64,000 nucleotides of DNA from an uncultured Acidobacteriota bacterium (GTDB taxonomy: Bacteria; Acidobacteriota; Thermoanaerobaculia; Multivoradales; UBA5704), in assembly GCA_963718645.1 (NCBI GenBank), contig OY970373.1, forward strand, positions 4,202,452 through 4,266,451. The letters are read 5' to 3'. The stretch's first letter is position 1. The number at the start of each line of letters is the position of its first letter. A model generated the notes under the pieces. That model ran no database searches and had not been told where the DNA came from. It was given only the letters and a program-made list of their open reading frames with translations. Both the position numbers and the translations under genes were made by a program. Of this stretch, positions 1 to 64,000 are shown in pieces.

Positions 1-523
1 CGGCGTCGTCGACGGTCACCTCGCCCTCGACCTCGTTGGCGATCGCCAGCACCCGCTGGTAGGCGTTGTCGAACACCACCAGGGTGTCGAAGCGGGCGAA
101 GAGGGCGACGGGGAGGTCGAAGGGGTCGGCGGGGCGGTTCGGCAGGCGCTCTACGAGGCGGATCAGGTCGTAGCCAAAGTAGCCGACGAAGCCGCCGGTG
201 AACGGGATCGGCCCGGGCTCGCTGGAGATCGTCCGGAAGACCTCGTGGAGCGCCGCCAGCGGCTCGCCCGGCAGCCGCCGGCGCTCGCCGCGGATCTCGA
301 CCTCCAGGTGATCGGGATAGAGGCGATAAATCTCGCGCGGCGCCGCGCCCAGGAAGCTGAAGCGGGAGACGCGGTCGCCCCCGGCCACGCTCTCCAGCAG
401 GAAGCGGTAGGGCGAGATAGCGCTGAGCCGGCGGTAGACCGCGAGCGGCGTCAGGCTGTCGGCCAGAAATTCACGGATATGCGGCACGGCGCGGCGCGGC
501 CGGCGCGAACCCCCCTCAGACAT
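1..523 (-). CDS. Chorismate-utilising enzyme component I (anthranilate / aminodeoxychorismate synthase, TrpE/PabB-like), N-terminal part; the gene continues past the left edge
   Basis: Reverse translation from the ATG at 523 gives MSEGGSRRPRRAVPHIREFLADSLTPLAVYRRLSAISPYRFLLESVAGGDRVSRFSFLG..., which is a typical TrpE/PabB N-terminus (TPLxxYxxL, FLLES). No stop occurs before the window edge. Confidence 0.65.
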   Translation of the reverse strand, partial: MSEGGSRRPRRAVPHIREFLADSLTPLAVYRRLSAISPYRFLLESVAGGDRVSRFSFLGAAPREIYRLYPDHLEVEIRGERRRLPGEPLAALHEVFRTISSEPGPIPFTGGFVGYFGYDLIRLVERLPNRPADPFDLPVALFARFDTLVVFDNAYQRVLAIANEVEGEVTVDDA

Positions 524-568
524 CGGATGACCTCCACAGCCAACAAGAAACAACAAGTGAGCTTCGCA

Positions 569-1237
569 TCAAGAGTGTCCCGAGGGAGCAAAACCGTGTC
601 GCTCCAGAAGCACTTCGGTGATTTCCCCCGGATCGACCCCGCTTGCCTGGAGCAGAACGAGGAGGTGATAGAGCAGATCCGCGGCCTCTCCCGTCAACGC
701 TCGCCGCCGTTCTCCTCCCTCATCGGCACCGCGAAGCACGGAGGAAACCGCGGCGATCGCCGTCTCCACCCCCTCCTCCCCCACCTTCTGGGCGATCCGC
801 TCGATGCCTTGAGAGAGCAGGCGCGCCGTGTAGCTGGTCGCGGGATCGGCGGCGCGCCGCGACTCGAGCACCGCCGCCAGCCACCCCAACTCCAGCCGGG
901 CGGGGTTGGGCTCGAAGCAGCTCCGCGTGCCGCGGTGGCAGGTGGGGCCCGCCGGGAGGGCTCGCACCAGCAGCGCGTCGCCGTCGCAGTCGGCGGTCAC
1001 CTCGACCACCTGGAGGGTGTTGCCGGAGGTCTCCCCCTTCTTCCAGAGCGCGGACCGCGAGCGGCTCCAGAAGTGCGCGAAGCCGGTGGACAGGGTCTTC
1101 TCGACCGCCTCGCGGTCGGCGTAGGCGAGCATCAGCACGGCGCCGCTGCCGACGTCCTGGACGACGACGGGGAGCAGGCCGCGGTCGTCGAAACGGAGGG
1201 TGGAGAGGTCGATCATGGGCGGGTCAAAAGCCTTCAT
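569..1237 (-). CDS. hisI: Bifunctional phosphoribosyl-AMP cyclohydrolase / phosphoribosyl-ATP pyrophosphatase HisIE
   Basis: [28 protein letters not shown]...CHRGTRSCF...[20 protein letters not shown] shows HisI and HisE motifs. Its ATG at 1237 overlaps the hisF TGA (ATGA). Confidence 0.85.
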
Positions 1238-2070
1238 TTCCCCTCCACCCGCACCGGGAACCCCGCCGCCGCGATCGCCCGTTTGACATCCCCCACCGTA
1301 TACGTGCCCTGGTGGAAGATGGACGCGGCGAGGACGGCGGCGGCACCGGCGGCGAGGGCCTTCACGAGGTGCGCGGGCTCGCCGGCGCCGCCGGAGGCGA
1401 TCACCGGTACCGGCACGGCGGCGGCGGCCCGCTCGATCAGTTCCAGGTCGTACCCCCCCTGCGTGCCGTCGCGGTCGATGCTGGTCAGCAGGATCTCGCC
1501 GGCGCCGCGCTCGACCCCCTCGCGGATCCAGGCCAGGGCGTCGAGGCCGGTGCCCAGACGGCCGCCGCGCGTCACCACCTCCCAGCCGCCGTCTGCCCGG
1601 CGGGCGTCCACCGACAGCACCACGCACTGGCTGCCGAAGCGGCGTGCGAGCTCACCGAGCAGCTCAGGCCGCTCGACGGCGGCGGAGTTGATCCCGACCT
1701 TGTCGGCGCCCGAGCGGAGGAGCCGCGTGGCGTCCGCCTCGCTGCGCACGCCGCCGCCCACGGTCAGCGGGATGAAGACCTGGCTCGCCGTGCGGCGGAC
1801 CCAGTCCACGTCGGTGTCGCGCTCCTCGGGCGCGGCGCCGATGTCGAGGAAGACGATCTCGTCCGCCCCTTGAAGCGCGTAGCGAAGGGCGGACTCGGCG
1901 GGATCGCCCTGGTCGCGCAGGTTCTCGAACCGCACCCCCTTGACCACCCGGCCGGCGGCGACATCCAGGCAGGGAATCACTCTCCGGGCGAGGCCGCTCT
2001 CTCCCCCTCTCCCAGGAAGGGTGGAGGGAGGGCTGGGAGAGGGGGCCGGGGGGTGAGGGTCTACCCGCAT
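1234..2070 (-). CDS. hisF: Imidazole glycerol phosphate synthase cyclase subunit HisF. It has a repeat-encoded 27-aa N-terminal extension; an alternative GTG start at 1980 would drop the conserved LARR residues.
   Basis: ...[26 protein letters not shown]...[10 protein letters not shown] is canonical HisF. The only canonical start upstream of the conserved [11 protein letters not shown] is the ATG at 2070, which lies 10 nt inside the end of hisA. Residues 2-27 are encoded by repeat element A1. Confidence 0.8.
1983..2062. repeat. Repeat family A copy A1 (hisA/hisF junction)
   Basis: CTCCCCCTCTCCCAGGAAGGGTGGAGGGAGGGCTGGGAGAGGGGGCCGGGGGGTGAGGG. Confidence 0.7.
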
Positions 2071-2771
2071 ACGGCCAGAGCCTCCGCGACGGTGAAGGCC
2101 CCCTCGTAGAGGGCGCGGCCGACGATGGCGCCGGCGATCTCCGAAATCTGCCGTGCCGCTTCGAGATCGGCCAGGGAGTGGACGCCACCGGAGAGGAGCG
2201 CCGGCACCCCCGAGGTGCGCGCCACCCGCAGGGCGAGGTCGAGGTTGGGGCCGGTCATCATGCCGTCGCGCTCGACGTCGGTCACCAGCACCGCCGGGCA
2301 GGGGGCGCCCATCAGCCGGCCGCAGAGCTCGCCCAACTGGTGCCCCGCCCCCTCCTTCCAGCCGGCGATCCGCACCTCGCCGTGCGCGACGTCGAGGGCG
2401 GGGACCAACCGGCCAGGGCGCTCCTCGGCCAGCGCGCGGAAGGTCTCGACGTCGCGCGCCACCAGGGAGCCGATCACCACCCGGTCGCAGCCGGCGCCGA
2501 GCGCCCAGTCGATCGCCTCGCGGTCGCGCAGGCCGCCGCCGAGCTGGATGCTGGCGCCCACCGCCGCCATCCGCTCGATGAGCTCCCGCTGCGGCGCTTC
2601 GCCCAGGGCGGCATCCAGATCCACGACGTGGACGCGGACGACTCCGGCGCGGGCGTACGCCTCCAGCACGGCCACCGGATCGTCGTCGTAGACCGTGGCG
2701 CGCGCGTCGTCCCCCTGGCGGAGGCGGACGGCGCGGCCGTGACGGAGGTCGATCGCCGGGATCAGCTCCAC
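2061..2771 (-). CDS. hisA: ProFAR isomerase HisA
   Basis: [21 protein letters not shown]...[14 protein letters not shown]...GGV. Confidence 0.9.
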
Positions 2772-3382
2772 GCACCCTCCTCAGCCATTTGCAGAAAATT
2801 CGTCAGCAGCCTTAAGCCCGCCGCGCCGCTCCTCTCGGGGTGGAACTGGGTGCCCATCACCCTTCCGCTCGCGGCGACCGCGGGGAAGTCGCGGCCATGG
2901 ATGCAGCGGGCGAGGACACGCTCCTCCGGCACCCCGTCGGGGGCGTAGCTGTGGACGAAGTAGACGTAGCGGTCGGCGAGGCCCTCCAGCAGCGGATGAT
3001 CGGTCGCACCGTGCAGCCGGTTCCAGCCGATGTGCGGCACCGGCACGGTGGCCGGCAGGCGGGTGATCCGGCCGGGGAGGAGGCCGAGGCCGTCGGTGAC
3101 GCCGAACTCCTCCCCCTCGTCGAAGAGGATCTGGAAGCCGACGCAGATGCCGAGCAGCCAGGCGCCCCCCGCCAGCGCCTCGCGCAGCGCCCCCTCGACG
3201 CTCCCACGCACCGCCTCGCGGGGAGGCGCGAAGGCGCCGACGCCGGGGAGGAGCAGGCAGCGGGACCGCGCGATCCGCTCGGGGTCGGCGGAGATCTCCG
3301 CCGATCCTCCGACGTGCTCGACGGCGCGCACCAGATTGCCGAGATTGCCCACGCCGGCGTCGATGACGGTCGCCGCGCTCAT
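2762..3382 (-). CDS. hisH: Imidazole glycerol phosphate synthase glutamine amidotransferase subunit HisH
   Basis: [25 protein letters not shown]...LLPGVGAF...ICVGFQ...HSY...GTQFHPE carries the class I GATase triad motifs. The ATG lies at 3382. Confidence 0.9.
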
Positions 3383-3963
3383 GCCGAAAGCGTCCCTTTC
3401 GTGCTCGGCACCTCGGCGGCTCCGACGCGCAGGGCCACCGCCTGGCGGAGCGCCAGGGCCGCGGCCTTGAAGGCGGCCTCGGCGGCGTGGTGGCCGTTGC
3501 GGGCGGCGAGAATGTCGAGATGGAGCGTCAGCCGGCCGCGGTCGGCGAAGGCCTGAAAGAAGTCGGCGACCAGGGTGAGGGGGAAATCCGCGGTCACCCA
3601 GCCGCCGGCGATGGCGGCGGGCGCCGCGTAATGGAAGCCGCCGCGCCCCGAGAGGTCGACCACCGCCCGCGCCAGCGCCTCGTCGAGCGGCGCGTAGGCG
3701 TGGGCGAAGCGCACGATTCCCCGCCGCTCCCCCAGCGCATCCGCCAGCGCCTCGCCGAGGGCGATCCCGACATCCTCGACCGTGTGATGGAGGTCGACGT
3801 GGGTGTCGCCCGTGGCGGCGAGGTCGATCCCGAAGCCGGCGTGGGTCGTCAGCGCCGTCAGCATGTGGGCGAAGAAGCCGTCGGGAACCGCGATGCGCCG
3901 CTCGCCGCCGTCGAGGCGGAGGGCGAGCCGGATGCGCGTCTCGCCGGTGAAGCGCTCGACGAT
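3379..3963 (-). CDS. hisB: Imidazoleglycerol-phosphate dehydratase HisB domain. No canonical start codon: it is in one frame with hisC through repeat element A2.
   Basis: IVERFTGETRIRLALRLDGG...HHTVEDVGIALG...AARNGHHAAEA matches HisB. Conservation begins at codon ATC (3963). No ATG/GTG/TTG precedes it and no stop separates it from the upstream hisC frame. Confidence 0.7.
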   Translation of the reverse strand: MVERFTGETRIRLALRLDGGERRIAVPDGFFAHMLTALTTHAGFGIDLAATGDTHVDLHHTVEDVGIALGEALADALGERRGIVRFAHAYAPLDEALARAVVDLSGRGGFHYAAPAAIAGGWVTADFPLTLVADFFQAFADRGRLTLHLDILAARNGHHAAEAAFKAAALALRQAVALRVGAAEVPSTKGTLSA

Positions 3964-3971
3964 TCCTGTTC

Positions 3972-4070
3972 TTGTCTGTCCCTTCCTTTCTTCTCCCCCT
4001 CTCCCAGTGAGGGAGGGTGGGAGGGGATGGGAGAGGGGGCCGGGGGGGGGTGAGGGTTCGCCCCGCAGGG
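3972..4070. repeat. Repeat family A copy A2 (hisC/hisB junction)
   Basis: CCCTTCCTTTCTTCTCCCCCTCTCCCAGTGAGGGAGGGTGGGAGGGGATGGGAGAGGGGGCCGGGGGGGGGTGAGGG. Confidence 0.7.
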
Positions 4071-5127
4071 CCGACCTGACGGCACGCAAGGACGCGCCGG
4101 TCCCCACCGACACACGCAGGCACCCCGCCAATCCCGGATATCCGCCGACGTCGCGCACCCGGATGCTTCGCGCCTCCAGCTCCCGCTGGATTTCCTTCGC
4201 GCGCTCCGGCGGCGTGGCACGGACGAGCAAGAAATTGGCCTCCGAGAGGAAGACCTCGAAACCCGCCTCGGCCAGCATCGCGCTCCACTGCGGCCGGCGT
4301 GCCACCAGCAGCGCCACGCGCCGGCGCGCCGACGCCTCGGCCTCCAGGGCCACGCGGCCGGCGATCACGCCGGGGTGGCCGACGTTGTAGGGAAGCTTGA
4401 CCTTGATCAGCTCGGTCACTAGGCGCGGGTCTGCCAGCAGGTAGCCGAGGCGCAGGCCGGCCAGCGACCAGGCTTTGGAGAAGGTTCGGAAGAGGATCAG
4501 GTGGGGGTGACGCGCCAGCAGCGGCCGGTAATCGAAGCGGCAGAACTCGCCGTAGGCGTTGTCGAGCAGCAGCGGCGCCTCCAAGCGGTCCAGCAGCCGT
4601 TCGACGCGCTCCACAGGCAGGGCATCGCCGGTCGGATTGTTGGGCGTGCAGAGGAGGAGCGGCCGGCGGGGATGGCGCTCGACCTCGGCCTCCAGCTCAT
4701 CGACGGGAATCCGGAGGTCCGCCCGCGGCGGCAGGAAATGGGGCACGCCCCCGGCCTTGAGGACAAAGCTGCGATAGAGCCCGAAGCTCGGCTCAGCGCC
4801 AAGCACCTCGCTGCCGGGGGCTACCAGGGCCGTCAGCGTTACCGATAGGAGCTCGTTCGAGCCGTTGCCCACCAGCACCCCCGCGAAGGGGTGGCCGTGC
4901 AGCCGGCCAAGGTCGCGCCGCAGCTCGTCGGCATGGAAATCGGGATATCTCGCCCAGTCGGCCGCCAGCAACCGCTCGGCCATCTCGATCTTGAAGCGAC
5001 GCGGGAGATCCCAGGGGACCTCGTTCTGATCGAGCTTGTGGCGGCTCGGCGTCAGGTCGAGGTGGTAGGCGCCTAGAGCGCGTAATTCGGGACGCACGAA
5101 GAGGGAGGGATCGGAGGCGTAGCTCAA
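4057..5127 (-). CDS. hisC: Histidinol-phosphate aminotransferase HisC. It reads without a stop through repeat A2 into hisB, giving a 582-codon ORF from 3379 to 5127. The 3' boundary is approximate.
   Basis: MSYASDPSLFVRPELRALGAYHLD...LCTPNNPTGDAL...RTFSKAWSLAGLRLGY (class II aminotransferase; PLP lysine in SK). The C-terminal ...RGEPSPPPGPLSHPLPPSLTGRGGEERKGQTRTG is repeat-encoded. Confidence 0.8.
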
Positions 5128-5149
5128 GCGGCCAACCCCCGATGGATGT

Positions 5150-5356
5150 GGGGGCTCCGAAGGAGTCCAGGCATGTAGCCTGGGGCGTGAGCCCCAGGTT
5201 GAGCGATTTCAAAAGTTCCAAAAGCCCCGAAGGGGCGACGGCAGCCTACAGCGGAGCGATTAGCTGCCGTCGCCCCTTCGGGGCTCCCGGGTTGGGTCAG
5301 GGCCCTTTCCTGGGGCTCACGCCCCAGGCTACATGCCTCGGCTCCTTCGGAGCCCT
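5150..5356. repeat. Repeat family B copy B1: ~207-bp nested palindromic (MITE-like) element between hisD and hisC
   Basis: The 47-bp terminal inverted repeats are GGGCTCCGAAGGAGTCCAGGCATGTAGCCTGGGGCGTGAGCCCCAGG and CCTGGGGCTCACGCCCCAGGCTACATGCCTCGGCTCCTTCGGAGCCC. The inner palindrome is GCCCCGAAGGGGCGACGGCAGC...GCTGCCGTCGCCCCTTCGGGGC. Confidence 0.75.
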
Positions 5357-5374
5357 CAAGAAGGAACGACGATC

Positions 5375-6676
5375 TCACCCCAACCTCCTCCGCGCCGCCG
5401 CCGCGTGCGCGGGCAATCCCTCAACGTCCGCCAGGGCCGCCGCCGCCGCCGCGCGATGGCCGGCCGCCACGGGCGAAAACCGTACGGTGTGGCTCCGCCG
5501 CAGGAAATCCTCGACGCCGAGGGCGGAGGCGAAACGGGCGTTGCCGCAGGTGGGGAGGACGTGGCTGGGACCCGCCACGTAGTCGCCGAAGACCTCGGGT
5601 GTCGAGGCGCCGAGGAAGATGGCGCCGGCGTTGCGGACGTGCAGGGCGAGCACCTCCGCCTCGCGCCCTACGAGCTGCAGGTGCTCGGGCGCGATCCGTT
5701 CCACGAGGTCGAGCGCCTCCTCCAGGCCGGTCACCACCAGCGCGGCGCCGAAGCTTTCGAGGGAGGCGCGCGCCGTGTCCGCCGTGGCGAGATCGGCGAG
5801 TTGGCGGTCGATCTCGGCCGAGACGCGTTTCGCGAGCTTGGCGTCGGTCGTGATCAGCACCGCGGCGGCCTGCGGGTCGTGCTCGGCCTGGGCCAGCAGA
5901 TCGGCGGCGACCTCGGCGGCGTCGGCGTCCGGATCGGCCACGATCACCACCTCGCTGGGACCGGCGAGGCCGTCGATCCCGACGTCCCCCACCACCAGCT
6001 TCTTCGCCGCGGTCACCCAGGCGTTGCCGGGCCCGGCGATCTTGTCCACCCGCCGGATGGTCTCGGTGCCGTAGGCGAAGGCCGCCACCGCGTGGGCGCC
6101 CCCCATCCCCCAGATCTCGGTGACGCCGAGGCGGGCGAGGGTGTAGCGCAGGGCCGGATTGGCGCGGTAGGCGGCGGGCGGGGTGGCCACGGCGATCTCA
6201 CCCACCCCGGCGACGCGCGCGGGAATCACGGTCATCACCACGGTCGACGGATAGCTGGCGCGGCCCCCTGGCACGTAGAGGCCGACGCGAGCTAGCGGCG
6301 TCACCCGCTCCTCCAGCTCGACCCCCTCCTCTTCTAACCGGTAGCCGGTCCGCGCCTGCGGCGCGTGGAAGCGCTCGACGGCGGCGATGGCGCGCTCCAG
6401 CGCCTCGACGAATCCGGCGGGGAGGCCGGCGCCGTCCGCCGCGTCGTCCGCCGCGGGCGAGAGGGCGAGGCCGGCGACCGCTTCCGCCTCGGCGCCGTCG
6501 AGCTTCCGGGCGTAGTCGAGCAGCGCGCGATCCCCCTGCTTGCGGACGTCGCGGACGATCTTTCCCGCGCGGACCAAGGTCCTGGCGTCGAGCACAGTTT
6601 CGCCGCGTCCGAGGAGGCGCTCGATGGCGCGGCGGCCGGCGCGGGAGTCGGTGGGGAGAATCGCGATCGGGCTCAT
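5375..6676 (-). CDS. hisD: Histidinol dehydrogenase HisD
   Basis: [14 protein letters not shown]...[17 protein letters not shown]...[11 protein letters not shown]...QAEHDP. The ATG at 6676 overlaps the hisG TGA (ATGA). Confidence 0.9.
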
Positions 6677-7299
6677 GAAACCACTCCCGCCGCCTCGAGG
6701 CGGCCGATCCAGTCGTTGAGCAGCGCGCGGTGGCGCTGGTAGGACGCGCGGTTGACCACCAGGCAGGCCGCGACCTCGGCCACGGTCTCGATCTCCACCA
6801 GGTGGTTTTCGGCCAGCGTGCGCCCGGTCTGCACGATGTCGAGCGCCAGCTCGGCCAGGCGGAGGACCGGAGCGAGCTCGATCGAGCCCGAGAGCTTGAC
6901 GATCTCCGCTCCCCAGGCACGCCCGGCCACCACGCGCCGCGCCGTGTTCGGATATTTCGTCGCCAGACGTACCTGAGTCCCCGCGGCGGGGAGCTCGGTT
7001 TCGTGGCCGATGAAAGAGAGGCGAGACCGCCCCTCGATCAGCCGCACCGGCACCAGCAGGTCGCCGTCCACCTCCTCCAGCACGTCGCTGCCGACGATGC
7101 CGCAGTCGGCGATGCCGTGGGTGACGTAGAGCGGCAGGTCCCAATCCTTGAGCGACAGCACCTCGATCCCCTCTTCGGGCAGGCTCGTGCGCAGGCTGCG
7201 CCCCGCGCCGTCGAGCCCCTCGAGGCCGATCCCCGCCGCCCGGAATGCCGCGAGCGCGGAATCGAGGTTGCGCCCCTTCGGCAGCGCCAAGCGGATCAT
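6673..7299 (-). CDS. hisG: ATP phosphoribosyltransferase, short form, HisG
   Basis: MIRLALPKGRNLDSALAAF...LSLKDWDLPLYV. The upstream in-frame [16 protein letters not shown] is repeat A3 read in the other orientation. Confidence 0.85.
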   Translation of the reverse strand: MIRLALPKGRNLDSALAAFRAAGIGLEGLDGAGRSLRTSLPEEGIEVLSLKDWDLPLYVTHGIADCGIVGSDVLEEVDGDLLVPVRLIEGRSRLSFIGHETELPAAGTQVRLATKYPNTARRVVAGRAWGAEIVKLSGSIELAPVLRLAELALDIVQTGRTLAENHLVEIETVAEVAACLVVNRASYQRHRALLNDWIGRLEAAGVVS

Positions 7300-7362
7300 C
7301 CCCTCACCCCCTGGCCCCCTCTCCCGTCCCCTCCCACCCTCCCTCACCGGGAGAGGGGGAAG
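7300..7362. repeat. Repeat family A copy A3 (hisZ/hisG junction, opposite orientation)
   Basis: CCCTCACCCCCTGGCCCCCTCTCCCGTCCCCTCCCACCCTCCCTCACCGGGAGAGGGGG. Confidence 0.7.
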
Positions 7363-8320
7363 CGGACGCTTCGAGCAATCTTTCCAGGCTGAGCGAAAAG
7401 CCCACCGCCGGCACCTCAGCGCCGAGGGCGCGGAACAGGCGGTCGTAGCGCCCGCCGCCGCCCACCGGCAGCGCGGCGGCGCCGGCGTAGGCGTGGAAGA
7501 CGAGCCCGTCGTAGTAGGGGCGGTCGCCGTCCCCGCCGGCCAGCCGCGGATCGAGGCTGTTGCAGGCGAACTCGGCGAGGTCGATCGTCAGCAGCACGCC
7601 GGGGAAGTCGGCGGCCAGCTCGCCGCGCAGCCTGTAAAGCGCGCGCAGGCGCTCCGCCGCCGCCGCCGCTCCCAGCTCCTCCGGCCGGCCGGGGACGCCG
7701 CGCTCGACGATGTCGAGGAGCGTCGAGCCGGCCCGCCGCACCTCGCCGCGCTCGCGCCGCGCCACCGCCGAGGCCAGCCGGAGTGGGTCGTCGACCCCCG
7801 CCGCCAGCAGCAGCCCGTCGAGCGCGCCGGCGAAGCCGAGCACCACCTGCAGGCCGGCGCTCCCGGACGCCGTCGCCAGCTCCAGGAAGAGGCGCAGCAC
7901 CTCGCGCTCGGCCGTCTCGCCGGGGAGGCCGAGCAGCTCGGCGCCCACCTGGTAGAACTCGCGCGCCCGCCCCGCCCGCTCCTCCTGGTAGCGGATGACG
8001 TCGCCGCGATAGTAGAGGCGGAGCGGCAGCGCGAGGGACGCCAGCCGGGGAGCCAGCAGCCGCGCCAGCATCGGCGTGAAATCGGCGCGCAGGGCCAGCA
8101 GCTCGCCGTCGCGGTCGACGAAGCGGTAGAGCTCGCCGCGCGTGGCGGGCGTCAGCATCGCCTCGTAGGGTTCCAGGTAGTCGAGGATCGGCAGGATCAC
8201 CTCGCCGTAGCCCGCCGCCTCCAGCCGCGCCACCAGCCGCTCCTCGGCGGCGCGCCGCCGCCGCGCGCTCTCGAACAGCAGGGCGGCGACGCCGGTGGGG
8301 AGAGCGGCCGAGACCCTCAC
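7304..8320 (-). CDS. hisZ: ATP phosphoribosyltransferase regulatory subunit HisZ (HisS-like), with a repeat-encoded C-terminal tail
   Basis: ...ALLFESARRRRAAEERLVARLEAAGYGEVILPILDYLEPYEAM...YYDGLVFHAY... shows the class II aaRS-like fold. The GTG start at 8320 overlaps the upstream TGA (GTGA). The last 20 aa, SASPSPGEGGWEGTGEGARG, are encoded by repeat A3. Confidence 0.8.
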   Translation of the reverse strand: MRVSAALPTGVAALLFESARRRRAAEERLVARLEAAGYGEVILPILDYLEPYEAMLTPATRGELYRFVDRDGELLALRADFTPMLARLLAPRLASLALPLRLYYRGDVIRYQEERAGRAREFYQVGAELLGLPGETAEREVLRLFLELATASGSAGLQVVLGFAGALDGLLLAAGVDDPLRLASAVARRERGEVRRAGSTLLDIVERGVPGRPEELGAAAAAERLRALYRLRGELAADFPGVLLTIDLAEFACNSLDPRLAGGDGDRPYYDGLVFHAYAGAAALPVGGGGRYDRLFRALGAEVPAVGFSLSLERLLEASASPSPGEGGWEGTGEGARG

Positions 8321-9864
8321 GGTGCCGGCCTCAGTACCGGCCTCAATTCGGGATCGAGCCCGGCCGTCCGGCGCGCCAGGTCCAGCGGCAGCTCGCGGCC
8401 GGTCATCAACTGGAACTGGCCGCGCGCCTGATCCACCAGCACCTCGCGGCCGTCGATCGCTACGGCGCCGCGCGCCGCCGCCGCGGTCAGCAGCCGCGTC
8501 GGCCGGTCCATGAAGTAGACGAGGTCGATCACCACCGCGCCGGGGCGGAGGTGGTCGACGGCGAAGGGCAGTGGATCGTCGGCGCCGCGGCCCAGCGAGG
8601 TGGCGTTGACCAGCAGGTCGAAGGCGGACGGATCGAGCTCGGTGAGCGGCCGGAAAGTGACGTGGAGCTGCTTGGCGGCGAGGTACGCGGCCGAGCTCTT
8701 GCCGCGCTCCGGATCGCGGTTGAACAGTGTCACCCGCGCGCCTGCCCGGTGGAGCCCCGCCACCCCCGAGCGGCCGGCGCCGCCGGCGCCGACCACCGCC
8801 GCCTCCATCCCCTCGATCGCCAGGCCGCGGTCGCGTAGCGGCAGCACCACGCCGTCCGGATCGGTCGCCTCGGCCTCCCACACCCCCTGGTTGCAAACCA
8901 GGGTGTTGGCGGCGCCGATCAGGCTGACCAGCGGGCTCTCCGCGCCGCACACCGCCAGAGCCGACTCCTTGAACGGCGCGGTCACCGAGAGGCCGCGGAT
9001 GGAGAGGCCGATGGCGTCCAGCGCCGCGTTCTCCACCACCTCCAGCCAGAAGTCGCCGAAGGAGCCGGTGTGGAACGGCAAATAGACCGCCGGGATCCCC
9101 AGGGCACGGTAGGCGGCGTTGTGGATGCGGGGGGAGAGCGAGTGGTTGACCGGATTGCCGACGAGGCCGAACACCGATTCGATCGGCGGCAGCTCGGGCA
9201 GGCCGTAATCGCCGATCAGGCGGGCGAGCGAGATCTGCCCGGGTGCGCCCGGCACGTCGCCCAGCGCGGCATAGACCACCGGCGCGCCGAGACGAGGGGC
9301 GAGCAGGCGCGTCCAGGCGCCGCCGGGGCCGGCGGCGAAGGCGGCGACGTCGCGGCGGCCGAGCGAGGCGAGCAGCAGCAGCGCCGCCACCTCGTCCCCC
9401 GGCTGCACGGCGGTGGGGATCAGCTTGTAGAGCGCGGCGCCATGGACGGCCATCCGCTCGAAGATGGCGGTGAGGCCGTCGAGCCCCGGCGCCGGACCGT
9501 GCCAGGAGATCACCCGTTTCCCGGCGGGCACCGCCTTGAGGACATCCAGCGTTAGATCCCGCGCCGCTTCGAGGTCGACGAAGTCGTAGCGCGCCGCCGC
9601 GTCGATCAGCCGCTGCCGGCGCCGCTCGGGGGCGCCCTCGGAGGCGCCCCCCTCGGCGCGGCTGCGCAGCGTGTAGAGGAGCTTGCCGGGAAAGATGCCG
9701 CGAAGTTGGGCCGCGTCGAGGTCGCCGACGAGGTCGCCGCGGACCTCCAGCCAGTCGACCCCCTCCAGGTCGGACGCCCGCGGCAGGGCGCTCCCGGCGG
9801 GGAGGGTCGTGAGGGTCGCGACCATCGTGGCGCGGACCCGTGCGGCCGGCGGCGCTGTCTCCAA
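8317..9864 (-). CDS. Bifunctional 3-dehydroquinate dehydratase (type I) / shikimate dehydrogenase (AroD-AroE fusion), first gene of the his transcription unit
   Basis: The N-terminal half has LEVRGDL and a type I DHQase-like region. The C-terminal half has GLVGNPVNHSLSPRIHNAAYRALGIPAVYLPF...VVGAGGAGRS (AroE). TTG start at 9864, or an internal ATG at 9828. Confidence 0.7.
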   Translation of the reverse strand: METAPPAARVRATMVATLTTLPAGSALPRASDLEGVDWLEVRGDLVGDLDAAQLRGIFPGKLLYTLRSRAEGGASEGAPERRRQRLIDAAARYDFVDLEAARDLTLDVLKAVPAGKRVISWHGPAPGLDGLTAIFERMAVHGAALYKLIPTAVQPGDEVAALLLLASLGRRDVAAFAAGPGGAWTRLLAPRLGAPVVYAALGDVPGAPGQISLARLIGDYGLPELPPIESVFGLVGNPVNHSLSPRIHNAAYRALGIPAVYLPFHTGSFGDFWLEVVENAALDAIGLSIRGLSVTAPFKESALAVCGAESPLVSLIGAANTLVCNQGVWEAEATDPDGVVLPLRDRGLAIEGMEAAVVGAGGAGRSGVAGLHRAGARVTLFNRDPERGKSSAAYLAAKQLHVTFRPLTELDPSAFDLLVNATSLGRGADDPLPFAVDHLRPGAVVIDLVYFMDRPTRLLTAAAARGAVAIDGREVLVDQARGQFQLMTGRELPLDLARRTAGLDPELRPVLRPAP

Positions 9865-9867
9865 AAC

Positions 9868-9902
9868 GAAAACCTCCTTCCGAGACCCGGAAGGAGGCGA
9901 CG
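9868..9902 (-). terminator. Intrinsic-terminator-like hairpin plus T-run in the his operon 5' leader (possible attenuator)
   Basis: On the minus strand the 10-bp stem CCTCCTTCCG / CGGAAGGAGG (loop GGTCT) is followed by TTTTCGTTTT. It ends 3 nt before the aroDE TTG. Confidence 0.5.
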
Positions 9903-9957
9903 TGGAAGCGTCAGGCAGTCTCTCGTCCCGGGTCCGTGCGGCCGGGACGTGCCCGGC

Positions 9958-10044
9958 TCAGTTCACGGAGCAATGATGGCCGTGCGCACGCCAACCCAGG
10001 GAGGCGGCGGTCTCGGGCGGGCACGTAGTGTTCAAGCGCATCAT
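9958..10044 (-). CDS. Candidate histidine-operon leader peptide (28 aa), speculative
   Basis: The minus-strand small ORF ATGATGCGC...CACGGCCATCAT...TGA encodes MMRLNTTCPPETAASLGWRAHGHHCSVN (HGHH). It lies about 55 nt upstream of a GC hairpin plus T-run terminator, directly in front of the aroDE start. Confidence 0.25.
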   Translation of the reverse strand: MMRLNTTCPPETAASLGWRAHGHHCSVN

Positions 10045-10123
10045 CGAATTCCCGTTTGAGGTTGAAGCTTATCCCAGACGGCGGCGGGGATGTCAAGCGC
10101 CGCCCCATGCGACAATCCCCGCC

Positions 10124-10930
10124 ATGCGCCACCTCGTCATCTACCTCCTCCGCTACGGCCTCGCCGTCGTCTTCGGCAACGTCTTCCTGGAGCAGCTCGG
10201 CGTGCCGATCCCCGCGCTCCCTACCCTGATCGTCGCCGGAGCTCTGATCCAGGGCGGGCAGATGGCGTTCCCGCCGGTCCTCGCCATGGCATTCATCGCC
10301 ACGCTGCTGGCCGATTCGATCTGGTTCGCGGCGGGGCGCTGGCAAGGGCACCGGGTGCTGCGCACGGTCTGCCGCCTATCGCTCTCCCCCGACTCCTGCG
10401 TCCGGGGCACCGAGGATCTCTTCGAGCGCGCCGGCATGCCGTCGCTCCTCTACGCCAAGTTCATCCCCGGCTACAGCATGATCGCGCCGCCGCTGGCCGG
10501 CGCCATGGGCAAGTCGGTGGCCTCCTTCCTTTTCTGGGACGGCCTCGGCGGTCTCCTCTGGCTCGGCTCCGGCCTGCTCGCCGGCTTCGTCTTCCACCAC
10601 GCCGTCAACCAGGTGATCGAGCACCTGGAAGCCCTCGGCTTCTGGTCCGGCGTGGTGATCGCGGCCGCCCTGGCGCTGGTCGTCCTCTGGAAGTGGTGGC
10701 AGCGGCGGCGGGTGCAGAAGATCCTCCGCCTCGCCCGCATCCCCGTCTCCGAGCTGAAGCGGCTGATGGACACCGGGAACGCGCCGCTGGTGGTCGACGT
10801 GCGCAATCGCTCCTCCCAGCTCCACGACCCCCGGCGCGTGCCGGGAGCCCTGAAGATGACGATCGACGAGATCGACGCGCATCTCGGCGAGCTCCCCCGC
10901 GACCGCGAGATCATCCTCTACTGTGCCTGA
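10124..10930 (+). CDS. DedA/SNARE-associated membrane protein fused to a C-terminal rhodanese domain. An in-frame TGA at 10928-10930 interrupts the rhodanese active-site loop.
   Basis: MRHLVIYLLRYGLAVVFGNVFLEQLGVPIP... is DedA. Then comes ...LVVDVRNRSSQLHDPRRVPGAL...REIILYCA* (rhodanese). In the same frame after the TGA, PNEASAARVARALMDKGFTRVRPLEGGIDAW completes the rhodanese fold up to 11103. Confidence 0.7.
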   Translation: MRHLVIYLLRYGLAVVFGNVFLEQLGVPIPALPTLIVAGALIQGGQMAFPPVLAMAFIATLLADSIWFAAGRWQGHRVLRTVCRLSLSPDSCVRGTEDLFERAGMPSLLYAKFIPGYSMIAPPLAGAMGKSVASFLFWDGLGGLLWLGSGLLAGFVFHHAVNQVIEHLEALGFWSGVVIAAALALVVLWKWWQRRRVQKILRLARIPVSELKRLMDTGNAPLVVDVRNRSSQLHDPRRVPGALKMTIDEIDAHLGELPRDREIILYCA

Positions 10931-11103
10931 CCGAACGAAGCCTCCGCGGCCCGTGTGGCTCGCGCACTGATGGACAAAGGCTTCACCCGGGTCCGCCCGC
11001 TCGAAGGGGGGATCGACGCCTGGGCGGACGCCGGCTATTCGATGGAAGACGAGACGGTCGTCGGCGTCCGGCGCCCCGAGGGCACGCTAGACTCATCCGC
11101 CTG
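10931..11103 (+). pseudogene. In-frame continuation of the rhodanese domain after the TGA: a disrupted gene, a read-through/recoding segment, or an assembly error
   Basis: It has no independent start and lies in the same frame as 10124..10930. The rhodanese C-terminal signature GFxxVxxLxGGxxAW is present. Confidence 0.45.
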
Positions 11104-11128
11104 AAGACATCTACCCGGGAGATTCCCC

Positions 11129-12460
11129 ATGATGCAATACAAGACCATCGCCCGCGTCCTCAACCTCGTCGCCGACGCCGACCAGCAGATCCTCAACCTG
11201 TCGGTGGACGAGGCTCGCGCCCTGCTCCTCTCGGACAACCCCGAGGACGTCCTGCGGATCGAGGGCTCCTTCGCCCTGCTCGCCCGCGACGGCCAGCGGG
11301 TGCGCCTGGCGCGCAGCCTCGACCGGCCGCTCCGCTACTTTCTCGCCAAGGAGAAGGACGGCCCGATGCTGGTGGTGGCCGACCGCATCGACCAGATCCG
11401 CGACGCCCTGGAGCGCGAGGGGCACGGCGATCAGTTCCACCCCTCGTACACGCGGATGATCCCGGCCCATCACGTCACCGAGATCCAGCTCGTCGGCTGT
11501 CCCGATCCCAACCCCGTCTACCGCCGCTTCTTCGATCCGCCGCGCGAGGTGCTCCCCCCCGACCTCGACGTCATCGGCGAGGCGTACGTCCAAGCTCTCT
11601 GCGAGGAGGTCCGCCGCTGGCTGGCCGCTCTCCCCGCGAAGGAGCCCCTGGGCGTCCTCTTCTCCGGCGGCATGGACAGCGGGGCCCTCCTGCTGGCGCT
11701 CCACCATGAGCTGCTCGCCGCCGGTCAGAGCCCGGCCCGGCTGAAGGCGTTCACCCTCGCCGTGGACGGCGGCGGCGCCGACCTCGCCCAGGCTCGCGAG
11801 CTCCTCCGCCGCGCCGATCTCCAGATCCTCCACGAGGTGATCGAGGCGAGCGGCGACGACATCGACCCCTTCGCGGCCGTCGAGGCGATCGAGGACTACA
11901 AGCCGCTGGACGTCGAGTGCGCGGCGATGAGCCTCGCCCTGCTGAAGGGGATCCGCGCGCGCTACCCCGACTGGCGCCACCTCGCCGACGGCGACGGCGG
12001 CGACGAGAACCTCAAGGACTACCCGATCGAGGAGAACCCCGAGCTGACCATCCGCAGCGTGGTCAACAACCGCATGCTCTACCAGGAAGGGTGGGGCGTG
12101 GAGGCGATCAAGCACTCCCTCACCTACAGCGGCGGATTGAGCCGCGGCTGCGTCCGCGGCTACGCCCCGGCGCGAAGGCACGGCTTCGTCACTTTCAGCC
12201 CGTTCGTCCGCCCGCGGGTGATCGCCGTGGCCGAGGCGATCCCCTTCGCCGAGCTGACCCAAGGCTCCCACGAGACGCTCTACAGCTTGAAGGGCGAAGT
12301 GCTGCGGCGCGGCCTCCTGAAGGTGACCGGCCGCGACCTCCCCGTCTTCCCCAAGCGGCGCTTCCAGCACGGCGCGGTGCCGGCGGAGACGTTCCAGGAA
12401 CGGTTCGACCTCCGGCCGCTCCAGTATCGGAGCCATCTGCTCAGCCTCTACCAGGCCTAG
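11129..12460 (+). CDS. Asparagine-synthetase (AsnB)-like PP-loop amidoligase lacking the N-terminal Cys nucleophile
   Basis: It starts MMQYKT with no Cys2. A degenerate GATase remnant GSFALLARDGQRVRLARSLDRPLRYF is followed by the PP-loop LGVLFSGGMDSGALLLAL. The RBS is GGGAG. Confidence 0.75.
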   Translation: MMQYKTIARVLNLVADADQQILNLSVDEARALLLSDNPEDVLRIEGSFALLARDGQRVRLARSLDRPLRYFLAKEKDGPMLVVADRIDQIRDALEREGHGDQFHPSYTRMIPAHHVTEIQLVGCPDPNPVYRRFFDPPREVLPPDLDVIGEAYVQALCEEVRRWLAALPAKEPLGVLFSGGMDSGALLLALHHELLAAGQSPARLKAFTLAVDGGGADLAQARELLRRADLQILHEVIEASGDDIDPFAAVEAIEDYKPLDVECAAMSLALLKGIRARYPDWRHLADGDGGDENLKDYPIEENPELTIRSVVNNRMLYQEGWGVEAIKHSLTYSGGLSRGCVRGYAPARRHGFVTFSPFVRPRVIAVAEAIPFAELTQGSHETLYSLKGEVLRRGLLKVTGRDLPVFPKRRFQHGAVPAETFQERFDLRPLQYRSHLLSLYQA

Positions 12461-12462
12461 AG

Positions 12463-13404
12463 GTGAAAGGAGTCTCCCAGTGGGTTCGCTCGCAGAGGAT
12501 CCCTCGCTTCGAGCCCGATCCCTGGAAGCCGCTGGGGCACCTCTGGGAAGAGGAGCGTACGGCGGAGGGGGGCACGATTCCCGCCCTCACCGTCTTCCTT
12601 GCCGGGGCGGAATGCCCGTTCACCTGCGTCTTCTGCGATCTCTGGCGCGAGACGCTCGCGGGGCCGACGCCCGCGGGGGCCTTGCCTGAACAGATCCGCA
12701 AGGCTCTCGCCGCCGCCGGTCCCTTGAGGGCACCGGCGGCGCTGAAGCTCTACAACGCCAGCAATTTCTTCGAGCCGCGGGCCGTGCCGCCGGAAGACGA
12801 GCCAGAGATTCTCGACCTCTCCGCTCCGTTCGCCCGCGTCACCGTCGAATGCCATCCGCGGCTGATCGGCGATCGCTGTCTCCGTTTCGCCGAACGGTTG
12901 GCCGGCCGCCTGGAAGTCGCCATGGGATTGGAGACGGTCCACCCGGAAGCCCTGCCGCGCCTGAACAAGGGGATGACCCTCGACGACTTCGACCGCGCCG
13001 CCGACACTCTCCGGAAAGCGGGGATCGGCCTGCGCGCCTTCGTGCTGGTCTCGCCGCCGTTCGTGCCGCCCGAGGAGGCGATCGAGTGGGTGTATCGATC
13101 AGCCGCCTACGCCTTCGAGCGCGGTGCTGAAAGGGTCGCGCTGATTCCGGTCCGCAGCGATAACGGCTTCCTGGAGACTCTCTGGGAAGCCGGCGATTTC
13201 ACGCACCCCCGCCTCGATCAGCTCGAGGAGGCCCTGGAGCGCTGCCTGGACCTCAACGGCATCGTCACCGCCGATCTCTGGGATGCGCGCCGCTTCGCGG
13301 ACTGCCCCCACTGTGCGGACGCGCGGCTGGCGCGGCTCGATCGGATGAACCGCTCCGGTCGGGCCGAGCCGCGAGCCAACTGTGCAATCTGCGGAAACTC
13401 ATGA
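12463..13404 (+). CDS. Radical-SAM-like Fe-S protein (CX3CX2C) with C-terminal CxxC...CxxC
   Basis: The GTG lies 2 nt after the upstream TAG. ...TIPALTVFLAGAECPFTCVFCDLW...KLYNASNFFEP...MGLETVHPEAL...AGIGLRAFVLV...DCPHCAD...NCAICGNS*. The TGA overlaps the next ATG (ATGA). Confidence 0.65.
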   Translation: MKGVSQWVRSQRIPRFEPDPWKPLGHLWEEERTAEGGTIPALTVFLAGAECPFTCVFCDLWRETLAGPTPAGALPEQIRKALAAAGPLRAPAALKLYNASNFFEPRAVPPEDEPEILDLSAPFARVTVECHPRLIGDRCLRFAERLAGRLEVAMGLETVHPEALPRLNKGMTLDDFDRAADTLRKAGIGLRAFVLVSPPFVPPEEAIEWVYRSAAYAFERGAERVALIPVRSDNGFLETLWEAGDFTHPRLDQLEEALERCLDLNGIVTADLWDARRFADCPHCADARLARLDRMNRSGRAEPRANCAICGNS

Positions 13405-14909
13405 AAATCGCCATCGTCGGCTCCGGCTTCGCGGGCTCCATCCTCGCGCGCGTCCTCCAGGTGCAGGGGCACCAGGTGCTCCTCCTCGACCGCAACCGCC
13501 ACCCGCGCTTCGCCCTCGGCGAGTCGTCCACGCCGCTGGCCGCGATCTGCCTGGAGCGCTTGGCCGCGCGCTACGGCCTCGACGACCTCCACGCCCTCGC
13601 CGCCTGGGGGCGCTGGCAGGAGCGGCTCCCTCATCTCCGCCGCGGCCTCAAGCGGGGCTTCACCTTCTACGGCCACACACCCGGCCGCCCCTACGCCAAC
13701 GGCGCCGCCAACGAGCGGCGCGTCCTGGTGGCCGCCAGCCCGACGGACGCCATCGCCGACACCCACTGGCTGCGCGCGGACGTCGACCACCACCTCGTCC
13801 TCCAGGCCGCCGCGGCGGGCGTCGAGGTGGTGGAAGAGGTCGAGTTGACCGGGCTGGAAACGCGCTCAGGAAACGGCTGGCACCTCCATGGCACGCACCG
13901 GCAGCGGCCCGTCCGCTTCGAGGCCGACCTCCTGATCGACGCCTCGGGCCCCGGCGGCTTCCTCGCCCGCCACCTCTCAATTCCCCGGGTGGAGACCGCG
14001 CCGAACACATCCCTCGTCTTCGGCCACTTCGAAGGTCTCGCCGATTTTTCGGAGGTCACCGGCGCGGCGCTCCCCGCCGGTCCGTACCCCGACGAGAACG
14101 CCGCCATTCATCACGTCCTGGAAGAGGGGTGGATGTACGTCCTCCCCTTCGATCACGGCACCGTCAGCGCCGGCTTCGTGATCCAGCAGGAACGCGCGCG
14201 GGAAGAGCTGTCTTCTCTGACGCCGGACGCCGCCTGGGACCGTCTCCTCGGTCGCTATCCGACGCTGCGGGATCAGTTCGCGCCCGCCCGTCCGACGCGG
14301 CCGATCGGGAAGATCGCTCGCCTCCAGCACCGCTTGGAGCGGGCGTCAGGAGAAAACTGGGCGCTGCTGCCGCACGCCTTCTGCTTCCTCTCGCCCCTGT
14401 TCTCCACCGGCATCGCTTGGAGCCTGCTCGCCGTCGAGCGCCTGGCCCTGCTGCTGGAGACCGGAACGAACCTGGAAGCGGGGATCGCCCGCTACGGCGA
14501 TCTGCTCAACCGCGAGGCGGATCACGTCCAGTCGCTCGTCGCGGGAGCGTACGAGAGGATGACCGATTTCGATCGCTTCACCGCCTACTCAATGATCTAT
14601 TTCGCCGCCGCCAGCTTCGGAGAAGCCAGCCAGCGCCTCCTCCCCCCGCCTGCGGACGGCTGGGCCTGGAATGGCTTTCTCGGCAGCACCGATCCCGTGA
14701 TCCGGGAGATGCTCGCGCGAATCCTCGCCGGCCCCGATTCCGAGGGCGACATCCGCGCCGCCATCGCGCCGCGCAACCTCGCGGGCCTGGCCGATCCCGC
14801 GCGCAACCGGATGGTGCCGGTGGATCTGGACGTGCTGATCGAACAGGCGCCACTGCTGGGGCTCACCCAGGAAGAGATTCGGCGTGAGATCCCAAGGCTG
14901 CGTGGATAG
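13401..14909 (+). CDS. FAD-dependent flavoprotein of the tryptophan-halogenase / geranylgeranyl-reductase-like family
   Basis: MKIAIVGSGFAGSILARVL (GxGxxG)...RFALGESSTPLA (compare halogenase GVGEATIP)...EGWMYVLPF (degenerate WxWxIP). Confidence 0.75.
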   Translation: MKIAIVGSGFAGSILARVLQVQGHQVLLLDRNRHPRFALGESSTPLAAICLERLAARYGLDDLHALAAWGRWQERLPHLRRGLKRGFTFYGHTPGRPYANGAANERRVLVAASPTDAIADTHWLRADVDHHLVLQAAAAGVEVVEEVELTGLETRSGNGWHLHGTHRQRPVRFEADLLIDASGPGGFLARHLSIPRVETAPNTSLVFGHFEGLADFSEVTGAALPAGPYPDENAAIHHVLEEGWMYVLPFDHGTVSAGFVIQQERAREELSSLTPDAAWDRLLGRYPTLRDQFAPARPTRPIGKIARLQHRLERASGENWALLPHAFCFLSPLFSTGIAWSLLAVERLALLLETGTNLEAGIARYGDLLNREADHVQSLVAGAYERMTDFDRFTAYSMIYFAAASFGEASQRLLPPPADGWAWNGFLGSTDPVIREMLARILAGPDSEGDIRAAIAPRNLAGLADPARNRMVPVDLDVLIEQAPLLGLTQEEIRREIPRLRG

Positions 14910-14971
14910 ACGCGATCGGCGTTACGCCTGTCCGTGCCATTGCTTCCTTTCGTCGCCGTCCTGCGCTATCT

Positions 14972-15000
14972 TTGACCTACCCTGGGAGACTCTCTATACT
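14972..15000 (+). promoter_or_regulatory. Sigma70-like promoter for the Uma2 gene
   Basis: TTGACC (14972-14977), a 17-nt spacer, then TATACT (14995-15000), 7 nt before the ATG at 15008. Confidence 0.5.
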
Positions 15001-15007
15001 CGCAGCC

Positions 15008-15925
15008 ATGGTGCAGCCTGTTTGGAAGACGCCGCGCGACGAGAGCGAATGGCCGGACGATGAGAACGGCGTCACGCTCCTCCAGCGCTGGGTCGAACGC
15101 CCCGACGGCAGCAACGAGTTGCTTGAGATCCCGCTAACGCCGGAGCTTTTTCTCGACCCGCAGCTCGAGGACAAAATGGTCCAAGGGGAGTTTCACGCCA
15201 GCCTGATGGCGGAGTTCAGGGAGTTGCTGGGGCGGTACTTCCATGGCCAGCCCGGCGTCAAGGTGCTGATGGACGTCAAGCACCCGCTGGGACGCGGCCT
15301 TCCCGGGCCCGCGCCGGACATCTCGATCGTCCGAGGCGTCCGCAATCCGGAGCGCAAGCGCCGCAGCTTCAACGTCGTCAAAGAGGGCGTCGTTCCCTCC
15401 TTCATCCTGGAGATCGTCTCCCCTTCTGACGCCCGCATTCGCCGCACCGACGAGGTCGACAAGGTGAAGCTCTACGAGCGGATCCAAGTCCAGGAATATC
15501 TTCTTGTGGACGTGCCCCGGAGAGGGACGGAAGGACGCTTCCGGCTCAAGGGGTACCGTTTAGGCCTGGATCACTGTTATCAGCTCATCGAACCAGATGA
15601 GGCCGGGCGCGTTGCCTGCAATACGGTGGGTCTCCTCTTCGGCGTCGCTCCGGATGGGGATCGGATCGAAGTCTTCGAGATCGCGAGCGGAGCGCGGCTG
15701 CGGACTCCGCAAGAGGAAGTAGAGGCACGCGAAAGGGCCGAGCGAGTGGCGGATCGAGCCGAGAAGGCCCGTGAAAAGGCCGAGCGAGTGGCCGAGCGAG
15801 CCGAGAAGGCCCGTGAAGTGGCCGAGCGAGTGGCCGAGCGAGCTGAGAAGGCCCGTGAAGTGGCCGAGGAGGAACTTGCCCGCCTACGGGAGGAGATCGA
15901 ACGGCTCAAGAGGTCTGACCTGTAA
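15008..15925 (+). CDS. Uma2-family (DUF820) putative restriction-endonuclease-like protein with a C-terminal coiled-coil repeat
   Basis: MVQPVWKTPRDESEW...SFILEIVSPSD...YLLVD is the Uma2/PD-(D/E)xK fold. The C-terminus is ERAERVADRAEKAREKAERVAERAEKAREVAERVAERAEKAREVAEEE. Confidence 0.7.
   Translation: MVQPVWKTPRDESEWPDDENGVTLLQRWVERPDGSNELLEIPLTPELFLDPQLEDKMVQGEFHASLMAEFRELLGRYFHGQPGVKVLMDVKHPLGRGLPGPAPDISIVRGVRNPERKRRSFNVVKEGVVPSFILEIVSPSDARIRRTDEVDKVKLYERIQVQEYLLVDVPRRGTEGRFRLKGYRLGLDHCYQLIEPDEAGRVACNTVGLLFGVAPDGDRIEVFEIASGARLRTPQEEVEARERAERVADRAEKAREKAERVAERAEKAREVAERVAERAEKAREVAEEELARLREEIERLKRSDL
15737..15862 (+). repeat. 42-bp x3 in-frame tandem repeat inside the Uma2 gene (14-aa AERVAERAEKAREV units)
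   Basis: GCCGAGCGAGTGGCCGAGCGAGCCGAGAAGGCCCGTGAAGTG-type units begin at 15737, 15779 and 15821. Confidence 0.7.
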
Positions 15926-16958
15926 GTTTTTCCACCACCCGATCCCACGTCACCTCCCGCACCCTCCCCTGCCCCGCAAGTCCCATCGCCCTCGCCCTTT
16001 CACGGTCTTTATAGAGCAGATCGATCCGTGCTCCGATCTCCTTCGGCGACTCGGACGAGCCGATGAACCCGTTCACGCCGTCCTCCAAGAATTCGAGCAC
16101 GCCGCCGGCGTCCGTGGTGCTGATCACCGGTTTGGCGGCTTTGAAGGCTTCGACGGTCACGTAACCATAGTCCTCGTCGTAGGGGGCGTAGTAGACGCCT
16201 AGGCAATTGGCGTAGTGCTCGACGACGTCGCGGTCGTCCACCCAGCCGAGGAGCTCGACGCGGCCGGTCAGGCCGTTGCGATCGATCAGGTTTTGCAGGT
16301 TCTCGCGCTCGGGGCCGGTGCCGGCGATGCGGCAGCGGACGGGGGTTTCGGTGTGCTTCATGGCGCGGATCAGCAGATCGAATCGCTTCAAGGGATCGAG
16401 ACGGCCGATCGAAAAGATGTAGTCGCCGAAATCCCCAGGATGGTAGAGGCGGTCGAGCTTCGGTGGCGGATAGAGCACCTCGCCCTCGACTCCATTGAAG
16501 CGCCGCAGGCGGTCTGCCACGTTACCCGAGATGGTGTAGACGGCCCGCGCCTCGGAGAGCGTGCGGCAGTCCATGGCGCGGATCATCTCCAGCGCCTTGG
16601 CGTCGCGAGGTTGCGCTTCCGAAAAATCGCTGTAGGGCGTGCCCAGCAGGTCGTAGGCCTGGCGGAGCTGATGGATCAGCCAGACGACCTTGTTGGGATG
16701 TTTGATCAGATAGGAGGGGAAGCGCGTCGCGATGACGAGATCGATCCGCTTGCCGGCCGCCTCGGTGAGGTTCACCAGGCGCCAGGCGAGACTCCCTTTC
16801 AGCAGCTCGGTCCGCGTCGGCCAGTGGAAGGGGAGGGCGACGACGTCCACCTCGAAGCCGCGGCTCTTCAGCTCGTCGCGGAGGGAATCGACGAGCATCT
16901 CGGCCCCGCCGTAGGCGAACGGGATCTTGGTGGCGCAGATGACGACGCGCGGCTTCAC
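15906..16958 (-). CDS. Glycosyltransferase family 4 (GT-B)
   Basis: The GTG at 16958 gives VKPRVVICATKIPFAYGGAEMLVDSL...EGFGLVTVEA-like ...YAPYDEDYGYVTVEAFKAAKPVISTTDAGG. Confidence 0.8.
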   Translation of the reverse strand: MKPRVVICATKIPFAYGGAEMLVDSLRDELKSRGFEVDVVALPFHWPTRTELLKGSLAWRLVNLTEAAGKRIDLVIATRFPSYLIKHPNKVVWLIHQLRQAYDLLGTPYSDFSEAQPRDAKALEMIRAMDCRTLSEARAVYTISGNVADRLRRFNGVEGEVLYPPPKLDRLYHPGDFGDYIFSIGRLDPLKRFDLLIRAMKHTETPVRCRIAGTGPERENLQNLIDRNGLTGRVELLGWVDDRDVVEHYANCLGVYYAPYDEDYGYVTVEAFKAAKPVISTTDAGGVLEFLEDGVNGFIGSSESPKEIGARIDLLYKDRERARAMGLAGQGRVREVTWDRVVEKLTGQTS

Positions 16959-17377
16959 CCCGGGGGATCCTTCTCCAGCCGGCGCTCCAGCGCCTCGACC
17001 CGCGCGCCGAGTTGACGCACCTCGCGGGCCGTCCGCTCCTGCGATTCCACGAGGTCCTCGATCAGCCGCGCCGCCGCCTGATTGAAACCGTTCTGCTGCT
17101 CCAGGATCGGCCGCAACAGCCACTTCAGGAATAGTTTGTAGACCGCCTTTCGCGCCAGGACGATCAACCTCCCGAGCCCCGGCCGGTGCGAAAAGGCGAC
17201 CGGTTCTTGCACGTACTCGCGCTGCTTCAGGGCCAGCAGGCCGTTGAGCGTCCCCTCCCCACCGGCCCCCAGCGTGGCCGACTCGGCGCGGCGCTGCCGC
17301 ACGCCGGAGCGGACTTTCTGGAGGACCTCGTCGACGCGGAGGTCGTCGGGGGACGGCGCGGGAGTGGGGTCGGGCAT
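16955..17377 (-). CDS. Hypothetical small protein, coiled-coil C-terminus, translationally coupled (GTGA) to the downstream GT4
   Basis: MPDPTPAPSPDDLRVDEVLQKVRS...VRQLGARVEALERRLEKDPPG. It is not an obvious shadow ORF, but no family was recognised. Confidence 0.35.
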   Translation of the reverse strand: MPDPTPAPSPDDLRVDEVLQKVRSGVRQRRAESATLGAGGEGTLNGLLALKQREYVQEPVAFSHRPGLGRLIVLARKAVYKLFLKWLLRPILEQQNGFNQAAARLIEDLVESQERTAREVRQLGARVEALERRLEKDPPG

Positions 17378-17390
17378 CTGATTGTGAATT

Positions 17391-19119
17391 CTACGGCCCC
17401 TTGCCGCTGAAATCGACGAACACCCCGAGGTACCGCGGATCATGGCTCCTGTAGTCGACGCGGGAGGGGACCAGCCCCGAGGTGGTGTCCAGGATGAGGC
17501 GGTAGAAGCTCTCGCCGGGGGCGTTCGGGAAGAAGCCGAGGCCGCCGGCGGCGGGTTGGACGGCGAGGTCGACCGGCGTGCCGTTGCGCTTGCCGTCCGA
17601 ATCGAAGCGGACGGTCAGCCGGTCCCTCCCGCTGTCGAGCGTCAGGACGTTGGTCGCCGAGAGGGAGTCGACGTCGAAGGCGAGGCGCGCGAGGGGCACG
17701 GGCGAGATCACGATGACTTCGGAGCGCGTGGCGCCGCGCACCCAGACGCCGTGGGGGTTGTGCTCGTCGGCGAAGAAGGTGCCGGTGGGGACGATCCAGA
17801 CGGCGTCTTTCCAGGTCTGGGAAGAAAAGCCCGGAAGGTGATCGCCCACCAGCAGGGTCAGCTCCAGCGGCAGGCGCTGGAAGGCGGGTGAGGCCGCGTA
17901 GGAAGTCGAATCGAGCGGCGCGGAGACCAGGGCCGTGGCGGTCCAGAGGCCGGCAGCGGCGAAGGGGAGCGCGAGGCTCCGGCGGGCGTCGAGCCGGCCG
18001 GGCAGGAAGAGGAAGGCCGGATAGACGAGCGCGAGGTAGCGGCTGCCGAGGAAGCCCGGGGTACCGTTGAAGTCGTGGGGATGGAGGATCAGCACGGCCA
18101 GAACATAGACGCCCAGAGCGGCCAGGACGAGGTGGCGCGAGCGATCCTTCCGGCCGAACAGGTAGAGGCCGAGGGCGAAGAGCGCGAAGGGGAAGTAGGG
18201 GAGCAGTCCGGTAGAGCGGCCGGCGACGGCGTACCCAAGATTGCGCGGCAGGAGGCGCAGGCCGGTGGAAACCGCCGGACGGGCTTCCTCCGGGCCATGC
18301 ACCTGCCAGAGGTCGCGCTGACTTTCGAGCGGAAACTCGGCGTCGAACGTGCGGCGCTGGGCGCCCTGGAAGGCGGTCCACTCGCCGGTGCCGCGGCGCT
18401 GGACGAGCGCGAGGACGCTGACCGCGATCAGCACCCCCACGATCAGGACGGCGAGCCCTCGCCAGCGGCGGGCCACGGCGAAATCGATCAGGATCGGCAG
18501 GCCGAGCAGCGCGAGGAGGGGGTTGGCGGTCAGCAGCGCGCCGAGCAGGAGTCCCGACCCGGCGAGGAGGGCGAGATGCCGCCGGTCCCAGCGGTCGAGC
18601 GCGCGCAGGCGCCGCCAGGCGAGGAGGGGAAAGAAGGCGCAGGCCATCAGGAAGACGGCGGGCTCCATCCGGAAGGCATAGGCGAACGCGGCCGAGGCGA
18701 AGAAGAAGCCGGCCAGCAGGAGCGGCGAGGCGTCGAGATCGCCGGTCGGCAGCCAGAGCGATCCGACCGCCATGGCCAGGAAGAGCGCCATGTTGAAGAG
18801 GGCGATTCCACGCAGGCCGATCAGGGCGTAGAACGGCAGCGCCGCGAGCGGATAGGCGAGCGGCTGGCCGTAGCGCATCGTCTTGCCGCCGTCGTCCGTG
18901 AACAGGGTGAGGCCGGCGGGCCCCCCCTCCCAGATCCGCTCGGCGCGGTCGAGGTCGGCCTCCCGGTAGGTGAGGTCGTGATCGTGCCAGAGGCTCTGGA
19001 CCATCATCACCGACGTCGCCTCGTCGCCCGCCGGCAGCGGCGCGCGGAGGCCGGCGAGGGTCCACGCCGATGCCAGAAGCAGCAGGGCGAGGCAGAGGAT
19101 GGGGATGGGGCGGAGGCGC
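17391..19119 (-). CDS. GT-C fold membrane glycosyltransferase (ArnT / PMT / GT39-GT83-like), multi-TM with a C-terminal periplasmic domain
   Basis: MRLRPIPILCLALLLLASAW...PLPAGDEATSVMMVQSLW (first-loop DE motif) is followed by about 11 hydrophobic helices and a roughly 200-aa soluble C-terminus. Confidence 0.65.
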
Positions 19120-19221
19120 ATGATGGGAGGACGGTGCGGACCGGGCAGGTACCGCGCAAAGATACACTCTCCGCGACATGAGGGAAAAACGCAGTCCCGG
19201 AATTTTGCCCCGGCAGGGGCA

Positions 19222-19370
19222 ACGGCATGTAGCCTGGGGCGCAAGCCCCAGGAAAGAGGTGCCAGGCGATTCCCCGAGCCCCGAAGGGGCGACGGCAGAT
19301 CATCTTTCCGAGAAAGACCGCCGTCCGGGTTCAGGGCGTGTGGCTTGCTGGGGCGTCCTGCGCTCCGAAG
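19222..19370. repeat. Repeat family B copy B2 (partial or rearranged)
   Basis: GCATGTAGCCTGGGGCGCAAGCCCCAGG plus AGCCCCGAAGGGGCGACGGCAG. It shares 20-30-mers with B1. A short B-like fragment lies at 54896-54925. Confidence 0.65.
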
Positions 19371-19377
19371 CCTCACC

Positions 19378-19501
19378 CGTGGCCTGCGACCTCATCCCCT
19401 ATCCCCTTCTCCTAAAGGAGAAGGGGGACGACTGCGATGCGGCCCCCGTCAGGCCCTCCCTCTCCTTTAGGAGAGGGACCGAGGGTGAGGTCGCAGGCCA
19501 C
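19378..19501. repeat. Repeat family C copy C1: ~124-bp palindromic element
   Basis: GTGGCCTGCGACCTCATCCCCTATCCCCTTCTCCTAAAGGAGAAGGGGG ... CCCTCCCTCTCCTTTAGGAGAGGGACCGAGGGTGAGGTCGCAGGCCAC. Confidence 0.7.
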
Positions 19502-19671
19502 GAACATCCCCGATTCTGCGAGATGCGCAGGACGGCCGGAGGGCACCGCCCCTGAAGATCCTCCGCGCCCTCCTCCGCTTCGGCTCCCCCCGGCGCCTGC
19601 GCCGGACCTTCCTCTGGCTTTGGGGGATCGCCGGGGAGATCCGCCGCCGCCGCGCCGAGCCGCGGCGGACG

Positions 19672-20808
19672 GTGGCGGTGGACGTCAACTCGTTCTACGA
19701 GCCGCTGACCGGCGTCGGGTGGTACCTGCATCAGATCCTGGTCCATCTCGCCGGCCGCGACGATCTCCGGTTGCGGCTCTACGGCCAGAGTCTGGTCGAG
19801 ACCGATCCCGGCGCTCCCCAGCCGGTGGTCGACTTCCCGGCGTTCTCGACGGGAGTTGCGATCGAGCGGGTGACGTACGCGGCGCCGGACGGCCTCGTGG
19901 TCCCCCCCTGGCGCGCGGACCAGATCCTCCGCCGCCTCGCTCCCCTGCTGATGGCGGCGGACGGCAACGCGGTGCTGTTCGCACCGAACTATCTCTTCCC
20001 GCCGCTCTTCCGCTTCGCCGCGGGGGAGCGGGTGGCGACGATCCACGACCTCGGCGTCATCAAGGTGCCCTGGGCGGTGCGGCCGGACTCCGGCGTGGCC
20101 CTGCGCGAGCGGCTGGAGCGCACGCTCTTCGCGGCGGACCTCCTGCTGACTCCCAGCGAGGCGGTGCGGCGGGAGCTGATCGGCATCGGCGTCGCTCCCG
20201 GCCGCGTGCGGGCGATCCACCACGGCACCGGCGTCCTGTCCAAGGCCGCGCCGGCAACCCTGCCGGCGGCCACCCCGGCGCGCTTCGCGCTCCACGTCGG
20301 CACGATCGAGCCGCGGAAGAACGTCGCGGTCCTGCTCGCGGCCTGGCGGCGGATGAGGGCAGCGGGAATCGGGCCGCCGCCGCTGGTGCTCTGCGGCGGC
20401 TTTGGCTGGAACGCCGAGGAGATCCGCACGGAGATCGACGAGGCCGCGCGGGAAGGCTGGGTCGTCCATCCCGGCTATGTGACCGCGGGCGAGCTGGCCG
20501 CCTTGTACGCGGCGGCCGAGCTGGTGGCGCTTCCGTCCTTCTACGAGGGGTTCGGCCTGCCGGCAATCGAGGCGCTGGCCGCCGGGGCGCCGCTGGTGGC
20601 GAGCGACCTGCCCGTTCTGCGCGAGGTGGCCGGGGACGCCGCCCTCTACGCCACGCCCGACCGGCCGGATCTCTGGGCGGAGGCGATCGCAGCGCTGCTG
20701 GCGGACGCGAATCTGCGCGCCGAACTCCGGCGGAAGGGTCTGGAGCGCGCCAGGCTCTTCGACTGGACGCGGGCCGCGGCGGAGACGGCGCGTGCGTTCG
20801 GGGTCTGA
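19672..20808 (+). CDS. Glycosyltransferase family 4
   Basis: GTG start. VAVDVNSFYEPLTGVGWYLHQIL...GTIEPRKN...PSFYEGFGLPAIEALAAGAPLVAS. Confidence 0.8.
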   Translation: MAVDVNSFYEPLTGVGWYLHQILVHLAGRDDLRLRLYGQSLVETDPGAPQPVVDFPAFSTGVAIERVTYAAPDGLVVPPWRADQILRRLAPLLMAADGNAVLFAPNYLFPPLFRFAAGERVATIHDLGVIKVPWAVRPDSGVALRERLERTLFAADLLLTPSEAVRRELIGIGVAPGRVRAIHHGTGVLSKAAPATLPAATPARFALHVGTIEPRKNVAVLLAAWRRMRAAGIGPPPLVLCGGFGWNAEEIRTEIDEAAREGWVVHPGYVTAGELAALYAAAELVALPSFYEGFGLPAIEALAAGAPLVASDLPVLREVAGDAALYATPDRPDLWAEAIAALLADANLRAELRRKGLERARLFDWTRAAAETARAFGV

Positions 20809-20836
20809 GATCGGTATTTTGTGCCAAATTGGCGTC

Positions 20837-21050
20837 AAACATTGTTTTTTCCGTTTTTCCATTGTTTGGCGGCTTCAAACATTGTTTGCGAGCCCCAAAC
20901 ATTGTTTTTTCGGCTCGAACAATGTTTGAGACGCTGAAACATTGTTTGAAGCCCTGAAAGATTGTTGGAAGCGCTGGAACATTGTTGCAGGCGGGAAAAC
21001 ACAGTTTGAAGCCCTAAAACATTGTTCGAAGCCCTGAAACATTGTTCAAG
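20837..21050. repeat. Eleven direct tandem units with an exact 20-bp period, each having a near-palindromic core AACAWTGTT (AAACATTGTT)
   Basis: Cores lie at 20841, 20861, 20881, 20901, 20921 (inverted: GAACAATGTT), 20941, 20961, 20981, 21001 (ACAGTT), 21021 and 21041. The region is locally AT-rich within a 70% GC genome. It sits between the GT4 stop (20808) and the GT-C start (21083), and the last unit overlaps a putative -35. Confidence 0.85.
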
Positions 21051-21082
21051 CCTCTTTTCGCCTGCGGTAGACTCCGCCTCCC

Positions 21083-23254
21083 ATGTTCAAGGGCCGCTAC
21101 GACCACGCCGCACGCCTCGGCCTCTATTTCCTGATCGCGGCGATCCTGCTCGCCGGGGCGGCGGTGCCGGACGCACTGCGCACCTTCCAGGTGCTGACCT
21201 TCGCGGCGATGCTGGCGGCGCTGGGGATGGCCGGGTCGCGGCTCGCCCGCCGGCTGGTGCCGGACTTCGGACCGGCCTCGCACGGCGTGGCCGCCTTCTC
21301 CTTCGCCGTGGGGATCGCCGTGGTGCCGGCCACCTGGCTCGGGCAGATCGGCTGGCTGCGGCCGGCGCCCTTCCTGGCCTGGACGGCGGTGGCCTTCCTG
21401 CTCTCGCGGCTCCTGCCCGTCCGCGGCCTTGCCGAGGAGGGACCGGCCCCCGCGACCTCAGCGGCGCGCTCCTCCCGCCTCGACCTCGCCCTGATCGTGG
21501 CGGCGGGGCTGGCGGTGGCCCTCGCCGGCCTCTACGACATGGACCGGCTGCGCTGGGCGCCGGCGGGGATGCACGGCTTCGACGACACCTCCTACCACCT
21601 GTCGGAAGTCGCCACCTGGATCCGCTCCGGCGACCTGCGGATGATCCGCTTCTCGATGGGCGACCCGAGCACCCCCTTCTACCCGGTGCTCGGCGAGGTG
21701 GCCTCCTGGGTGCTGATCGCGCCCTTCCGCGACAGCGACGTGGCGGCGCGCTGGACGCAGCTCTTCTTCTCCCTCGCCTCGTTCCTGGCCGTGGCCGCGA
21801 TCGCCCGCCGGCTCGGCCTGTCGCGGCGGAGCGCCGCCCTCGCGGCGATCACCTACGCGGGGATCTACCACGTCTTCCCGATCCTCGCGGTGGCCGCCGG
21901 CAACGATCCGGCAACCGCCTTCTTCACCCTCGCCGGCGTCGACGCCGCGATCGCGCTGGCCCGCCGTCCCCGCCTGGGGACCACCGTGACGGCCGGCGCC
22001 GCGCTCGGCCTGCTGCTCGCCACCAAGTACATCGGCGTGCTGTTCGCGCCCGTGATCCTGGCGATGCTGGCGGTAGCGGTCTGGATCGAACGGCGCCGCA
22101 GGGAGCCGGCCGAGCGCCCGCCGGCGCGGCGGCTCGCCGCTCTGGCCGCCCTGCTCGCCGTCACGATGGCGATCACCGGCGGCTATACCTACCTGCGGAA
22201 CGCCGTCACCACCGGCAACCCGATCTTCCCGGCGCCCGTCTCGATCGCCGGCATCGAGATCCTCCCCGGCTGGTGGGGGGTGTCGACCGCCGACCGCGCG
22301 CACGAGCCCGAGTTCCGGATCGACCTCTGGCACTTCCTGACGCGGAGCTCGAAGCTGTTCGGCGGCTACTTCCCGTTCACCCTGCTGCCGGCCGCCCTGC
22401 TGGCCCCCCTCCTGGCGCTCTGGCGGCGGCGCTGGCTGACGGCGATGACCTTCCTGCTCGCGATCGCCTTCTTCCTCGAATTTCTCTACCTGATGCAGGA
22501 CCATCGCGACATCCGCTACTTCCTGCCGGCGATCGCGCTGGCGGCCGTGGCCTTCGCGTGGCTGCTCGAGATGGGCGGACCGCGCGTGGCGATGCCGGTC
22601 CGCGGGCTCCTCCTCGCCTGGATCGCCTTTCAGGAGGTGCGGCGGGTGGGCGAGACCGGCGCGGCGCATCTCGCGGCGGCGGTGGCGGTGGCCGTCGTGG
22701 CCTGGCTGGTGGAGATCGCCTGGCGCCGGGGGCAAGCGCGAGCCCCGCGAGCCCAGGCTCCCGTGGGGCCCTGGATCGCCTGGGCCACCGCGATCCTGGT
22801 CGCCGCCCTGGCCCCGGCCCTGGCCTGGGGGATCGACCGCTACCAAGCGGTGAAGCTCGAAGGCCTGCCGGCGGTGGCGGCGCTGGAGCGGCTCACCGGT
22901 CCGCGCGGCGCCCGCGTGGCCTACGCGGGCTACAACCAGCCCTATCACTTCTTCGGCAGCCGCTTCCAGAACGACCTCCAGATCGCGCCGCGGAACCGCT
23001 CCGTCGACGCCCAGTACTACCGCTGGGGGGTGCGGATGGCGAACCCCTACGTCGAGGGCTCGTACTCGCGGTGGAAGGAGATCCTCGACGACCTCGGGGT
23101 CGAGTGGGTGGTGACCGTGCGCACGCCCTGGGAGGACCCCGAGCACCGCTGGGTGTCGAAGCGGACCAGCGACTTCGCCCTCGCCTACCAGGACCCGGAA
23201 GTGGAGATCTGGCGGGTGATCGACGCGGCAGCGCCGGCGGGATCGGCGCGATGA
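21083..23254 (+). CDS. GT-C fold membrane glycosyltransferase (ArnT / PMT-like), second copy
   Basis: MFKGRYDHAARLGLYFLIAAILL...GFDDTSYHLSEVATWI (loop DD/DE motif), about 13 TM segments, and a C-terminal soluble domain. The TGA overlaps the next ATG. Confidence 0.75.
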   Translation: MFKGRYDHAARLGLYFLIAAILLAGAAVPDALRTFQVLTFAAMLAALGMAGSRLARRLVPDFGPASHGVAAFSFAVGIAVVPATWLGQIGWLRPAPFLAWTAVAFLLSRLLPVRGLAEEGPAPATSAARSSRLDLALIVAAGLAVALAGLYDMDRLRWAPAGMHGFDDTSYHLSEVATWIRSGDLRMIRFSMGDPSTPFYPVLGEVASWVLIAPFRDSDVAARWTQLFFSLASFLAVAAIARRLGLSRRSAALAAITYAGIYHVFPILAVAAGNDPATAFFTLAGVDAAIALARRPRLGTTVTAGAALGLLLATKYIGVLFAPVILAMLAVAVWIERRRREPAERPPARRLAALAALLAVTMAITGGYTYLRNAVTTGNPIFPAPVSIAGIEILPGWWGVSTADRAHEPEFRIDLWHFLTRSSKLFGGYFPFTLLPAALLAPLLALWRRRWLTAMTFLLAIAFFLEFLYLMQDHRDIRYFLPAIALAAVAFAWLLEMGGPRVAMPVRGLLLAWIAFQEVRRVGETGAAHLAAAVAVAVVAWLVEIAWRRGQARAPRAQAPVGPWIAWATAILVAALAPALAWGIDRYQAVKLEGLPAVAALERLTGPRGARVAYAGYNQPYHFFGSRFQNDLQIAPRNRSVDAQYYRWGVRMANPYVEGSYSRWKEILDDLGVEWVVTVRTPWEDPEHRWVSKRTSDFALAYQDPEVEIWRVIDAAAPAGSAR

Positions 23255-24360
23255 CGCCCCCCACCATCGCCGTCGACCTCCGCGCCCTGGTCCCCGCCGC
23301 GACCGGGATCGGGGTCTACACCCGGTCGCTGCTGCTGGCGCTGGCCGAGCGCGGCGGGGCGCGCTATGTCGGGATGGCTCACCGGGCACCTCGCGAGGCC
23401 GGGGAGCTGGAGGCCGCCGGGATCGCGATCGAGCGGCAGGAGGCGCCTCTGGGCGTGATCTGGCAGCAGCTCGCCCTCCCCCGCCGGCTGGCGCGCGGCG
23501 ACGTCGACCTCTTCTGGTCGCCGCTGATCACGCTGCCCCTCCGCTGCCCGGTGCCGGCGGTGGCCACGGTCCATGACCTGACCGTGCTGCTCTACCCCGA
23601 GACGCACACGCTGAAGGTCCGCCTCAGCCTCCTCCCCTTCCTCCGCCCCTCCTTCGAGGCGGCGCGGCGGCTGGTGACGATCTCCGAGGCCACGGCGCGC
23701 GACCTCGCCTTCCATTTTCCTCAGTGCAAGGAGGCGATCCGCGTGGTCTACCCGGGCATCGATCCCGAGTTCAAGCCGGGAGATCCCGCGGAGATCGCGG
23801 CGACGCGGCGGGAGCTGGGGGCGCCGGAGGGGTACGTGCTCTATGCCGGTACCCTGGAGCCGCGCAAGAACGTCGGCGCCCTGCTCGACGCCTGGACGGC
23901 GCTGCGGGGCGAGGACCCGCGGATGCTGCCGCTGGTGCTTGCCGGCCCCTACGGCTGGGGGAGCGAGCGGCTGGCGCGGCGGATCAGGGCGCTGGCGCCC
24001 GAGGTGACGGCGACCGGCCGCGTCGACCGCGCGCGGCTGGTGCGGATCTTCCAGGCCGCCCGCGTCTTCGTCTACCCCTCGCTCTACGAGGGGTTCGGCT
24101 TCCCCGCCGCCGAGGCGCTCGCCTGCGGCGTGCCGGTGGTCGCCTCGAACACGTCCAGCCTCCCCGAGGTGGTGGGCGACGCCGGCCTGACGGTCGATCC
24201 GCGGGACACCCCCGGCCTCGCCGCGCGCATCCGCGCCCTCCTCGAGCAGCCCGACAAGGCGGCCGAGATCGGCGCCCGCGGCGTCGCCCAGGCCGGCCGC
24301 TTCCGCTGGGACCGCGCGGCGACGGAGATGGAAGCGGTGTTCCGCGAGGCGATGGCGTAG
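23251..24360 (+). CDS. Glycosyltransferase family 4
   Basis: MTPPTIAVDLRALVPAATGIGVYTRSLLLAL...GTLEPRKN...PSLYEGFGFPAAEALACGVPVVAS. Confidence 0.85.
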   Translation: MTPPTIAVDLRALVPAATGIGVYTRSLLLALAERGGARYVGMAHRAPREAGELEAAGIAIERQEAPLGVIWQQLALPRRLARGDVDLFWSPLITLPLRCPVPAVATVHDLTVLLYPETHTLKVRLSLLPFLRPSFEAARRLVTISEATARDLAFHFPQCKEAIRVVYPGIDPEFKPGDPAEIAATRRELGAPEGYVLYAGTLEPRKNVGALLDAWTALRGEDPRMLPLVLAGPYGWGSERLARRIRALAPEVTATGRVDRARLVRIFQAARVFVYPSLYEGFGFPAAEALACGVPVVASNTSSLPEVVGDAGLTVDPRDTPGLAARIRALLEQPDKAAEIGARGVAQAGRFRWDRAATEMEAVFREAMA

Positions 24361-24478
24361 GAAAGAACACGGACGGACACGGACGGACATGGACGAGCAC
24401 GGACCCAGGGACCGCGGGACCGGCCTCCGGTGGTTTATCGTCCGTGGCGGTCCGTGTGGGTCCGTGCTCGTCCGTGCA
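24361..24478. repeat. Repeat family D: long imperfect hairpin of ACGGAC-rich arms immediately after the stop codon (TAGGAAAGAACA...)
   Basis: GAAAGAACACGGACGGACACGGACGGACATGGACGAGCACGGACCC ... GGGTCCGTGCTCGTCCGTG. A second copy lies at 40839-40937 after recA. Confidence 0.6.
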
Positions 24479-24541
24479 GGTCATGGCGCGCAGGCAAGAT
24501 TCCGTTAGAATCACGATTTCCTGGCCCCTCGGAGACCCCGT

Positions 24542-25672
24542 TTGCCCTATACGATCGGAATCGACGCGCGCAAGATCCAGGACTTCGGGATCGGCACCTA
24601 CGTGCGGAACCTGGTGCGCTCGCTGGCCGCCATCGACTCCGAGAACCGCTACGTGCTGCTCGCCAAGCCGGGCGACCTCGAAGGGCTGCGCGACCTGCCG
24701 GAGAACTTCCAGGTGGCGCTGGAGAGCTCGGCCGTCTACTCCGTGCGCGAGCTCCTCGCCCTCTCCTGGCACCTCTACCGGCGCAAGCTCGACCTCTACC
24801 ACTCCACCCACTACGTGCTGCCGGCCTGGGTGGGCTCGAAGGTGGTGGTGACCATCCACGACATCATCCACCTCCTCTACCCGGAGTTCCTGCCCAGCCG
24901 CTTCGCCTTCCTCTACGCGCAGCGGATGATCCGCCGCAGCCTCCACCGCGGCGACCGCATCATCGCGGTGTCGCAGAACACCAAGTCCGACCTGATGCAG
25001 CACTTCGACGTCGACGGCCGCAAGATCCAGGTGATCTACAACGGCGTCGAGGACGTCTTCCGCGGCCGCCTCCCCCCCGAGGAGATGGCGCGCTGGCAGC
25101 GCGACCTCGGCATCTCCCCGCCCTACCTGCTGTTCGTGGGCAATCCGGCCAAGCCGCACAAGAACCTCGACACCGTGGTGCAGGCCTACGCGCGGGCGCG
25201 GCGGATGGCGCAATTCGACGCGCCGCTGATCTGCGTCGGCAGCCGCGAGGGGTCGGAGTTCAAGATCCGCCAGCGCGCCGAATACCTGGGGATCGGCGAC
25301 AAGGTGCGCCTGCTCGGCCACGTCGCCCACGAGGCGCTGCCGGCGATCTACCAGGGTGCCACGCTCTTCCTGTACCCCACGCTCTACGAGGGGTTCGGGC
25401 TGCCGGTGATCGAGGCGATGGCGTCCGGGGTGGCGGTGATCACCTCGAACACCTCGGCGCTCAAGGAGATCGCGGAGGGCTACGCGCTGCTGGTCGATCC
25501 GCTCGACCTCGACGGCATGGCCAAGGCGATCGCCCACCTGATGGGCTCTCCGGAGCGCCGCGCCGCCTTCGCCGACCGCGGCGCCGCCCGCGCCGACCAG
25601 TTCCGCTGGGACCAGACGGCGCGGCAGACGCTGGACATCTACCGCCAGGTCATCGAGGGAGGAGGAGCCTGA
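24542..25672 (+). CDS. Glycosyltransferase family 4
   Basis: TTG start. PYTIGIDARKIQDFGIGTYVRNLVRSL...GNPAKPHKN...PTLYEGFGLPVIEAMASGVAVITS. Confidence 0.85.
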   Translation: MPYTIGIDARKIQDFGIGTYVRNLVRSLAAIDSENRYVLLAKPGDLEGLRDLPENFQVALESSAVYSVRELLALSWHLYRRKLDLYHSTHYVLPAWVGSKVVVTIHDIIHLLYPEFLPSRFAFLYAQRMIRRSLHRGDRIIAVSQNTKSDLMQHFDVDGRKIQVIYNGVEDVFRGRLPPEEMARWQRDLGISPPYLLFVGNPAKPHKNLDTVVQAYARARRMAQFDAPLICVGSREGSEFKIRQRAEYLGIGDKVRLLGHVAHEALPAIYQGATLFLYPTLYEGFGLPVIEAMASGVAVITSNTSALKEIAEGYALLVDPLDLDGMAKAIAHLMGSPERRAAFADRGAARADQFRWDQTARQTLDIYRQVIEGGGA

Positions 25673-25677
25673 CGCAA

Positions 25678-26838
25678 ATGATCGCTCCGACGCCGCCGCT
25701 CCCCTTCCCCGCCCCCTCCCTGCCGCCGCGGGTGGCGCTGATCCACGACTGGCTGACCGGCATGCGCGGCGGCGAGAAGGTGATCGAGATACTGGGCGGC
25801 CTCTTCCCCGAGGCGCCGCTGTTCACCCTCTTCCACTTCCCTGGCAGCGTCAGCCCGGCGATCGAGTCGCACTCGATCCGCACCAGCTTCCTCCAGCGCG
25901 CGCCGGGGATCCGCAATCACTACCGGAGCTACCTCCCCCTCTTCCCCGCCGCCATCGAGGAGTTCGACCTCTCGGGGTTCGACCTCGTGGTGAGCTCCAG
26001 CCACTGCGTGGCCAAGGGGGTGATCGCGCCGCCCGACGCCTTTCACCTCTGCTACTGCCACACGCCGATGCGCTACGCCTGGGACCAGGAGCACGCCTAC
26101 TTCCCCAACCGCCGCGGCGTCAAGGCGCGGCTGCGCTCGGTGACCCTCTCCGCCCTGCGCGCCTGGGACGTTTCGTCCGCGGCGCGCGTAAACCACTTCG
26201 TAGCGAACTCACGCTTCGTGGCGCGGCGCATCCAGACCTACTACGGCCGGCCGGCCGAGGTCGTCCATCCGCCGGTGGAGGTCGAATTCTTCACCCCCGG
26301 GCCGGAGAAGCGCGAGATCCCGCCGGGTGCCAGGGCGGACGACTACTGCCTGATCGTCTCGGCGCTGGCGCCCTACAAGAAGGTGGAGGTGGCGATGGCG
26401 GCCTGCGAGAAGCTGGGGATGGAGCTCAGGATCGTCGGCACGGGACCGGAGCGGGAGCGGCTGGAGGAGATGGCCGGCGAGCGCGTGCGCTTCCTCGGCC
26501 ACGTCGATCAGGAGACCCTGCGCGACCTCTACCGCGGCGCCAGGTTCTTCCTGCAGCCGGGGGTCGAGGACTTCGGCATCGCCTCCGTCGAGGCGCTCGC
26601 CTGCGGCACGCCGGTGGTGGCGGCGGCGCGCGGCGGCATCCTCGACGTGGTCGACGACGGCCGCCACGGAGTGCTCTATCCCGACTGGGAGGGCCCCCTC
26701 ACGCTCTGCGACGCGATTGACAAAGCCCGCCGGATCGGATTCAATGCCTTGGACCTGCGCGATCGAGCGGAGTCGTTTTCAGGCGCGCGGTTCACCGAAC
26801 GCATCCGATCTCTTCTTTCTCGACGGTTTCCGAGGTGA
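25678..26838 (+). CDS. Glycosyltransferase family 4
   Basis: MIAPTPPLPFPAPSLPPRVALIHDWLTGMRGGEKV...EDFGIASVEALACGTPVVAAARGG. Confidence 0.8.
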   Translation: MIAPTPPLPFPAPSLPPRVALIHDWLTGMRGGEKVIEILGGLFPEAPLFTLFHFPGSVSPAIESHSIRTSFLQRAPGIRNHYRSYLPLFPAAIEEFDLSGFDLVVSSSHCVAKGVIAPPDAFHLCYCHTPMRYAWDQEHAYFPNRRGVKARLRSVTLSALRAWDVSSAARVNHFVANSRFVARRIQTYYGRPAEVVHPPVEVEFFTPGPEKREIPPGARADDYCLIVSALAPYKKVEVAMAACEKLGMELRIVGTGPERERLEEMAGERVRFLGHVDQETLRDLYRGARFFLQPGVEDFGIASVEALACGTPVVAAARGGILDVVDDGRHGVLYPDWEGPLTLCDAIDKARRIGFNALDLRDRAESFSGARFTERIRSLLSRRFPR

Positions 26839-26851
26839 GGGGCTCTCTCCG

Positions 26852-28279
26852 TTGATTCAAGAACGCCACCGGAAGACGGCTGGACTCTACTTCTTCACCG
26901 ACCTCGCGGCGACGCTGGCGGCATTCCTCGCCGCCTGGCTGCTCCGCTTCGAGTTTGCGGTCATCCCGGTCACCAAGAACGTGCCGGAGTTCGGGCCCTA
27001 CCTGCGGCTCGTTCCCTTCGTGCTCCTGCTCTGGCCGGTGGTCTTCTATTTCCACGGCCTCTACCAGAGCCGGCGGGGGCGCAGCCGCGTCGACGAGGTG
27101 CTCACCATCCTCCTCGCCGTGTTCCTCTCCACCGTGCTGCTGTCGGTGGTGATCGCCTGGTACCGGCCGCCGGCGTGGCCCGGCAGCCGCGAATACTTCA
27201 CCTACAGCCGCGCCTTCCTCGGCCTGTTCGCGGCGATGGACTTCGTGTTCGTCGCGGTCACGCGGATGGTGACGCGCTCGGTGCTGCGGCGGGTGCGCAG
27301 CTCCGGCCACAACCTCCAGCGCATCCTCGTCGTCGGCGCCGGCCTGCTGGGGCGCGAGATCACCACCAAGATCCTCGCCCACCGCGAGATGGGTTTCGAG
27401 GTCGTCGGCTTTCTCGACGACGATCCGGGCAAGACCGGCTCGATGATCTGCGGCGTCCCCGTGCTCGGCACCACGCGCCAGGCCGAAGAGGTGCTGGCGG
27501 CGCGGCGGATCGATCAGGTCTTCCTGACGCTGCCGCTGGAGGCGCACAAGAAGATCCTCGCGCTGCTCGACCTGATGGCGCGCGAGTGCGTCGAGATCAA
27601 GCTGGTGCCCGACATCCTCCAGTACGCCACCATCAAGGCCGCGCTCGAGGACGTCGACGGCACGCCGGTGATCAATCTCTCGCAGATGCCGCTGCAGGGC
27701 TGGGGCACGATGATGAAGCGCGGCATGGACCTCGCCATCGCGCTCGCCGCGCTGATCGTTCTGATCCCCGTCGTCCCCTTCCTCGCGCTCGCCATCTGGA
27801 TCGAGGATCACGGCCCGATCTTCTACCGTCAGGAGCGCATGGGTCTCGACGGCCGCTCGTTCATGATCCTCAAGTTCCGCTCGATGCGCGTCAACGCCGA
27901 AGCCACCAGCGGTCCGGTGTGGGCGATCAAGGACGATCCGCGGCGCACGCGCGTCGGCCAGTTCCTGCGCGCCTGGTCGCTCGACGAGCTGCCGCAGATC
28001 TGGAACGTCATCACCGGCGACATGTCGATCATCGGCCCGCGCCCCGAGCGGCCGACGTTCGTGCGTGAGTTCAAGCACAAGATCCCGCGCTACATGCTGC
28101 GCCATCGCGTGAAGTCCGGCATCACCGGCTGGGCCCAGGTCCACGGCTGGCGCGGCAACACGTCGATCAAAAAGCGTATCCAGTACGACCTCTACTACAT
28201 CCAGAACTGGTCGCTGGGGCTCGATTTCAAAATCCTCTGGATGACGCTGCGCTACGCGCTGCGGCTCAACGCCTACTAG
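26852..28279 (+). CDS. Polyprenyl-phosphate hexose-1-phosphate transferase (WbaP/WcaJ/EpsB-type priming glycosyltransferase). The start is uncertain; alternative ATGs at 26717 and 26744 overlap the upstream gene.
   Basis: ...TAGLYFFTDLAATLAAFLAAWLL (TM)...ILVVGAGLLGREI...DELPQIWNVITGDMSIIGPRPERP...KSGITGWAQV. Confidence 0.8.
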   Translation: MIQERHRKTAGLYFFTDLAATLAAFLAAWLLRFEFAVIPVTKNVPEFGPYLRLVPFVLLLWPVVFYFHGLYQSRRGRSRVDEVLTILLAVFLSTVLLSVVIAWYRPPAWPGSREYFTYSRAFLGLFAAMDFVFVAVTRMVTRSVLRRVRSSGHNLQRILVVGAGLLGREITTKILAHREMGFEVVGFLDDDPGKTGSMICGVPVLGTTRQAEEVLAARRIDQVFLTLPLEAHKKILALLDLMARECVEIKLVPDILQYATIKAALEDVDGTPVINLSQMPLQGWGTMMKRGMDLAIALAALIVLIPVVPFLALAIWIEDHGPIFYRQERMGLDGRSFMILKFRSMRVNAEATSGPVWAIKDDPRRTRVGQFLRAWSLDELPQIWNVITGDMSIIGPRPERPTFVREFKHKIPRYMLRHRVKSGITGWAQVHGWRGNTSIKKRIQYDLYYIQNWSLGLDFKILWMTLRYALRLNAY

Positions 28280-28302
28280 CTCCCCCATTCCGGCGGCTGC
28301 TC

Positions 28303-28329
28303 GCAAACGCCCATTCCACGGGCGTTTGC
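28303..28329 (+). terminator. Terminator-like hairpin after wbaP (no clear U-tract)
   Basis: GCAAACGCCC attccac GGGCGTTTGC. Confidence 0.35.
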
Positions 28330-28525
28330 GCACAGCGCCGCGCTGGCTCGCCCGAGCGATCGAGCGCGCGGGCCCGGCGTGGCGGACGTTTCCGCGCGCG
28401 CCTCGGAGGCAGGTACCACCTCTTGCGGCGTAAAATCTCTTGACGCCCAAGATCTTGTGGGCGTAACCTAAAAGCCATCACCCACAGCCCCCACATGCGG
28501 GCGACACCGAAAAGGAGACGAGATT

Positions 28526-28861
28526 ATGGCTACGAGTGCAAGCAAGCCGGCGAAGAAGACCGCCGCCAAGAAGACCGCGACGAAGGCCGCAGCCCCGGCC
28601 AAGAAGACCGCCGCGAAGACCGCGGCCAAGAAGCCGGCGGCGGCGAAGAAGACCGCCGCGAAATCCTCGGGCGCCGCCAAGAAGGCCACCAAGACCGCTA
28701 CCGCCAAGAAGGCTCCGGCGAAGAAAGCCACGGCCGCCAAGAAGGTGACCGCAGCGAAGCCGGCCGCCGCGAAGAAGACGGTCGCGAAGAAGACGGTCGC
28801 CAAGAAGACCGTCGCGAAGAAAACCGCCGCCAAGAAGACGGCCTCTAAAAAGTCTTCCTGA
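28526..28861 (+). CDS. Histone H1-like Lys/Ala-rich nucleoid-associated protein (AKKTAAKK repeats)
   Basis: The RBS AAAGGAG lies 7 nt upstream of the ATG. MATSASKPAKKTAAKKTATKAAAPAKKTAAKTAAKKPAAAKKTAAK... throughout. Confidence 0.65.
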   Translation: MATSASKPAKKTAAKKTATKAAAPAKKTAAKTAAKKPAAAKKTAAKSSGAAKKATKTATAKKAPAKKATAAKKVTAAKPAAAKKTVAKKTVAKKTVAKKTAAKKTASKKSS

Positions 28862-29054
28862 GCGAGGGACGATTCCGGCAGGCTCGAAGCGAGAGGTTCA
28901 GGAGGCGACGTTCTGGTTCTTTCGGGGGCTTACGTGTTGTCGGTCTTCTGCTCCAGCGTCGCCTAGCACGGCGTAACCGCCTCCGCCCCGTGGCGTAAAC
29001 GTCGTGCCGGCTTTCACCGATTCGATTCACGCGGCGCTGATTTCCCAGAGGAGA

Positions 29055-29807
29055 TCAGGTAACGCGCAGCAGGCGCGCCGCCGCTCGATCCACCATCCAC
29101 AATCGATTCCCTTCCACGATCTGCGCCGGATAGAGATCCGGATCGCGCGCGCCTTCGAGCACCGCGTGCAGCGCCGCCGCCTTCTCGTCGCCGGCGACCA
29201 GGAACATCGCGCGCCGCGCGTGATTCAACACCGGCGGCGTGAACGTGACGCGGAAGGTGCTCTGCGCCTCGACCCACGGCGCGGCCACCCAGCGCTCGCG
29301 CTCGTGAAGCGCCGTGCCGCCCGGAAACAGCGACGCCGTATGGCCTTCCTTGCCGAGGCCGAGCTGGATGAGATCGAACACGGGCCAATCCGCAGCCGGA
29401 AAAAATTCGCGCAGCGTCGACTCGTACTCCGCCGCGGCGCGCTGCGGGTCGGGCTCCTCCGCCGGCACGCGATGGACGTTGCCCGCCGGCAGCGGCACGG
29501 CGTCGAGCATGGCCTCGCGGGCCATGCGGAAGTTGCTGTCCGGATGATCCGGCGGCACGTGGCGCTCGTCGCCCCAGAAACAATGGATCGCGTTCCACGG
29601 CATGCGCTCGCGGTACGGATCGCTGGCGAGAAGACGGTAGACGTCGCGCGGCGTCGAGCCGCCGGCGAGCGCCCACGCGAAGCGCCCGCGCGCATCCACC
29701 GCGTCCCGCGCGATCGCTACGATCTCGTCGGCCGTCGCGCGGACGAGGCTCGCGACGTCGTCGAACACCCGCACCTCATTGTTCGAGGTCTCATTCATTT
29801 CCGCCAT
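29055..29807 (-). CDS. pgl: 6-phosphogluconolactonase
   Basis: [33 protein letters not shown]...[16 protein letters not shown]...[15 protein letters not shown]. Confidence 0.85.
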
Positions 29808-31360
29808 GTCCGCCCATCCTTCTCGATCAGCTCGTCGGCCTCCCTCGGTCCCCAGGAGCCGGCGGCGTAGTTGGGAAAATTGCGCGGCGTCAGCGCCTTC
29901 CACACGTCGAGGATCGGTGTCACCACGCACCACCCCGCCTCCACCATGTCGCTGCGATGGAAGAGCGTCGAGTCGCCGAGCATGCAGTCGTAGAGCAGCG
30001 TCTCGTAGCCGGTCTGCGCCTGGCGGCCGAAGTAGTCCTCATATTCGAAGGCCATCCGCACCGTGCCAAGGCGCATCGCGGGGCCGGGCACCTTGCCTTC
30101 GAAGCGGAGCGTGATCCCTTCCTCCGGTTGGATTTTGATCACCAGCAGGTTCGGATTCAGGCGCTCGACCGAGGTCTCGCGAAAGAGCATCAGCGGCGCC
30201 GGCTTGAACTGGATCGCGATCTCGGAAGCCCGCGTCGGCAGCCGCTTTCCCGTGCGCAGATAGAACGGCACGTCGGCCCAGCGCCAGTTGTCGACGAACA
30301 GCTCGAGCGCGGCGAAGGTCTCGACGTTCGATGCTGGCGCGACTCCTTTTTCGGCGCGGTACGCGGGCACGGTCTTGCCGTCGCTCACGCCCTCCCCGGT
30401 CTTTCCTTCGCCATATTGCCCGCGCACCGCCGAGCGCAGCACGTCCTCGGGCGACAGCGGCCGGATCGCGTACAGCACCTTGACCCGCTCGTCGCGCACG
30501 GTGTCGGCCGCGAACGAGACCGGAGGCTCCATCGCGATCAGCGCCAGGAGCTGGAACATGTGGTTCTGCACCATGTCGCGCAGCGCGCCGGCCTCCTCGT
30601 AGTAGCCGGCACGCTCCTCGACGCCGACGGTCTCGGCGACGGTGATCTGCACGTGATCGATGTAGCGGCGGTTCCAGATCGGCTCGAAGATGCCGTTGGC
30701 GAAGCGGAACGCCATGATGTTCTGCACCGTCTCCTTGCCGAGGTAGTGATCGATGCGGAAGATCTGCCGCTCCGCCAGGATCTCGCGCAGCTTGCGGTTG
30801 AGCGCCCGCGCCGAGTCGAGATCGTGGCCGAACGGCTTCTCGATGATCACCCGCCGCCAGCTCTCCTCCGTCTCCTTCATCAGTCCCGTCTCGCCGAGAC
30901 GGTCGACGTACTCCTCGAAGATGCTCGGCGGCACCGCGAGATAGAAGAGGTAGTTGCCGGCGGTTCCCCGCTCCTCGTCGACCGCCGCCAGGGCGTCGGC
31001 AAGGTCCTCGAACGTCTTGGGCTTTTCGGGATCGACGACGACGTAGCGCATCCGGCTGGAGAGCCACTTGAGCTTCTTCGGATCGATCTCGGCCGTGGCG
31101 AACTCCTTCAGATCCTTTTCCATCCGCTTGCGGAACTCGTCGTCCGACAGCTCGGAACGGCCGACGCCGACGACCGCGAAGGCCTCCGGCAGCAGGCCGT
31201 GGACGATCAGGTTGTAGAGCGCCGGAATCAGCTTGCGCTTGGTCAGGTCCCCCGTCGCGCCGAAGATCACCATCGCGCAGGGGGGCGCCGGCCTGCCCAC
31301 CCACTCGTCCGCCCGCTCCTCCTTCTTCTCTTTTTTCTCGGCCGCGACGGCGGGGCTCAT
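29795..31360 (-). CDS. zwf: Glucose-6-phosphate 1-dehydrogenase
   Basis: [15 protein letters not shown]...[21 protein letters not shown]...RIDHYLGKE...DHVQITVAE. Confidence 0.9.
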
Positions 31361-32373
31361 GGCTTGTCCTTGGGTTTGTCTTGAGCTTCGGCGGCCTTGG
31401 GACGGAGCTCCACGTGGCCGCCGAACTTGTAGCGCATGGCGGAGAGCATCTTCTCGCCGAAGGTATGCTCCTGGCGCGAGCGGAAGCGATCGAACAGCGA
31501 CGCGGCGAGCACGTGCACGGGTACCGCCTCCTCGACCGCCGCGATCACCGTCCAGCGCCCTTCTCCGGAGTCTTCCACCGCGCCGGTGTACTCGGAGAGA
31601 TCGGGGTTCTCGGCGAGCGCGCTCGCCGTCAGGTCGAGGAGCCAGGAGGAGACCACGCTGCCGCGCCGCCAGACCTCGGCGATGTCGGCGAGATCGAGAT
31701 CGTAACGATGGTTCTCGGGCAAGCTCTGCGAGGTGGCATTGCGGAAGATGTCGAAGCCTTCGGCGTAGGCCTGCATCAGGCCGTACTCGATGCCGTTGTG
31801 AACCATTTTCACGAAGTGCCCGGCGCCCACGCCGCCGCAGTGCAGGTAGCCGTCCTCGGCGGTGCTCTTCTTGCCTTCGCGGCCGGGCGCCGGCGGCACG
31901 TCGCCGCGGCCGGGAGCCAGCGTCTTCCAGATCGGATCGAGCCGCTCCACCGCCGCGCGCTCGCCGCCGACCATCAGGCAGTACCCCCGCTCCAGCCCCC
32001 AGACGCCGCCGCTGGTGCCGGCGTCGACGTAGTAGATCCCCTTTCCCGCCAGCGCCTGGCCGCGCCGCACGTCGTCCTTGTAGTAGGAGTTGCCGCCGTC
32101 GACGATGGCATCCCCCTTCTCCATGCGCTTGCCGAGCTCCTGCACCATCCCCTCGGTGGGATCGCCGGCGGGCACCATGATCCAGGCCGTGCGCGGCGGC
32201 TGGAGCCGCTGGACGAACTCGTCGAGCGTGCCGGCGCCCGAGGCGCCGTCGGCCACCAGCTCCGCGATCGCGTTGGGGTTCAGGTCGTAGACGACGCACT
32301 CGTGCCCGCCGCGGATCAGGCGGCGCACCATGTTGCCCCCCATCCGGCCGAGGCCGATCATACCGATCTGCAT
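31357..32373 (-). CDS. gnd: 6-phosphogluconate dehydrogenase, short-chain (decarboxylating, Gnd-like)
   Basis: [19 protein letters not shown]...[23 protein letters not shown]...[13 protein letters not shown]. Its TGA overlaps the zwf ATG. Confidence 0.85.
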
Positions 32374-32509
32374 GACTGTCTCCCTTGTCGTTCCGACGGT
32401 ATGCCCCCCGTTTCGGCGGGCTGGAAGAGTCTATACCCGCGGCGAGGAGGGGGGATGGGCCTCAGGATTGCAACGATGTCGAGACGCTGAGACGCTGAGA
32501 GGAGGACCG

Positions 32510-33199
32510 ATGACGAAATCGAAGTGGATGCTGGCCGGTGCCGCCCTGATCTTTCTGGCCGCCGCGCCCGGCAGGGCTCAGGTGGCCGTCGCCGGCAAGG
32601 CGGGCTCGCTGGGGCTGGGGCTCGAGCTGACCCTGGGGATCTCGCCGCAGCTCAACGCGCGGCTGGGCGCCAACGGCTTCAACTACACGGACAGCCACCG
32701 CGAGGTGAGCGGGATCGAATACGACGCCACGGCGAAGCTGCGCACCGCCACCGCCCTCCTCGACTGGCACCCCGGCGGCTACGGCTTCCGCCTGACCGGC
32801 GGCCTGGTCTACAACGGCACCCGGATCGAGGGCACCAGCCTGCCGCCGGCCTCCGGTGCCTACGACATCGGCGGCGTGCCGGTGCCAGTCGCGCTGGTGG
32901 GCACGCTGAGCGGCAAGATCGATTTCAACCCCACCGTCCCTTACCTCGGCCTGGGCTGGGGCAACGCAGTATCGCCGGGTAAAAAGGTCGGCTTCTACGC
33001 CGACGCCGGCGTGATGTTCCAGGGGCGCGGCCGGGCGACGCTGACGCCCAACATCCCCGCCGGCAGCCCGCTCAACAACCCCACAGCCCGCGCCGCCCTC
33101 GACATCCTCCTGCGCCGCGAGGAGAGCGAGATCGAGGACAAGGTGGCCGACTACACCGTGTACCCGGTGGTGTCGCTGGGATTGTCGTACCGGTTCTGA
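32510..33199 (+). CDS. Small outer-membrane beta-barrel protein (OmpA-N-like / Opacity family)
   Basis: RBS GAGGAGGA. Signal peptide MTKSKWMLAGAALIFLAAAPGRAQVAV, alternating amphipathic strands, and a C-terminal GLSYRF. Confidence 0.65.
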   Translation: MTKSKWMLAGAALIFLAAAPGRAQVAVAGKAGSLGLGLELTLGISPQLNARLGANGFNYTDSHREVSGIEYDATAKLRTATALLDWHPGGYGFRLTGGLVYNGTRIEGTSLPPASGAYDIGGVPVPVALVGTLSGKIDFNPTVPYLGLGWGNAVSPGKKVGFYADAGVMFQGRGRATLTPNIPAGSPLNNPTARAALDILLRREESEIEDKVADYTVYPVVSLGLSYRF

Positions 33200-33241
33200 G
33201 ATCCTCCGCGGGGAGCGGCGGTGTTAAGCTGCGGAAACGCC

Positions 33242-34561
33242 ATGCGACGCCTCCCGATCCTGCTGACGATCCTCCTGCTGGCCGGCTGCGCCGTCCATCA
33301 GGCCGCTCCCGCGCACGAGCCCGCACACGAGGTTGATCCGATGAACCGGTTCGCCGAATCGTACGTCCGGCTGGTGCTCGCCGTGGGCCAGCACGACGCC
33401 GACTATGTGGACGCCTACTATGGGCCGCCGGAGTGGCGCGCCGAGGCGGAAGCCGCCAAGCGGCCGCTTCCCGAGATCCGCACCGAGGCTGAGCTGCTGA
33501 TCGCCGATCTCGCCTCCCATCCGGCGGCGGCCGGCGCGGAGGAGGCCGTCCAGCTCCGCCACCAGTATCTGCAGCGGCAGCTCCAGGCGATGGTGACGCG
33601 GATCGATCTCCTCTCGGGCCGGAAGATGACCTTCGACGAGGAATCGAAAGCGCTCTACGACGCGGTGGCTCCGACGTACACCGCCGCGCACTTCCAGGCG
33701 ATCCTCGACCGGCTCGAAAAGCAGGTGCCGGGCGAGGGTCCGCTCGCCACGCGCGTCGAAGCCTTCCGGCAGGAATTCGTGATCCCTCGCGACCGCCTCG
33801 ACCCGGTGTTCAAGGCCGCCGTCGACGAGTGCCGGCGGCGCACGCTGCAGCACCTCGCGATGCCGGCGGACGAGAGCTTCGTCATCGAGTACGTGACCGG
33901 CAAGTCGTGGAGCGGCTACAACTGGTACAAGGGGGGCTTCCACAGCCTCATCCAGGTCAACACCGACCTGCCGATCTTCATCGACCGCGCGATCGATCTC
34001 GCCTGCCACGAGGGATATCCCGGGCACCACGTCTACAACACCCTGCTCGAAAAGCACCTGGTGCGCGACCGCGGCTGGGTCGAGTTCACCGTCTATCCGC
34101 TCTTCTCGCCGCAGTCGCTGATCGCCGAAGGCACGGCGAACTTCGGCATCGAGGTCGCCTTCCCCGGAGCCGAGCGGACCGCGTTCGAGCGCGAGCGCCT
34201 CTATCCGCTGGCCGGGATCGATCCCGAGAAAGCGGCGCGCTACGCCGAGGTGCAGCGGCTGCTCCAGGGATTGAGCTACGCCGGCAACGAGGCCGCGCGG
34301 CACTACCTGAACGGCGAGATGTCCCGCCAGGACGCCGAAGCCTGGATCGTGCGCTACGGGTTGATGTCGCCCGAGCGCGCGGCCCAGCGCGTGCGCTTCA
34401 TCGATCAGTACCGGAGCTATGTGATCAACTACAACTTCGGTCAGGACCTGGTGCGCAGATATATCGAGAAGCACGGCGGCACCGCGAACCATCCGGAGGA
34501 GCGCTGGCGGGAGTTCACCGCCCTGATCTCCTCGCCGCGCCTGCCGTCCGGCCTGCGCTAG
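33242..34561 (+). CDS. DUF885-like lipoprotein, putative metallopeptidase (HEGYPGHH motif)
   Basis: MRRLPILLTILLLAGC (lipobox)...DLACHEGYPGHHVYNTLLEKH. Confidence 0.6.
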   Translation: MRRLPILLTILLLAGCAVHQAAPAHEPAHEVDPMNRFAESYVRLVLAVGQHDADYVDAYYGPPEWRAEAEAAKRPLPEIRTEAELLIADLASHPAAAGAEEAVQLRHQYLQRQLQAMVTRIDLLSGRKMTFDEESKALYDAVAPTYTAAHFQAILDRLEKQVPGEGPLATRVEAFRQEFVIPRDRLDPVFKAAVDECRRRTLQHLAMPADESFVIEYVTGKSWSGYNWYKGGFHSLIQVNTDLPIFIDRAIDLACHEGYPGHHVYNTLLEKHLVRDRGWVEFTVYPLFSPQSLIAEGTANFGIEVAFPGAERTAFERERLYPLAGIDPEKAARYAEVQRLLQGLSYAGNEAARHYLNGEMSRQDAEAWIVRYGLMSPERAAQRVRFIDQYRSYVINYNFGQDLVRRYIEKHGGTANHPEERWREFTALISSPRLPSGLR

Positions 34562-35343
34562 CCGTCGCCCATCGTGGTCAGCGCGCCCTCGAAGCTGGAG
34601 GTATCGATGCTGACGTAGCCGACGAGCGGCCGGTCGAGAGCGAGGATCAGGAAGACCACCAGACCGATCACGAAGCTGAGGGCGGCGGTGAGGAGGGCAT
34701 GCAGCTTGCCGCCCTCGACGCGAAAGAAGTAGGTCATGAAGATCAGGACCGCCGCCCCGGCCAGCACCACCAGCCACATCAGGCCCGGCAGATGGCTGTC
34801 GATCGCCTCCAGCCGCAGACGGCGATTGGAAAAGAGATCGTCGAGGTCGTGGAGGGTTTGGATCTGGACGGCCTGGCGGCCGAGCGTGGCCGGCTCGAAG
34901 GTGGTCAGCTGCAGGGCGATGCGATGGATCAGGAGATCGCCACCCCGCGGCAGCTGGGCGCCGCTCCCCTGCGCCGGCCACTCGCGCTCGATCACAAACT
35001 TGACGTAGTCCCGCAGGTCCTTCCGCACCGCCTCCCGGAGCGGCTGCGGATAGCTCTCGATGTCGCGGTATACATCGGAGGAGGAGACCGCCTCGTTGGA
35101 GACGATCCCGTCGATCCCGGTGTAGTTCCCCCAGACGGCCACCGCGATCAGGCCGACCAGCACCGCGTAGAACACGGCGACGGTGGCGAAGAAATAGTTC
35201 GCGAAGTCGTTCTGCTCAGGGGGGAGCCGTCTCGCCAGCGGGCGGGTCAGCCGGTGACCGAGGAGCGACACCGCGACGAAACCGCCGACGATCAGGACAC
35301 CGAGCCAGAACGTGGAAATCTGATAGAGCCAGAGCAGATTCAT
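34558..35343 (-). CDS. DUF4239-like integral membrane protein
   Basis: MNLLWLYQISTFWLGVLIVGGFVAVSLL..., with about four TM helices. Confidence 0.55.
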   Translation of the reverse strand: MNLLWLYQISTFWLGVLIVGGFVAVSLLGHRLTRPLARRLPPEQNDFANYFFATVAVFYAVLVGLIAVAVWGNYTGIDGIVSNEAVSSSDVYRDIESYPQPLREAVRKDLRDYVKFVIEREWPAQGSGAQLPRGGDLLIHRIALQLTTFEPATLGRQAVQIQTLHDLDDLFSNRRLRLEAIDSHLPGLMWLVVLAGAAVLIFMTYFFRVEGGKLHALLTAALSFVIGLVVFLILALDRPLVGYVSIDTSSFEGALTTMGDG

Positions 35344-35365
35344 CGTGCGCCCCTCCGAGCGGTTC

Positions 35366-37447
35366 TCAACCCGCCTTCCGCATGTTCTTTTCCGCCTCGT
35401 CCAGCGCCACCTTGAGGATCTCGACCTCCTCGTCCTCCAGCGCCTGGCCGCCGAAGCTCTCGCGCAGATAGAAATCGATCACGCGGGCCGTCGGCGCCGC
35501 CGCCGCCGGAAAGCGGGATTCGGCCTCGCGGCGCACCGCCAGCGGCGGCGCCGAATCGGGGAGCGCGGCGCCCCGCCGGCCGAGACGCCGCCGCAACCGC
35601 CGGTAGGCGGCGGTGGCGGTCAGCGGCGGGCGCATCCGCAGGTAGAGCACCCAGACCACCACCGCCAGGAGCGTCATCGTGATCGCCAGCGGCAGGGGGA
35701 TGTCCGGCAGGCCGTGATGGCCACCGGAGTCGAGCCTGCCGGGACGGAGCGCGTCGAGGGCCGACGGCGAGGGGTGCGACGGCTTCCCGGGCCTCTCGTC
35801 GTGCTTGAAGTGGGCCCAGAAATCGATCCAGAGCTCGCGCAGGCTGCCGAAGATCCGGAGCTGATCGTAGAGGCCGAAGGTGAGCACGTAGCGGTCCCAG
35901 CGGAAGATCAGGAAGTCCCAGGCCTGCTGCGCCAGCAGCCCCGCCCCTTCGGCGCCCGCGGCCGGCCGGCCGGCGGGGGGCGTGGGGTCGAAGAGGCGCC
36001 AGCCGACGCCGTCCAGCCAGGCTTCCACCCAGGCGTGGGCGTTGTTCTCCCGCACGATGTAGTAGCCCTCGAAAGGGTTGTACTCGCCGCCGAGGAAGCC
36101 GGTCACCAGGCGCGCCGGAATCCCTTGCGAGCGCAGCATCAGCACCATCGCCGAGGCGAAGTACTCGCACTGCCCGCTGTGGTAGCGGAAGAGGAAATCC
36201 TCGATCGGGTTGTTGGGCGAGCGCCCCACGAAATCGAGCGTGTAGGTGTAGTTGTCGATCAGGTGGCTCTCGAGCCGGCGGGCCCGCTTGGTGGCCGTCC
36301 CCTCTCCCATCACCTCCGACGCCAGGGCGGCGATCTTCGGCGTCATGCCGGTGAGGTCGAGCGCGGAGTCGCCGGGGCCGACGGGGGACGCGCCGGCGAG
36401 CACCGGCGCCTGGGCCAGGCCCACCCGGTATTCGAAGACCTCGAGGGGGTTGAACGGGAAGGAGACGGCGCCGCCGGCGTCGATCAGCAGCGAGGACGCG
36501 CGGGGCTCGATCACTGTGGTCTCCACCGGCAGCGGCATGCTCTGGCTGTGCAGGGGCTGGAGCCAGATGTGCGCCCAGCGGACCGGCTTCGCGGTGCCGA
36601 GGCGGAAGCGCACGCCCTGCCCGCGCGCCAGGTTGCCCAGGCTCGGCGAGCGGCGCCAGCTCCCCCCCTGATAGACGTCGTAGGTGGCGGTCTTGAAGCG
36701 CATCTCGCGGTCGGCGCCGGAGGCCGTCTCGTCTTGCACCCGCATCACCACCTCGCGGCTGCCGCGGATGCGGCCGATCGAGTCGAGGGTGACCTGGTCG
36801 GAGAAGCCCGCGGACTCCAGGGTGACGCCGGTGCCGCTGCCGCGGCCGACGATGAACGGCGCGCGTACCCGTGGCAGGAGCAGGAAGAGCGGCACCGCGA
36901 TCGCCGCCGTGGCGGCCGTGGACATCAGCAGAAACCCGCGCAGGGGAATGCGGGCGAGCGCCGGGTCCTCGCGGCCGAAGCCGGAGAGGACGTGGAGAAA
37001 GGCGAAGCGGGTCAGCAGCACCAGCGCCAGCACCAGGAACCCGATCAGATAGATCACGATCGTCGGGTGGACGCTGGTGCCCATCGCGGCCAGGAAGAGG
37101 AAGAAGACGCCGATCGACGCCTGCCACTTGTCGCGCTCGCGGACGATGGCGAAGAGCTTGACCAGCAGCGCGAAGAGGGCCAGGTGGATCACCGGCGGCA
37201 CCAGGCCGCGCGAGAAGATGAAGATGTCGAGGAAGAAGAGAGGGATGTAGGCCAGCCCGAGGACGTTCATCCCCCAGGGGGGCAGCCAGCGCTGCTCGTC
37301 GCGGCTCGCCCGCCGCAGGAAAACGGCGACGCCGATCAGATAGAGGATCACCAGCGGCCAGCCCACGACGCCGTTGAACGGCAGGGGGATGGGCGCGACC
37401 AGCGCCAGCCAGCCGAGCAGGAGCCGCTTCTGCCGTGCGAAGCTCAT
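35366..37447 (-). CDS. Transglutaminase-like membrane protein (TgpA-type: DUF3488 TM region + TGase core + DUF4129)
   Basis: An N-terminal multi-TM region is followed by ...YHSGQCEYFASAMVLMLRSQGIPARLVTGF...NAHAWVEAWLDGVGWRLFDPT (the Cys-His-Asp triad). Confidence 0.85.
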   Translation of the reverse strand: MSFARQKRLLLGWLALVAPIPLPFNGVVGWPLVILYLIGVAVFLRRASRDEQRWLPPWGMNVLGLAYIPLFFLDIFIFSRGLVPPVIHLALFALLVKLFAIVRERDKWQASIGVFFLFLAAMGTSVHPTIVIYLIGFLVLALVLLTRFAFLHVLSGFGREDPALARIPLRGFLLMSTAATAAIAVPLFLLLPRVRAPFIVGRGSGTGVTLESAGFSDQVTLDSIGRIRGSREVVMRVQDETASGADREMRFKTATYDVYQGGSWRRSPSLGNLARGQGVRFRLGTAKPVRWAHIWLQPLHSQSMPLPVETTVIEPRASSLLIDAGGAVSFPFNPLEVFEYRVGLAQAPVLAGASPVGPGDSALDLTGMTPKIAALASEVMGEGTATKRARRLESHLIDNYTYTLDFVGRSPNNPIEDFLFRYHSGQCEYFASAMVLMLRSQGIPARLVTGFLGGEYNPFEGYYIVRENNAHAWVEAWLDGVGWRLFDPTPPAGRPAAGAEGAGLLAQQAWDFLIFRWDRYVLTFGLYDQLRIFGSLRELWIDFWAHFKHDERPGKPSHPSPSALDALRPGRLDSGGHHGLPDIPLPLAITMTLLAVVVWVLYLRMRPPLTATAAYRRLRRRLGRRGAALPDSAPPLAVRREAESRFPAAAAPTARVIDFYLRESFGGQALEDEEVEILKVALDEAEKNMRKAG

Positions 37448-38544
37448 CCCGCCAGCCTCACCGGAGACTCGAAATCGAGATGGACGCGGACCTGCGGCGC
37501 CCGCGGATCGCCGGACACCAGCGGTTCGGTCTCGCGCGGCCGGGCCTGGATGACGGCGAGCGCCTCCAGCACGGCCAGGCGCTGGCGGGGGCCGGTGGCG
37601 AAGGCCAGGACGCCGCCCCGCGTCACCAGCTCGACCTCGTAGCCACGCGCCAGGTGATCGACGGCGATCGTCGCCGCCTCGCTGACCAGCCGCTCAAAAC
37701 GGCTCTGCTCGGCGGCTCCCTTGAGCTCACCCACCGCGTTGTCGAACAGGATCGACAGCCGCCGGCTCCGCTCGGCGGTCCGCTCGGTGAACACCAGCTC
37801 GCCGGTGCGCGCCGTCTGCTTCCAGTGGATGCCGCGCGGATCGTCGCCGCGGCGGAAGGCGCGCAGGGCGTAGAGGTCGTGACCGCGGCCGCTGCGCCGG
37901 CTGGGATCGTCGCCCGCCTGCTCGGAATCCTGAAGATCGCTGCCGCCGGCCGGAAAGAGCTCGGGGAAGACCAGCACCTCGCAGTCGACGCGGTAGCGCA
38001 CACCCTTGCGGAAGAAGCCGAAGGGGAAGAGGCTCGCCACGTGCACCCAGGGGAAGCGGTGGAAGCCCCGCGTGCCCACCATCATCTCGAGCTGGCCGAC
38101 GCTCTTGCCCCGCCGCGGCAGGTAGGGGATGAGCAGCGGCGCCCCCGAACGGGCGAGGGTGACGAGCAGGAACCAGCGCGGGAAGACCAGGGCGCGGCTG
38201 CGCAGCCGGAAGCCCACCGAGAACGGGCGGTTGGCGAACAGCTCGCTGGGGGGCTCGAGCTCCGCCACCAGGCCGCGGACGTTCTCGCGCGAGGCGATCC
38301 CGGAGACGATCAGCAGCGCGAACATCAGCGCCAGCACCATGTAGAGCGCGTTGTTGCCGGTGTTGGTGGCGGCGATCGCCACCAGGACGGTGAAGAGGAC
38401 GTACCAGAGCCCGACGGTGGTGATGCGGATGCCCTCGGGCACGGCGCGGCGGGAGAAGAATCCGCCGGACCACGGGGGTGAGGGCTCGGCCGCGGGCGGC
38501 GGACCCGGCTTGCTCGGCCGGCTCGGCTTGCCTGGCCAGCTCAC
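37444..38544 (-). CDS. DUF58 (vWA-like) protein
   Basis: ...GDDPRGIHWKQTARTGELVFTER... is the DUF58 signature. It is ATGA-coupled to both moxR (upstream) and tgpA (downstream). Confidence 0.8.
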   Translation of the reverse strand: MSWPGKPSRPSKPGPPPAAEPSPPWSGGFFSRRAVPEGIRITTVGLWYVLFTVLVAIAATNTGNNALYMVLALMFALLIVSGIASRENVRGLVAELEPPSELFANRPFSVGFRLRSRALVFPRWFLLVTLARSGAPLLIPYLPRRGKSVGQLEMMVGTRGFHRFPWVHVASLFPFGFFRKGVRYRVDCEVLVFPELFPAGGSDLQDSEQAGDDPSRRSGRGHDLYALRAFRRGDDPRGIHWKQTARTGELVFTERTAERSRRLSILFDNAVGELKGAAEQSRFERLVSEAATIAVDHLARGYEVELVTRGGVLAFATGPRQRLAVLEALAVIQARPRETEPLVSGDPRAPQVRVHLDFESPVRLAG

Positions 38545-39503
38545 AGGGGCACCGGCGTCGTCGCCACCACCCGCTCGATCGCTCGCCTCGCCTGGTCGAG
38601 GTCGGCCGTACCCCGCTTGAGGGCGATGCGGTGCGACAGCACCGGCCCGGCGAGCCGCTGCACGTCGTCGGGGATCACGTAGCCGCGCCCCTCGCAGAGC
38701 GCCAGCGCCTGGGAGGCGCGGAAGAGCGACTGCAGGCCGCGCGTCGACACGCCGAGCATGAAATCGCCACCGTGGCGGGTGGCCTCGGCGAGCGTCAGCA
38801 TGTAGTCCGCCAGCTTGTCGGCGACGCGCACGCGCGCCACCCGCTCCTGGAGGTCGATCAGCCCGTCGCGCGAGAGGACCGGCTCCAGATGTTCGAGGAG
38901 GTCCTCGACGCCCCCCGACATCAGCAGCTCCTTCTCGTCCGCCCGCGGCGGGTAGCCGAGCGAGAGCGACATCAGGAAGCGGTCGAGCTGCGACTCCGGC
39001 AGCGGGAAGGTCCCCTGGTGCTCCAGCGGGTTCTGGGTGGCCAGCACGACGAAGGGCTCGGGGAGCGAGAAGCGCTGGCGCTCCACCGACACCTTGCGCT
39101 CGCTCATCGCCTCCAGCAGGGCCGACTGGGTCTTGGGGGTAGCGCGGTTGATCTCGTCGGCCAGCACCACGTTGGCGAACAGCGGCCCGGAGACGAACTC
39201 GAAGATCTGGTTCTTCTGGTTGTAGATCGACACCCCGATGATGTCGGAGGGGAGCAGGTCGCTGGTGAACTGGATGCGCTGAAAGGAGAGGCCGAGCGAG
39301 CGCGCCAGCGCCTGGGCCAGGGTGGTCTTGCCGACGCCGGGAACGTCCTCGAGCAGGACGTGCCCGCGGGCGAGCAGGCAGACGGTGGCGAGGCGGATCA
39401 CCTCGCGCTTGCCACGGATGACGCGGGCGACGTTCTCCTCCAGCCGGCGGATCGGCTCCGCGGCGTGGACAGCGTCACTGGTTTCGACGGCGATGGATTC
39501 CAT
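38541..39503 (-). CDS. moxR: MoxR-like AAA+ ATPase
   Basis: ...VLLEDVPGVGKTTLAQALARSL...VVLADEINRATPKTQSALLEAM...VLATQNPLE. Confidence 0.9.
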   Translation of the reverse strand: MESIAVETSDAVHAAEPIRRLEENVARVIRGKREVIRLATVCLLARGHVLLEDVPGVGKTTLAQALARSLGLSFQRIQFTSDLLPSDIIGVSIYNQKNQIFEFVSGPLFANVVLADEINRATPKTQSALLEAMSERKVSVERQRFSLPEPFVVLATQNPLEHQGTFPLPESQLDRFLMSLSLGYPPRADEKELLMSGGVEDLLEHLEPVLSRDGLIDLQERVARVRVADKLADYMLTLAEATRHGGDFMLGVSTRGLQSLFRASQALALCEGRGYVIPDDVQRLAGPVLSHRIALKRGTADLDQARRAIERVVATTPVPL

Positions 39504-39664
39504 CTGATGCCTTGACGGGAAGGTCCCGACGATCGTTTAAGGATGAGAGACTATAGCGATTCAACAGCGGTTCAATGGCCGCCCAGCCGCTCCTCGACGT
39601 CTCCCAGAACGCGGGGAGGCCCAGATGGATTTCCAGTAGGACGGATTATATCTCCCCAGAGGAT

Positions 39665-39693
39665 TTGACCGCCGCATTACCGTCTTCTAAGAT
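39665..39693 (+). promoter_or_regulatory. recA sigma70-type promoter
   Basis: TTGACC (39665-39670), a 17-nt spacer, then TAAGAT (39688-39693). Confidence 0.55.
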
Positions 39694-39700
39694 AGGGGCT

Positions 39701-39715
39701 CGAACCGGCGGCGAA
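39701..39715 (+). promoter_or_regulatory. LexA-box-like direct repeat GAACN7GAAG (compare GAAC/GTTC-N7-GAAC/GTTC) overlapping the predicted recA transcription start
   Basis: GAACcggcggcGAAG lies 8 nt downstream of the -10 and about 83 nt upstream of the recA ATG. It has one mismatch to the direct-repeat LexA box of Alphaproteobacteria and Acidobacteria. Confidence 0.35.
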
Positions 39716-39797
39716 GGCGTCACCCCCCGCGATCCCGAGGAAGCGATTAGACTATGGGTCCAGGAACCTCCCGGACCCTAAGGAGCGAAAAAGACCC

Positions 39798-40838
<1,041 letters not shown>

Positions 40839-40937
40839 GAAAGAACAGGGACGAGCACGGACGAACAGGGACTCACACGGACCGGCACCGTGTTCGTCCC
40901 AGTGAGTCCGTGTCCGTCCCTGCTCGTCCGTGGGGTG
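40839..40937. repeat. Repeat family D copy 2: long ACGGAC-rich hairpin between convergent recA and the DUF4388 gene (probable bidirectional terminator)
   Basis: TAGGAAAGAACAGGGACGAGCACGGACGAACAGGGACTCACACGGACC...GGTGTTCGTCCCAGTGAGTCCGTGTCCGTCCCTGCTCGTCCGTGG. Confidence 0.6.
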
Positions 40938-42051
40938 CTACGAGGCCGGCCGGAACACCCGCCGCCACCAGCGCTGGAAAGCCGGCTGGCTCTGCGTCTC
41001 GGCCCTCGCCGCGAGCGTCTCGACGGGGGCCGGAAGCAGGGCGAGCCGCCCTTTCTGGAGCTGGAGCAGGAACAGGTCCATCTCGCGGCCACGGACGCGG
41101 ACGTCGCCGGAGAAGGCGTCCCCCAGCGAGGTCTTGCCGTCGAAGCGGGCGTAGAAGTCGCGCGCCCGCGCCGGCATCCGCGTCTGCTCGTCGTCGGCCG
41201 GCTCCTCCACCCACACCGGATAGCAGCGCTCCAGCAGGTCGAGCGGCACCGCCATGTGCCGCCGCGCGACCAGCACCTGCTCCTCGGTCGCCTGCTCCAG
41301 CAGCAGGTCGTAGACGCTCATCTCGTGGGTTCCCCCCGCCGCCGCCTCGCGGACCTCCGCGATGTCGAGCACCGCCGCGACGCAGAGCCGGAAGGTGCCG
41401 TCGAGGAAGCGGAAATAGGAGCCGCGGACCTTCTTGTAGAGATCGTCCACGGTCTTCTGACCGTCCACCTGGCGGATCACGCGCTGCTGGACCGGCGTCA
41501 GATCCGCGCCACCCGGCCAGCGGTCGCCCCGCCGGAGCACGATGTCGTCGTGCACCAGGACGCGGCGGATGCGGCCGGCCTCGTCGAGCCGGCGGGTCCC
41601 CTCCATCACCAGCCCCAGGGTGTTGATCGGCTCCGGCAGGATCTCCTCGTCCTGCGGCAGCTCGGCCTGGAAGTAGAAGATGCCGCGCTGCCAGAGGAAG
41701 AGGTCGCAGATCACGTCCTCGATCTGCTCGCGCAGGGTCTGCTGGATGACCTCCGCGGAGAGCATCTCCAGCTCCCGCAGAGCCACTCCGAGGCGGCAGC
41801 CCTGGGCCGTGCAGCGGCTCAGCGCCTTGAAGAGCTGCTCGTCGGTGAGATGGCCGTTGAGCACCAGGTGCTGGCCGTAGTACTCGGCCGAATCGTTCGA
41901 CAGGCAGCCCACGACCTCGCCGTTATGGAGATAGATCCGCTTCTCGCGCTCCGTGCGGCGGATCACCAGCGCGCCGGTGCAGCGCTCGTTCTTCGCCCAC
42001 TGCAGAAGGTCGCTGAGGGGAAAGGCGGCCAGTCTTCCTGAGAATTCCATA
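40938..42051 (-). CDS. DUF4388 domain protein (PatA-N-like)
   Basis: MEFSGRLAAFPLSDLLQWAKNERCTGALVIRRTEREKRIYLHNGEVVG... Confidence 0.6.
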
Positions 42052-42110
42052 AGCGGCTTTCTCCAATTGTACCAGCAGCCTGGAGAATTTCCCGCCGCGG
42101 AGGCGCTGTT

Positions 42111-45068
42111 ATGCTTGCCGCCATGCATGCCTCCAAGCGCTTTCTCCTGGGCGGTGCCCTCCTCCTCGGCCTCACGCTCCCATCGGCTGCCGCCAACCTT
42201 CCCTGCCGGCCATGCGCCGGGCTGCGCGTCGAGCCCGGAGTTGCCGCGGCCGGCCCGGCCGACGTCGCCCGCGTCCTGAAGCCGGGCAGCCTGGAGCCCG
42301 GAAGCCCGCTCTTCGTCGCCTGGGAGCTCCCGCTCGACGGCAGCGCCGATCCGGGCGTGCCGGCCACGGTGCGCGACAGCGGCGCGACCCCCTGGATGTC
42401 GCTGGTCTTCCGCACCCCGCCGCCGCTCGCCCAAGGGGGCGAACGTCTCCAGGCCGAGCTGCGCGCCGCGGCCGGCGCGGCGGCGAAGGCGCCGGCCGGC
42501 ACCTGGTTCCAGGTGGTCTGGCGGCCGGAGACGGGGGAGTTCTCGCCCACCGAGTACGCCTTCCTGCTCAAGCGGGCCGCGGTGACGCTGACCGGCGCTC
42601 AGGGCCAGGGCAAGGTGGCCACCGAGGCGCTCCCCGCCGATCCCAAGATCCTCCAAGCGTTCTACGGCGAGGAGGTGGCCGCCTACCTGGAGGCGGTGGC
42701 GCTCCAACCGGCCCCGCCCGCGGCGCTCAAAGCGGCCGTCGACGCGGTGCAGAGCCTCGATCCCGGCCGGCCGGTGGTGCTCGACGCGCTGGCGATGCCC
42801 TCTCCGCCCGCCGATCCGGCGGAGATGCTCGCCGCCGCCGCCCGCGAATCGGTGGCGGGGATCGACCTGACGCTGTTCGCGGCGCCGGGGCTGGAGGCGA
42901 AGGGGCTGGTCCCCGCGCTCTCGCCGCTGGTCCTCCTCGCCCGCGAGTTCAAGGGGGACGTCTCCTACGATCCCGGCTCCTCGCCCTCCGGCGCCGAGGA
43001 GGCGTGGACGTTCGTGGCCGGCAAGGACCTCTCCCTGCGGGTGATCGCCCTCGCGCCTTCCGGCGCCCAGACTCTGACGCTCCGCTTCGCCGATCCCGAT
43101 CTTCGCCGGCCGGTACGCTTCCCCATCGGCGGCGAGCGGGTGCCGCCGCCGGGCGGCCAGGTCAGCGGCGGCGCCCTGGTGCTCAACGTGGGCTCGCCCG
43201 GACGGGTGGCCGTACTCGGCCTCGACCGCCCGACCGCCGCCGAACGCCAGGGGGTGGAGGAGAAGGTCACCGTCTCGTCGACGCGCGAGATCCCGGTCGA
43301 GGAGATCCTCCGCCGCCTGCAGGCGTTCGAGGACGCTCAAGGCCGCCGGCTCGAGCACTACAGCGCCGTCAACACGACCTCCCTCCGCTTCCAGCCGGCG
43401 GCGGGGACCAACGCCATCGAGGCGACGCTCCAGGGGCCCTTCTTCTTCGATCCCAGGACCGGCGCCGACTGGGCCTGGCAGACGCTCTACGTCAACGGCG
43501 TCCGCTGGCGCGCCAAGACGCTCCCCGAGATCCCGCTGATCCAGCCCGAGAAGGCGGCGGCCCTGCCGCTGGAGATTCACTTCACCAGGGAATATCGCTA
43601 CCGCCTGCGCGGCTCGGACCGCATCGACGGCCGCGACGCCTGGGTGGTCGACTTCGCGCCGGCCGGATCGGGCGAGGCCGGCAAGCTCCACCAGGGGTCG
43701 GTGTGGATCGACAAGCAGCTCTTCTCCCGCCTGCGCACGCGCGCCGTACAGGTGGGGCTCGAGGGCGAGATCCTCTCGAACGAGGAGACGCTCTACTACT
43801 CCCCCGTGGACGCGGCCGGCCAAGCCGCGCCCTGGTCGGCGCAGAGCTACGTGCTGCCGCTACGGCTGGTGGCGCAGCAGATCCTCTCGGTGGTGAACAA
43901 CACGACGGTGGTGGAGCGCGAGACGCGGCTGACCGACGTCAGGATCAACGCGGCGGGCTTCGACGAGGCGCGCAAGCAGGTCGACGCCTCGGACGTGACG
44001 ATGGTGCGCGACACCGACAAGGGACTGCGCTACCTGGTGAAGAACGAGCAGGGCGAGCGCGTGGTCAAGGAGGGGTTCAGCGTCAGCAAGCTGTTCGGCG
44101 CGGCCGGCCTGTTCTACGACGATTCCCTGAGCTATCCGCTGCCGCTCGCCGGCATCAACTACTTCTCGTTCGACTTCAAGGGGACCGGCCAGCAGGTCAA
44201 CCTCTTCTACGGCGGCGTGCTGCTGATCGGCAACGTCGCCCAGCCCCGCGTCTTCGGCAGCCGCTTCGACGCCGGCGCGCAGGTCTTCGCGCTCGCCGTC
44301 CCCTTCACCGACACGCTCTACCGTAACGGCAAGGAGATCAAGGACGAGGCGGTCAAGCAGCTCCCGGCCAACGTCGGCTTCCGGCTCGGCCATCCGATCG
44401 GCAACTTCGTCAAGGTCAGCGGCGAGTACCAGATCCTCTACTTCCACTACGGCAGCGCGGACACCACGGGGAAGGGCTTCGTGCTGCCGAGCAGCAACTA
44501 CACCCACTCCCTCTCGCTGGAGACCAGCTACGCCCGCTCGGGGTACCGGCTGTCCGCCTCCGGCAGCTACAACCTGCGCTCGCAGTGGGACGCCTGGGGC
44601 TTCCCCGGCAACCCCGACTTCGACAAGGACAAGAAGGACTTCCTGCGCTGGGACGCCGGGGCGAGCAAGAACTGGTACCTGCCCAAATTCCAGAAGATCG
44701 GGCTCGAATTCGACTACGCGTCCGGCTCGAACCTCGACCGCTTCAGCAAGTACCAGTTCGGCTTCTTCGGCGGCACCCGCGTCCACGGCTACCAGAGCAA
44801 CAGCGTGCGGGCGACCACCATCTACGCCGGCCACGGCTCCTACGGCTTCGAGATCGGCGAGGCGTTCCGCGTCGACGCGGTCGCCGACGCCGCTCTGGCC
44901 ACGGACCGGGAGAACGGCCTGCAAAACGAGCTGCTGGGGGGCGTCGGCATCGCGGGGACGTTCATTGGCCCCTGGCAGACGGTGGTGAACCTCGACATCG
45001 GCACCCCGGTGGCCGGCCCGGACCACGGCTTCACGCTCTATCTGGTGTTCCTGAAGCTGTTCAAGTAG
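42111..45068 (+). CDS. Large exported protein (985 aa) with signal peptide, LolA/RseB-like middle region and a C-terminal putative outer-membrane beta-barrel
   Basis: MLAAMHASKRFLLGGALLLGLTLPSAAAN... The C-terminal 350 aa are rich in alternating aromatic beta-strand patterns (YQILYFHYGSAD, GYRLSASGSYNL...). An alternative ATG lies at 42123. Confidence 0.6.
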   Translation: MLAAMHASKRFLLGGALLLGLTLPSAAANLPCRPCAGLRVEPGVAAAGPADVARVLKPGSLEPGSPLFVAWELPLDGSADPGVPATVRDSGATPWMSLVFRTPPPLAQGGERLQAELRAAAGAAAKAPAGTWFQVVWRPETGEFSPTEYAFLLKRAAVTLTGAQGQGKVATEALPADPKILQAFYGEEVAAYLEAVALQPAPPAALKAAVDAVQSLDPGRPVVLDALAMPSPPADPAEMLAAAARESVAGIDLTLFAAPGLEAKGLVPALSPLVLLAREFKGDVSYDPGSSPSGAEEAWTFVAGKDLSLRVIALAPSGAQTLTLRFADPDLRRPVRFPIGGERVPPPGGQVSGGALVLNVGSPGRVAVLGLDRPTAAERQGVEEKVTVSSTREIPVEEILRRLQAFEDAQGRRLEHYSAVNTTSLRFQPAAGTNAIEATLQGPFFFDPRTGADWAWQTLYVNGVRWRAKTLPEIPLIQPEKAAALPLEIHFTREYRYRLRGSDRIDGRDAWVVDFAPAGSGEAGKLHQGSVWIDKQLFSRLRTRAVQVGLEGEILSNEETLYYSPVDAAGQAAPWSAQSYVLPLRLVAQQILSVVNNTTVVERETRLTDVRINAAGFDEARKQVDASDVTMVRDTDKGLRYLVKNEQGERVVKEGFSVSKLFGAAGLFYDDSLSYPLPLAGINYFSFDFKGTGQQVNLFYGGVLLIGNVAQPRVFGSRFDAGAQVFALAVPFTDTLYRNGKEIKDEAVKQLPANVGFRLGHPIGNFVKVSGEYQILYFHYGSADTTGKGFVLPSSNYTHSLSLETSYARSGYRLSASGSYNLRSQWDAWGFPGNPDFDKDKKDFLRWDAGASKNWYLPKFQKIGLEFDYASGSNLDRFSKYQFGFFGGTRVHGYQSNSVRATTIYAGHGSYGFEIGEAFRVDAVADAALATDRENGLQNELLGGVGIAGTFIGPWQTVVNLDIGTPVAGPDHGFTLYLVFLKLFK

Positions 45069-45091
45069 GGGCGGCCACATAGGGCCGCCCC
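45068..45091. terminator. Bidirectional hairpin between convergent genes
   Basis: GGGGCGGCC acatag GGCCGCCCC. Confidence 0.5.
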
Positions 45092-46449
45092 TACGACCCT
45101 TTCTTCGCCTTCACCTCTTCGCGCAACGCGCGGTACCGCGCCAGCCTCTCCTTCAGCTTCGCCTCGAACCCATCCCCTTTCGGCTCGTAGAAGCGGGTCC
45201 CCTGAAGCGATTCGGGGAGGCAGTCGATCCCTCCCACCCCCTCCTCGGTGTGGGGGGCGTAGACGTAGCCGGAGCCGTAGCCGACCTCCTTCATCAGCCG
45301 GGTCGGAGCGTTGCGGATCGCCATCGGCACCGGATCGGCGGGGCGCTCCTCGACGGTGCGGCGGGCCGCCTTGTAGCCGTCGTAGAGGGCGACGCTCTTG
45401 GGCGCCAGCGCGAGGTAGAGCACCGCCTGCGCCAGCGCCAGCTCGCCCTCCGGCGAGCCGAGGCGCTTGAACGCGTCCCAGGCGGCGAGGGTCTGCGTCA
45501 GCGCCTGCGGATCGGCCAGCCCGACGTCCTCGCTGGCGAAGCGGACGATCCGGCGGGCGACGTAGAGCGGGTCCTCGCCGGAGGCCAGCATGCGGGCGAA
45601 CCAGTAGAGCGCGGCGTCGGGATCGCTCTCGCGCAGCGACTTGTGGAGGGCGGAGATGAGGTTGTAGTGCTCCTCCCCGGACTTGTCGTAGAGCAGCACC
45701 TTGCGCTGGGCGATCCGGCGCACCGTCTCGCCGTCGATCACGTTACCGTCCGCGTCCGCCGCCGCCAGCTCCAGGAGGTTGAGGGCCTTCCGCGCGTCCC
45801 CGGAGGCGAGCTGCGCCAGCTCGGCCAGCGCGCCGTCGTCGGCCTCGACGCCGGACGTTCCCAGACCCCGCTCCGGATCGGCCAGCGCCCGCCGCATCAT
45901 CGCGGCCAAGCTCTCGGGACTCAGCGGCTCCAGCACGATCACCCGGCAGCGCGAGAGGAGCGCCGCGTTGAGCTCGAAGGAGGGGTTCTCGGTGGTCGCC
46001 CCCACCAGTACCACGTCGCCGCTCTCGACGTAAGGGAGGAAGGCGTCCTGCTGGGCACGGTTGAAGCGGTGGATCTCGTCGACGAAGAGGAGCGTGCGGC
46101 GCCCCTGGGCCTTGCGCAGCCGCACCGCCTCGGCCATCACCTCCTTGACCTCCTTGATGCCGGAGGTGACCGCCGAGAAGGGGACGAAGTGCGACAAGGT
46201 GACGGTGGCGATGATGCGCGCGAGGGTGGTCTTGCCGGTCCCCGGCGGCCCCCAGAAGATCAGCGACGGCACGCGGTCCGCGGCGATCGCCCGGCGCAGG
46301 AAGCCCCCCTCGCCTACCACCTTCTCCTGCCCCACCACCTCGTCGAGGGTGCGCGGACGGATCCGCTCGGCGAGCGGCGCGACGCCCGCCACCGTCTCGG
46401 GCACGGCGGGAGCGGGCGGTTCCTGGTCGTCGAACAGCGAGCGGGGCAT
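45091..46449 (-). CDS. rarA: Replication-associated recombination protein A (RarA/MgsA, AAA+)
   Basis: ...SLIFWGPPGTGKTTLARII...LLFVDEIHRFNRAQQDAFLPYVE... Confidence 0.9.
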   Translation of the reverse strand: MPRSLFDDQEPPAPAVPETVAGVAPLAERIRPRTLDEVVGQEKVVGEGGFLRRAIAADRVPSLIFWGPPGTGKTTLARIIATVTLSHFVPFSAVTSGIKEVKEVMAEAVRLRKAQGRRTLLFVDEIHRFNRAQQDAFLPYVESGDVVLVGATTENPSFELNAALLSRCRVIVLEPLSPESLAAMMRRALADPERGLGTSGVEADDGALAELAQLASGDARKALNLLELAAADADGNVIDGETVRRIAQRKVLLYDKSGEEHYNLISALHKSLRESDPDAALYWFARMLASGEDPLYVARRIVRFASEDVGLADPQALTQTLAAWDAFKRLGSPEGELALAQAVLYLALAPKSVALYDGYKAARRTVEERPADPVPMAIRNAPTRLMKEVGYGSGYVYAPHTEEGVGGIDCLPESLQGTRFYEPKGDGFEAKLKERLARYRALREEVKAKKGS

Positions 46450-46461
46450 GGGACGAAGGCC

Positions 46462-48478
46462 CTAGGCGGAGACCCTCTCGACCTCCACCCGCGCGTCGTT
46501 GAAGCAGGCTCCCTCGCCGAGGTCGGCATAGGTGTCCGGCGCCAGGGCGTTGGCCGTGGTGCCCGAGGCGGTGTTGTGGCTCCAGAGCCCTTTCGGCAGA
46601 TAGACGACGCCCGGCCGCAGGTCGGGATTGAGCCGCGCCGCCACCCGCACTTCGCCGAGGTCGTTCCAGACCCGCAGCGCGTCGCCCGCGGCGATCCCCC
46701 GCGGCCCAGCGTCCGCGGGATGGATCTCCAGGGCGACCTGCCCCCTCTCGAGCTGGCCGAAGGTCGAGTTGATGCGGCGGCCGGTGGAGGGCGAGATCAG
46801 CGCCAGCGGATGCCGCGGGTTTCCCGGATCGTCCTGGAAGGCGTAGAGGCCGTGCGGCGCCTCGCGGTCGAGCGCCTCGGGGACGAGATGGATCTTGCGG
46901 CCGACCGTCTGCGGGAAGGCGTCGACGAACTGCACGGGCGCGTCGCCGCAGGGCGGCAGGGCCCTGCCGTCGCGCTCCAGCTCGCCGCGCACGCGCCCGT
47001 GCCGGCGGAGCAGCGCGGCGGTGAGCTCCTCGGCGGTCGACGGGTCCTCCGGCAGGTCGAGGCCGAGCCGCGCGACCAGGGCGGCGAAGACCTCCGGGTT
47101 GGAGCGCGCCTCGCCCGCCGGCGGCACCACCGGAGCGGACTGCTGGAGGATGTAGGAGCCGTAGCCGCGCACCAGCTCGGAGTGCTCCAGGAAGTGGGTG
47201 GCGGGGAGCACCAGGTCGGCCCACTTCGCGCTGTCGGTCCACACCTGCTCGAAGACGACCGTGAACAGGTCCTCGCGCGCCAGCCCCCGCCGCACCTTCT
47301 CCTGGTTGGGGAGGGTCGCCAGCGGGTTGCAGTTGTAGACGAACAGGACGTCGACCGGCGGCTCGCCTGCGAGCAGGGCCTCGCCCAGCCGGTTCATGTT
47401 GATCGTGCGGGTGGCCGGCTTCGGCGCCGCCATGGCCGGCGCCTGATCGATCCACCAGACCCCCGAGTTGCTCATCGTGTAGCCGCCGCCGCGCACGCCG
47501 AACTTCCCCGCCACCGCCGGCAGCGCCAGGGCCGCGGCCACGGCGGAGCCGCCGTTGCGGTTGCGCTCCATCCCCCAGCCGGTGCGGATCAATGCCGGCG
47601 AGGCCTCGGCGTAGAGGTGGACGAACTCCTCGATCGCCGCCGCGGATAGGCCGGTGGCCGCCGCCGCGCGCTCGAAGGTCCAGGGTTCGGCGCGCCGCCG
47701 CAGCTCCTCGGCGCCAGTCGTGTGCTCAGCCAGAAAGGTGAGATCGGCGCGCCCGTTCTCGAAGAACCAGCGGATGGCGGCCAGCGCGAGTGCGAGGTCG
47801 CTCCCCGGCCGGACGCCAAGATGAAGGTCGGCCTTCTTGGCCAGCGGCGTGCGGCGGGGATCGATCACCACCAGCCGCGCTCCGGCCTTCTGCGCCTCCT
47901 GGACGTAGGGGACGAGGTGGATGCCGGACACCGAGGGGTTCACTCCCCAGAGCACGATCAGCCGCGCGTGCGGGAAGTCCCGATAGGCGACGCCCGCCAT
48001 CTTGCCGTAGAGCCCCGTCGCCGCCCTCCCCGTCGGCGCCGCGCAGACGGCGCGGGCGAGGTTGGAGGCGCCCAACCGGTGGAAGAGACGGGCGTCGGTG
48101 GTGTCCTGGGTCAGCAGCCCGTTCGAGCCGCCATAGCAGAGCGGGAGGATCGATTCGCCCCCCGCGCCGTCGCGCGCCGCGCGCAGCCGCTCCGCCGCGA
48201 GGTCGAGCGCCGCGTCCCAGGAGATCCGCTCGAAGCGCCCCTCCCCCTTGGGACCGACGCGACGCGCCGGATAGAGCAGGCGGTCCGGACCATAGAGGTG
48301 CTCCGGAGTCCGCCGCACCTTGGCGCAGATGTACCCGCCGGTGACGGGATTGCGGTGGTCGCCGTCGACCTTCGCCACCCGGCCGTCCACCACCCGGACC
48401 TCCAGGCTGCAGGCGTCGGGGCAGTCGAGGGGGCAGGCGCTGGTGAAGACTTCGGGGGTGCGGAGGGATTCGGTCATG
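46462..48478 (-). CDS. Molybdopterin-dependent oxidoreductase catalytic subunit (MopB superfamily; FdhF / YdeP / NasA-like)
   Basis: MTESLRTPEVFTSACPLDCPDACSLEV...GGYICAKV (N-terminal 4Fe-4S Cys cluster) and a C-terminal MopB barrel ...VYLPKGLW. Confidence 0.75.
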
Positions 48479-48552
48479 CGACGATTGTAGCCGCTTCGCA
48501 GGGCCACGGTCCGGGCAGGCCCAAGGCGTCCGTACTCGCTGGAGCGGCCTGC

Positions 48553-48620
48553 CCTCCGAAACCTCACCCCCGGCCCCTCTCCCGTCCCCACGCGCCCTCC
48601 CTCACCGGGAGAGGGGAGAC
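48553..48620. repeat. Repeat family A copy (A4) in the MopB leader
   Basis: CCTCACCCCCGGCCCCTCTCCCGTCCCCACGCGCCCTCCCTCACCGGGAGAGGGG. Confidence 0.7.
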
Positions 48621-48764
48621 AAGCAAAGCAAGGAGTCAGGAGCCGCCTCAGCGAAGGGCCCCCCGGACGCCTGACGGAAGGCCGGTTGCGCAGCCCTCCA
48701 TTTGTCCGCAAGCCGCTGCCGATTCCACTCGAAGCGTCGCCGATTCTCGCCCTGCCGGAGCCGA

Positions 48765-48925
48765 TTGCCGGCGACTTGCCTCCGATAGGCGGGCAATTTT
48801 CCGGAATTGCCCTCAAAGCGGAGATAATACGCCGGCAAAAGCCTCCGCTTGGCCTCGACTTAACCGGATTGCCGGAGAAATTTGCCGGATTGCCGGTGAA
48901 GCGGGCCGGATTGCCGGCGAGTTGA
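48765..48925. promoter_or_regulatory. Cluster of CCGGATTGCC(GG) half-sites and a perfect palindrome GGGCAATT-N6-AATTGCCC upstream of the MopB gene
   Basis: CCGATTGCCGGCG (48770), GGGCAATTttccggAATTGCCC (48791-48812), CCGGATTGCCGG (48865, 48887, 48911). Confidence 0.5.
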
Positions 48926-48966
48926 TTCCGTTTGGCCGGGAATCTTCTCCGGCGGGAAGCCGGATC

Positions 48967-50238
48967 CTAGCTGCCGTTCCCCCGCCGCTCCCGTCGCAGG
49001 TGAGCGGAGACCTGGCGGACGAAATCCACGGTCAGGCGCTCCTCCTCGCAGGCGCGCTGGAACATCAGGAGCGTCACGATCGCCTCGCGGTCGACGTCCC
49101 GCGACTGGAAGATGGGCATCAGCTCGGCCGCGAGACGCTTGAGATCCTCGGTGCACCCTTCCTGAGCGAAGAGGCGGGCGAGATCGAGGGAGACCAGCGC
49201 GGCGTCGAAGCCCATGTGCCGCTCCAGGAACTCTCGCTGGACCTCCCGGAAAGCGGCCTCGGCGGGACCGAGGCGGCCGAGGCCGAGGTGGATGAGTCCT
49301 TCGATCCAGCGCAGGCGAACAAGATCGAGCGGTTGGGCGGTCTCCCCAAGGAGGTCTACAAGATCGGGCAGGAGCTGTTCAGCCTCGCCGAAGCGCCCCG
49401 CTATCACCAGGCACCCCATCAGGTTGTATCGGGCGAAGAAGACGAGACGGGGATACTCGTTCGGGTCAATCTCACCGATGGCCCCCTTCAGCAACTCGAT
49501 CGCCCCGGACAGATCGTCCATCTCCTCGAGGATCTTCGCCTGCTGTACCAGCGCCTTTCCCGAGCCGTGACGATCTCCAATCTCGCGATAGGCCAGGAGC
49601 GCCTCGTCCGCCAGGGAGAGCGCCTCGCCGAGCCGCCGCTGCGCTCTGCGCAGGGAAGACTTCAGGTCCAGGACCTCCGCCCAGACCTCGGCGTTCCCGG
49701 AGGTGCTCCGGAGCAGGCACGCATCCGCCTTGACGAACGCGTCCTCGGCGCTCCGCAGCTCCCCCAGCACCCGCCGGGCATTGCCGAGATGCGCGAAACA
49801 CCGCCCCCGCAGATCCATGACCCAGTTCGGATCGTAGGCCGTGCCGAGATGGCGGACGACGCGCAGCGCCAGGTTGGCCAGTTCGACACCGCGGCTGGGA
49901 TCGCTGAAGGTGGCTTCCCGGCTCTTCTCCAGGAGGAGCCGGCAGAGGCCCCAGGCGTGCAGCTCCTCGTCCTCCTCGACCTCCCGAAGCTGCTCGGCAT
50001 AGGGCCGATCGGCCAAGCGCGCCCAGAGCTCCGGCGCCTGCAGGCCCTCGGTCACCGCGATCTCCGCGTCCCAATGGCCGACCTCCTTCTGGAGACGGAG
50101 AATCTCGCCGTGCCGTTCCCGGCAAACCGGGCAGTGCGCCAGAAAGTGGGGGATGACGAGACGGAGCATCTCATCGTGCTCCAGGGTTCCGGAGAGCCAT
50201 TTCGCCAGCATCTCCAGCGACAGGTGCGCGTCTTCCAA
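48967..50238 (-). CDS. zf-HC2 (anti-sigma-factor-like) N-terminal domain + TPR-repeat regulatory protein
   Basis: EDAHLSLEMLAKWLSGTLEHDEMLRLVIPHFLAHCPVCRERHGEI (HxxxCxxC), then TPR-like helices. A TTG start at 50238 with AAGGAG 6 nt upstream is preferred. The listed ATG at 50340 lies inside an intrinsic terminator. Confidence 0.55.
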   Translation of the reverse strand: MEDAHLSLEMLAKWLSGTLEHDEMLRLVIPHFLAHCPVCRERHGEILRLQKEVGHWDAEIAVTEGLQAPELWARLADRPYAEQLREVEEDEELHAWGLCRLLLEKSREATFSDPSRGVELANLALRVVRHLGTAYDPNWVMDLRGRCFAHLGNARRVLGELRSAEDAFVKADACLLRSTSGNAEVWAEVLDLKSSLRRAQRRLGEALSLADEALLAYREIGDRHGSGKALVQQAKILEEMDDLSGAIELLKGAIGEIDPNEYPRLVFFARYNLMGCLVIAGRFGEAEQLLPDLVDLLGETAQPLDLVRLRWIEGLIHLGLGRLGPAEAAFREVQREFLERHMGFDAALVSLDLARLFAQEGCTEDLKRLAAELMPIFQSRDVDREAIVTLLMFQRACEEERLTVDFVRQVSAHLRRERRGNGS

Positions 50239-50309
50239 TCCGATCTCCTTGAAGGCATGCAACGTTCTTATAGTCTCTCCAGATCGCCGCTTCGTGACAC
50301 CTGCTGATG

Positions 50310-50338
50310 AAAAAAAGGGCCGGAGAGGTCTCCGGCCC
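50310..50338 (-). terminator. Rho-independent terminator (minus strand) for the small secreted-protein gene
   Basis: On the minus strand GGGCCGGAGA cc TCTCCGGCCC is followed by TTTTTTT. Confidence 0.7.
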
Positions 50339-50351
50339 ACATCGGAACCCG

Positions 50352-50666
50352 CTACGGCCGGCCGTTGGGATCGATGGTCGGTCCCTCGTCGTCGAGGGTC
50401 CCGGCAGGTGTTACCAAAGCCCCCTGATGGTTAGGATTGCCGTTGGGGTCGATCGACATTCCCTCCTTCCGAAGGACCCGCGGCAGGAGATCGGCGAAGA
50501 ACTTCCAGATCCCCGCGAGGCCGCCATCGCCGAAGACGGTAACAGCCTGGAGCCGATGAGCGGGCTGCCGCGCCGCTTGGGCTCCGGCGGGAAGGGCGGC
50601 CAGGACGAGAGCGGCCAGCAGGATGAGAACGGTGGAAACGCGGTTCGAAGCACGGTTCGTGGACAT
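50352..50666 (-). CDS. Small secreted protein with IDPNGxP repeats
   Basis: MSTNRASNRVSTVLILLAALVLAALPAGAQA (signal peptide)...SIDPNGNPNHQG...TIDPNGRP*. The terminator follows directly. Confidence 0.45.
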   Translation of the reverse strand: MSTNRASNRVSTVLILLAALVLAALPAGAQAARQPAHRLQAVTVFGDGGLAGIWKFFADLLPRVLRKEGMSIDPNGNPNHQGALVTPAGTLDDEGPTIDPNGRP

Positions 50667-50796
50667 GGTGAAGCTCCTTCGAGGGTGGGTCTCGGACGCG
50701 GCGGAATGCCGGGCGAGCCAGTCCCCCTAGAAGAGAATGTTGCTCCAGACGGTAAAAAGCGCGCTCTCCGGGGCCGTTTCTCGTGATTTGCCAAAT

Positions 50797-50878
50797 CTGC
50801 CTGATGGGGGCGGCGTCGCAGTCGTCCCCCTTCTCCTTCCGGAGGAGGGGATAGGGGATGAGGTCGCAGGCCACGGAA
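50797..50878. repeat. Repeat family C copy C2 (half element, inverted)
   Basis: GGGGGCGGCGTCGCAGTCGTCCCCCTTCTCCTTCCGGAGGAGGGGATAGGGGATGAGGTCGCAGGCCAC is the reverse complement of the left half of C1. Confidence 0.65.
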
Positions 50879-50947
50879 ACCGAGCGCAGCGAGCCCCTCC
50901 GCCCTTGGGTATAGAATCCAGCCCTAACCCAGGCGGAGGGCGTCTGC

Positions 50948-52747
50948 ATGTCCATTTCGGTCTCGACCCTAACCGAGCTGTTCCTCAAGGCGGCGAGCTA
51001 CAACAAGGCGGACTGCCTGATGTCCAAGGTGGGCGGTACCTACCAGCCGATCTCCACGGCGGAGCTGGTGGACCGCGTGCGGAGGCTGTCGAAGGCGCTC
51101 CTGGCGCTCGGGGTCGAGCGGGGCGACCGGGTGGCGCTGATGTCGGAGAACGGCCCCCACTGGCCCACGATCGACTTCGCGACGCTCTGCGCGGGCGCGG
51201 CGCTGGTGCCGATCTATCCCACGCTGCTGCCCGACCAGTCCTCCTACATCGCGGGCAACTGCGGCGCCAAGGTGGTGTTCGCCGAGACCACCGCCCACCT
51301 GGAGGGACTCCTCTCGCACCTCGACGAGATGCCGGACGTCCGCCAGTTCGTGCTGGTCAAGGGGACGTCGACCGACCCCAAGGTGATCACCCTCGACAAG
51401 CTGATGGAGAAGGGGGCCGGCGCCGACGCGGCCGAGTTCGAGGCGCACGCCCGCGCCGTCAAGCCCGAGGACCTCGCGACCTTCATCTATACAAGCGGCA
51501 CCACCGGCACCCCCAAGGGGGTGATGCTCACCCACGGCAACCTCGCCTCGAACGTCACCTCGGGGCTCGCGGCGCTGAACTTCCAGGAGGGGTCGACGGC
51601 GCTGTCGTTCCTCCCCCTCTCGCACGTGTTCGAGCGCATGGTCGACTATTGCTACTTCCTGCGCGGCTGCTCGATCGCCTACGCGGAGTCGGTGGCGGCG
51701 GTGTCCGCCAACATGGCGGAGGTCAAGCCGCACGTCTTCGTGTCGGTGCCGCGGGTCTACGAGAAGATCCTGAGCAAGGTGCAGGAGGGGGTGGCGGCGA
51801 GCTCGCCGATCAAGCAGAAGCTCTTCGCCTGGGCGGTCGGCCTCGGCAAGCAGGCGCTCCCCTACCGGCTGAAGCGCCAGAGCCCGCCGGGCTTCCTGGG
51901 GTTGCAGCTCGGCCTCGCCGACAAGCTGGTGTTCTCGAAGATCAGGGCGCGGCTGGGCGGGCGGTTCGACTTCGCCGTCTCCGGCGGCGCGCCGCTGTCG
52001 CGCGACGTCGCCGAGTTCTTCTGGGGCGCGGGGATCCCGATCTATGAGGGCTATGGCCTCTCGGAGACCTCGCCGGTGATCACCGTCAACACCCGTGAGC
52101 ACGTCAAGATGGGCACGGTCGGCCGGGCTATCGCGGACGTGCAGATCAAGATCGCCGAGGACGGCGAGATCCTCTCCAAAGGGCCCAACATCATGAAGGG
52201 CTATTGGGGCATGGAGAAGGAGACGGCGGAGGTGATCGACGCCGAGGGGTGGTTCCACACCGGCGACATCGGCGAGGTCGATTCCGAAGGGTTCCTGCGG
52301 ATCACCGACCGCAAGAAGGAGCTGATCATCAACGCCTACGGCAAGAACGTGGCGCCGGCGCCGATCGAGAACTCGCTGAAGGGGAGCCGCTTCATCGGCC
52401 AGGCGGTGGTGATCGGCGACCGCCGGAAGTTCCTCTCGGCGCTGCTGGTGCCCGACTTCGAGGCGCTCAAGCCGTGGGCGGAGAAGCAGGGGATCGCCAC
52501 GGCGAGCAACGAGCAGCTCATCGCCGACCCGAAGGTGAAGGAGATGATCGGCCACGAGGTCGCGGCGGTCAACGCCAACCTCGCCGGCTTCGAGAAGATC
52601 GTCGCCTGGGAGCTGCTGCCGAACGAGTTCACCCTGGAGACCGGCGAGATCACGCCGACGCTGAAGGTCAAGCGGCGGGTGGTCAACCAGAAGTACGGAC
52701 CGATCATCGACCGCCTCTACGCCGAGGCGGACAAGCACGGGGGGTAG
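50948..52747 (+). CDS. fadD: Long-chain fatty-acid-CoA ligase (AMP-dependent synthetase)
   Basis: ...IYTSGTTGTPKGVMLTHGNL...EGYGLSETSP...TGDIG... Confidence 0.9.
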   Translation: MSISVSTLTELFLKAASYNKADCLMSKVGGTYQPISTAELVDRVRRLSKALLALGVERGDRVALMSENGPHWPTIDFATLCAGAALVPIYPTLLPDQSSYIAGNCGAKVVFAETTAHLEGLLSHLDEMPDVRQFVLVKGTSTDPKVITLDKLMEKGAGADAAEFEAHARAVKPEDLATFIYTSGTTGTPKGVMLTHGNLASNVTSGLAALNFQEGSTALSFLPLSHVFERMVDYCYFLRGCSIAYAESVAAVSANMAEVKPHVFVSVPRVYEKILSKVQEGVAASSPIKQKLFAWAVGLGKQALPYRLKRQSPPGFLGLQLGLADKLVFSKIRARLGGRFDFAVSGGAPLSRDVAEFFWGAGIPIYEGYGLSETSPVITVNTREHVKMGTVGRAIADVQIKIAEDGEILSKGPNIMKGYWGMEKETAEVIDAEGWFHTGDIGEVDSEGFLRITDRKKELIINAYGKNVAPAPIENSLKGSRFIGQAVVIGDRRKFLSALLVPDFEALKPWAEKQGIATASNEQLIADPKVKEMIGHEVAAVNANLAGFEKIVAWELLPNEFTLETGEITPTLKVKRRVVNQKYGPIIDRLYAEADKHGG

Positions 52748-52750
52748 CGC

Positions 52751-54895
52751 GTGTCATCCATCTTCCACCTCGAAGTCGGCGCCGACCGCCTGGCGACGCT
52801 CACGTTCGATTCGCCGGACAAGAAGGTCAACGTCTTCACGCGCGGCGCGTTCCAGGAGCTGGAAGCGATGCTCCAGGAGCTCGGCGGGCGCAAGGACATC
52901 GGCGCCCTGATCCTGCTCTCGGGCAAGCCCGGCAGCTTCATCGCCGGCGCGGACGTCGAGGAGATCGCGCGCGTCACCGATCCGGTCGAGGCCGAGGCGG
53001 GCTCGCGCATCGGGCACCGGCTGTTCTCGGCCTGGGAGGCGCTCCCCTTCCCCACCATCGCCGCCATCCGCGGCGTCTGCCTGGGGGGCGGCCTGGAGAT
53101 CTCGCTCGCCTCGACCTACCGGGTGGCGAGCGACCGGGCTGATACCAAGATGGGACTTCCCGAGGTGCGCCTCGGCATCCTTCCCGGCTGGGGGGGCTCG
53201 ACGCGGCTGCCACGGCGGATCGGCATCGCCGAGGCGCTCGACCTCATCCTCACCGGCAAGACGGTGGTCGGCCGTAAGGCGCTGAAGCTGGGCCTGATCG
53301 ACGCTCTGCTCCCCGACGCGCGCTTCCTCGACACCCTGCGCGACTTCGCCCTGGAGCGGATGGACCAGCCCCGCCGCGAAAACGACGAGGCGTTCGACTT
53401 CAAGGAGCTGCTGCTGGAGAAGAACCCGCTGGGGCGGAAGATCCTCTTCGACCAGGCGCGCAAGAAGACCCTGGAGACCACGCGCGGCCACTACCCGGCC
53501 CCCCTGCGCGCCATCGAGGTGGTGAAGGTGGGGATCGAGGACGGCCCCCGCGCCGGCTTCGACGCCGAGGCGCGCGCCGTCGCCGAGCTGGCCACCTCGA
53601 AGACGGCGAAGAACCTCATCCACGTCTTCCGGCTGACCGAGGAGGCGAAGAAGGAGACCGGCCTCCCGGGGGCGGCGCCGCGCGAGGTCCATTCGACGGC
53701 GGTGCTCGGCGCCGGGGTGATGGGCGGCGGCATCGCCCAGCTCATCGCCGCCGAGACCGATCTGCCGGTGCGGATGAAGGACGTGCGCGCCGAGGCGCTG
53801 GCGAGCGGCATGGAGCACGCCTCGCGGCTGTTCAACAAGGCCGTCGAGCGGCGGCGCCTGTCGCTCCCCGAATCGCGGCGGAAGATGACGCTCCTCCACT
53901 CGACCCTCGACTACTCGGGATTCCGGCCGGTCGATCTGGTGATCGAGGCGATCGTCGAGAACCTGGGGGTCAAGCAGGAGGTGTTCGCCGAGACGGCCAG
54001 GCACGTCGCCGAGGGGGCCATCCTGGCCTCGAACACCTCGTCGCTGTCGATCGCCGGCATCGGCGCCAAGACGCCGCACCCGGAGCGGGTGGTCGGCATG
54101 CACTTCTTCAATCCGGTCGACAGGATGCCGCTGGTCGAGGTGATCGCCGCCGAGGGGAGCGATCCGGAGGCGGTCAACACCGTCTTCGCCTTCACCCGCA
54201 AGCTGGGCAAGACGCCCGTGCTGGTGAAGGACACCCCCGGCTTCCTGGTCAACCGCCTGCTGATGTTCTACTCGACCGAGGCGCTCTGGCTGCTCGACGA
54301 GGGGTACCGGATCGAGGACCTCGACCGCGCGATGACCGAGTGGGGGATGCCGATGGGCCCGATGGCCCTCACCGACGAGGTGGGGATCGACGTCGCCACC
54401 AAGGTCGCCCATATCCTGCACGACGCCTTCGCCGACCGGCTGCCGCTCCCCGAGTGGCTCGACCGGTTGCCGCAGAGCGGCCGGCTGGGGACCAAGAACG
54501 GCAAGGGGCTCTATCGCTACGAGGGGCGCGAGCGGAAGGAGCCGGACGCCACCGTCTACCCGCTGCTCGGGCTCGATCCGCGCGTCGACAATCCGGACCC
54601 CGGCGGCATCGTCGACCGCATGGTGCTGCCGATGGTCAACGAGGCGGCCCGCTGCCTGGAGGAGGGGGTGGTGCGCAGCGCCGCCGACCTCGACCTGTCA
54701 CTGATCTTCGGCACCGGCTTTCCCCCCTTCCGCGGCGGCCTCTGCCGCTGGGCCGACCAGGAGGGGCTCCCGCGCATCCTCGGCATCCTGGAGCGGCTCG
54801 AAAGCAGCGTCGGCGACCGCTTCGCGCCCTCGGAGGCGCTGCGGAAGACGGCGGCGGCGGGGGGGTTCTACGCTCGGTTTGACGGGGTGGGATAA
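52751..54895 (+). CDS. fadB: Fatty-acid oxidation complex alpha subunit (enoyl-CoA hydratase / 3-hydroxyacyl-CoA dehydrogenase, FadB/FadJ)
   Basis: GTG start. A crotonase fold (AIRGVCLGGGLEISLAS) is followed by the 3HCDH domain AVLGAGVMGGGIAQ... Confidence 0.9.
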   Translation: MSSIFHLEVGADRLATLTFDSPDKKVNVFTRGAFQELEAMLQELGGRKDIGALILLSGKPGSFIAGADVEEIARVTDPVEAEAGSRIGHRLFSAWEALPFPTIAAIRGVCLGGGLEISLASTYRVASDRADTKMGLPEVRLGILPGWGGSTRLPRRIGIAEALDLILTGKTVVGRKALKLGLIDALLPDARFLDTLRDFALERMDQPRRENDEAFDFKELLLEKNPLGRKILFDQARKKTLETTRGHYPAPLRAIEVVKVGIEDGPRAGFDAEARAVAELATSKTAKNLIHVFRLTEEAKKETGLPGAAPREVHSTAVLGAGVMGGGIAQLIAAETDLPVRMKDVRAEALASGMEHASRLFNKAVERRRLSLPESRRKMTLLHSTLDYSGFRPVDLVIEAIVENLGVKQEVFAETARHVAEGAILASNTSSLSIAGIGAKTPHPERVVGMHFFNPVDRMPLVEVIAAEGSDPEAVNTVFAFTRKLGKTPVLVKDTPGFLVNRLLMFYSTEALWLLDEGYRIEDLDRAMTEWGMPMGPMALTDEVGIDVATKVAHILHDAFADRLPLPEWLDRLPQSGRLGTKNGKGLYRYEGRERKEPDATVYPLLGLDPRVDNPDPGGIVDRMVLPMVNEAARCLEEGVVRSAADLDLSLIFGTGFPPFRGGLCRWADQEGLPRILGILERLESSVGDRFAPSEALRKTAAAGGFYARFDGVG

Positions 54896-54919
54896 GAAGG
54901 GGATAAAAGGCCGCCCCTT

Positions 54920-55095
54920 CGGGGCGAGCCCCTCACTCCCCAACCCCTCTCTCCCAGCCCTCCACCCACCCCTGCCGGGGAGAGAGGGGCTAAAGCAAGA
55001 AAAGAAAAGGCTGGAAGTTGTTTTTAGACTAACCACTCCCTCTTCTCCCCGTCAGGGTGGGTGGAGGGCTGGGAGAAGAGGGCCGGGGTGATGAG
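54920..55095. repeat. Two inverted copies of repeat family A (A5 54920-54992, A6 55028-55095) flanking a 40-bp AT-rich core
   Basis: CCCCTCACTCCCCAACCCCTCTCTCCCAGCCCTCCACCCACCCCTGCCGGGGAGAGAGGGG ... aagaaaagaaaaggctggaagttgtttttagactaa ... CCCTCTTCTCCCCGTCAGGGTGGGTGGAGGGCTGGGAGAAGAGGGCCGGGGTGATGAGGG. Confidence 0.7.
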
Positions 55096-55296
55096 GGCCA
55101 CCCTCGCATCCAAGGATGCGTCCCCTTCAGAGACACCCCGTCCCATCGGGGTGACATCTGTCCTAGCAACTCATCCACCTCATCCTCATCATTTCCATTT
55201 AAAATCAAACCGTTCCGCGTTCCGGCTCCCAGGAATTTTCCTGGCCCGCCCCTTGCTCTCTCTAAAGGTGGATCGTCTCGGGCAAAGGAGAAAGAC

Positions 55297-56418
55297 ATGC
55301 GAAACATGCGGATGACGGCGATGGCGGCGGCGATGGCCCTCGTCGCGTTCTGCGGCCTCGGGCTGGCCGCCACGGCCCAGGAGAAGCCTCAGGGCCAGGA
55401 CGTGCAGGGTCAGTTCCAGGGCAAGGTGAACGTCAACGAGGTGCTCCTCGACGTCCTGGTCACGGACTCCACGGGCAACGTGATCGTGGGGCTCGACAAG
55501 AGCGACTTCGTGGTGAAGGAGAAGGGCAAGCCGGTCGACCTCACCGGCGTGACCTTCTACAGCAACCGGCGGCTGCTGGAGTCCAACCCCACGCTCGCCA
55601 AGCAGGGGGTGAGCGTCGAGCAGGGGACGGAGGACCGCTATTTCGTCCTCTTCTTCGAGGACCAGAAGGTCAACGCGCAGGACGCGCCGCAGCTACTCTC
55701 CCAGCAGCTCGAGGCGAGCAAGCGCGCCCGCGGCTGGGTGGACGGCGAGATGCTGGCGAACGACTGGGTGGCGGTGGTCAGCTACGACACCCGCCTCAAG
55801 GTGCAGCAGGACTTCACCCACGACCGCAAGGCGCTGATCGCGGCGATCGGCGACGCGGTGAAGGGTCGGGACCCGGAAGGGAACTACAACTCGCGGATCG
55901 ACGCCAGCAAGGGGCCGTCGCTGCTCGCCGGCCTGCCCCGGGGCGAGGAGCTGCTGAACAAGACACCGAAGATCTACGACGCCCTGCAGGTGATCGCCCG
56001 CTCGGCCGGCAACATCCGGGGCCGCAAGAACCTGCTGCTCTTCACCTACGGCCTGCCCAGCAACGAGACGACGTTCGGCCAGTTCGTGCCCGACAAGCGC
56101 TACTTCCTGCCGACGGTCGACGCGCTCAACGCCAACAACGTGGCGGTCTACTCGCTCGACCTGACGCCGGCCGCCACCCAGCACACGCTGAGCGACTCGC
56201 TGCAGAAGATGTCGGACGACACCGGCGGCCGCTACTTCTTCAACATCACCAACTTCTCGACGCCGCTCGACCAGATCTCCAAGGAGAACAACGGCTACTA
56301 CCTGCTGAGCTACCAGAGCGAGCAGACCGGCAAGCCGGGCTTCCAGAATGTCACGGTGACCACCACCAACCGCGAATTCCGGGTCAAGGCGCGGAAGGGG
56401 TACGAGGCCGGGAAGTAG
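55297..56418 (+). CDS. Secreted von Willebrand factor A domain protein of the VWFA-related acidobacterial type (TIGR03436-like)
   Basis: The RBS AAAGGAG lies 7 nt upstream. MRNMRMTAMAAAMALVAFCGLGLAATAQE (signal peptide)...VLLDVLVTDSTGNVIVGLDKSDFVVKEKGKPVDL... Confidence 0.75.
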   Translation: MRNMRMTAMAAAMALVAFCGLGLAATAQEKPQGQDVQGQFQGKVNVNEVLLDVLVTDSTGNVIVGLDKSDFVVKEKGKPVDLTGVTFYSNRRLLESNPTLAKQGVSVEQGTEDRYFVLFFEDQKVNAQDAPQLLSQQLEASKRARGWVDGEMLANDWVAVVSYDTRLKVQQDFTHDRKALIAAIGDAVKGRDPEGNYNSRIDASKGPSLLAGLPRGEELLNKTPKIYDALQVIARSAGNIRGRKNLLLFTYGLPSNETTFGQFVPDKRYFLPTVDALNANNVAVYSLDLTPAATQHTLSDSLQKMSDDTGGRYFFNITNFSTPLDQISKENNGYYLLSYQSEQTGKPGFQNVTVTTTNREFRVKARKGYEAGK

Positions 56419-56468
56419 GGGAAATTTGGGCCGCACGGCCTCGGTTGAAGAGAACGGGTTGTTCCTCC

Positions 56469-56497
56469 TGGACATGTCGTCTCGCTCCAGTTAGAAT
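56469..56497 (+). promoter_or_regulatory. Sigma70-like promoter for the NYN gene
   Basis: TGGACA (56469-56474), a 17-nt spacer, then TAGAAT (56492-56497). Confidence 0.45.
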
Positions 56498-56577
56498 ACC
56501 CCGGATAGAAGAACGCCTCCTCTTACGCCCCTGATCCAAGAGGTGAAAACCTCGCGTAAGTGGAGGCATTGTTATTT

Positions 56578-57192
56578 ATGCCCGAAAAAATCCTCCTCTT
56601 CCTGGATGGCGGCTTCGTGAAGAAGAAGCTCCAGGCCCAGACCAAAGCCTTCCCCACCGTTCGGGAGGTCATCGCGCTGTGTACCCTGATCATGGGTAAG
56701 CCGCGCCTCCAAGGGAAAGAGCTCCTTCGGGTGTACTACTACGATGCTCCGCCGCTCGACGGCACCACGACGAATCCCCTGGATGGCTCGACGGTCAACT
56801 TCTCCTCCACACCCCAAGCTGCCAAGAACAAGGCCCTCATCGATTCGCTCGAATTGGAGCCGGACTTTGCCGTCCGCCGCGGCACGCTGGCGCAAAACGG
56901 CTGGAAGCTTGGGAAGAGTGCCCTCCGGAACTTGCAGAAGAGTGGTGGGACGATCACAGCGAACGATCTGGTGCCGGATATTTCCCAGAAGGGTGTCGAC
57001 ATCAAGATCGGTTTGGATGTGGCATCGATGGCGCTCAAGCGCTTCGCCGATGTCTTCGTGCTCGTGACGGGCGATTCAGATTTTGTCCCGACCATGAAGT
57101 TCGCCCGCAAGGAGGGTGTTAGGGTCTATTTGGAGTGCTTGGGCCATCCCGTCAAGCGAGAGCTCAAGGCCCACGCGGACTTGGTGCTCTAA
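56578..57192 (+). CDS. NYN / LabA-like (PIN-related) domain protein. Its GC content (~58%) is clearly lower than that of its neighbours.
   Basis: MPEKILLFLDGGF...GVDIKIGLDVASMA...VFVLVTGDSDFVPTMKFARKEGVRVYL. Confidence 0.7.
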   Translation: MPEKILLFLDGGFVKKKLQAQTKAFPTVREVIALCTLIMGKPRLQGKELLRVYYYDAPPLDGTTTNPLDGSTVNFSSTPQAAKNKALIDSLELEPDFAVRRGTLAQNGWKLGKSALRNLQKSGGTITANDLVPDISQKGVDIKIGLDVASMALKRFADVFVLVTGDSDFVPTMKFARKEGVRVYLECLGHPVKRELKAHADLVL

Positions 57193-58313
57193 GTTCCCCT
57201 CTCCTTCAATCCCCAATCCAGCGCCGCCCTCACCAACCGCCGCCGCAGCCCCGTATAGGGCTGGCGGCAGGCGAGCAGGTCGCCGAGCACTCTCTGGATT
57301 CCTGGGTGGAGGCCCGACAGGGGCACCGCCCAACGGCCTATCGAGCTCTCGAAGAAGACGTCGCGGGCTTGGTGGGCCTTTTCCATCTCCGCTTGCAACT
57401 CGATTTCCAATCGTTCGAGGTAGGCCGCGGGGCGCCCTGCGAGCAGGCTTTCGCCGGCCCAGAGGCCGGTGAGCAGGCCGTAGCGGATGCCCTCGCGGGT
57501 GAGCGGATCGGCGACCGCCGCGGCGTCGCCCGTCAGGAGGACCCGGCTCGCGAGCCCGCGGCGCACCGCCTCCAGCGTCCAGGGGCCGTAGACGGGGATC
57601 GGATAGCGATAGCGGGGACCGGGAAGGTCGCGCCAGCCGGCGGGCAGGTGGCGATCGAGAAAGCCGTCGAGCGCGGCGCGCGCCTCGGCCTCGTTCAGAC
57701 GCCCCGGCGTGTAGGCGATCCCCACCGAAGCGCCTCCGGGGCGGGGAAAGATCCACAGATAGGCATCCGCGAGCGCCGGGAAGGCGAGGACGAGACGGCT
57801 CCAGTCGAGCCCGGTGAGCGAGCCGCCCAGGCCCACGCTGTCTCCTCGGGGAGCGAGGCCGAGCGAGCGCCGCGACAGCCCGCGGGCGCCGTCCGCGCCG
57901 ACGATCCAGTCGTAGATCCGCGCCTCACCACCCGCGGTGACCCGGACTCCCTGCTGAATTCGCTCCAGCCGATCCGCCTTGACCGGCCGCGCCACCGCTC
58001 CCGCGGCCAGCGCCGCCTCGACCAGGGCGCGGTCGAAATCCCGCCGCCGGAAGATGCGGATGCCGGCGAGATCCAGAGTGAGCCGGTGCCCGCGCGCGTC
58101 CTCCAGGAGAGTCTCGGGGCTGACGACGGCCGGCAAGTGCGAGGGATCGAAGCCGGCGATGCGCGGGAGCACATGCTCGGGCACCGCGCCGCCGCAGGGC
58201 TTTTCACCCGGACGGGCGGGTAGATAGAGATCGACCGACGCGCCGCCGCGGACGAGCGCCAGGGCCGCCGACGCGCCCGCCGGTCCGCCTCCGAGCACGG
58301 CGATGCGAGTCAT
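57189..58313 (-). CDS. Geranylgeranyl-reductase-family FAD-dependent oxidoreductase
   Basis: MTRIAVLGGGPAGASAALAL...GDAAAVADPLTREGIRYGL. Confidence 0.75.
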   Translation of the reverse strand: MTRIAVLGGGPAGASAALALVRGGASVDLYLPARPGEKPCGGAVPEHVLPRIAGFDPSHLPAVVSPETLLEDARGHRLTLDLAGIRIFRRRDFDRALVEAALAAGAVARPVKADRLERIQQGVRVTAGGEARIYDWIVGADGARGLSRRSLGLAPRGDSVGLGGSLTGLDWSRLVLAFPALADAYLWIFPRPGGASVGIAYTPGRLNEAEARAALDGFLDRHLPAGWRDLPGPRYRYPIPVYGPWTLEAVRRGLASRVLLTGDAAAVADPLTREGIRYGLLTGLWAGESLLAGRPAAYLERLEIELQAEMEKAHQARDVFFESSIGRWAVPLSGLHPGIQRVLGDLLACRQPYTGLRRRLVRAALDWGLKERGT

Positions 58314-59605
58314 TACAGGGATCTTGAAGGGGAGGTCGAGGCCAGCTCTCGGATTCCCTGCTCCAGCCGCCTTGCCAGCTCCGGAAGAGCTGCGGCGTCC
58401 ACCGAGCAGTGGGCGATGCGCAGATAGCGCGGCGCGAGCGAGATCAGTCCGGTGTCATGGCGAGCCAGCAGGTGGCGGCGGGCGGCCTCGGAATCGATCC
58501 CCAGTGCTTCCGGGATCTCCACCAGGGCGAAGCAGCCGGAGTTGAACGGCAGCACCGTCAGGAGGGCGGGGTCGACTGCGGCGAGCGCTCCCTTCAGCGT
58601 CTGGTAGCGCCCTTCCAGCAGGAGCCGCACGGCCTCGATGTCGCGCCCGACCCCCTCGTCACGCAGGGCCTGCAGGAGGACCACCTGACTCGCCGCCACC
58701 GGCGCGCCGATCCCGGAACGCACCAGCACGCCGAGCTTGCTCTCCAGCGCCCGCGCCGCGTCCGATTCGGGGTCGAGGGCGAAGGTGAGAAATCCGACCC
58801 GACCGCCGAAGAAGGAGAACTCCTTGGTGGCGCCGTCGACCTTGACCGCCGCCAGGTTCGGGTGCGCGCCGGCGAGCTCCCAGAACAGCGACTTGCGGGG
58901 GATCTCCGGCTCGAAGACCAGACCGGCGTAGGCGTCGTCGCAGATCACCACCAGCGGCCGGCGGGCAGCCTCGGCGACCAGGGACTCGACGGTAGCCCGG
59001 CGCTCTTCGGCATCCGGCGAGCAGCCCCCCGGATTCGACGGGATGTTGAGGATGCCCACCGCCGGCTCCCCCGGCGGCAGACCGGCGAGGGCTTCGGCGA
59101 TCGCCCACGGGTTGTAGCGGCCGTCGACGTAGGCGGGCGCGGTCAGCAGCCGCGCGCCGGTGCGCGTCGCGAAGGCCTGCCGGTAGTTCCCCCAGAAGGG
59201 CTGCGGCACGGCGACCGCCCTCCCCTCGCCGCCGAAGAGGTCCGCCAGCAGGGAGAGCCCATGGCTCAATCCCGCCGTCACCACCGGCAGGGAGGAGGGG
59301 ACCCCGGCGGCGATCGCGCGGCGCTGCCACTGCCGCCAGCGCTGCCGCACCTCCGGCAGCCCCAGGACCGGCGAGCCGTGGAGAGCGCTATCCAGATCCT
59401 GCGCGGAGAGGCCGGTGAACGCCGAGGCGAGATCGGGCAGACCGGCGGCGAGCGTTCGCGGCAGCAGCGGCGCGGGCGGGATCGATCCGGCGGGCGAGGC
59501 CGCGCGCAGCCCCAGCGGGGAGAGGGCGCGGAACAGCGCGGGCGCCTCCCGCTCCAGCGCCTCGTCGAGGCCAGAGGCGGACGTTGCGGCGATCTCAGAT
59601 CTCAC
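58313..59605 (-). CDS. PLP-dependent aminotransferase class I/II
   Basis: ...GLPEVRQRW...NIPSNPGG...KEFSFFGGRVGF... A GTG start at 59605 is preferred. The ATG at 59686 would overlap the divergent M61 gene. Confidence 0.65.
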   Translation of the reverse strand: MRSEIAATSASGLDEALEREAPALFRALSPLGLRAASPAGSIPPAPLLPRTLAAGLPDLASAFTGLSAQDLDSALHGSPVLGLPEVRQRWRQWQRRAIAAGVPSSLPVVTAGLSHGLSLLADLFGGEGRAVAVPQPFWGNYRQAFATRTGARLLTAPAYVDGRYNPWAIAEALAGLPPGEPAVGILNIPSNPGGCSPDAEERRATVESLVAEAARRPLVVICDDAYAGLVFEPEIPRKSLFWELAGAHPNLAAVKVDGATKEFSFFGGRVGFLTFALDPESDAARALESKLGVLVRSGIGAPVAASQVVLLQALRDEGVGRDIEAVRLLLEGRYQTLKGALAAVDPALLTVLPFNSGCFALVEIPEALGIDSEAARRHLLARHDTGLISLAPRYLRIAHCSVDAAALPELARRLEQGIRELASTSPSRSL

Positions 59606-59670
59606 GCCGGAAAGTATATCCCCCGGCTCCCATCTTGGCGTTCGCGGGCATCTCTTGTAAGTTCCCCACG

Positions 59671-61518
59671 ATGCCGAAAGCGACAATCCCGCTGGTCCTC
59701 TCGCTGGCGCTCCAGGGCGCCGTCCTGCACGGAGCCGTCATGTCCGAAGCGATCTCCTACACCCTCCGCTTCCCCGCGCCCCAGACCCACTACGTCGAGG
59801 TCGAGGCGCGATTTCCCACCGGCGGCAGGCCGGAGATCGAGCTGTCGATGGCGGTCTGGACGCCCGGCTCCTACCTGGTGCGCGAGTACGCCCGCAACGT
59901 CGAGGGGGTCGCGGCCGCCACCGCCGCGGGCGAGCCGCTGGCCGTCGAGAAGACCGCCAAGAACCACTGGCGGATCACCACCCGGCAGGCTCCCGAGGTG
60001 GTCGTGCGCTACCGGATCTACTGCCGGGAGATGTCGGTGCGTACCAACTTCGTCGACTCGGGGTTCGCGCTTCTCGTCGGCGCCGGCACATTCGTGCGCC
60101 TGGAGGGGAGCCCGGGGACCCCCTACGATGTCCGGCTCGAGCTGCCGGCGGCATGGAAGGTCTCGGCGAGCCCGCTCTCTCCGCTGCCTGGCGCCGGCGA
60201 GCACGCCTACCGGGCGGAGGATTTCGACACGCTGATCGACTCGCCGATCTACGCCGGCAACGCGCGGACCTACCCGTTCGAGGTCGCGGGCAAGCCGCAC
60301 CTGCTGGTCAACGAGGGGGAGGACTCCATCTGGGAGGGTCCCCGCTCGGCGACCGACGCCGCGAAGATCGTGCAGACGCTGGCCGACTTCTGGGGGGGCG
60401 TTCCGTATCCGCGCTACGTGATCTTCAACCTGCTCACCGAGAGCGGCGGCGGGCTGGAGCACAAGAACGCCTGCACCCTGATGAGCAGCCGCTGGCGCGC
60501 CCGCACCCGCGAGGGGTACCTCGAATGGCTGGGGCTGGTGAGCCACGAGGCCTTCCACGCCTGGAACGGCAAGCGTCTGCGGCCGGTCGAGCTGGGGCCG
60601 TTCGACTACGAGCGCGAGGTCTACACCCGCGGCCTCTGGGCGGTGGAGGGGATCACCTCCTACTACGGCGACCTCCTGGTACACCGCGCCGGGTTCTCGA
60701 CCGCCAAGGAGTATCTGAAGGGCTTGAGCAAATCGATCGACACTTTGCAGACCACGCCGGGCCGCCTTGTGCAGCCGCTCGACGAGTCCTCCTTCGACGC
60801 CTGGATCAAGGCCTACCGGCGGGACGAGAACTCGAACAACTCCGGCATCAGCTACTACACCAAGGGGGAGGTCGTCGCCTTCCTGCTCGACGCCCGGATC
60901 CGCCGCGCCACGGCCGGCAAGAAGAGCCTGGACGACGCGATGCGCCTCGCCTATCAGCGCTTCTCGGGAGAGCACGGCTTCCGCGCCGAGGAGCTGCGGA
61001 AGACCTTCGAGGAGGTGGCGGGGATCGACCTCGGCGGCTGGCTGCACGAGGCCGTCGAGACCCCCGCCGAGCTCGACTACAAGGAGGCGCTCGACTGGTA
61101 CGGGCTGCGCTTCGCGGATGCGGAAAAGTCGGAGAAACCGGACGCGAAGGACGCCGGCGAGCCGAAGGAGCTCCCCGCCGGCTGGCTGGGGATGGACGTC
61201 GCGGTCCAGGAAGGCCGGCTGACGGTGACGGCGGTGAAGCGCGGCACCCCCGCCTTCGAGGCCGGCGTCAACGTCGGCGACGAGATCCTGGCCATCGACG
61301 ACTACCGGGTGCCACCCGAGGGGCTGGAGGGGCGGCTGAAGTTCTACCGCCCCGGCACGCAGGCCTCGCTCCTGGTGGCCCGGCGCGACCTCCTGGTCCG
61401 CCTGCCCGTCACCTTCGGCGCCAAGCCCAAGGACGTCTGGAAGCTGGAGGCGCGCCCCGACGCCACGCCCGCCCAGAAAGCCCACCTGGCGGCCTGGCTG
61501 GAAGGAAAGAAGCCGTAG
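59671..61518 (+). CDS. M61 glycyl-aminopeptidase-family metallopeptidase with a C-terminal PDZ domain, secreted
   Basis: MPKATIPLVLSLALQGAVLHG (signal peptide)...LVSHEAFHAWNGKRLRP (HExxH)...GVNVGDEILAIDDYRV (PDZ). Confidence 0.8.
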   Translation: MPKATIPLVLSLALQGAVLHGAVMSEAISYTLRFPAPQTHYVEVEARFPTGGRPEIELSMAVWTPGSYLVREYARNVEGVAAATAAGEPLAVEKTAKNHWRITTRQAPEVVVRYRIYCREMSVRTNFVDSGFALLVGAGTFVRLEGSPGTPYDVRLELPAAWKVSASPLSPLPGAGEHAYRAEDFDTLIDSPIYAGNARTYPFEVAGKPHLLVNEGEDSIWEGPRSATDAAKIVQTLADFWGGVPYPRYVIFNLLTESGGGLEHKNACTLMSSRWRARTREGYLEWLGLVSHEAFHAWNGKRLRPVELGPFDYEREVYTRGLWAVEGITSYYGDLLVHRAGFSTAKEYLKGLSKSIDTLQTTPGRLVQPLDESSFDAWIKAYRRDENSNNSGISYYTKGEVVAFLLDARIRRATAGKKSLDDAMRLAYQRFSGEHGFRAEELRKTFEEVAGIDLGGWLHEAVETPAELDYKEALDWYGLRFADAEKSEKPDAKDAGEPKELPAGWLGMDVAVQEGRLTVTAVKRGTPAFEAGVNVGDEILAIDDYRVPPEGLEGRLKFYRPGTQASLLVARRDLLVRLPVTFGAKPKDVWKLEARPDATPAQKAHLAAWLEGKKP

Positions 61519-61526
61519 GGCACTCC

Positions 61527-61616
61527 CCTCCTGGGACCGCCGGCGTCCCGCCGGCTCTAACTCCGCTTTTGATTAGTTTTAGTTAGAGCCGGCGGGACGC
61601 CGGCGGTCCCAGGAGG
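61527..61616. terminator. Perfect 36-bp inverted repeat with an 18-nt loop between convergent genes
   Basis: CCTCCTGGGACCGCCGGCGTCCCGCCGGCTCTAACT ccgcttttgattagtttt AGTTAGAGCCGGCGGGACGCCGGCGGTCCCAGGAGG. Confidence 0.7.
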
Positions 61617-61641
61617 GCGGAGGACTTCCAGGGGGCTGTCT

Positions 61642-62397
61642 TCAGGGCGTGAAGCTCCAGGTCTTCACCTCCCACGTCCCCCCTTCGATGGCGACGGCGC
61701 CGAGGTACTGCTCCGCCGGCACCAGATGGTGGAAGAACCAGCGGGCGGCGCGGCCGGCGTCCCCTTCGAGGGTGAGCATGCGCGGCGGCTCTCCCGGCGC
61801 CAGGGTGACGTCGAAGGAGTCGAGCGGCGCCGCCAGCCCCTCGCCCACCGCCTTGAGGTAGGCCTCCTTCCGCGTCCAGCAGTTGAAGAAGGTCTCCTCC
61901 TTGACCGGACCGGGAATCTCCCGCAGCACCTTGCGCTCGCTCTCCGAGAAGAAGCGCTCGGAGATCTGCTCGCAGTCGGGCATCGGGCGGAGGAATTCGA
62001 CGTCGACGCCGATCTCGCGCCCGGTCACGAAAGCCGCCAGCGCCAGCTCGTCCGAGTTCGAGAGGTTGAACTCGAGCCCGCCGGCGTCGAGCGGCGCCTC
62101 CAGGAAGGGCTTGCCGCGGGGGCCGTAGCGGAAGCGGATCGCCTCCGGCGTCATCTTCGGCGATCCCCCCAGGTAGCCCGCGAGCAGGCTCCGCAGGGCG
62201 CCGCGCCCGACCACGTACTGCCGGCGGTGCTTGTCGAAGCGGAAGCGATTGGCGCGCTCCCACTCGTCGGCGGCGAGGAAGCGCCCCAGCCGTTCGACTT
62301 CCGCGGCGGGAGGATCGAGACGGATCGACCAGACGTGGATCTCGCCGGGCTCCAGCGCGAGGCCGGCCGCGGCCGAGCGGGGAGGAAAACCGGTCAC
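61642..62397 (-). CDS. Sfp-type 4'-phosphopantetheinyl transferase
   Basis: ...GVDVEFLRPM...FNCWTRKEAYLKAVGEG... Confidence 0.85.
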   Translation of the reverse strand: MTGFPPRSAAAGLALEPGEIHVWSIRLDPPAAEVERLGRFLAADEWERANRFRFDKHRRQYVVGRGALRSLLAGYLGGSPKMTPEAIRFRYGPRGKPFLEAPLDAGGLEFNLSNSDELALAAFVTGREIGVDVEFLRPMPDCEQISERFFSESERKVLREIPGPVKEETFFNCWTRKEAYLKAVGEGLAAPLDSFDVTLAPGEPPRMLTLEGDAGRAARWFFHHLVPAEQYLGAVAIEGGTWEVKTWSFTP

Positions 62398-63176
62398 CAG
62401 CGGGGAGCGGGCGCGGCGGAGACCTCGGCGAGGTCGCGCGCGACGGATTCGAGGATGAGGTCCTTGTTGCTGTTGATGAAGAAGTGATCGCCCGGCAGCA
62501 TCCGCAGGCGGAACCGGCCGCGGGTGTCCTCCTTCCAGGCCTCCAGATCCTCACGGGTGACCTCCGCGTCGCCGAGGCCGCCGAAGGCGGAGATCCCGGC
62601 GTCGAGCGGCGCCTCCTCGGTGAACTCGTAGGTCTCGTTGACCGAGAAGTCGGCGCGCAGGATGGGAGTGATCAACCGCATCAGCTCCTCGTGCTGGAGC
62701 ACCTCCTCCGGCGTGCCGTTGAGCTCGCGGAGCTTCTCGATGAACTCGGCCTCGGGGAGCGCGTGGATCGGCTCCTCGCGCGCCGGCAACTGCGGCGCGC
62801 GGCGGCCGGAGACGAAGAGGTGCAGCGGCTGTGTGCGCCCCCGCCGGCGCAGCTCCCGCGCCAGCTCGAAGGAGATCATGGCGCCCATGCTGTGGCCGAA
62901 GAACACGAACGGCAGGTCCATGTAGGGGGCGAGGGCGTCGGCGATCGCCTGGATCATCGGTCCGGGCTCGGCGAAGCCGGGCTCCCGCAGCCGGCTCTCG
63001 CGGCCGGGGATCTGCACCGGGCAGACCTCGACGTCGGCGGGCAGCGACGCGCCCCACCCCCGGTAGATCGAGGCGCCGCCTCCCGCGTAGGGGAAGCAGA
63101 ACATCCGCGTCTTCGCGCGCGGATTCACGTCGCGGTAGGCCAGCCACCGCTCCGGAGCGTTGCTGCTCGGTCTCAA
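62394..63176 (-). CDS. Type II thioesterase (NRPS/PKS editing)
   Basis: ...MFCFPYAGGGASIYRGW...FFGHSMGAMISFELAREL... Confidence 0.85.
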   Translation of the reverse strand: MRPSSNAPERWLAYRDVNPRAKTRMFCFPYAGGGASIYRGWGASLPADVEVCPVQIPGRESRLREPGFAEPGPMIQAIADALAPYMDLPFVFFGHSMGAMISFELARELRRRGRTQPLHLFVSGRRAPQLPAREEPIHALPEAEFIEKLRELNGTPEEVLQHEELMRLITPILRADFSVNETYEFTEEAPLDAGISAFGGLGDAEVTREDLEAWKEDTRGRFRLRMLPGDHFFINSNKDLILESVARDLAEVSAAPAPRW

Positions 63177-63197
63177 GATAGGGTTGCCTCCAGGCGG

Positions 63198-63443
63198 CTA
63201 GTTTGCTTCGGTGCCCGCCTGCCGGGAGCGCTCCATCTCTTCCATCTTCTTGCGCAGGGACAGGGGGCGCATGTCCGTCCAGACTTCCTTGATGTACTCC
63301 AGGCACTCGGCCTTCGGGCCGGACTTGCCGACGTCGTTCCAACCCAGGGGGTTCTCGCGGTGGGCCGGCCAGATCGAGTACTGCTCTTCGTGGTTCACCA
63401 CCACTTTGTAGATCGTGGTGTCTTCTTTCTCTTCCCAACTCAT
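63198..63443 (-). CDS. MbtH-like protein
   Basis: [35 protein letters not shown]... Confidence 0.9.
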
Positions 63444-63593
63444 GGGTGCGTCTCCTCTGGTCTTTGATTCGCTGCCGACGGGATCGAGACCTCGCGCCCG
63501 CTCGCCTGGAACCGTTCCCTGTCTTAAGTGCGGAAAACGCCGCAGGCGGGACAGTCCGAGGGGGAATCACTGTATCAGCTTTCCTCCCCGCCC

Positions 63594-64000
63594 TCAGCTT
63601 TCCTCCCCACTCTCCTTCGGCGCCTGCCGCGACCGCGCCCGGGCGAGGGCCGCGACCAGGGCGTCGACGTCCTCCGGACCCGTCCGGTAGTTGGTAATAC
63701 AGGCGCGCAGGGCGGGGCCGGCCTCCCCCAGCGCCACCGTGCTGATCCAGGCCTCCCCCGAGCCCACGACGTCCGCCGCGACCGCTTCGAGGAACGCCGC
63801 CGAGCGCCCCTCGCGGCCCTCGCGGCTGTCATCGACGAAGCAGACCACCGGCAGCGGCGTGTCGTTGACGATCGTCCACCCCTCGGCCGCGAGCCGCTCG
63901 CGCAGGCGGTCCCCCATCGCCGTCTGCCGGCGCAGGGCCTCTTCGTACCCCGCCCAGCCGGCGACCGCCAGCGAGAGGAAGAGCTTGAGGCCGATGAACC
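63594..64000 (-). CDS. PLP-dependent group II decarboxylase (L-2,4-diaminobutyrate / aspartate / glutamate decarboxylase-like), C-terminal part; the gene continues past the right edge
   Basis: The frame is open to the window edge. ...FIGLKLFLSLAVAGWAGYEEALRRQTAMGDRLRERLAAEGWTIVNDTPLPVVCF...LRACITNYRTGPEDVDALVAAL. Confidence 0.7.
   Translation of the reverse strand, partial: FIGLKLFLSLAVAGWAGYEEALRRQTAMGDRLRERLAAEGWTIVNDTPLPVVCFVDDSREGREGRSAAFLEAVAADVVGSGEAWISTVALGEAGPALRACITNYRTGPEDVDALVAALARARSRQAPKESGEES

Follow-up and report, generated by a model that had tools for sequence, protein, structure and literature searches.

The his operon of this uncultured Acidobacteriota bacterium carries a short palindromic repeat, here called family A, at three of its gene boundaries. 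Probably this is a mobile, nearly stop-free repeat that landed on the packed his boundaries and is now read as protein: as a tail on HisZ, as a head on HisF and as the linker of a HisC-HisB fusion. The window, meaning the whole 64-kb stretch of DNA that was analysed, holds six copies in four unlinked places, three of them sitting on his junctions and read as protein (Table 1). The comparison set comprises 80 species-level relatives (Thermoanaerobaculia, Acidobacteriota).

Family A is a C/G-rich hairpin repeat. An earlier note on this sequence had placed a palindromic element at the three his junctions and at 48553, 54920 and 55028, and the six copies recovered by profile search (nhmmer; E-values 3e-10 to 7e-14) match those positions. 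The length of 60-95 bp given there has to be corrected to 60-66 bp. The pattern CCCTCTCCC-N15-45-GGGAGAGGG gives 4 matches in the window against 0.00 expected. Each element has an asymmetric head (CCCTCACCCCNGG), a stem of 11-13 bp (CCCCCTCTCCC/GGGAGAGGGGG) and a loop of 17-23 nt that is a canonical G-quadruplex (G4) motif on the G-rich strand. A G3+ N1-7 x4 motif is found on that strand in all six copies (e.g. GGGAGGGTGGGAGGGG), and family A supplies half of the 12 G4 motifs of the window. Stem pairing is kept in 94.7% of cells across 46 copies, and covariation is directly visible: 28 cells have changed on both sides where shuffling gives 8.7, and 0 of 500 shuffles reached the observed count. 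The hairpin energies of five of the six window copies do not differ from those of dinucleotide shuffles. One strand is about 75% C. Because this strand is almost pure C, it has no stops in any of the three frames in the his copies. The stop-freeness is largely compositional, so for the copies in C-rich orientation (hisA/hisF and hisC/hisB) only the multiple-of-three length needs explaining. In their 5' halves, these two in-frame copies are read in different frames and differ in the peptide encoded.

The his copies are singlets. The two copies in the spacer that follows a fadB-like gene form an inverted, REPIN-like doublet (54938-54988 and 55038-55088, 49 nt apart). In 1.28 Mb of relatives there are 48 family-A hits, of which 41 are translated, lying inside his ORFs or between overlapping ones; the 36 in the hisC/hisB linker overstate the number of independent hits, since many probably go back to a single inherited insertion. 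Family A has its inverted repeat in the interior, its 5' head CCCTCACCCC is not matched at the 3' end, and comparison of filled with empty hisA/hisF and hisZ/hisG sites gave no clear target-site duplication or terminal inverted repeat. Judging mobility from the dispersed copies and from presence/absence polymorphism, we take family A to be probably a dispersed, mobile, REP/MITE-like palindromic repeat.

Table 1. Family-A copies and his genes in the window.
Feature	Position	Strand	Remark
Family-A copy, hisA/hisF	1997-2058	-	Profile search
Family-A copy, hisC/hisB linker	3989-4051	-	nhmmer E=2e-13
Family-A copy, hisZ/hisG	7302-7365	+	Profile search
Family-A copy, intergenic	48562-48623	+	Upstream of molybdopterin-oxidoreductase-like gene
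Family-A copy, doublet partner 1	54932-54994	+	Spacer after fadB-like gene
Family-A copy, doublet partner 2	55032-55096	-	Spacer after fadB-like gene
hisZ	8320..7304	-	GTG start overlaps stop of upstream aroDE-like gene
hisG	7299..6673	-	Ancestral RTGA overlap with hisZ disrupted by family-A insertion
hisD	6676..5375	-	
hisC-hisB single ORF	5127..3379	-	582 codons, TTG start
HisC-HisB linker	3976..4056	-	Holds family-A copy 3989-4051, C-rich strand as mRNA, encoding PSPPPGPLSHPLPPSLTGRGGEE
hisH	3382..2762	-	
hisA	2771..2061	-	hisF start codon inside hisA 3' end
hisF	2070..1234	-	Start is conserved ATG 2070-2068; 10-nt overlap with hisA 3' end
hisIE	1237..569	-	

The his operon is on the minus strand. 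Comparison with the 80 relatives gives 4-10-nt stop/start overlaps (RTGA) as the ancestral state of its junctions, and overlaps of this type are the norm at every his junction among the relatives. Because the genes are packed in this way, there is no intergenic space, and a landing repeat would find no room between them. An insertion at a boundary would survive only when both adjoining genes stayed translated, and the repeat would in that way become protein.

At the hisA/hisF junction, the copy follows directly on the hisA stop (TAG, 2063-2061) and lies within hisF codons 5-22. It encodes a 20-residue stretch, for a net addition of 18 residues after HisF codon 4. This site is seen directly in both states: the insertion is carried by the window and by L001, its closest relative, and by no other, all remaining relatives having the empty form ATGCGGaTGAgcggtccc..ctcgcccgg. 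The ATG inside hisA, at which HisF had been proposed to initiate, is indeed the ancestral hisF start and is used by nearly all relatives. From it to LARRVIP there are 8 codons in relatives versus 26 in the window, so the head is repeat-encoded as claimed, but the 27-residue extension reduces to a net repeat-derived addition of 18. The Pfam match of HisF (PF00977) begins at residue 30. The event would have been an in-frame insertion that left HisF starting at its ancestral ATG.

At the hisZ/hisG junction, the C-rich strand is on the plus strand; hence, the his mRNA has the G-rich strand. The copy adds 18 residues to the C-terminus of HisZ, SPSPGEGGWEGTGEGARG. The closest relatives end in ..LERLLEASA* with gcGTGAtcc; the 'SA' is ancestral and the other 18 residues are new, which bears out the repeat-encoded tail. 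The Pfam match of HisZ (PF13393) stops at residue 315 of 338. The claim that no his copy has a stop in the operon frame holds for the other two junctions but fails here, where the element's own GGGTGAGGG gives the hisZ stop TGA (7306-7304), 4 nt before the hisG ATG (7299-7297). The copy also contributes the run AGGGGG, which is Shine-Dalgarno-like and lies 7 nt ahead of that ATG. The element may thus have rebuilt the stop with its TGA and a Shine-Dalgarno-like site with its G-run, both 4-7 nt ahead of the hisG ATG. For the mRNA-sense strand, ViennaRNA with a G-quadruplex model predicts that the hairpin loop folds into a G4, at -72 versus -33 kcal/mol. Four relatives (L006, L013, L024 and L067) have independent stop-free insertions here, a multiple of three in length, with the RTGA overlap kept.

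The third junction lies inside a single ORF. HisC occupies approximately residues 6-357, the linker 358-384 and the IGPD domain 385-581. Pfam places PF00155 at 31-350 and PF00475 at 417-560, with both domains intact. PDB homologues match 6-357 and 385-581 separately, at full length for each enzyme, and no solved chain among them spans both parts. Across 27 fused proteins the PLP lysine motif SKAW never varies, nor does either HHxxE motif of IGPD; the catalytic residues are K218, H447/H448/E451 and H546/H547/E550. The fusion joins consecutive pathway steps, 6 and 7 (aminotransferase and IGP dehydratase).

The reading of hisC straight into hisB is confirmed by the relatives. At 53 species loci, hisB is in the hisC frame, and the ORF is stop-free at every one. 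All 23 unfused relatives have hisB in a different frame, with a Shine-Dalgarno site and an ATGA/GTGA overlap. The earlier note had suggested looking for a hisC/hisB stop/start pair in relatives; the close ones show none, and the fused ORF, with PF00155 and PF00475, runs throughout the best-scoring 120 protein clusters from NCBI, JGI, ENA and Logan (71-95% identity, 561-661 aa). The linkers of the 53 fused loci come in 37 distinct lengths from 69 to 501 nt, every one a multiple of 3. As had been noticed for HisB, the window has no ATG, GTG or TTG between the family-A element and the IGPD core. Internal starts have likewise been lost at 29 of the 53 fused loci, window included, with none of these codons in the 15 before the core; an ATG occurs there at 3 loci, and a GTG or TTG somewhere in that interval at about 20. 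Judged by these comparisons, HisC-HisB is a real fusion, not a frame error, and has been kept by selection across at least 53 related species. It would be made as a single polypeptide. The fused state is not monophyletic within the clade (0 of 100 bootstraps).

The family-A copy in the window linker has a 12-bp stem and a 21-nt loop, and the linker includes a run of nine C. Of the 53 fused linkers, 39 contain a perfect hairpin of 9 bp or more, versus 4.9 expected. The linkers of different species contain several unrelated repeat-like peptides, and linkers are of many kinds across the fused clade as a whole, with family A missing from some of them. Linkers with no family-A hairpin occur in the same clade (L004, L010, L012, L015 and L019), and deeper fused groups are also without family A (L036/38/39; L051-53/58/72, the latter with 100-170-residue Ala/Gly-rich linkers). 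On this evidence, the linker is a repeat sink, in which repeats of several families appear to accumulate, duplicate and turn over, and the peptides they encode are presumably neutral. This backs the suggestion that the repeat is a tolerated Pro/Gly-rich linker. The fusion itself is a selected, clade-wide gene with a permissive linker that changes only in multiples of three, and in the window the repeat would give a bifunctional enzyme its disordered-looking Pro/Gly linker. An AlphaFold model of the fusion (pLDDT 52.7) is too poor to judge the linker.

Whether the repeat also made the fusion is a separate question. A stop-free element of length 3n+1 just upstream of the ATGA overlap would shift the hisC frame into hisB in one step. 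We regard this as a possible but doubtful origin. Ancestrally, hisC and hisB met in an ATGA overlap that put hisB in the +1 frame, elements do land exactly on such overlaps at hisA/hisF and hisZ/hisG, and the C-rich strand is open in all frames. Furthermore, the fused state and a family-A-type hairpin co-occur in the window's clade, and the nested unfused L045 and L046 have neither. In L028 and L043, the residues after the element (R-L-RRATVER) match the N-terminus of an unfused HisB (MRRATIER), and Leu occupies the former Met position. However, a 1-nt deletion at the ATGA overlap fuses the genes equally well, the linkers of the deeper fused groups are without family A, the fusions of other phyla have short linkers, and the original insertion boundaries are no longer reconstructable. 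The fusion, which spans a large clade and in part does without family A, is not peculiar to this sequence, and repeats may instead have gathered in a linker that was already there. A broader version seems to us slightly less likely again: that stop-free repeats on RTGA overlaps are one-step fusion and extension devices, that they created the HisC-HisB of the window's clade, that fusion arose more than once and that the linker hairpin or G4 is selected. If that were true, the linker hairpin or G4 would act on the mRNA or DNA, for example as an inter-domain pause, a processing site or a regulatory site.

It is improbable that the repeats are functional in their own right, with the hairpin or G4 setting translation or transcription at the boundaries (for instance, a pause that separates HisC folding from HisB folding, or a G4 4 nt upstream controlling hisG initiation) or the Pro/Gly peptide acting as a selected spacer. 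In favour of such a role, eight relatives have a linker copy whose stem arms are identical to the window at 22-24 of 24 positions, compared with only 49-79% identity at the third codon positions of hisB/hisC, although low-complexity composition inflates chance identity. Rather than pure neutrality, this may point to constraint on the hairpin or peptide, or to gene conversion. The stem covariation across subfamilies, the predicted G4-in-loop fold at hisZ/hisG, and the stop and Shine-Dalgarno-like run given to hisG by the element's end point in the same direction. Against this, most relatives have plain overlaps in place of the hisZ/hisG and hisA/hisF insertions, the same-clade linkers listed above dispense with the hairpin, HisC-IGPD fusions of the Planctomycetota type have short linkers and align without a break, the two in-frame copies differ in the peptides of their 5' halves, and five of the six hairpin energies are no different from those of shuffled sequence.

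The earlier note had also allowed for non-canonical internal initiation of HisB. A separate HisB, whether it arose in this way (e.g., at ATC, codon 388) or by linker cleavage, with the open frame incidental, is very unlikely. There is a purine-rich run (GGGGGAGAAGAAAGGAAGGGA) upstream of the IGPD core, and a minority of relatives have a start near the core, but such starts occupy no conserved position and more than half of the fused loci have no canonical one. The frame and its stop-freeness would not persist through at least 37 length changes, and a clear Shine-Dalgarno site with ATG/GTG is present in all unfused relatives. An assembly or frame error, with the stop/start pair of separate hisC and hisB genes hidden by a miscounted C-run, can be dismissed almost entirely: the C9 run is error-prone on some sequencing platforms, but the ORF is continuous in 53 species genomes assembled independently of one another and in the best 120 protein clusters, 37 different linker lengths are all in frame, L001 (95% identity) has the window's linker less one CCC codon, and HisB has no start codon in any case.

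A repeat translated at gene boundaries has partial counterparts among known systems. Rickettsia palindromic elements (RPEs; Ogata et al. 2000, 2002, as reviewed in PMC10969869) are described as lying between genes and in frame inside unrelated metabolic genes. By analogy, family A resembles the in-frame RPEs, being dispersed, palindromic and translated in frame without destroying the host protein (HisZ, HisF, HisC-HisB). No kinship in sequence is expected between the two. RPEs make up sequence families of their own, are about 100-150 bp and are confined to Rickettsia, while family A is 60-66 bp and from Thermoanaerobaculia. RPEs are AT-rich, a composition opposite to that of family A. The family-A insertions fall on stop/start overlaps, as tail, head or inter-domain linker, whereas RPEs fall within domains.

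Family A also shares features with the RAYT-mobilised REP/REPIN sequences (PMC2817692, PMC3733652), in being a short GC-rich imperfect palindrome that is dispersed, usually sits at gene ends and sometimes forms inverted doublets. REP/REPIN sequences are extragenic, whereas half of family A's window copies are translated. Its long loop is unlike REP/REPIN, and, unlike tagged REPs, the 46-copy consensus CCCCTCACCCCCGGCCCCCCTCTCCC...GGGAGAGGGGGGA has no GTAG or CGTC head on either strand. Like MITE/ERIC/BOX-type small mobile sequences (PMC10969869, PMC2229807), it is a non-autonomous repeat that can extend or join host ORFs; at its filled versus empty sites, no terminal inverted repeats or target-site duplications of the MITE kind were clearly recognisable.

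The known his fusions are hisNB, hisIE, hisHF/HIS7 and HIS4 (Fani et al. 2007, PMC1963479; Del Duca et al. 2023, PMC10138114). Like them, HisC-HisB joins two his enzymes in a defined lineage, and as in hisNB, IGPD has an N-terminal partner. It is unlike them in its hypervariable, repeat-laden linker and in involving hisC, which is not listed as fused in PMC1963479 or PMC10138114. The view that this is not a standard architecture holds to the extent that HisC-IGPD is absent from those two reviews, but about 40 further 50%-identity clusters with it are present in sequence databases, Planctomycetota among them. The HisC-IGPD proteins of other lineages (P0139/P0279, Planctomycetota; HAD-HisC-IGPD P0283) have short linkers with no repeat sign and are about 20-45 residues shorter; they keep the same PF00155 and PF00475 order and align in one stretch at 31-42% identity.

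The his genes lie in a tightly overlapped operon on the minus strand of the window. Most junctions are 4-nt ATGA/GTGA stop/start overlaps (aroDE/hisZ, hisG/hisD, hisB/hisH and hisF/hisIE), and at hisH/hisA and at hisA/hisF the overlap is about 10 nt. Three junctions carry a copy of family A, a C/G-rich hairpin repeat of 60-66 bp. The pattern CCCTCTCCC-N15-45-GGGAGAGGG occurs four times in the window against 0.00 expected, and a profile built from the copies and searched against the window found six, with E-values of 3e-10 to 7e-14. The repeat noted earlier at the his junctions is therefore real, with small corrections.

Features of the his operon and family A copies (window coordinates)
Feature	Position	Strand	Remark
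aroDE-like gene	9864..8317	minus	
hisZ	8320..7304	minus	
hisG	7299..6673	minus	
hisD	6676..5375	minus	
hisD/hisC spacer			247 nt, between hisD and hisC-hisB
hisC-hisB	5127..3379	minus	single 582-codon ORF
hisH	3382..2762	minus	
hisA	2771..2061	minus	
hisF	2070..1234	minus	
hisIE	1237..569	minus	
family A copy	1997-2058	minus	profile search; hisA/hisF
family A copy	3989-4051	minus	profile search; hisC/hisB linker
family A copy	7302-7365	plus	profile search; hisZ/hisG
family A copy	48562-48623	plus	profile search; intergenic
family A copy	54932-54994	plus	inverted doublet, intergenic
family A copy	55032-55096	minus	inverted doublet, intergenic

Each copy has an asymmetric head (CCCTCACCCCNGG), a stem of 11-13 bp (CCCCCTCTCCC/GGGAGAGGGGG) and a C-rich loop of 17-23 nt. 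Base pairing in the stem is conserved. Over 46 copies from the window and its relatives, 94.7% of stem cells are paired, and at two positions C-G has switched jointly to U-A in 12-13 sequences. Double-sided changes occupy 28 cells versus 8.7 in shuffles, none of 500 shuffles reaching that count, the covarying cells defining subfamilies and hence representing few independent events. The predicted hairpin energy is no better than that of dinucleotide shuffles in five of the six copies, so support for the stem rests on covariation instead. On the G-rich strand, the loop of all six copies carries a G-quadruplex motif (e.g., GGGAGGGTGGGAGGGG); these make up 6 of the window's 12 such motifs, and ViennaRNA run with its G-quadruplex model places the predicted quadruplex within the hairpin loop. 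In the his copies, all three frames of the C-rich strand are free of stops; on the G-rich strand, one or two frames contain them, and the TGA of GGGTGAGGG is among these stops. The freedom from stops is compositional.

No paper describing family A was found in the literature, and an Rfam scan of the whole window returned no family at gathering score. Like REP/REPIN elements, family A is a GC-rich palindrome with dispersed copies and one inverted doublet; unlike them, it has no GTAG/CGTC head, its loop is long and bears a G-quadruplex motif, and it is often predicted to be translated. Comparison of filled with empty hisA/hisF and hisZ/hisG sites revealed no evident target duplications or terminal repeats of the MITE type. 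The nearest known counterparts are the Rickettsia palindromic elements, which occur in frame within many unrelated genes (PMC10969869). Family A behaves like these but differs in size, composition and host, and does not belong to them. It would appear that, as in Rickettsia, essential biosynthetic proteins can take up selfish palindromic repeats, here in a free-living, GC-rich soil phylum.

For comparison, his loci were taken from 80 species-representative genomes, with all his genes mapped by tblastn. The best matches of the hisC-hisB ORF are metagenome-assembled genomes of Thermoanaerobaculia (Acidobacteriota), and one of these, L001 (DASWQX010000836.1), is the nearest relative. In almost every relative, hisZ ends in ...LERLLEASA* with its stop overlapping the hisG start (gcGTGAtcc). 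In the window, family A lies directly before the hisG start with its G-rich strand as mRNA; hisZ thereby gains 18 codons, SPSPGEGGWEGTGEGARG, bearing out the earlier reading of a repeat-encoded tail. The hisZ stop is the element's own TGA, 4 nt ahead of the hisG ATG, so the earlier statement that no his copy contains a stop in the operon frame is correct for the C-rich strand but not for this copy. An AGGGGG run lies 7 nt upstream of the same ATG. Four relatives (L006, L013, L024 and L067) have independent insertions at this junction, that of L013 giving an 80-residue tail. All are stop-free, are multiples of three and keep the ATGA/GTGA overlap, as would be the expected product of selection for translational coupling. 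In a further relative, L066, hisZ and hisG form one ORF (L066:7093-8697; ..LERLLEAAVVIRFALPKGR..), which may reflect a HisZ-HisG fusion or else an indel error in this long-read assembly; hisC of that locus is also broken up over several frames. Long spurious ORFs cross all the repeats on both strands of the window, and gene callers could wrongly adopt a longer hisG ORF (224 aa, 6673-7347, minus strand) that begins at a GTG at 7347 within the repeat.

At the hisA/hisF junction, the relatives read gcggtATGcggaTGAgcggtccc...ctcgcccgg, and hisF starts at an ATG within the 3' end of hisA, 8 codons ahead of LARRVIP. The window keeps this ATG (2070-2068), with family A directly after the hisA stop, so that it now stands 26 codons ahead of LARR. 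The conservation of the ATG in relatives agrees with the repeat-encoded HisF head proposed earlier. A GTG at 1980-1978 was considered as an alternative start; it would cost the conserved LARR, is a GTC codon in many relatives and is not preceded by a Shine-Dalgarno site at suitable spacing. Since only the window and L001, among the relatives compared, have the site filled, the insertion is recent. In the Thermotoga HisF-HisH structure, the Arg of LA(K/R)R is a gate residue, located where the end of the barrel faces HisH. By that analogy, the insertion would lie near the HisH interface, and it is nevertheless tolerated by two species. Tightly overlapped operons seem to steer such insertions to the tails and heads of proteins and to the linkers between domains. 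This would give putatively mobile DNA a concrete route by which to extend proteins and possibly to fuse genes. The window is a clean example of such an operon driving putatively mobile repeats into proteins.

The hisD/hisC spacer holds a separate, larger nested palindromic element, family B (5130-5374). Its arms (5149-5198/5309-5358) are 94% complementary, and related copies lie at 19215-19325. It sits directly after the ancestral GTGA that joins the hisD stop to the hisC start; relatives have ggaggaggttggGGTGAagg and no spacer. The window's hisC starts at TTG 5127, inside a second 'ggttggccgcTTGA'; this resembles a target duplication that has retained the old start/stop overlap.

The hisC-hisB ORF is not peculiar to the window. 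All 120 best-scoring protein clusters, drawn from NCBI, JGI, ENA and Logan assemblies, contain PF00155 and PF00475 at 71-95% identity and 561-661 aa. Among the relatives, the junction is stop-free in all 53 loci with hisB in the hisC frame, and its 37 distinct lengths, from 69 to 501 nt, are all multiples of three. These counts refute a frame error. In all 23 unfused loci, hisB lies in another frame, has a Shine-Dalgarno site and starts in an ATGA/GTGA overlap (for example L045, gaggaggcgcgATGAcc, with HisB beginning MTPRIGRVERTT). Non-canonical internal initiation of HisB, raised in the earlier note, is unlikely: 29 of the 53 fused loci, the window included, have no ATG, GTG or TTG within 15 codons before the IGPD core, and only 3 have an ATG there. 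HisB is thus inferred to make up the C-terminal half of a single bifunctional polypeptide. Both domains are complete in the window protein, full-length solved HisC and IGPD chains matching residues 6-357 and 385-581, with no solved chain spanning the two. The PLP lysine motif is invariant across 27 fused proteins, as are the two HHxxE motifs of IGPD, and from their sequences both domains look functional. An AlphaFold2 model (27-sequence alignment; mean pLDDT 52.7, pTM 0.33) was too poor for use. The two steps are consecutive, IGPD making the imidazole-acetol phosphate that HisC transaminates. As a natural system, the fusion lends itself to two questions: can the IGPD 24-mer be decorated by an aminotransferase dimer, and is imidazole-acetol phosphate thereby channelled between the two active sites? 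Annotation pipelines label the protein after one domain only.

The linker between the domains is hypervariable and contains many repeats. It was thought earlier that the repeat might serve as a tolerated linker, and comparison with the relatives supports this. Many species have the family A peptide or compensated-stem subfamilies of it (LITPALFSRPLPPPSPGEEGE; HHPGPLLPSPSPRPGEEGE), some with a second, oppositely oriented copy (PLSRGGGWEGAGEGTGVRA). Other repeat-like peptides are VGAGLVPARAG.., RAGTSPAPT, IRPIRPIRQIRPI and KGPKGLQGLKGQ. The linkers of L012 and L019 are short and lack a hairpin; those of the deep branches L051-53, L058 and L072 are Ala/Gly-rich and 100-170 residues long. Perfect hairpins of 9 bp or more are present in 39/53 linkers versus 4.9 expected, and a G-quadruplex motif also in 39/53. 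The linker holds 36 of the 48 family A hits in 1.28 Mb of relatives, many of which are surely one inherited insertion. In eight relatives (L001, L003, L022, L037, L002, L011, L013 and L006), the stem arms are 22-24/24 identical to those of window 3989-4051, and third codon positions of hisB/hisC are 49-79% identical. This suggests constraint on the hairpin or peptide, or gene conversion, low complexity inflating the chance identity. We dropped a requirement for a linker of at least ~23 residues for assembly, because the HisC-IGPD proteins known from other lineages, 20-45 residues shorter, align without a break. Also dropped was the idea that the variable residue of R-[TMIV]-G before VER is a decayed HisB start, because unfused L045 (MTPRIGRVER) aligns its old Met three residues further upstream.

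The origin of the fusion was approached with a neighbour-joining tree of 1,835 concatenated His-protein columns and 100 bootstraps. A single fusion event for everything was dropped, since the fused taxa are monophyletic in 0/100 bootstraps and unfused genomes nest among them: L055/70 with 88% support, and L045/46 with 100% inside the clade of the window and the L024-L035 group, their placement there being unstable (sister to the window's subclade in 59%, outside both fused groups in 35%). Either at least three fusions or one fusion and two splits would explain the tree. We favour repeated fusion, because the unfused genomes share the Shine-Dalgarno-plus-ATGA design of the outgroups. From an ATGA overlap, a fusion could arise by a 1-nt deletion or by insertion, just upstream, of a stop-free element with a length of a multiple of three plus one. 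It had been supposed that the window's own repeat copy produced the fusion; the 53 loci make it clade-wide instead. That insertion of a stop-free repeat created the fusion in the window's clade is a possibility we hold to be rather doubtful. Fusion and family A hairpin occur together there, elements demonstrably insert at stop/start overlaps, and the residues after the element in L028/L043 (R-L-RRATVER) match an unfused N-terminus (MRRATIER). However, fused groups without family A exist, as do short-linker fusions in other phyla, so such an insertion is not required.

The genes named in reviews of his fusions are hisA, B, D, E, F, H, I and N, without hisC (PMC1963479; PMC10138114), and no paper was found on a hisC-hisB fusion in Thermoanaerobaculia. 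When 1.84 billion cluster representatives were searched exhaustively, they yielded about 40 further HisC-IGPD representatives at 31-42% identity, each aligning in one stretch and 20-45 residues shorter, with one group assigned to Planctomycetota by NCBI naming. The architecture, visible in the databases, has thus arisen in several phyla and is essentially undescribed. In sum, the fusion is recurrent, has a linker subject to repeat turnover and is found in at least 53 species that are not monophyletic. Metagenomes contain other architectures (carriers include P0124, P0173, P0188, P0283 and P0296): HAD(HisN-like)-HisC-IGPD of ~740 aa, HisD-HisC of about 780-830 aa, a 1,001-aa form ending in HisC-IGPD, and HAD-HisC of ~570 aa in DPANN archaea (Nanoarchaeota/Woesearchaeota). 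These too look undescribed.

The window contains several other repeats. A third family, of 10-bp CACGGAC/GTCCGTG units, forms long palindromes at 24348-24486 and 40826-40932; as a guess, the linker peptide IRPIRPIRQIRPI (e.g., in protein clusters P0024, P0032 and P0033) might derive from a relative of it. Further families are a 78-nt inverted pair (19377-19454/50799-50876), 92% complementary over a distance of 31 kb, and a perfect palindrome of 37 nt (61526-61617, CCCTCCTGGGACCGCCGGCGTCCCGCCGGC..., loop of 18 nt), whose predicted translation the L038/L039 linker peptide AGEDAGGPR resembles. At 20838-21066, about ten tandem 20-bp units with AACATTGTT, some inverted, form an AT-rich array in a genome of ~70% GC; they look like protein-binding sites. 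Finally, a coding low-complexity AKKT/AAKK repeat at 28538-28852 (13 copies, 15-nt periodicity) is typical of a histone-H1-like/AlgP-like basic protein tail.

Follow-up and report, generated by a model that had tools for sequence, protein, structure and literature searches.

A three-gene cassette of an AsnB-fold ligase, a radical SAM enzyme and a flavin-dependent halogenase in soil bacterial phyla: a tentative small-molecule pathway

Organization of the locus

The cassette lies in a window of 64,000 nucleotides, the whole stretch of DNA analysed, from an uncultured bacterium of the Thermoanaerobaculia (Acidobacteriota). Its genes and their immediate surroundings are as follows.

10028..11104, + strand: gene for a DedA/VTT membrane domain fused to a rhodanese (Pfam VTT_dom and Rhodanese)
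11129..12460, + strand: gene 1, 443 aa; stop codon TAG at 12458-12460
12463..13404, + strand: gene 2, 313 aa; start codon GTG at 12463, stop codon TGA at 13402-13404
13401..14909, + strand: gene 3, 502 aa; start codon ATG at 13401-13403
14972..15000, + strand: sigma-70-like promoter directly 3' of gene 3 (TTGACC, 17 nt spacer, TATACT)

Genes 1 and 2 are joined by a 2-nt spacer, 'ag', between TAG and GTG, and the TGA of gene 2 shares an ATGA overlap with the ATG of gene 3. These junctions, first described in an earlier note made from the letters alone, hold in coordinates and codons. The motifs listed there (FSGGMDSG, CX3CX2C, CPHC...CAIC, GxGxxG and GESSTP) are all present on translation, and Pfam recognizes both of the flanking genes it named, DedA::rhodanese (the DedA domain as VTT) and Uma2. 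No promoter- or terminator-like site was seen between genes 1 and 3. The sole promoter-like site within 9700-16100, at 14972..15000, delimits the unit on its 3' side. It is probably the promoter of the Uma2 gene, whose coding sequence is likely to start at the ATG at 15008. Genes 1-3 form one operon, which in the lineage of the window extends upstream through the DedA::rhodanese selenoprotein gene. No flavin reductase was found near the trio within the window.

The upstream gene ends at 11104, 24 nt before gene 1. It had been read as an open reading frame ending at 10930, but the TGA there is a conserved in-frame selenocysteine codon (10928-10930, motif ILYCA-U-PNEASAA). Translation probably begins near 10124 (MRHLVIY). 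The best NCBIfam match of the read-through translation is NF041203, 'rhodanese_LYCAU (seleno)protein', which scores 86 bits where the cut-off is 115 and covers positions 21-125 of the 126 in the model. All 20 of the 20 orthologous loci have TGA at the same codon. In an alignment of 21 sequences the 38 nt 3' of this codon are near-invariant, with at most one substitution per locus; flanking codons vary. The codon and the invariant stretch define one further feature.

10928..10966, + strand: candidate bacterial SECIS element, comprising the UGA and the nucleotide-invariant, hairpin-capable stretch (21-sequence alignment, RNAalifold)

For the window sequence taken by itself, folding at this site gives no significant energy (z = -0.9), and a search of Rfam gave no match to it. 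The DedA::rhodanese gene stays beside the trio, either 5' of gene 1 or 3' of gene 3; it is a lineage-specific neighbour, probably co-transcribed with the cassette.

Conservation and distribution

Across several soil bacterial phyla the three genes are passed on together. The order gene 1, gene 2, gene 3 recurs in about 94 complete loci spread over three or more phyla, against the possibility raised in the earlier note that the genes are never co-located elsewhere. Hosts include Thermoanaerobaculia, Vicinamibacterales, Gemmatimonadota and cultured Bacteroidota such as Mucilaginibacter. Median estimated gaps in the 94 loci are 17 and 12 nt, the Bacteroidota genes overlap by 8 nt, and divergence is correlated between each pair of genes (Spearman 0.91-0.92). 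When loci were selected by gene 2, gene 1 preceded it in 78/79; when they were selected by gene 1, gene 2 followed directly in 50/57 (about 88%) and was missing in 7/57. The pair holds in more distant lineages, where gene 1 identity is 47-49%. Gene 3 follows in 53/56 and 18/23 loci of the two sets, and five of the latter 23 carry genes 1 and 2 without it. Distribution is patchy: a search of about 186,000 species genomes gave 198 matches, a number bounded by how specific the search patterns were.

No characterized member, pathway, NCBIfam equivalog or published description matching the trio was found, and PADLOC gave no defence-system model match, in line with the earlier suggestion that this is no textbook pathway. 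The trio is an orphan cassette in which known enzyme families occur in a new combination, and it is experimentally tractable. The matches that place the three proteins in their families greatly exceed chance.

The ligase

Gene 1 scores above the gathering threshold of Pfam PF00733 Asn_synthase (40.5 bits, 3.5e-10). NCBIfam scores are low: TIGR01536 gives 30 against a cut-off of 267, and a model of lasso-type macrolactam cyclases matches weakly, at 18.8 bits. A search of 1.84 billion proteins gave only 722 representatives at E <= 1e-3, a small and distinct family. The AlphaFold model (pLDDT 89.5) has the two-domain fold of AsnB, beta-lactam synthetase, carbapenam synthetase and TsnB9. Its best folds in Foldseek are beta-lactam synthetase, ASNS, AsnB, TsnB9 and CarA, with E values against AsnB-type amide synthetases of 1e-13 to 1e-9 and TM scores of 0.55-0.66. 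As in other synthetases derived from class II amidotransferases, the SGGxDS motif, a GxGxDE...Y motif and the catalytic-site lysine are present. The first of these lies in the PP-loop.

11660..11683, + strand: PP-loop FSGGMDSG, gene 1 residues 178-185 (checked by translation and homologue alignment)

Alignment to E. coli AsnB shows that SGGxDS, GDGGDE and K409 are retained, K409 being equivalent to AsnB Lys450 when Met1 is counted. Residues S179, G181, D183, S184, G288, G290-E293 and K409 are invariant in 81/81 homologues; G180 is replaced by Ala in two of the 81. Unlike AsnB, gene 1 has no counterpart of Cys2, lacks AsnB residues ~30-95, carries Gly in the column of the 'DCAR' Asp and contains a family-specific 22-aa insert (YQEGWG...YSGGLSR). 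With residues ~30-95 and Cys2 both absent, gene 1 has lost the N-terminal part of its glutaminase domain. The description of gene 1 as a nucleophile-less, AsnB-like protein with a PP-loop agrees with Pfam, fold and alignment; the loss of Cys2 stands, and is not the whole of what has been lost. By fold and motifs gene 1 is an AsnB-type ligase, and its chemistry would be ATP-dependent carboxylate activation. The half-domain that is retained has invariant residues of its own (R62, R69, F103, Y107 and P112), which hint at a function beyond what a small-molecule pathway explains.

The top structural matches of gene 1 are the beta-lactam synthetase entries 1m1z, 1jgt and 1mc1 (E ~1e-13, TM ~0.6). 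Beta-lactam and carbapenam synthetases also lack a working glutaminase. Gene 1 might form a lactam by closing an amide within a small substrate derived from an amino acid, with genes 2 and 3 tailoring the ring system, and no external amine would then be needed. This reading is distinctly improbable. The beta-lactam synthetase entries only slightly outscore asparagine synthetases and carbapenam synthetase, and identity to these structures is 17-19% only. Beta-lactam synthetase has a full-length N-domain, of which gene 1 has lost about half, and no other clavam or carbapenem pathway genes lie near the trio.

The radical SAM enzyme

Gene 2 is a radical SAM enzyme of a RaSEA/Elp3-like branch. The assignment in the earlier note as radical SAM-like is borne out by Pfam PF04055 Radical_SAM (34.4 bits, cut-off 29.5, E 3.2e-8), by 55 homologues in which the CX3CX2C motif is invariant (55/55), and by an AlphaFold model (pLDDT 92) that is closest in fold to the radical SAM domain of Elp3 (E = 2e-7). 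The motif had been correctly recognized but was placed ~95 aa from the N-terminus; it occupies residues 51-58.

12613..12636, + strand: CX3CX2C motif CPFTCVFC (C51, C55, C58), ligands of the [4Fe-4S]/SAM cluster (sequence checked)
13303..13392, + strand: C-terminal CPHC...CAIC, the four-Cys module of gene 2 (C281, C284, C307, C310)

Each C-terminal cysteine is kept in 48-51 of the 55 homologues, and the module may hold an auxiliary cluster or a zinc site. A SPASM/twitch pattern was considered for it and rejected on inspection; profile searches of gene 2 gave no RRE, SPASM or twitch signature. In NCBIfam, TIGR01210 (RaSEA) matches best, over model positions 2-252 of 313 (E = 1.8e-23); at 83 bits against a cut-off of 212, gene 2 is not a RaSEA orthologue. 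The MnmL model gives 23 bits.

The informative matches of gene 2 (RaSEA, MnmL and the Elp3 fold) are thus all to tRNA-modifying radical SAM enzymes, and PP-loop ATPases are common in tRNA modification. Genes 1 and 2 could accordingly be imagined to carry out bacterial archaeosine-type chemistry on a carboxylated base of tRNA or DNA, such as a 7-deazaguanine, gene 3 serving as an accessory oxidoreductase. Several observations make this highly improbable. The trio proteins are acidic (pI 5.4-6.1; orthologue medians 5.6-6.2), neither the cassette nor its conserved neighbours include tgt, queC, queD, queE or an RNA-binding domain, the spread is patchy, and gene 2 falls far below the RaSEA cut-off. 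We know of no role in RNA for a halogenase with an intact catalytic lysine.

The archaeosine system is among the closest comparisons for genes 1 and 2. There, lysine is added first and then trimmed, RaSEA converting preQ0-Lys to archaeosine (PMC11298593). ArcS uses no NH4+, Asn or Gln and is active only in complex with RaSEA (PMC11298593). Like ArcS, gene 1 has no means of drawing ammonia from glutamine, and it is nearly always paired with a radical SAM gene, one whose best family is RaSEA itself. Differences are considerable: gene 1 is an ATP-dependent AsnB-fold ligase whereas ArcS is an ArcTGT/PUA-type transferase, gene 2 has its own four-Cys C-terminal module, the trio proteins are acidic with no tRNA or preQ0 genes nearby, and the hosts are bacteria, not Euryarchaeota.

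The halogenase

Gene 3 belongs to the halogenase family, as had been proposed. It scores above the gathering threshold of Pfam Trp_halogenase (62.5 bits, 4.5e-17), and its PDB matches are PltM (pyoluteorin/phloroglucinol; 8.8e-38) and the tetracycline 7-halogenase CtcP (5e-35), aligned from residue 3 to 413 and 348, respectively. PltM and CtcP, the nearest relatives of gene 3 with solved structures, halogenate free phenolics.

13419-13436, + strand: GSGFAG (GxGxxG), from translation
13650..13652, + strand: codon of Lys84 (GLKRGFTF), the catalytic lysine (PltM alignment, homologues, translation)
14130..14147, + strand: WMYVLP, the local form of WxWxIP, from translation

With PltM and CtcP, gene 3 shares GxGxxG, the catalytic lysine, a WxW-type motif and an FxxPLFSxG block. 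The counterpart of K84 in PltM is the catalytic lysine, numbered 107 in the PDB chain; K84 is kept in 67/67 and 33/34 homologues of two sets. In contrast to both enzymes, the clade of gene 3 has Tyr for the second Trp and Leu for Ile, the C-terminal ~90 residues are unique, and the gene lies outside any PKS or NRPS cluster. Y246 of WMYVLP is specific to the Thermoanaerobaculia/Gemmatimonadota set (66/67); more distant trios carry Trp there (33/34), so that outside this clade the motif is WxWxL. The GxGxxG and GESSTP blocks noted earlier stand, and with its invariant catalytic lysine the halogenase is closer to canonical than the degenerate WxWxIP had suggested. Gene 3 falls among the two-component-type flavin-dependent halogenases of the phenolic class represented by PltM/CtcP, and its substrate may well be phenolic.

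Genomic context

Neighbours of the trio vary by lineage; the DedA::rhodanese selenoprotein is that of the window. Secreted FG-GAP/ASPIC genes lie within 8 kb of the trio in 34/118 loci and within 365 nt in 23, on either side and either strand, often in arrays of two to four. This adjacency is seen in Gemmatimonadota, Bacteroidota and a peat-metagenome clade. It brings in the main rival to the small-molecule reading, in which the trio modifies cytoplasmic precursors of adjacent secreted TPR/FG-GAP/UnbV-ASPIC ('CRTAC1 family') proteins, or large peptides, before export. Gene 1 would form a side-chain or terminal amide or an isopeptide, gene 2 would cross-link or otherwise modify the polypeptide by radical chemistry, and Tyr or Trp would be halogenated or hydroxylated by gene 3. 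Precedents are the radical SAM enzyme QhpD and the flavoprotein QhpG, which serve in the maturation of quinohemoprotein amine dehydrogenase, and LodB/GoxB; gene 3 has sub-threshold NCBIfam matches to QhpG (65 bits), GoxB and LodB, and the weak lasso-type cyclase match of gene 1 points the same way. On the other side, gene 3 is far nearer the free-substrate enzymes PltM/CtcP (134 bits) than QhpG, gene 2 lacks RRE, SPASM and twitch signatures, and no protease, leader peptide or conserved small ORF is present at the trio. No FG-GAP/ASPIC neighbour occurs in Thermoanaerobaculia, the window included, or in Vicinamibacterales. Enrichment beside the trio is estimated at ~20-fold, but these phyla probably carry many FG-GAP/ASPIC paralogues, and chance adjacency would be inflated accordingly. 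Protein maturation is, on balance, unlikely.

In Vicinamibacterales the trio is directly preceded on the same strand by genes for a bicupin, HpaB (TIGR02310, 723 bits) and an HpaC-type flavin reductase, and is followed by a LysR regulator, an MBL-fold protein and a glyoxalase-fold protein. Such a layout resembles aromatic catabolic operons of the tcp/hpa type. The trio could then be a catabolic or detoxifying module, not a biosynthetic one, that handles phenolic acids or amides of plant or humus origin under LysR control. Its partners would be HpaBC-type hydroxylases and cupin or VOC dioxygenases that cleave the ring, with the MBL-fold protein as a hydrolase. To our knowledge, however, every characterized ATP-consuming AsnB-type ligase, radical SAM enzyme or flavin-dependent halogenase serves in anabolism or tailoring. 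The HpaB/flavin-reductase context is confined to this one order, and the trio stands alone elsewhere. Catabolism is therefore quite unlikely.

The same Vicinamibacterales set, a halogenase with an HpaB-family hydroxylase and an HpaC-type reductase before gene 1, recalls C-1027 biosynthesis, in which the halogenase SgcC3, the HpaB-type hydroxylase SgcC and their shared flavin reductase SgcE6 act on a tyrosine-derived phenol. The trio differs in having no carrier protein, A-domain or aminomutase, and in activating by an AsnB-type ligase instead of an NRPS adenylation enzyme. The likeness is functional and is not one of orthology.

A proposed small-molecule pathway

The reading tentatively preferred, somewhat short of probable, is that the trio is a self-contained small-molecule pathway on an aromatic (phenolic) carboxylic acid, with three steps and export. 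Each step is modelled on family resemblance. (i) Gene 1 would adenylate the carboxylate with ATP at its intact PP-loop/AsnB synthetase site. With the glutaminase half deleted, ammonia from glutamine would not be available, and the acyl-adenylate would be coupled to an external amine. (ii) By analogy, gene 2 would carry out a 5'-deoxyadenosyl-radical step on the gene 1 adduct. In its simplest form, the enzyme would cleave a C-N bond of an amino-acid (lysine-type) donor so that a primary amide remains, mirroring ArcS/RaSEA, where lysine is added by a transferase and trimmed by RaSEA. (iii) Gene 3, with FADH2 supplied in trans, O2 and halide, would generate a Lys84-directed hypohalite or haloamine that places chlorine or bromine on the activated ring. 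Given DedA here and MFS or secreted-protein neighbours elsewhere, the product probably leaves the cell or acts at the envelope.

Counted in favour of this pathway, besides the joint inheritance of the trio and the family features of its three proteins, are the HpaB and flavin reductase genes upstream in Vicinamibacterales, a phenolic, two-component context. Acidic proteins and the lack of a conserved small ORF or PADLOC match were counted against RNA, peptide or defence roles. Among the options raised in the earlier note, small-molecule modification is thus favoured and tRNA modification disfavoured; peptide or protein modification is a live rival.

Other observations count against the small-molecule model. 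It does not predict the FG-GAP/ASPIC neighbours in Gemmatimonadota, Bacteroidota and the peat-metagenome clade, and the Vicinamibacterales context could mean catabolism. ArcS, the partner of RaSEA, is unrelated to AsnB, and the RaSEA score of gene 2 is far under its cut-off; both count against the analogy. Loci with gene 1 alone, or with genes 1 and 2 without gene 3, also count against the model, as does the absence of a flavin reductase near the trio in the window.

A parallel in composition comes from 'Halo_AMP' minimal clusters of sponge Acidobacteriota, which combine a flavin-dependent halogenase, an adenylating enzyme, a radical SAM enzyme and a P450 (bioRxiv 10.64898/2026.08.03.742642). 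They are proposed to make small brominated alkaloids (bioRxiv 10.64898/2026.08.03.742642). Both are minimal acidobacterial clusters of a halogenase, a carboxylate-adenylating enzyme and an unclassifiable radical SAM protein; the adenylating enzyme there is of the ANL (AMP-binding) type and is accompanied by P450s, whereas the trio has an AsnB-type ligase and no P450.

Organization and inheritance of the cassette

The window has a G+C content of about 70%. Between genes 1 and 3, a consensus scan (9700-16100) detects neither promoter- nor terminator-like sites; the sole promoter-like site lies just 3' of gene 3, ahead of a Uma2 gene.

Genes of the cassette (window coordinates)
11129-12460, forward strand: gene 1, AsnB-like ligase, 443 amino acids; TAG stop at 12458-12460
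12463-13404, forward strand: gene 2, radical SAM enzyme, 313 amino acids; GTG start two bases past the gene 1 stop
13401-14909, forward strand: gene 3, halogenase, 502 amino acids; ATG start overlapping the gene 2 TGA as ATGA

The three reading frames stand where the earlier note had placed them. The 2-nt spacer and the ATGA overlap are seen in the sequence, and the motifs quoted for all three proteins are borne out on translation. One position needs correction: the CX3CX2C motif of gene 2, put at about 95 residues from the N-terminus, occupies residues 51-58.

Two scans establish the trio as a unit of inheritance. (i) A gene 2 alignment was scanned over one genome per GTDB species. It yielded 198 loci, and the analysis retained the best 80, from Thermoanaerobaculia, Vicinamibacterales and Gemmatimonadota. 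Where there is room upstream (79 loci), gene 1 stands ahead of gene 2 in 78; gene 3 comes next in 53 of 56. (ii) A search of metagenomes with the gene 1 family as seed contributed 80 further loci, ranging in G+C from 0.36 to 0.75. Gene 2 is found downstream of gene 1 in 50/57 of these, with gene 3 following in 18/23. The low-G+C trios are from Bacteroidota, among them two cultured species, Mucilaginibacter ginsenosidivorans and M. segetis, as well as several Chitinophagaceae, and their genes overlap by 8 nt. Co-location elsewhere, on which the case for a functional unit had been made to depend, is documented by 94 complete trios in other genomes and metagenomes. Median estimated gaps within these are 17 and 12 nt, and divergence from the window copy is correlated among the three proteins (Spearman 0.91-0.92), gene 1 being the most conserved (46-97% identity). 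The three cassette genes are co-inherited, all with intact catalytic signatures. The combination is conserved across phyla and occurs in thousands of environmental sequence clusters. Gene 1 relatives as distant as 47-49% identity are still followed by a coupled radical SAM gene; archaeal and CPR relatives of gene 1 (33-42%) stand alone. The gene 1-gene 2 pair thus forms the core, to which the halogenase is usually added.

Some database proteins resemble fusions of the first two genes. P0131 (761 amino acids) and P0248 were rejected as such, being Arg-rich frameshifted calls from error-prone metagenome assemblies. Three others, P0133, P0140 and P0179, can be aligned with gene 1 as well as with gene 2 and are candidate fusions only, not counted as evidence; one locus, L083, is listed alongside them. 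Entries of this kind could mislead surveys of domain architecture.

Gene 1: an AsnB-fold ligase

Gene 1 matches the Pfam Asn_synthase family (PF00733) with 40.5 bits against a cut-off of 21. It is not a glutamine-hydrolysing AsnB (TIGR01536, 29.6 bits against a cut-off of 267). The N-terminus reads MMQYKT and has no counterpart of Cys2 when aligned with E. coli AsnB, as the earlier note had stated; the loss is larger than that of the nucleophile, since part of the glutaminase domain is also gone. The counterpart of roughly AsnB residues 30-95 is absent from all five family members aligned. The synthetase site is retained, with the SGGxDS PP-loop, the acidic GxGxDE motif (GDGGDE...Y block) and the catalytic-site lysine K409. 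Residues S179, G181, D183, S184, G288, G290-E293 and K409 are invariant in 81/81 homologues, and G180 is replaced by alanine in two of the 81. These positions align with AsnB S235-S240, the G348...E353 block and K450 (Lys450, alignment numbering). Gene 1 is predicted to be an ATP-dependent carboxylate-activating enzyme without an internal ammonia source.

The Asp of the AsnB 'DCAR' motif contacts the alpha-amino group of aspartate; the gene 1 family has Gly at this column, and a 22-residue insert (YQEGWG...YSGGLSR) is conserved in it. This is a small family, separate from mainstream AsnB: a set of 1.84 billion proteins contains only 722 representatives at E <= 1e-3.

Sequence searches of the PDB gave nothing useful for gene 1. 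Both domains of its AlphaFold model (pLDDT 89.5) are covered by matches to beta-lactam synthetase, the asparagine synthetases of human and E. coli, TsnB9 and carbapenam synthetase (E 6e-14 to 1e-9). The best matches are the beta-lactam and carbapenam synthetases (E = 6e-14, TM about 0.6), marginally ahead of ASNS and AsnB, and this slight structural preference for beta-lactam synthetase is what would favour lactam formation by gene 1, a highly unlikely role on present evidence. Assignment as a lasso-peptide cyclase fails by score (NF033561, 18.8 bits against a cut-off of 300), and no lasso precursor, transglutaminase-like leader protease (B) or RRE adjoins the trio, whether in the window or across about 160 related loci.

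Stand-alone homologues of gene 1 (33-42% identity), without genes 2 and 3, occur in archaea, including Nanoarchaeota, and in a Berkelbacteria (CPR) genome.

Regions around stand-alone gene 1 homologues (coordinates of each locus)
L084, 6095-9969
L085, 5533-8499
L081, 3144-13654

Two archaeal contigs have a gene for a tandem AsnC-type HTH protein running divergently from the homologue, which on one of them is also coupled to a haem-oxygenase-like (PF14518) gene. In Berkelbacteria it follows Liv-type ABC transporter genes and precedes a gene for a 782-residue protein without assigned family. These distant homologues were set aside as guides to function: their neighbours are unrelated and share no common theme. 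A plasmid collection held no match to gene 1.

Gene 2: a radical SAM enzyme of the RaSEA/Elp3 branch

The proposal that gene 2 encodes a radical SAM enzyme holds. It scores 34.4 bits against Radical_SAM PF04055 (cut-off 29.5), the residues that ligate its SAM-binding [4Fe-4S] cluster, C51, C55 and C58 (CPFTCVFC), are invariant in 55/55 homologues, and the four C-terminal cysteines are each kept in 48-51 of the 55. The AlphaFold model (pLDDT 92) has a partial TIM-barrel fold and matches the radical SAM domains of Elp3, PylB, LipA and BioB (E 2e-7 to 1e-5), with Elp3 the closest; sequence searches of the PDB gave nothing useful. The best NCBIfam match is RaSEA (TIGR01210; 83.3 bits, E = 1.8e-23, model positions 2-252 of 313), and the only other is MnmL. 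Gene 2 is a radical SAM enzyme of the RaSEA/Elp3 branch. It falls below the RaSEA equivalog cut-off (83.3 against 212 bits); RaSEA is by profile score the nearest family to gene 2, which lies outside it.

This family resemblance is the sole basis for supposing that the trio modifies tRNA or DNA, which we regard as extremely improbable. RaSEA is partnered with ArcS on tRNA-preQ0, whereas the trio proteins are acidic and have no such partner genes nearby: ArcS/TGT-like and preQ0 genes are found neither in the cassette nor among the neighbours conserved across about 160 loci.

The sole relative of gene 2 in the same plasmid collection is a radical SAM enzyme of 30% identity, from plasmid pFRL3 of Streptomyces sp. 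FR1 (L086, 406401-417547). It is encoded in a cluster with genes for a P450, serine hydroxymethyltransferase (SHMT), GT9, a carbamoyltransferase and heptose activation. The cluster is probably a glycosylated natural-product cluster with a RaSEA-branch radical SAM enzyme, and was uninformative as a clue to gene 2.

Gene 3: a flavin-dependent halogenase

Gene 3 aligns with PltM from residue 3 to 413 (E = 9e-38) and with CtcP to residue 348 (E = 5e-35). The GxGxxG motif is formed by G7, G9 and G12 (GSGFAG) and is kept in 32 of 34 homologues from more distant trios, the other two having gaps there. In flavin-dependent halogenases a catalytic lysine (PrnA K79, PltM K87) directs the hypohalous species. 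The counterpart of K84 (Lys84) of gene 3 in the tagged PltM chain 6bzt is Lys107, which, going by the length of the tag, would be native K87. It is invariant in the 67 close homologues from Thermoanaerobaculia and Gemmatimonadota and present in 33/34 of the distant ones. The WxWxIP motif had been called degenerate. That description fits the window clade, where the site reads W244-M-Y246-V-L248-P249 (WxYxLP) and the tyrosine recurs in 66/67 of the close set; it does not fit the more distant trios, 33/34 of which have W-x-W-x-L. As judged from these alignments, the motif would be near-canonical in the family and degenerate only in the window clade. Gene 3 is predicted to be a genuine two-component flavin-dependent halogenase, and its closest solved relatives act on free phenolics.

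A proposed pathway and its genomic context

The cassette is classed as a compact halogenase-containing tailoring or biosynthetic operon, built from three known superfamilies in a combination without a characterized member. By analogy, the trio may be a small-molecule pathway acting on a phenolic carboxylate, a tentative reading that is possible rather than probable. The steps would be as follows. (i) Gene 1 would adenylate the carboxylate of an aromatic acid and couple it to an external amine. (ii) Gene 2 would carry out a radical step on the gene 1 adduct. (iii) The two together would make a primary amide with an amino acid as nitrogen donor, in the manner of ArcS/RaSEA: the glutaminase-less, AsnB-derived ligase would attach the donor, and the RaSEA-type radical SAM enzyme would cut it away. 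(iv) Gene 3 would then halogenate the ring, with FADH2 supplied in trans. In the system that serves as the analogy, a transferase adds lysine without use of NH4+, Asn or Gln; it is active only in complex with RaSEA, which turns the lysine adduct into an amidine (PMC11298593). The lysine-donor, N-dealkylation step is the weakest link of the proposed pathway.

A small-molecule substrate is favoured over RNA or a ribosomal peptide because all three proteins are acidic by pI, no conserved small ORF lies beside the trio, and RRE, SPASM and protease partners are absent. The lack of a precursor peptide had been remarked on from the window; small-ORF clusters from the 600 nt flanking about 150 trios were all out-of-frame or low-complexity and were discarded.

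No neighbour is universal across about 160 loci, and the surroundings differ by lineage. In Vicinamibacterales, a cytochrome-c-like protein, a bicupin, HpaB (TIGR02310, 723 bits) and an HpaC-type flavin reductase are encoded on the same strand directly upstream of the trio, with the flavin reductase gene immediately before gene 1. A LysR regulator, an MBL-fold protein and a glyoxalase-fold protein are encoded downstream.

Vicinamibacterales context loci (coordinates of each locus)
L170, 6272-21368
L171, 6165-19975
L139, L098, L112, L102 and L138

L170 has a SnoaL/LEH-like gene coupled to the halogenase gene. L098 and L112 are without a halogenase, and in L098 an MFS transporter gene follows gene 2. 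Other neighbours in loci lacking gene 2 or gene 3 (kinase-PD40, RibBA, chromate transporter, WD40-caspase, IS605 transposase) were dismissed as lineage noise. The window has no flavin reductase gene near the trio. The placing of the flavin reductase and HpaB genes directly ahead of gene 1 in Vicinamibacterales would fit a phenolic substrate and a shared reductase, and it too speaks for a small-molecule substrate. This context is also the sole basis for a catabolic role of the trio, which is very doubtful.

A different association is found in Gemmatimonadota, Bacteroidota and a peat-metagenome clade, where one to four genes for secreted TPR/FG-GAP/UnbV-ASPIC proteins ('CRTAC1 family') lie near the trio. 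Of the 118 loci whose flanks are long enough, 23 have such a gene immediately beside the trio, at 365 nt or less, and 34 have one within 8 kb. The flanking proteins are about 600 and 1150 residues long, and their only PDB relative is human CRTAC1. Literature searches returned nothing on the function of bacterial FG-GAP/ASPIC proteins.

FG-GAP/ASPIC arrays (coordinates of each locus)
L172, 13852-17439
L173, 13803-20951 and beyond
L064, L074, L075, L058, L126, L133 and others

This adjacency across phyla is not predicted by a small-molecule model. It would suit a system in which the trio matures the adjoining secreted proteins, for which QhpD/QhpG offer a precedent. Two large lineages nevertheless have no FG-GAP/ASPIC neighbours, and none is found near the trio in the window. 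Gene 3, moreover, is far nearer to PltM and CtcP than to QhpG. It falls below the cut-offs of the protein-cofactor maturases (QhpG, 64.7 against 240 bits; GoxB, 38 against 400; LodB, 35 against 400), and no qhp, lod or gox genes, including those for the targets QhpC, LodA and GoxA, occur near the trio. Protein maturation is on balance unlikely, and a small-molecule pathway on a phenolic carboxylate is preferred.

Relation to known systems

The proteins belong to the radical SAM superfamily, the AsnB synthetase-domain family and the flavin-dependent halogenases. The cassette lies outside RaSEA, glutamine-dependent AsnB, lasso cyclase systems, the QhpG/LodB maturases and the PADLOC systems; no trio protein has a PADLOC match to known anti-phage defence systems at E <= 0.01. 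The view that the trio represents no known pathway stands, as no NCBIfam equivalog exists for its proteins and literature searches found no paper on it. The nearest published idea is that of the 'Halo_AMP' minimal clusters of sponge Acidobacteriota, which have no established product and whose adenylating enzyme is of ANL type (bioRxiv 10.64898/2026.08.03.742642), whereas that of the trio is AsnB-type. Ammosamide and the sponge 'Halo_AMP' systems were rejected as identities of the trio and serve as analogies only.

The cassette possibly carries a new amide-forming module. If the pathway is correct, a ligase and a radical N-dealkylase would constitute a new amide-forming strategy, a bacterial branch of the RaSEA family would gain a function, and a halogenating pathway would be common in abundant soil bacteria (Acidobacteriota, Gemmatimonadota, Bacteroidota). 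A common pathway of this kind would bear on who produces natural organochlorines in soils. The fuller proposal, that genes 1 and 2 form a previously unrecognized glutamine-independent amide or amidine route and that the halogenase cassette is a widespread organohalogen source in soil phyla, perhaps tied to CRTAC1-like proteins, is quite unlikely; it would extend the ArcS/RaSEA principle beyond archaeal tRNA modification to the metabolism of bacteria. The trio is directly testable, because the operon is present in cultured Mucilaginibacter species. Its recurrent linkage would provide a first functional handle on the large, uncharacterized family of secreted FG-GAP/ASPIC proteins and, in the window genome, likewise on a DedA::rhodanese selenoprotein.

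A predicted selenoprotein beside the trio

In Thermoanaerobaculia (the window included), the trio has a DedA::rhodanese gene at one end, immediately upstream of gene 1 or immediately downstream of gene 3; the upstream hisD-hisG-hisZ-aroDE synteny is the same wherever it sits.

Upstream neighbour of the cassette (window coordinates)
10028-11104, forward strand: DedA/VTT::rhodanese gene, with an in-frame UGA at 10928-10930

The end of this gene requires revision: the frame reads through a predicted selenocysteine codon and stops 24 nt upstream of gene 1. The TGA at 10928-10930 falls in the rhodanese active-site loop, ILYCA-U-PNEASAA (as a pattern, LYC[A/T]-U-PNEASAA), and is found at the same codon in 20/20 orthologous loci. 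The 38 nt past it are close to invariant, no locus having more than one substitution, whereas further downstream the codons differ freely among loci. This is the signature of an embedded SECIS, and the conservation suggests that one follows the UGA. The folding z-score of the window sequence is -0.9 and an Rfam search gave no match; the selenocysteine reading therefore rests on conservation, by which the gene is predicted to encode a selenoprotein. The read-through rhodanese domain scores 86 bits, below the cut-off of 115, against NF041203, 'rhodanese_LYCAU (seleno)protein' (model positions 21-125 of 126). Neither the fusion of rhodanese_LYCAU to DedA nor its linkage to the trio seems to have been described.

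Other features of the window

Among the relatives compared, only the closest, L001, also has the Uma2 gene, which suggests that it was inserted beside the operon recently. Its protein carries a C-terminal repeat, (AEKAREVAERV)n. Beyond it lies a glycosylation or exopolysaccharide region, which is not conserved beside the trio in other lineages. The TgpA-transglutaminase cluster, about 20 kb from the trio, is unrelated to it and is not a lasso-peptide B protein context. Three long ORFs (985, 446 and 453 amino acids) show a strong coding signal (GC3 0.90-0.94) but have no Pfam match at E <= 1e-4.

Further features (window coordinates)
14972-15925, forward strand: Uma2 (PF05685) gene, with its own sigma-70-like promoter at 14972-15000 and a probable ATG start at 15008
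15906-28279: GT4 glycosyltransferases, two large PMT/ArnT-like membrane proteins and a Bac_transf priming transferase
34558-39503, reverse strand: bestrophin-like gene, then the MoxR AAA+/DUF58/TgpA-transglutaminase cluster
42111-45068, 33221-34561 and 55057-56418, forward strand: the three long ORFs, in the order of the lengths given
7400-7479, reverse strand: tRNA-Arg(ACG) gene, between hisG and hisZ
9872-9898, reverse strand: terminator-like hairpin and T-tract, in the stretch separating the divergent aroDE and DedA genes

Follow-up and report, generated by a model that had tools for sequence, protein, structure and literature searches.

An AACAWTGTT array between two glycosyltransferase genes as a probable copy of a dispersed, phased repeat family of Thermoanaerobaculia

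Analysis of a 64,000-nucleotide stretch of DNA from an uncultured Acidobacteriota bacterium (hereafter the window) led us to conclude, with a probability of about 0.6, that the array of AACAWTGTT cores between a GT4 and a GT-C glycosyltransferase gene is one copy of a lineage-restricted, dispersed family of phased protein-recognition cores and was inserted into an operon junction. The family appears to be restricted to Thermoanaerobaculia and is non-coding; its members measure ~40-350 bp and hold from 2 to at least 11 units of 20/21 bp, and many of them have a recognisable head and tail and decayed edge units. It is apparently undescribed, as the initial annotation, which knew of no such motif, had supposed. 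The literature on Thermoanaerobaculia repeats and on tandem palindromes of convergent genes yielded no description of an AACAWTGTT family, and the 9-mer occurred in full-text literature only in primers and eukaryotic contexts. Rfam 15 gave no match in the window at the gathering threshold, and an E-value search of the array returned only far-sub-threshold eukaryotic miRNA hairpins. The array had no blastn match among plasmids (72,556) or phages, and a scan of viral contigs revealed single chance pairs only, locus L139 being an unrelated AT-rich repeat.

The array and the element that carries it

The register print-out shows 11 units at an exact 20-bp period (window 20838-21046), the cores starting at 20838+20k with k running from 0 to 10. 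TRF returned the same period, as did a separate repeat search with nine consecutive spacings of exactly 20, bearing out the arrangement first described. Seven cores read AACATTGTT (20838, 20878, 20898, 20938, 20978, 21018 and 21038) and one, with a central A, reads AACAATGTT (20918), so that 8 of the 11 are exact AACAWTGTT; the other three are degenerate (TCCATTGTT at 20858, AAGATTGTT at 20958 and AACACAGTT at 20998), where the initial annotation had counted a single degenerate unit. A two-core pattern allowing up to 2 mismatches matched 10 times in the window, each time within the array, vs 0.00 times in 100 dinucleotide shuffles, and AACAWTGTT was found nowhere else in the 64 kb. Each unit consists of the 9-bp core followed by an 11-bp spacer with a GC-rich centre, and the units are 60-84% identical over 49-nt frames. 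Given that the period is not a multiple of 3, the array is non-coding; a 9-bp core with 11-bp, mutually related spacers is also unlike CRISPR, where repeats of at least about 23 bp alternate with unique spacers. On both points the initial annotation had judged correctly.

The gap from the GT4 stop to the GT-C start (20809-21082, 274 bp) has a GC content of 45% vs 69.6% in the window, confirming an AT-rich tract in ~70% GC surroundings, and the whole inserted element falls inside it. The element opens with the head TTTGTGCCAAATTGGCGTCA (20818-20837, plus strand), which contains a second palindrome, GCCAAATTGGC, at 20823-20833, and closes with the tail CAAGCCTCTTTTCGC (21047-21061, plus strand), whose TCAAGSC-type end is seen again at other arrays. 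The head segment GTGCCAAATTGGCGTCA is identical in the related locus L069, and L150 keeps the palindrome and its flanks with few changes; with near-identical flanks (TGTGCCAAATTGGCGCCA) the head palindrome also starts non-orthologous arrays in L041 and L078. Within the array a foldback spans 20860-20964, its arms (20860-20906 and 20918-20964) being 77% complementary and its centre being the spacer of units 4/5. Outside the element, at the right-hand edge of the insertion, lies the start-proximal block CTGCGGTAGACTCCGCC (21062-21078, plus strand); its TAGACT (21068-21073) precedes the GT-C ATG by 9 nt, and the block as a whole stops 4 nt short of that ATG. The block may serve as a -10 element, the mRNA then being near-leaderless, or as a signal for coupling, and it has no Shine-Dalgarno sequence upstream.

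Both flanking genes are on the plus strand. Upstream is the GT4 glycosyltransferase gene (19672-20808; Glycos_transf_1, 2e-26), the last few codons of which vary among lineages at the insertion point, and downstream is a gene for a PMT/GT-C-like membrane glycosyltransferase of 723 aa (21083-23254). Scanning 20500-21400 detected neither a sigma-70-like promoter nor an intrinsic terminator, and the proposal that the array ends at a putative -35 of the GT-C gene was thus not confirmed. The strong intrinsic curvature that had been expected fared no better: in a wedge-model path the gap was more curved than 99% of random windows, but 11.5% of composition-matched shuffles were at least as curved, and on that figure we rejected curvature as a distinctive property.

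The window carries repeats of other kinds. A second, GC-rich foldback family is present at 24362-24480 and 40838-40935; both copies begin with AGGAAAGAACA(C/G)GGAC and consist of ~4 tandem 10-bp units (ACACGGACGG-like) followed by inverted units (GTCCGTG...). A 42-bp tandem repeat (15723-15868; 3.5 copies, 92% matches) lies just upstream of a minus-strand GT4-like ORF (15906-17123), and a 15-45-bp tandem repeat at 28547-28846 on the plus strand encodes a Lys/Ala/Thr-rich KKTAAKK... tract resembling histone-H1-like or AlgP-like basic DNA-binding tails.

Distribution among junctions, genomes and gene contexts

Comparison of 12 orthologous GT4/GT-C junctions revealed the array in three (the window, L069 and L150) and its absence from nine. 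The gene order GT4, GT-C, three GT4 genes and Bac_transf was kept in the longer contigs, and in part in L151. L069, with a GT-C 94% identical to that of the window, has 11 units, two internal units being replaced by a copy of units 4-6 with the phase kept, and L150 (GT-C 81% identical) has 8; unit number therefore varies among relatives (11, 11 and 8), as had been anticipated. Since L069 (an NCBI MAG) and L150 (JGI) are independent assemblies that carry the array at the same junction with sequence differences, we excluded an assembly artefact, the explanation that the initial annotation had named as fatal to its reading.

Among the junctions that lack the array, L149 (GT-C 89% identical) is GC-rich and has no core in the 90 bp covered upstream, and L141 and L151 (80%) hold other, GC-rich repeats of 370-480 bp. 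In L142 and L146 (70% and 67%) the gap is only 11-15 bp, and the GT4 stop codon lies inside the start-proximal block, as TAGACT or TAAACT. The junctions of L143, L144 and L147 (67%) contain REP-like hairpins, and that of L145 (68%) a genuine GTAG-type hairpin. The block itself (TAGACT or a close variant) was kept in all 12 junctions and, in the close orthologues (at least 80% identity), with or without an inserted repeat: TGCGGTAGACTCCGCC (21063-21078 of the window) is identical in L069, L150, L141 and L151, and L149 has A for its first C, while distant orthologues (67-70% identity) show a TAGACT, TAAACT or TACACT variant at the same position. A metagenome scan with the GT-C protein returned only four loci, at 67-78% identity, none of which has the array.

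The patchy presence of the array together with the conserved block indicates that it is a lineage-specific insertion into an operon junction. Because GT4 and GT-C were then 11-15 bp apart, they were co-transcribed ancestrally, and since the array entered this ancestrally tight junction in one sublineage it is not a conserved regulator of the GT-C locus. In the simplest history, the junction repeatedly accepted different repeat elements, the AACAWTGTT element entered one sublineage, and its copy there has grown or shrunk since then by roughly one unit at a time. The repeats found in two of the array-free junctions (L141 1409-1888 and L151 9633-10000) are degenerate, of ~20 bp (GAGGGCAGYCAYYGCC...), and one assembly calls a 95-aa ORF across them; part of the former (L141 1410-1560) forms a GGAC/GTCC-unit foldback similar to the second family of the window.

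Scanning one genome per species (185,579 species) for two cores 20 bp apart returned at least 117 stretches and at least 40 arrays, the window included, with four or more cores at 20/21-bp spacing; the other arrays have 4-10 units. Among the matches listed, all arrays of at least four cores came from 57-71%-GC MAGs labelled Thermoanaerobaculia or Acidobacteriota, often several to a MAG (at least 7 in MFD09368.bin.3.159), and AT-rich genomes gave single chance core pairs only. Over all arrays the core-to-core spacing was 20 bp in 222 cases, 21 bp in 39, 19 bp in 6 and 22 bp in 1, and in each of 13 double spacings of 40-42 bp one unit had decayed. The unit consensus across the family is AACATTGTTTGATGGCTTCA or AACATTGTTTCGGCGGCCTCA. 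Arrays of one genome have the same degenerate unit at the same position as well as a common head and tail, and are therefore related by descent as whole elements; some paralogous pairs also share 90-150 bp of decayed-unit flank. Short members of 2-4 units exist, among them a perfect 2-unit palindrome, AACATTGTTTTTTGGGAAAAAACAATGTT (L103). Isolated cores are rare, with 5 distinct singles (at most 1 mismatch) outside arrays in the high-GC loci examined. A Thermoanaerobaculia MAG encodes a protein 94% identical to the GT-C protein of the window, and at least 120 GT-C homologues, down to 53% identity, bear the Thermoanaerobaculia label wherever a name is given, which assigns the window to a Thermoanaerobaculia genome.

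Matches outside Acidobacteriota proved to be unrelated. In the Muribaculaceae MAG62 (L080 150-260, L085 1430-1480 and L012 5870-5910) they are perfect or near-perfect 20-bp GAACCAAGTTGAACAATGTT (x6) and 10-bp tandem repeats, so that this gut sequence containing the AACAWTGTT 9-mer looks like an independent, much younger repeat. The Hyphomicrobiales match (L050 4000-4650, CBDCEV010000038.1) is a ~700-bp tract of a MAG contig at 35% GC, dense with short GTT/AACA-type repeats spaced by ~10 bp (GTTAAACAGTGTT, GGTTGAACA); it is iteron-like and may be the origin of a plasmid or phage. In Nocardia donostiensis (L087 6959-6987) and Nocardioides lijunqiniae (L096 7783-7811) paired CGAACAWTGTTCG sites 20 bp apart near a gene start resemble an ordinary operator of two GAAC-N3-GTTC boxes, and the remaining matches are chance pairs in AT-rich genomes.

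To describe the surroundings of the arrays we called genes in the fetched loci with our own codon-usage log-likelihood caller, trained on the long high-GC3 ORFs of the same loci, and not from curated annotation. Array gaps with two confident neighbours (n = 31) were convergent in 16 cases, tandem in 12 and divergent in 3. The convergent share (16/31) compares with 11% by count and 14% by length among the remaining gaps in these loci (p = 3e-8 to 7e-7), and the divergent share (3/31) with 28-30% (gaps of at least 60 bp, or by length; p about 0.01). Only four pairs of array loci are orthologous, and the loci are thus a largely independent sample. The array often starts 14-65 bp past a stop codon. 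The 64 neighbouring proteins belong to 99 Pfam families, none of which occurs in more than three of them, and no association with transposases, regulators or polysaccharide genes was found among these neighbours (Uma2 x3, MerR x2). The initial annotation had advised a genome search for arrays and their context; such arrays do exist in relatives, but they share no polysaccharide context. The orientation bias, the unrelated neighbours and the rarity of single cores together indicate that what the family marks is the 3' ends of genes, as opposed to promoters, the members of a regulon or loci for polysaccharides.

In the loci examined no gene was flanked by arrays in the manner of a composite element, and nothing obvious beside 2-unit members pointed to a small regulator that might hint at the binder. 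Uma2 (PF05685) putative nucleases are the commonest neighbour family (3/64) and show no mutual blastp similarity; they could be there by chance if Uma2 genes abound in these genomes. Another dispersed repeat of ~80-116 bp, in both orientations and ~1.2 kb from arrays (L009 at about 1750-2050, L073, L036 and L110), is unrelated to the AACAWTGTT family.

Constraint on the cores, a possible mechanism and its rivals

Five pairs of orthologous arrays showed 20 substitutions in 368 core positions vs 67 in 386 spacer positions (odds ratio 0.27, p = 2e-7). In one comparison (L023 with L113) the array is ~96% identical, matching the neighbouring coding sequence, and the adjacent non-array gap is ~70% identical, as judged by eye, with an indel. 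The slow evolution of the cores could alternatively be caused by gene conversion among units rather than by selection. The central W correlates with the asymmetry of the flanks, and the units therefore have an orientation. Arrays differ freely in orientation pattern, some being all direct, some TTTAAA and some alternating, and they hold to the 20/21-bp period whatever the orientation; between the window and L150 the central base changed and the spacers were not flipped. Positions flanking the core (±1 to ±6) showed no excess of Watson-Crick covariation (observed/expected 152/141, 73/76, 86/92, 41/56 and 63/93), on which ground we rejected selection for a unit hairpin. An invariant core in a 20/21-bp phase is the pattern predicted for a symmetric dimer recognising double-stranded DNA. 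The phased protein-binding array proposed in the initial annotation is a plausible idea that has gained indirect support, with cooperative dimer binding the best reading of the slow cores and the 20/21-bp period; its other half, regulation specific to this locus, is not supported.

A 9-bp palindrome is shorter than one helical turn and suits proteins that read one major groove, such as those of the ribbon-helix-helix type. The core would be the putative recognition site of a symmetric dimeric DNA-binding protein. Because the step is 20-21 bp, successive dimers would sit on nearly the same helix face, and dimers loaded side by side along nearly one face of the double-stranded DNA may form a phased nucleoprotein filament of ~130-220 bp. 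Since the reverse complement of the core is again the core, units can be lost, doubled or turned round when cores recombine with one another, and such recombination would produce unit turnover, length changes quantised at 20 bp and mixed orientations, foldbacks among them. The putative binder may be an enzyme responsible for spreading the elements, or it may belong to the host, and a host binder at gene ends could act as a roadblock, an insulator or a topological barrier. For the window copy, within an operon, the most likely local effect would be to modulate read-through past GT4 into GT-C and the four transferase genes that follow. A more far-reaching possibility, which we consider less likely than not, is that a dedicated, lineage-specific dimeric protein polymerises on the phased 20/21-bp AACAWTGTT arrays at the ends of converging transcription units, and occasionally inside operons. 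The arrays would then serve as roadblock terminators, insulators or supercoil barriers, kept by host selection while recombination between cores spreads and remodels them. If this is true, the arrays of Thermoanaerobaculia would be to bacteria what arrayed terminator or fork-barrier sites are to eukaryotes.

Three other explanations were weighed against this one. The elements may be purely selfish or decaying foldback MITEs or minisatellites with no host function, in which a transposase or gene conversion keeps the cores and the bias towards convergent gaps merely reflects where insertions are tolerated. The patchy occupancy of an orthologous junction that takes other repeat families too is what such elements would leave behind, as are paralogs with a common head and tail, the inverted units in which many arrays end, the turnover of units and a second foldback family of 10-bp units in the same window. 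We nevertheless consider this explanation unlikely, given that at orthologous positions the cores evolve ~3 times more slowly than the spacers after insertion, that the array of L023 and L113 is conserved about as well as neighbouring coding sequence, and that lineages with GT-C orthologues of only ~54% identity still have the same core and period; nor did any transposase family recur among the neighbours or a target-site duplication come to light.

Slightly less likely again is a REP/BIME-like RNA element, transcribed in 3' UTRs or intercistronic RNA, whose hairpins stabilise the upstream mRNA and attenuate read-through. The distribution of the arrays agrees with that of REPs, which PMC3733652 places downstream of coding regions where the genes on either side are unidirectional or convergent. 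The position of the window copy within an operon recalls REP325 of E. coli, which lies inside the yjdMN operon and whose hairpins are reported to stabilise upstream mRNA and attenuate read-through (bioRxiv 10.64898/2026.03.23.713779). The window array also folds as RNA better than shuffles (z = -4.1 and -4.5 on its two strands), and some members form near-perfect long hairpins. Against this, the unit hairpin is tiny, a 9-bp palindrome giving a stem of at most 3 bp, and the flanks show no compensatory covariation. Foldability is not conserved: z ranges from -1.7 (L005) to -12 (L066, a near-perfect 140-nt foldback). Such variable foldability follows from the palindromic nature of the cores. Furthermore, both orientations occur inside one array, so that an RNA motif would differ among units; the GTAG/CGTC tag is missing, 20500-21400 holds no terminator-like site, and Rfam gave no match above threshold. 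Several members, such as L066, are near-perfect long foldbacks and would also fit a hairpin-based mechanism acting on single-stranded DNA or RNA.

Highly improbable, finally, is the activator filament, phase-variable switch or other locus-specific operator array for GT-C and the polysaccharide locus that the initial annotation had envisaged: the array does end 21 bp before TAGACT and 36 bp before the GT-C ATG, and unit number does differ in relatives, but it is missing from this junction in nine related lineages that share both the gene order and the start-proximal block, the genes were ancestrally 11-15 bp apart and hence co-transcribed, arrays elsewhere are dispersed beside unrelated genes and mostly in convergent gaps, which have no promoter, the scan of 20500-21400 detected none of the sigma-70 type, and units only 60-84% identical are poor substrates for slippage.

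Most of what is known of dispersed intergenic repeats such as REP, BIME and MITE concerns Proteobacteria, and what these repeats do is a matter of debate. The class of Acidobacteriota that carries the AACAWTGTT family is little studied and for the most part uncultured. The family has an unusually clear signature, namely a 9-bp palindrome that does not vary, a strict period equal to two turns of the helix, AT-richness in a 70%-GC genome, constraint on the core after insertion and a five-fold enrichment in convergent gaps. It thereby offers a tractable case for deciding between repeats as protein-loading platforms at gene ends and repeats as selfish DNA, and the array is a precise bait for finding the candidate binding protein. 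It is also a warning for annotation that such arrays are not to be read as promoter elements of the nearest gene.

Comparison with known systems

Plasmid iterons and centromeres are arrays of similar build: R6K has 7 repeats of 22 bp, R1 parC 10 of 11 bp, and pSK41 parC 4 of 20 bp, which are bound by the ribbon-helix-helix protein ParR. Like iterons and type II/Ib centromeres, the AACAWTGTT arrays consist of 4-12 short sites at about two helical turns, which in those systems are bound cooperatively by small dimers that build a filament or solenoid. Unlike them, they exist as many chromosomal copies in unrelated contexts, prefer convergent gaps and have no adjacent rep or par. We therefore rejected a plasmid iteron or origin, which would sit beside a rep gene with an AT-rich unwinding element and DnaA boxes at a single locus of each replicon, in view of the many chromosomal loci with unrelated neighbours and the lack of similarity to 72,556 plasmids. 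We likewise rejected a centromere of the parC/parS type, expected beside a parMR or parAB operon, the neighbours in the window being glycosyltransferases and no family recurring among array neighbours. The iteron-like sites suggested by the initial annotation are set aside with them, given the many chromosomal copies and the absence of a recurrent rep or par neighbour.

Operators of the MetJ/Arc/CopG or ArgR type are tandem palindromic boxes in helical phase, 2-5 of them in the promoters of a defined regulon, ARG boxes recurring every 20-21 bp. The AACAWTGTT boxes are likewise compact, palindromic, tandem and helically phased, but there are 6-11 of them, with almost no isolated sites and mostly at positions other than promoters. 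Together with the absence of the array from 9/12 orthologous junctions and the predominance of convergent gaps, this led us to reject a transcription-factor operator of GT-C.

Foldback MITEs and the pneumococcal BOX element (boxA-boxB(n)-boxC) are closer in architecture, being non-autonomous, of 100-350 bp, with a head and tail around variable tandem units. Several AACAWTGTT members are long inverted repeats of tandem units, as in foldback MITEs, and insertion is polymorphic among lineages; the family is indeed a small non-coding element present or absent at orthologous sites, as is expected of a MITE. As regards terminal inverted repeats, the two ends of many arrays run inward as AACATTGTTTTTTCC(C)GT.CA and L066, L023 and L041 fold as long hairpins, while the window copy, L005, L038, L054 and L115 are mostly direct repeats. 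Unlike in MITE and BOX elements, the core is retained in each internal unit and remains constrained after insertion. No target-site duplication was recognised at the window junction or at other array ends, and neither a parent or autonomous transposon nor an associated transposase was found for the arrays.

The resemblance to REP, BIME and REPIN elements (E. coli BIME-2 and REP325, Pseudomonas REPINs) lies in short palindrome-containing units found alone, as inverted doublets (here L103) or in tandem runs of at most about a dozen; with foldback MITEs, REP/BIME clusters are the nearest analogues. The AACAWTGTT arrays are also extragenic, dispersed and multi-copy, are placed for the most part past the ends of genes where the neighbouring ORFs are tandem or convergent, vary in presence among relatives and in some copies lie inside operons. 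REPs carry a conserved unpaired GTAG or CGTC tag at one end (PMC3733652). The AACAWTGTT arrays differ in having no such tag, a strict 20/21-bp phase and an orientation that does not alternate regularly; their core is AT-rich in a 70%-GC genome and only a 9-bp palindrome without a stable unit hairpin, and no RAYT (Y1 transposase) gene was seen near them (no family in more than three of the 64 neighbours). With an extragenic distribution like that of REPs, but with neither the tag nor a unit in the form of an imperfect palindrome of 20-40 bp with a stable stem-loop, the family was not assigned to REP/BIME.
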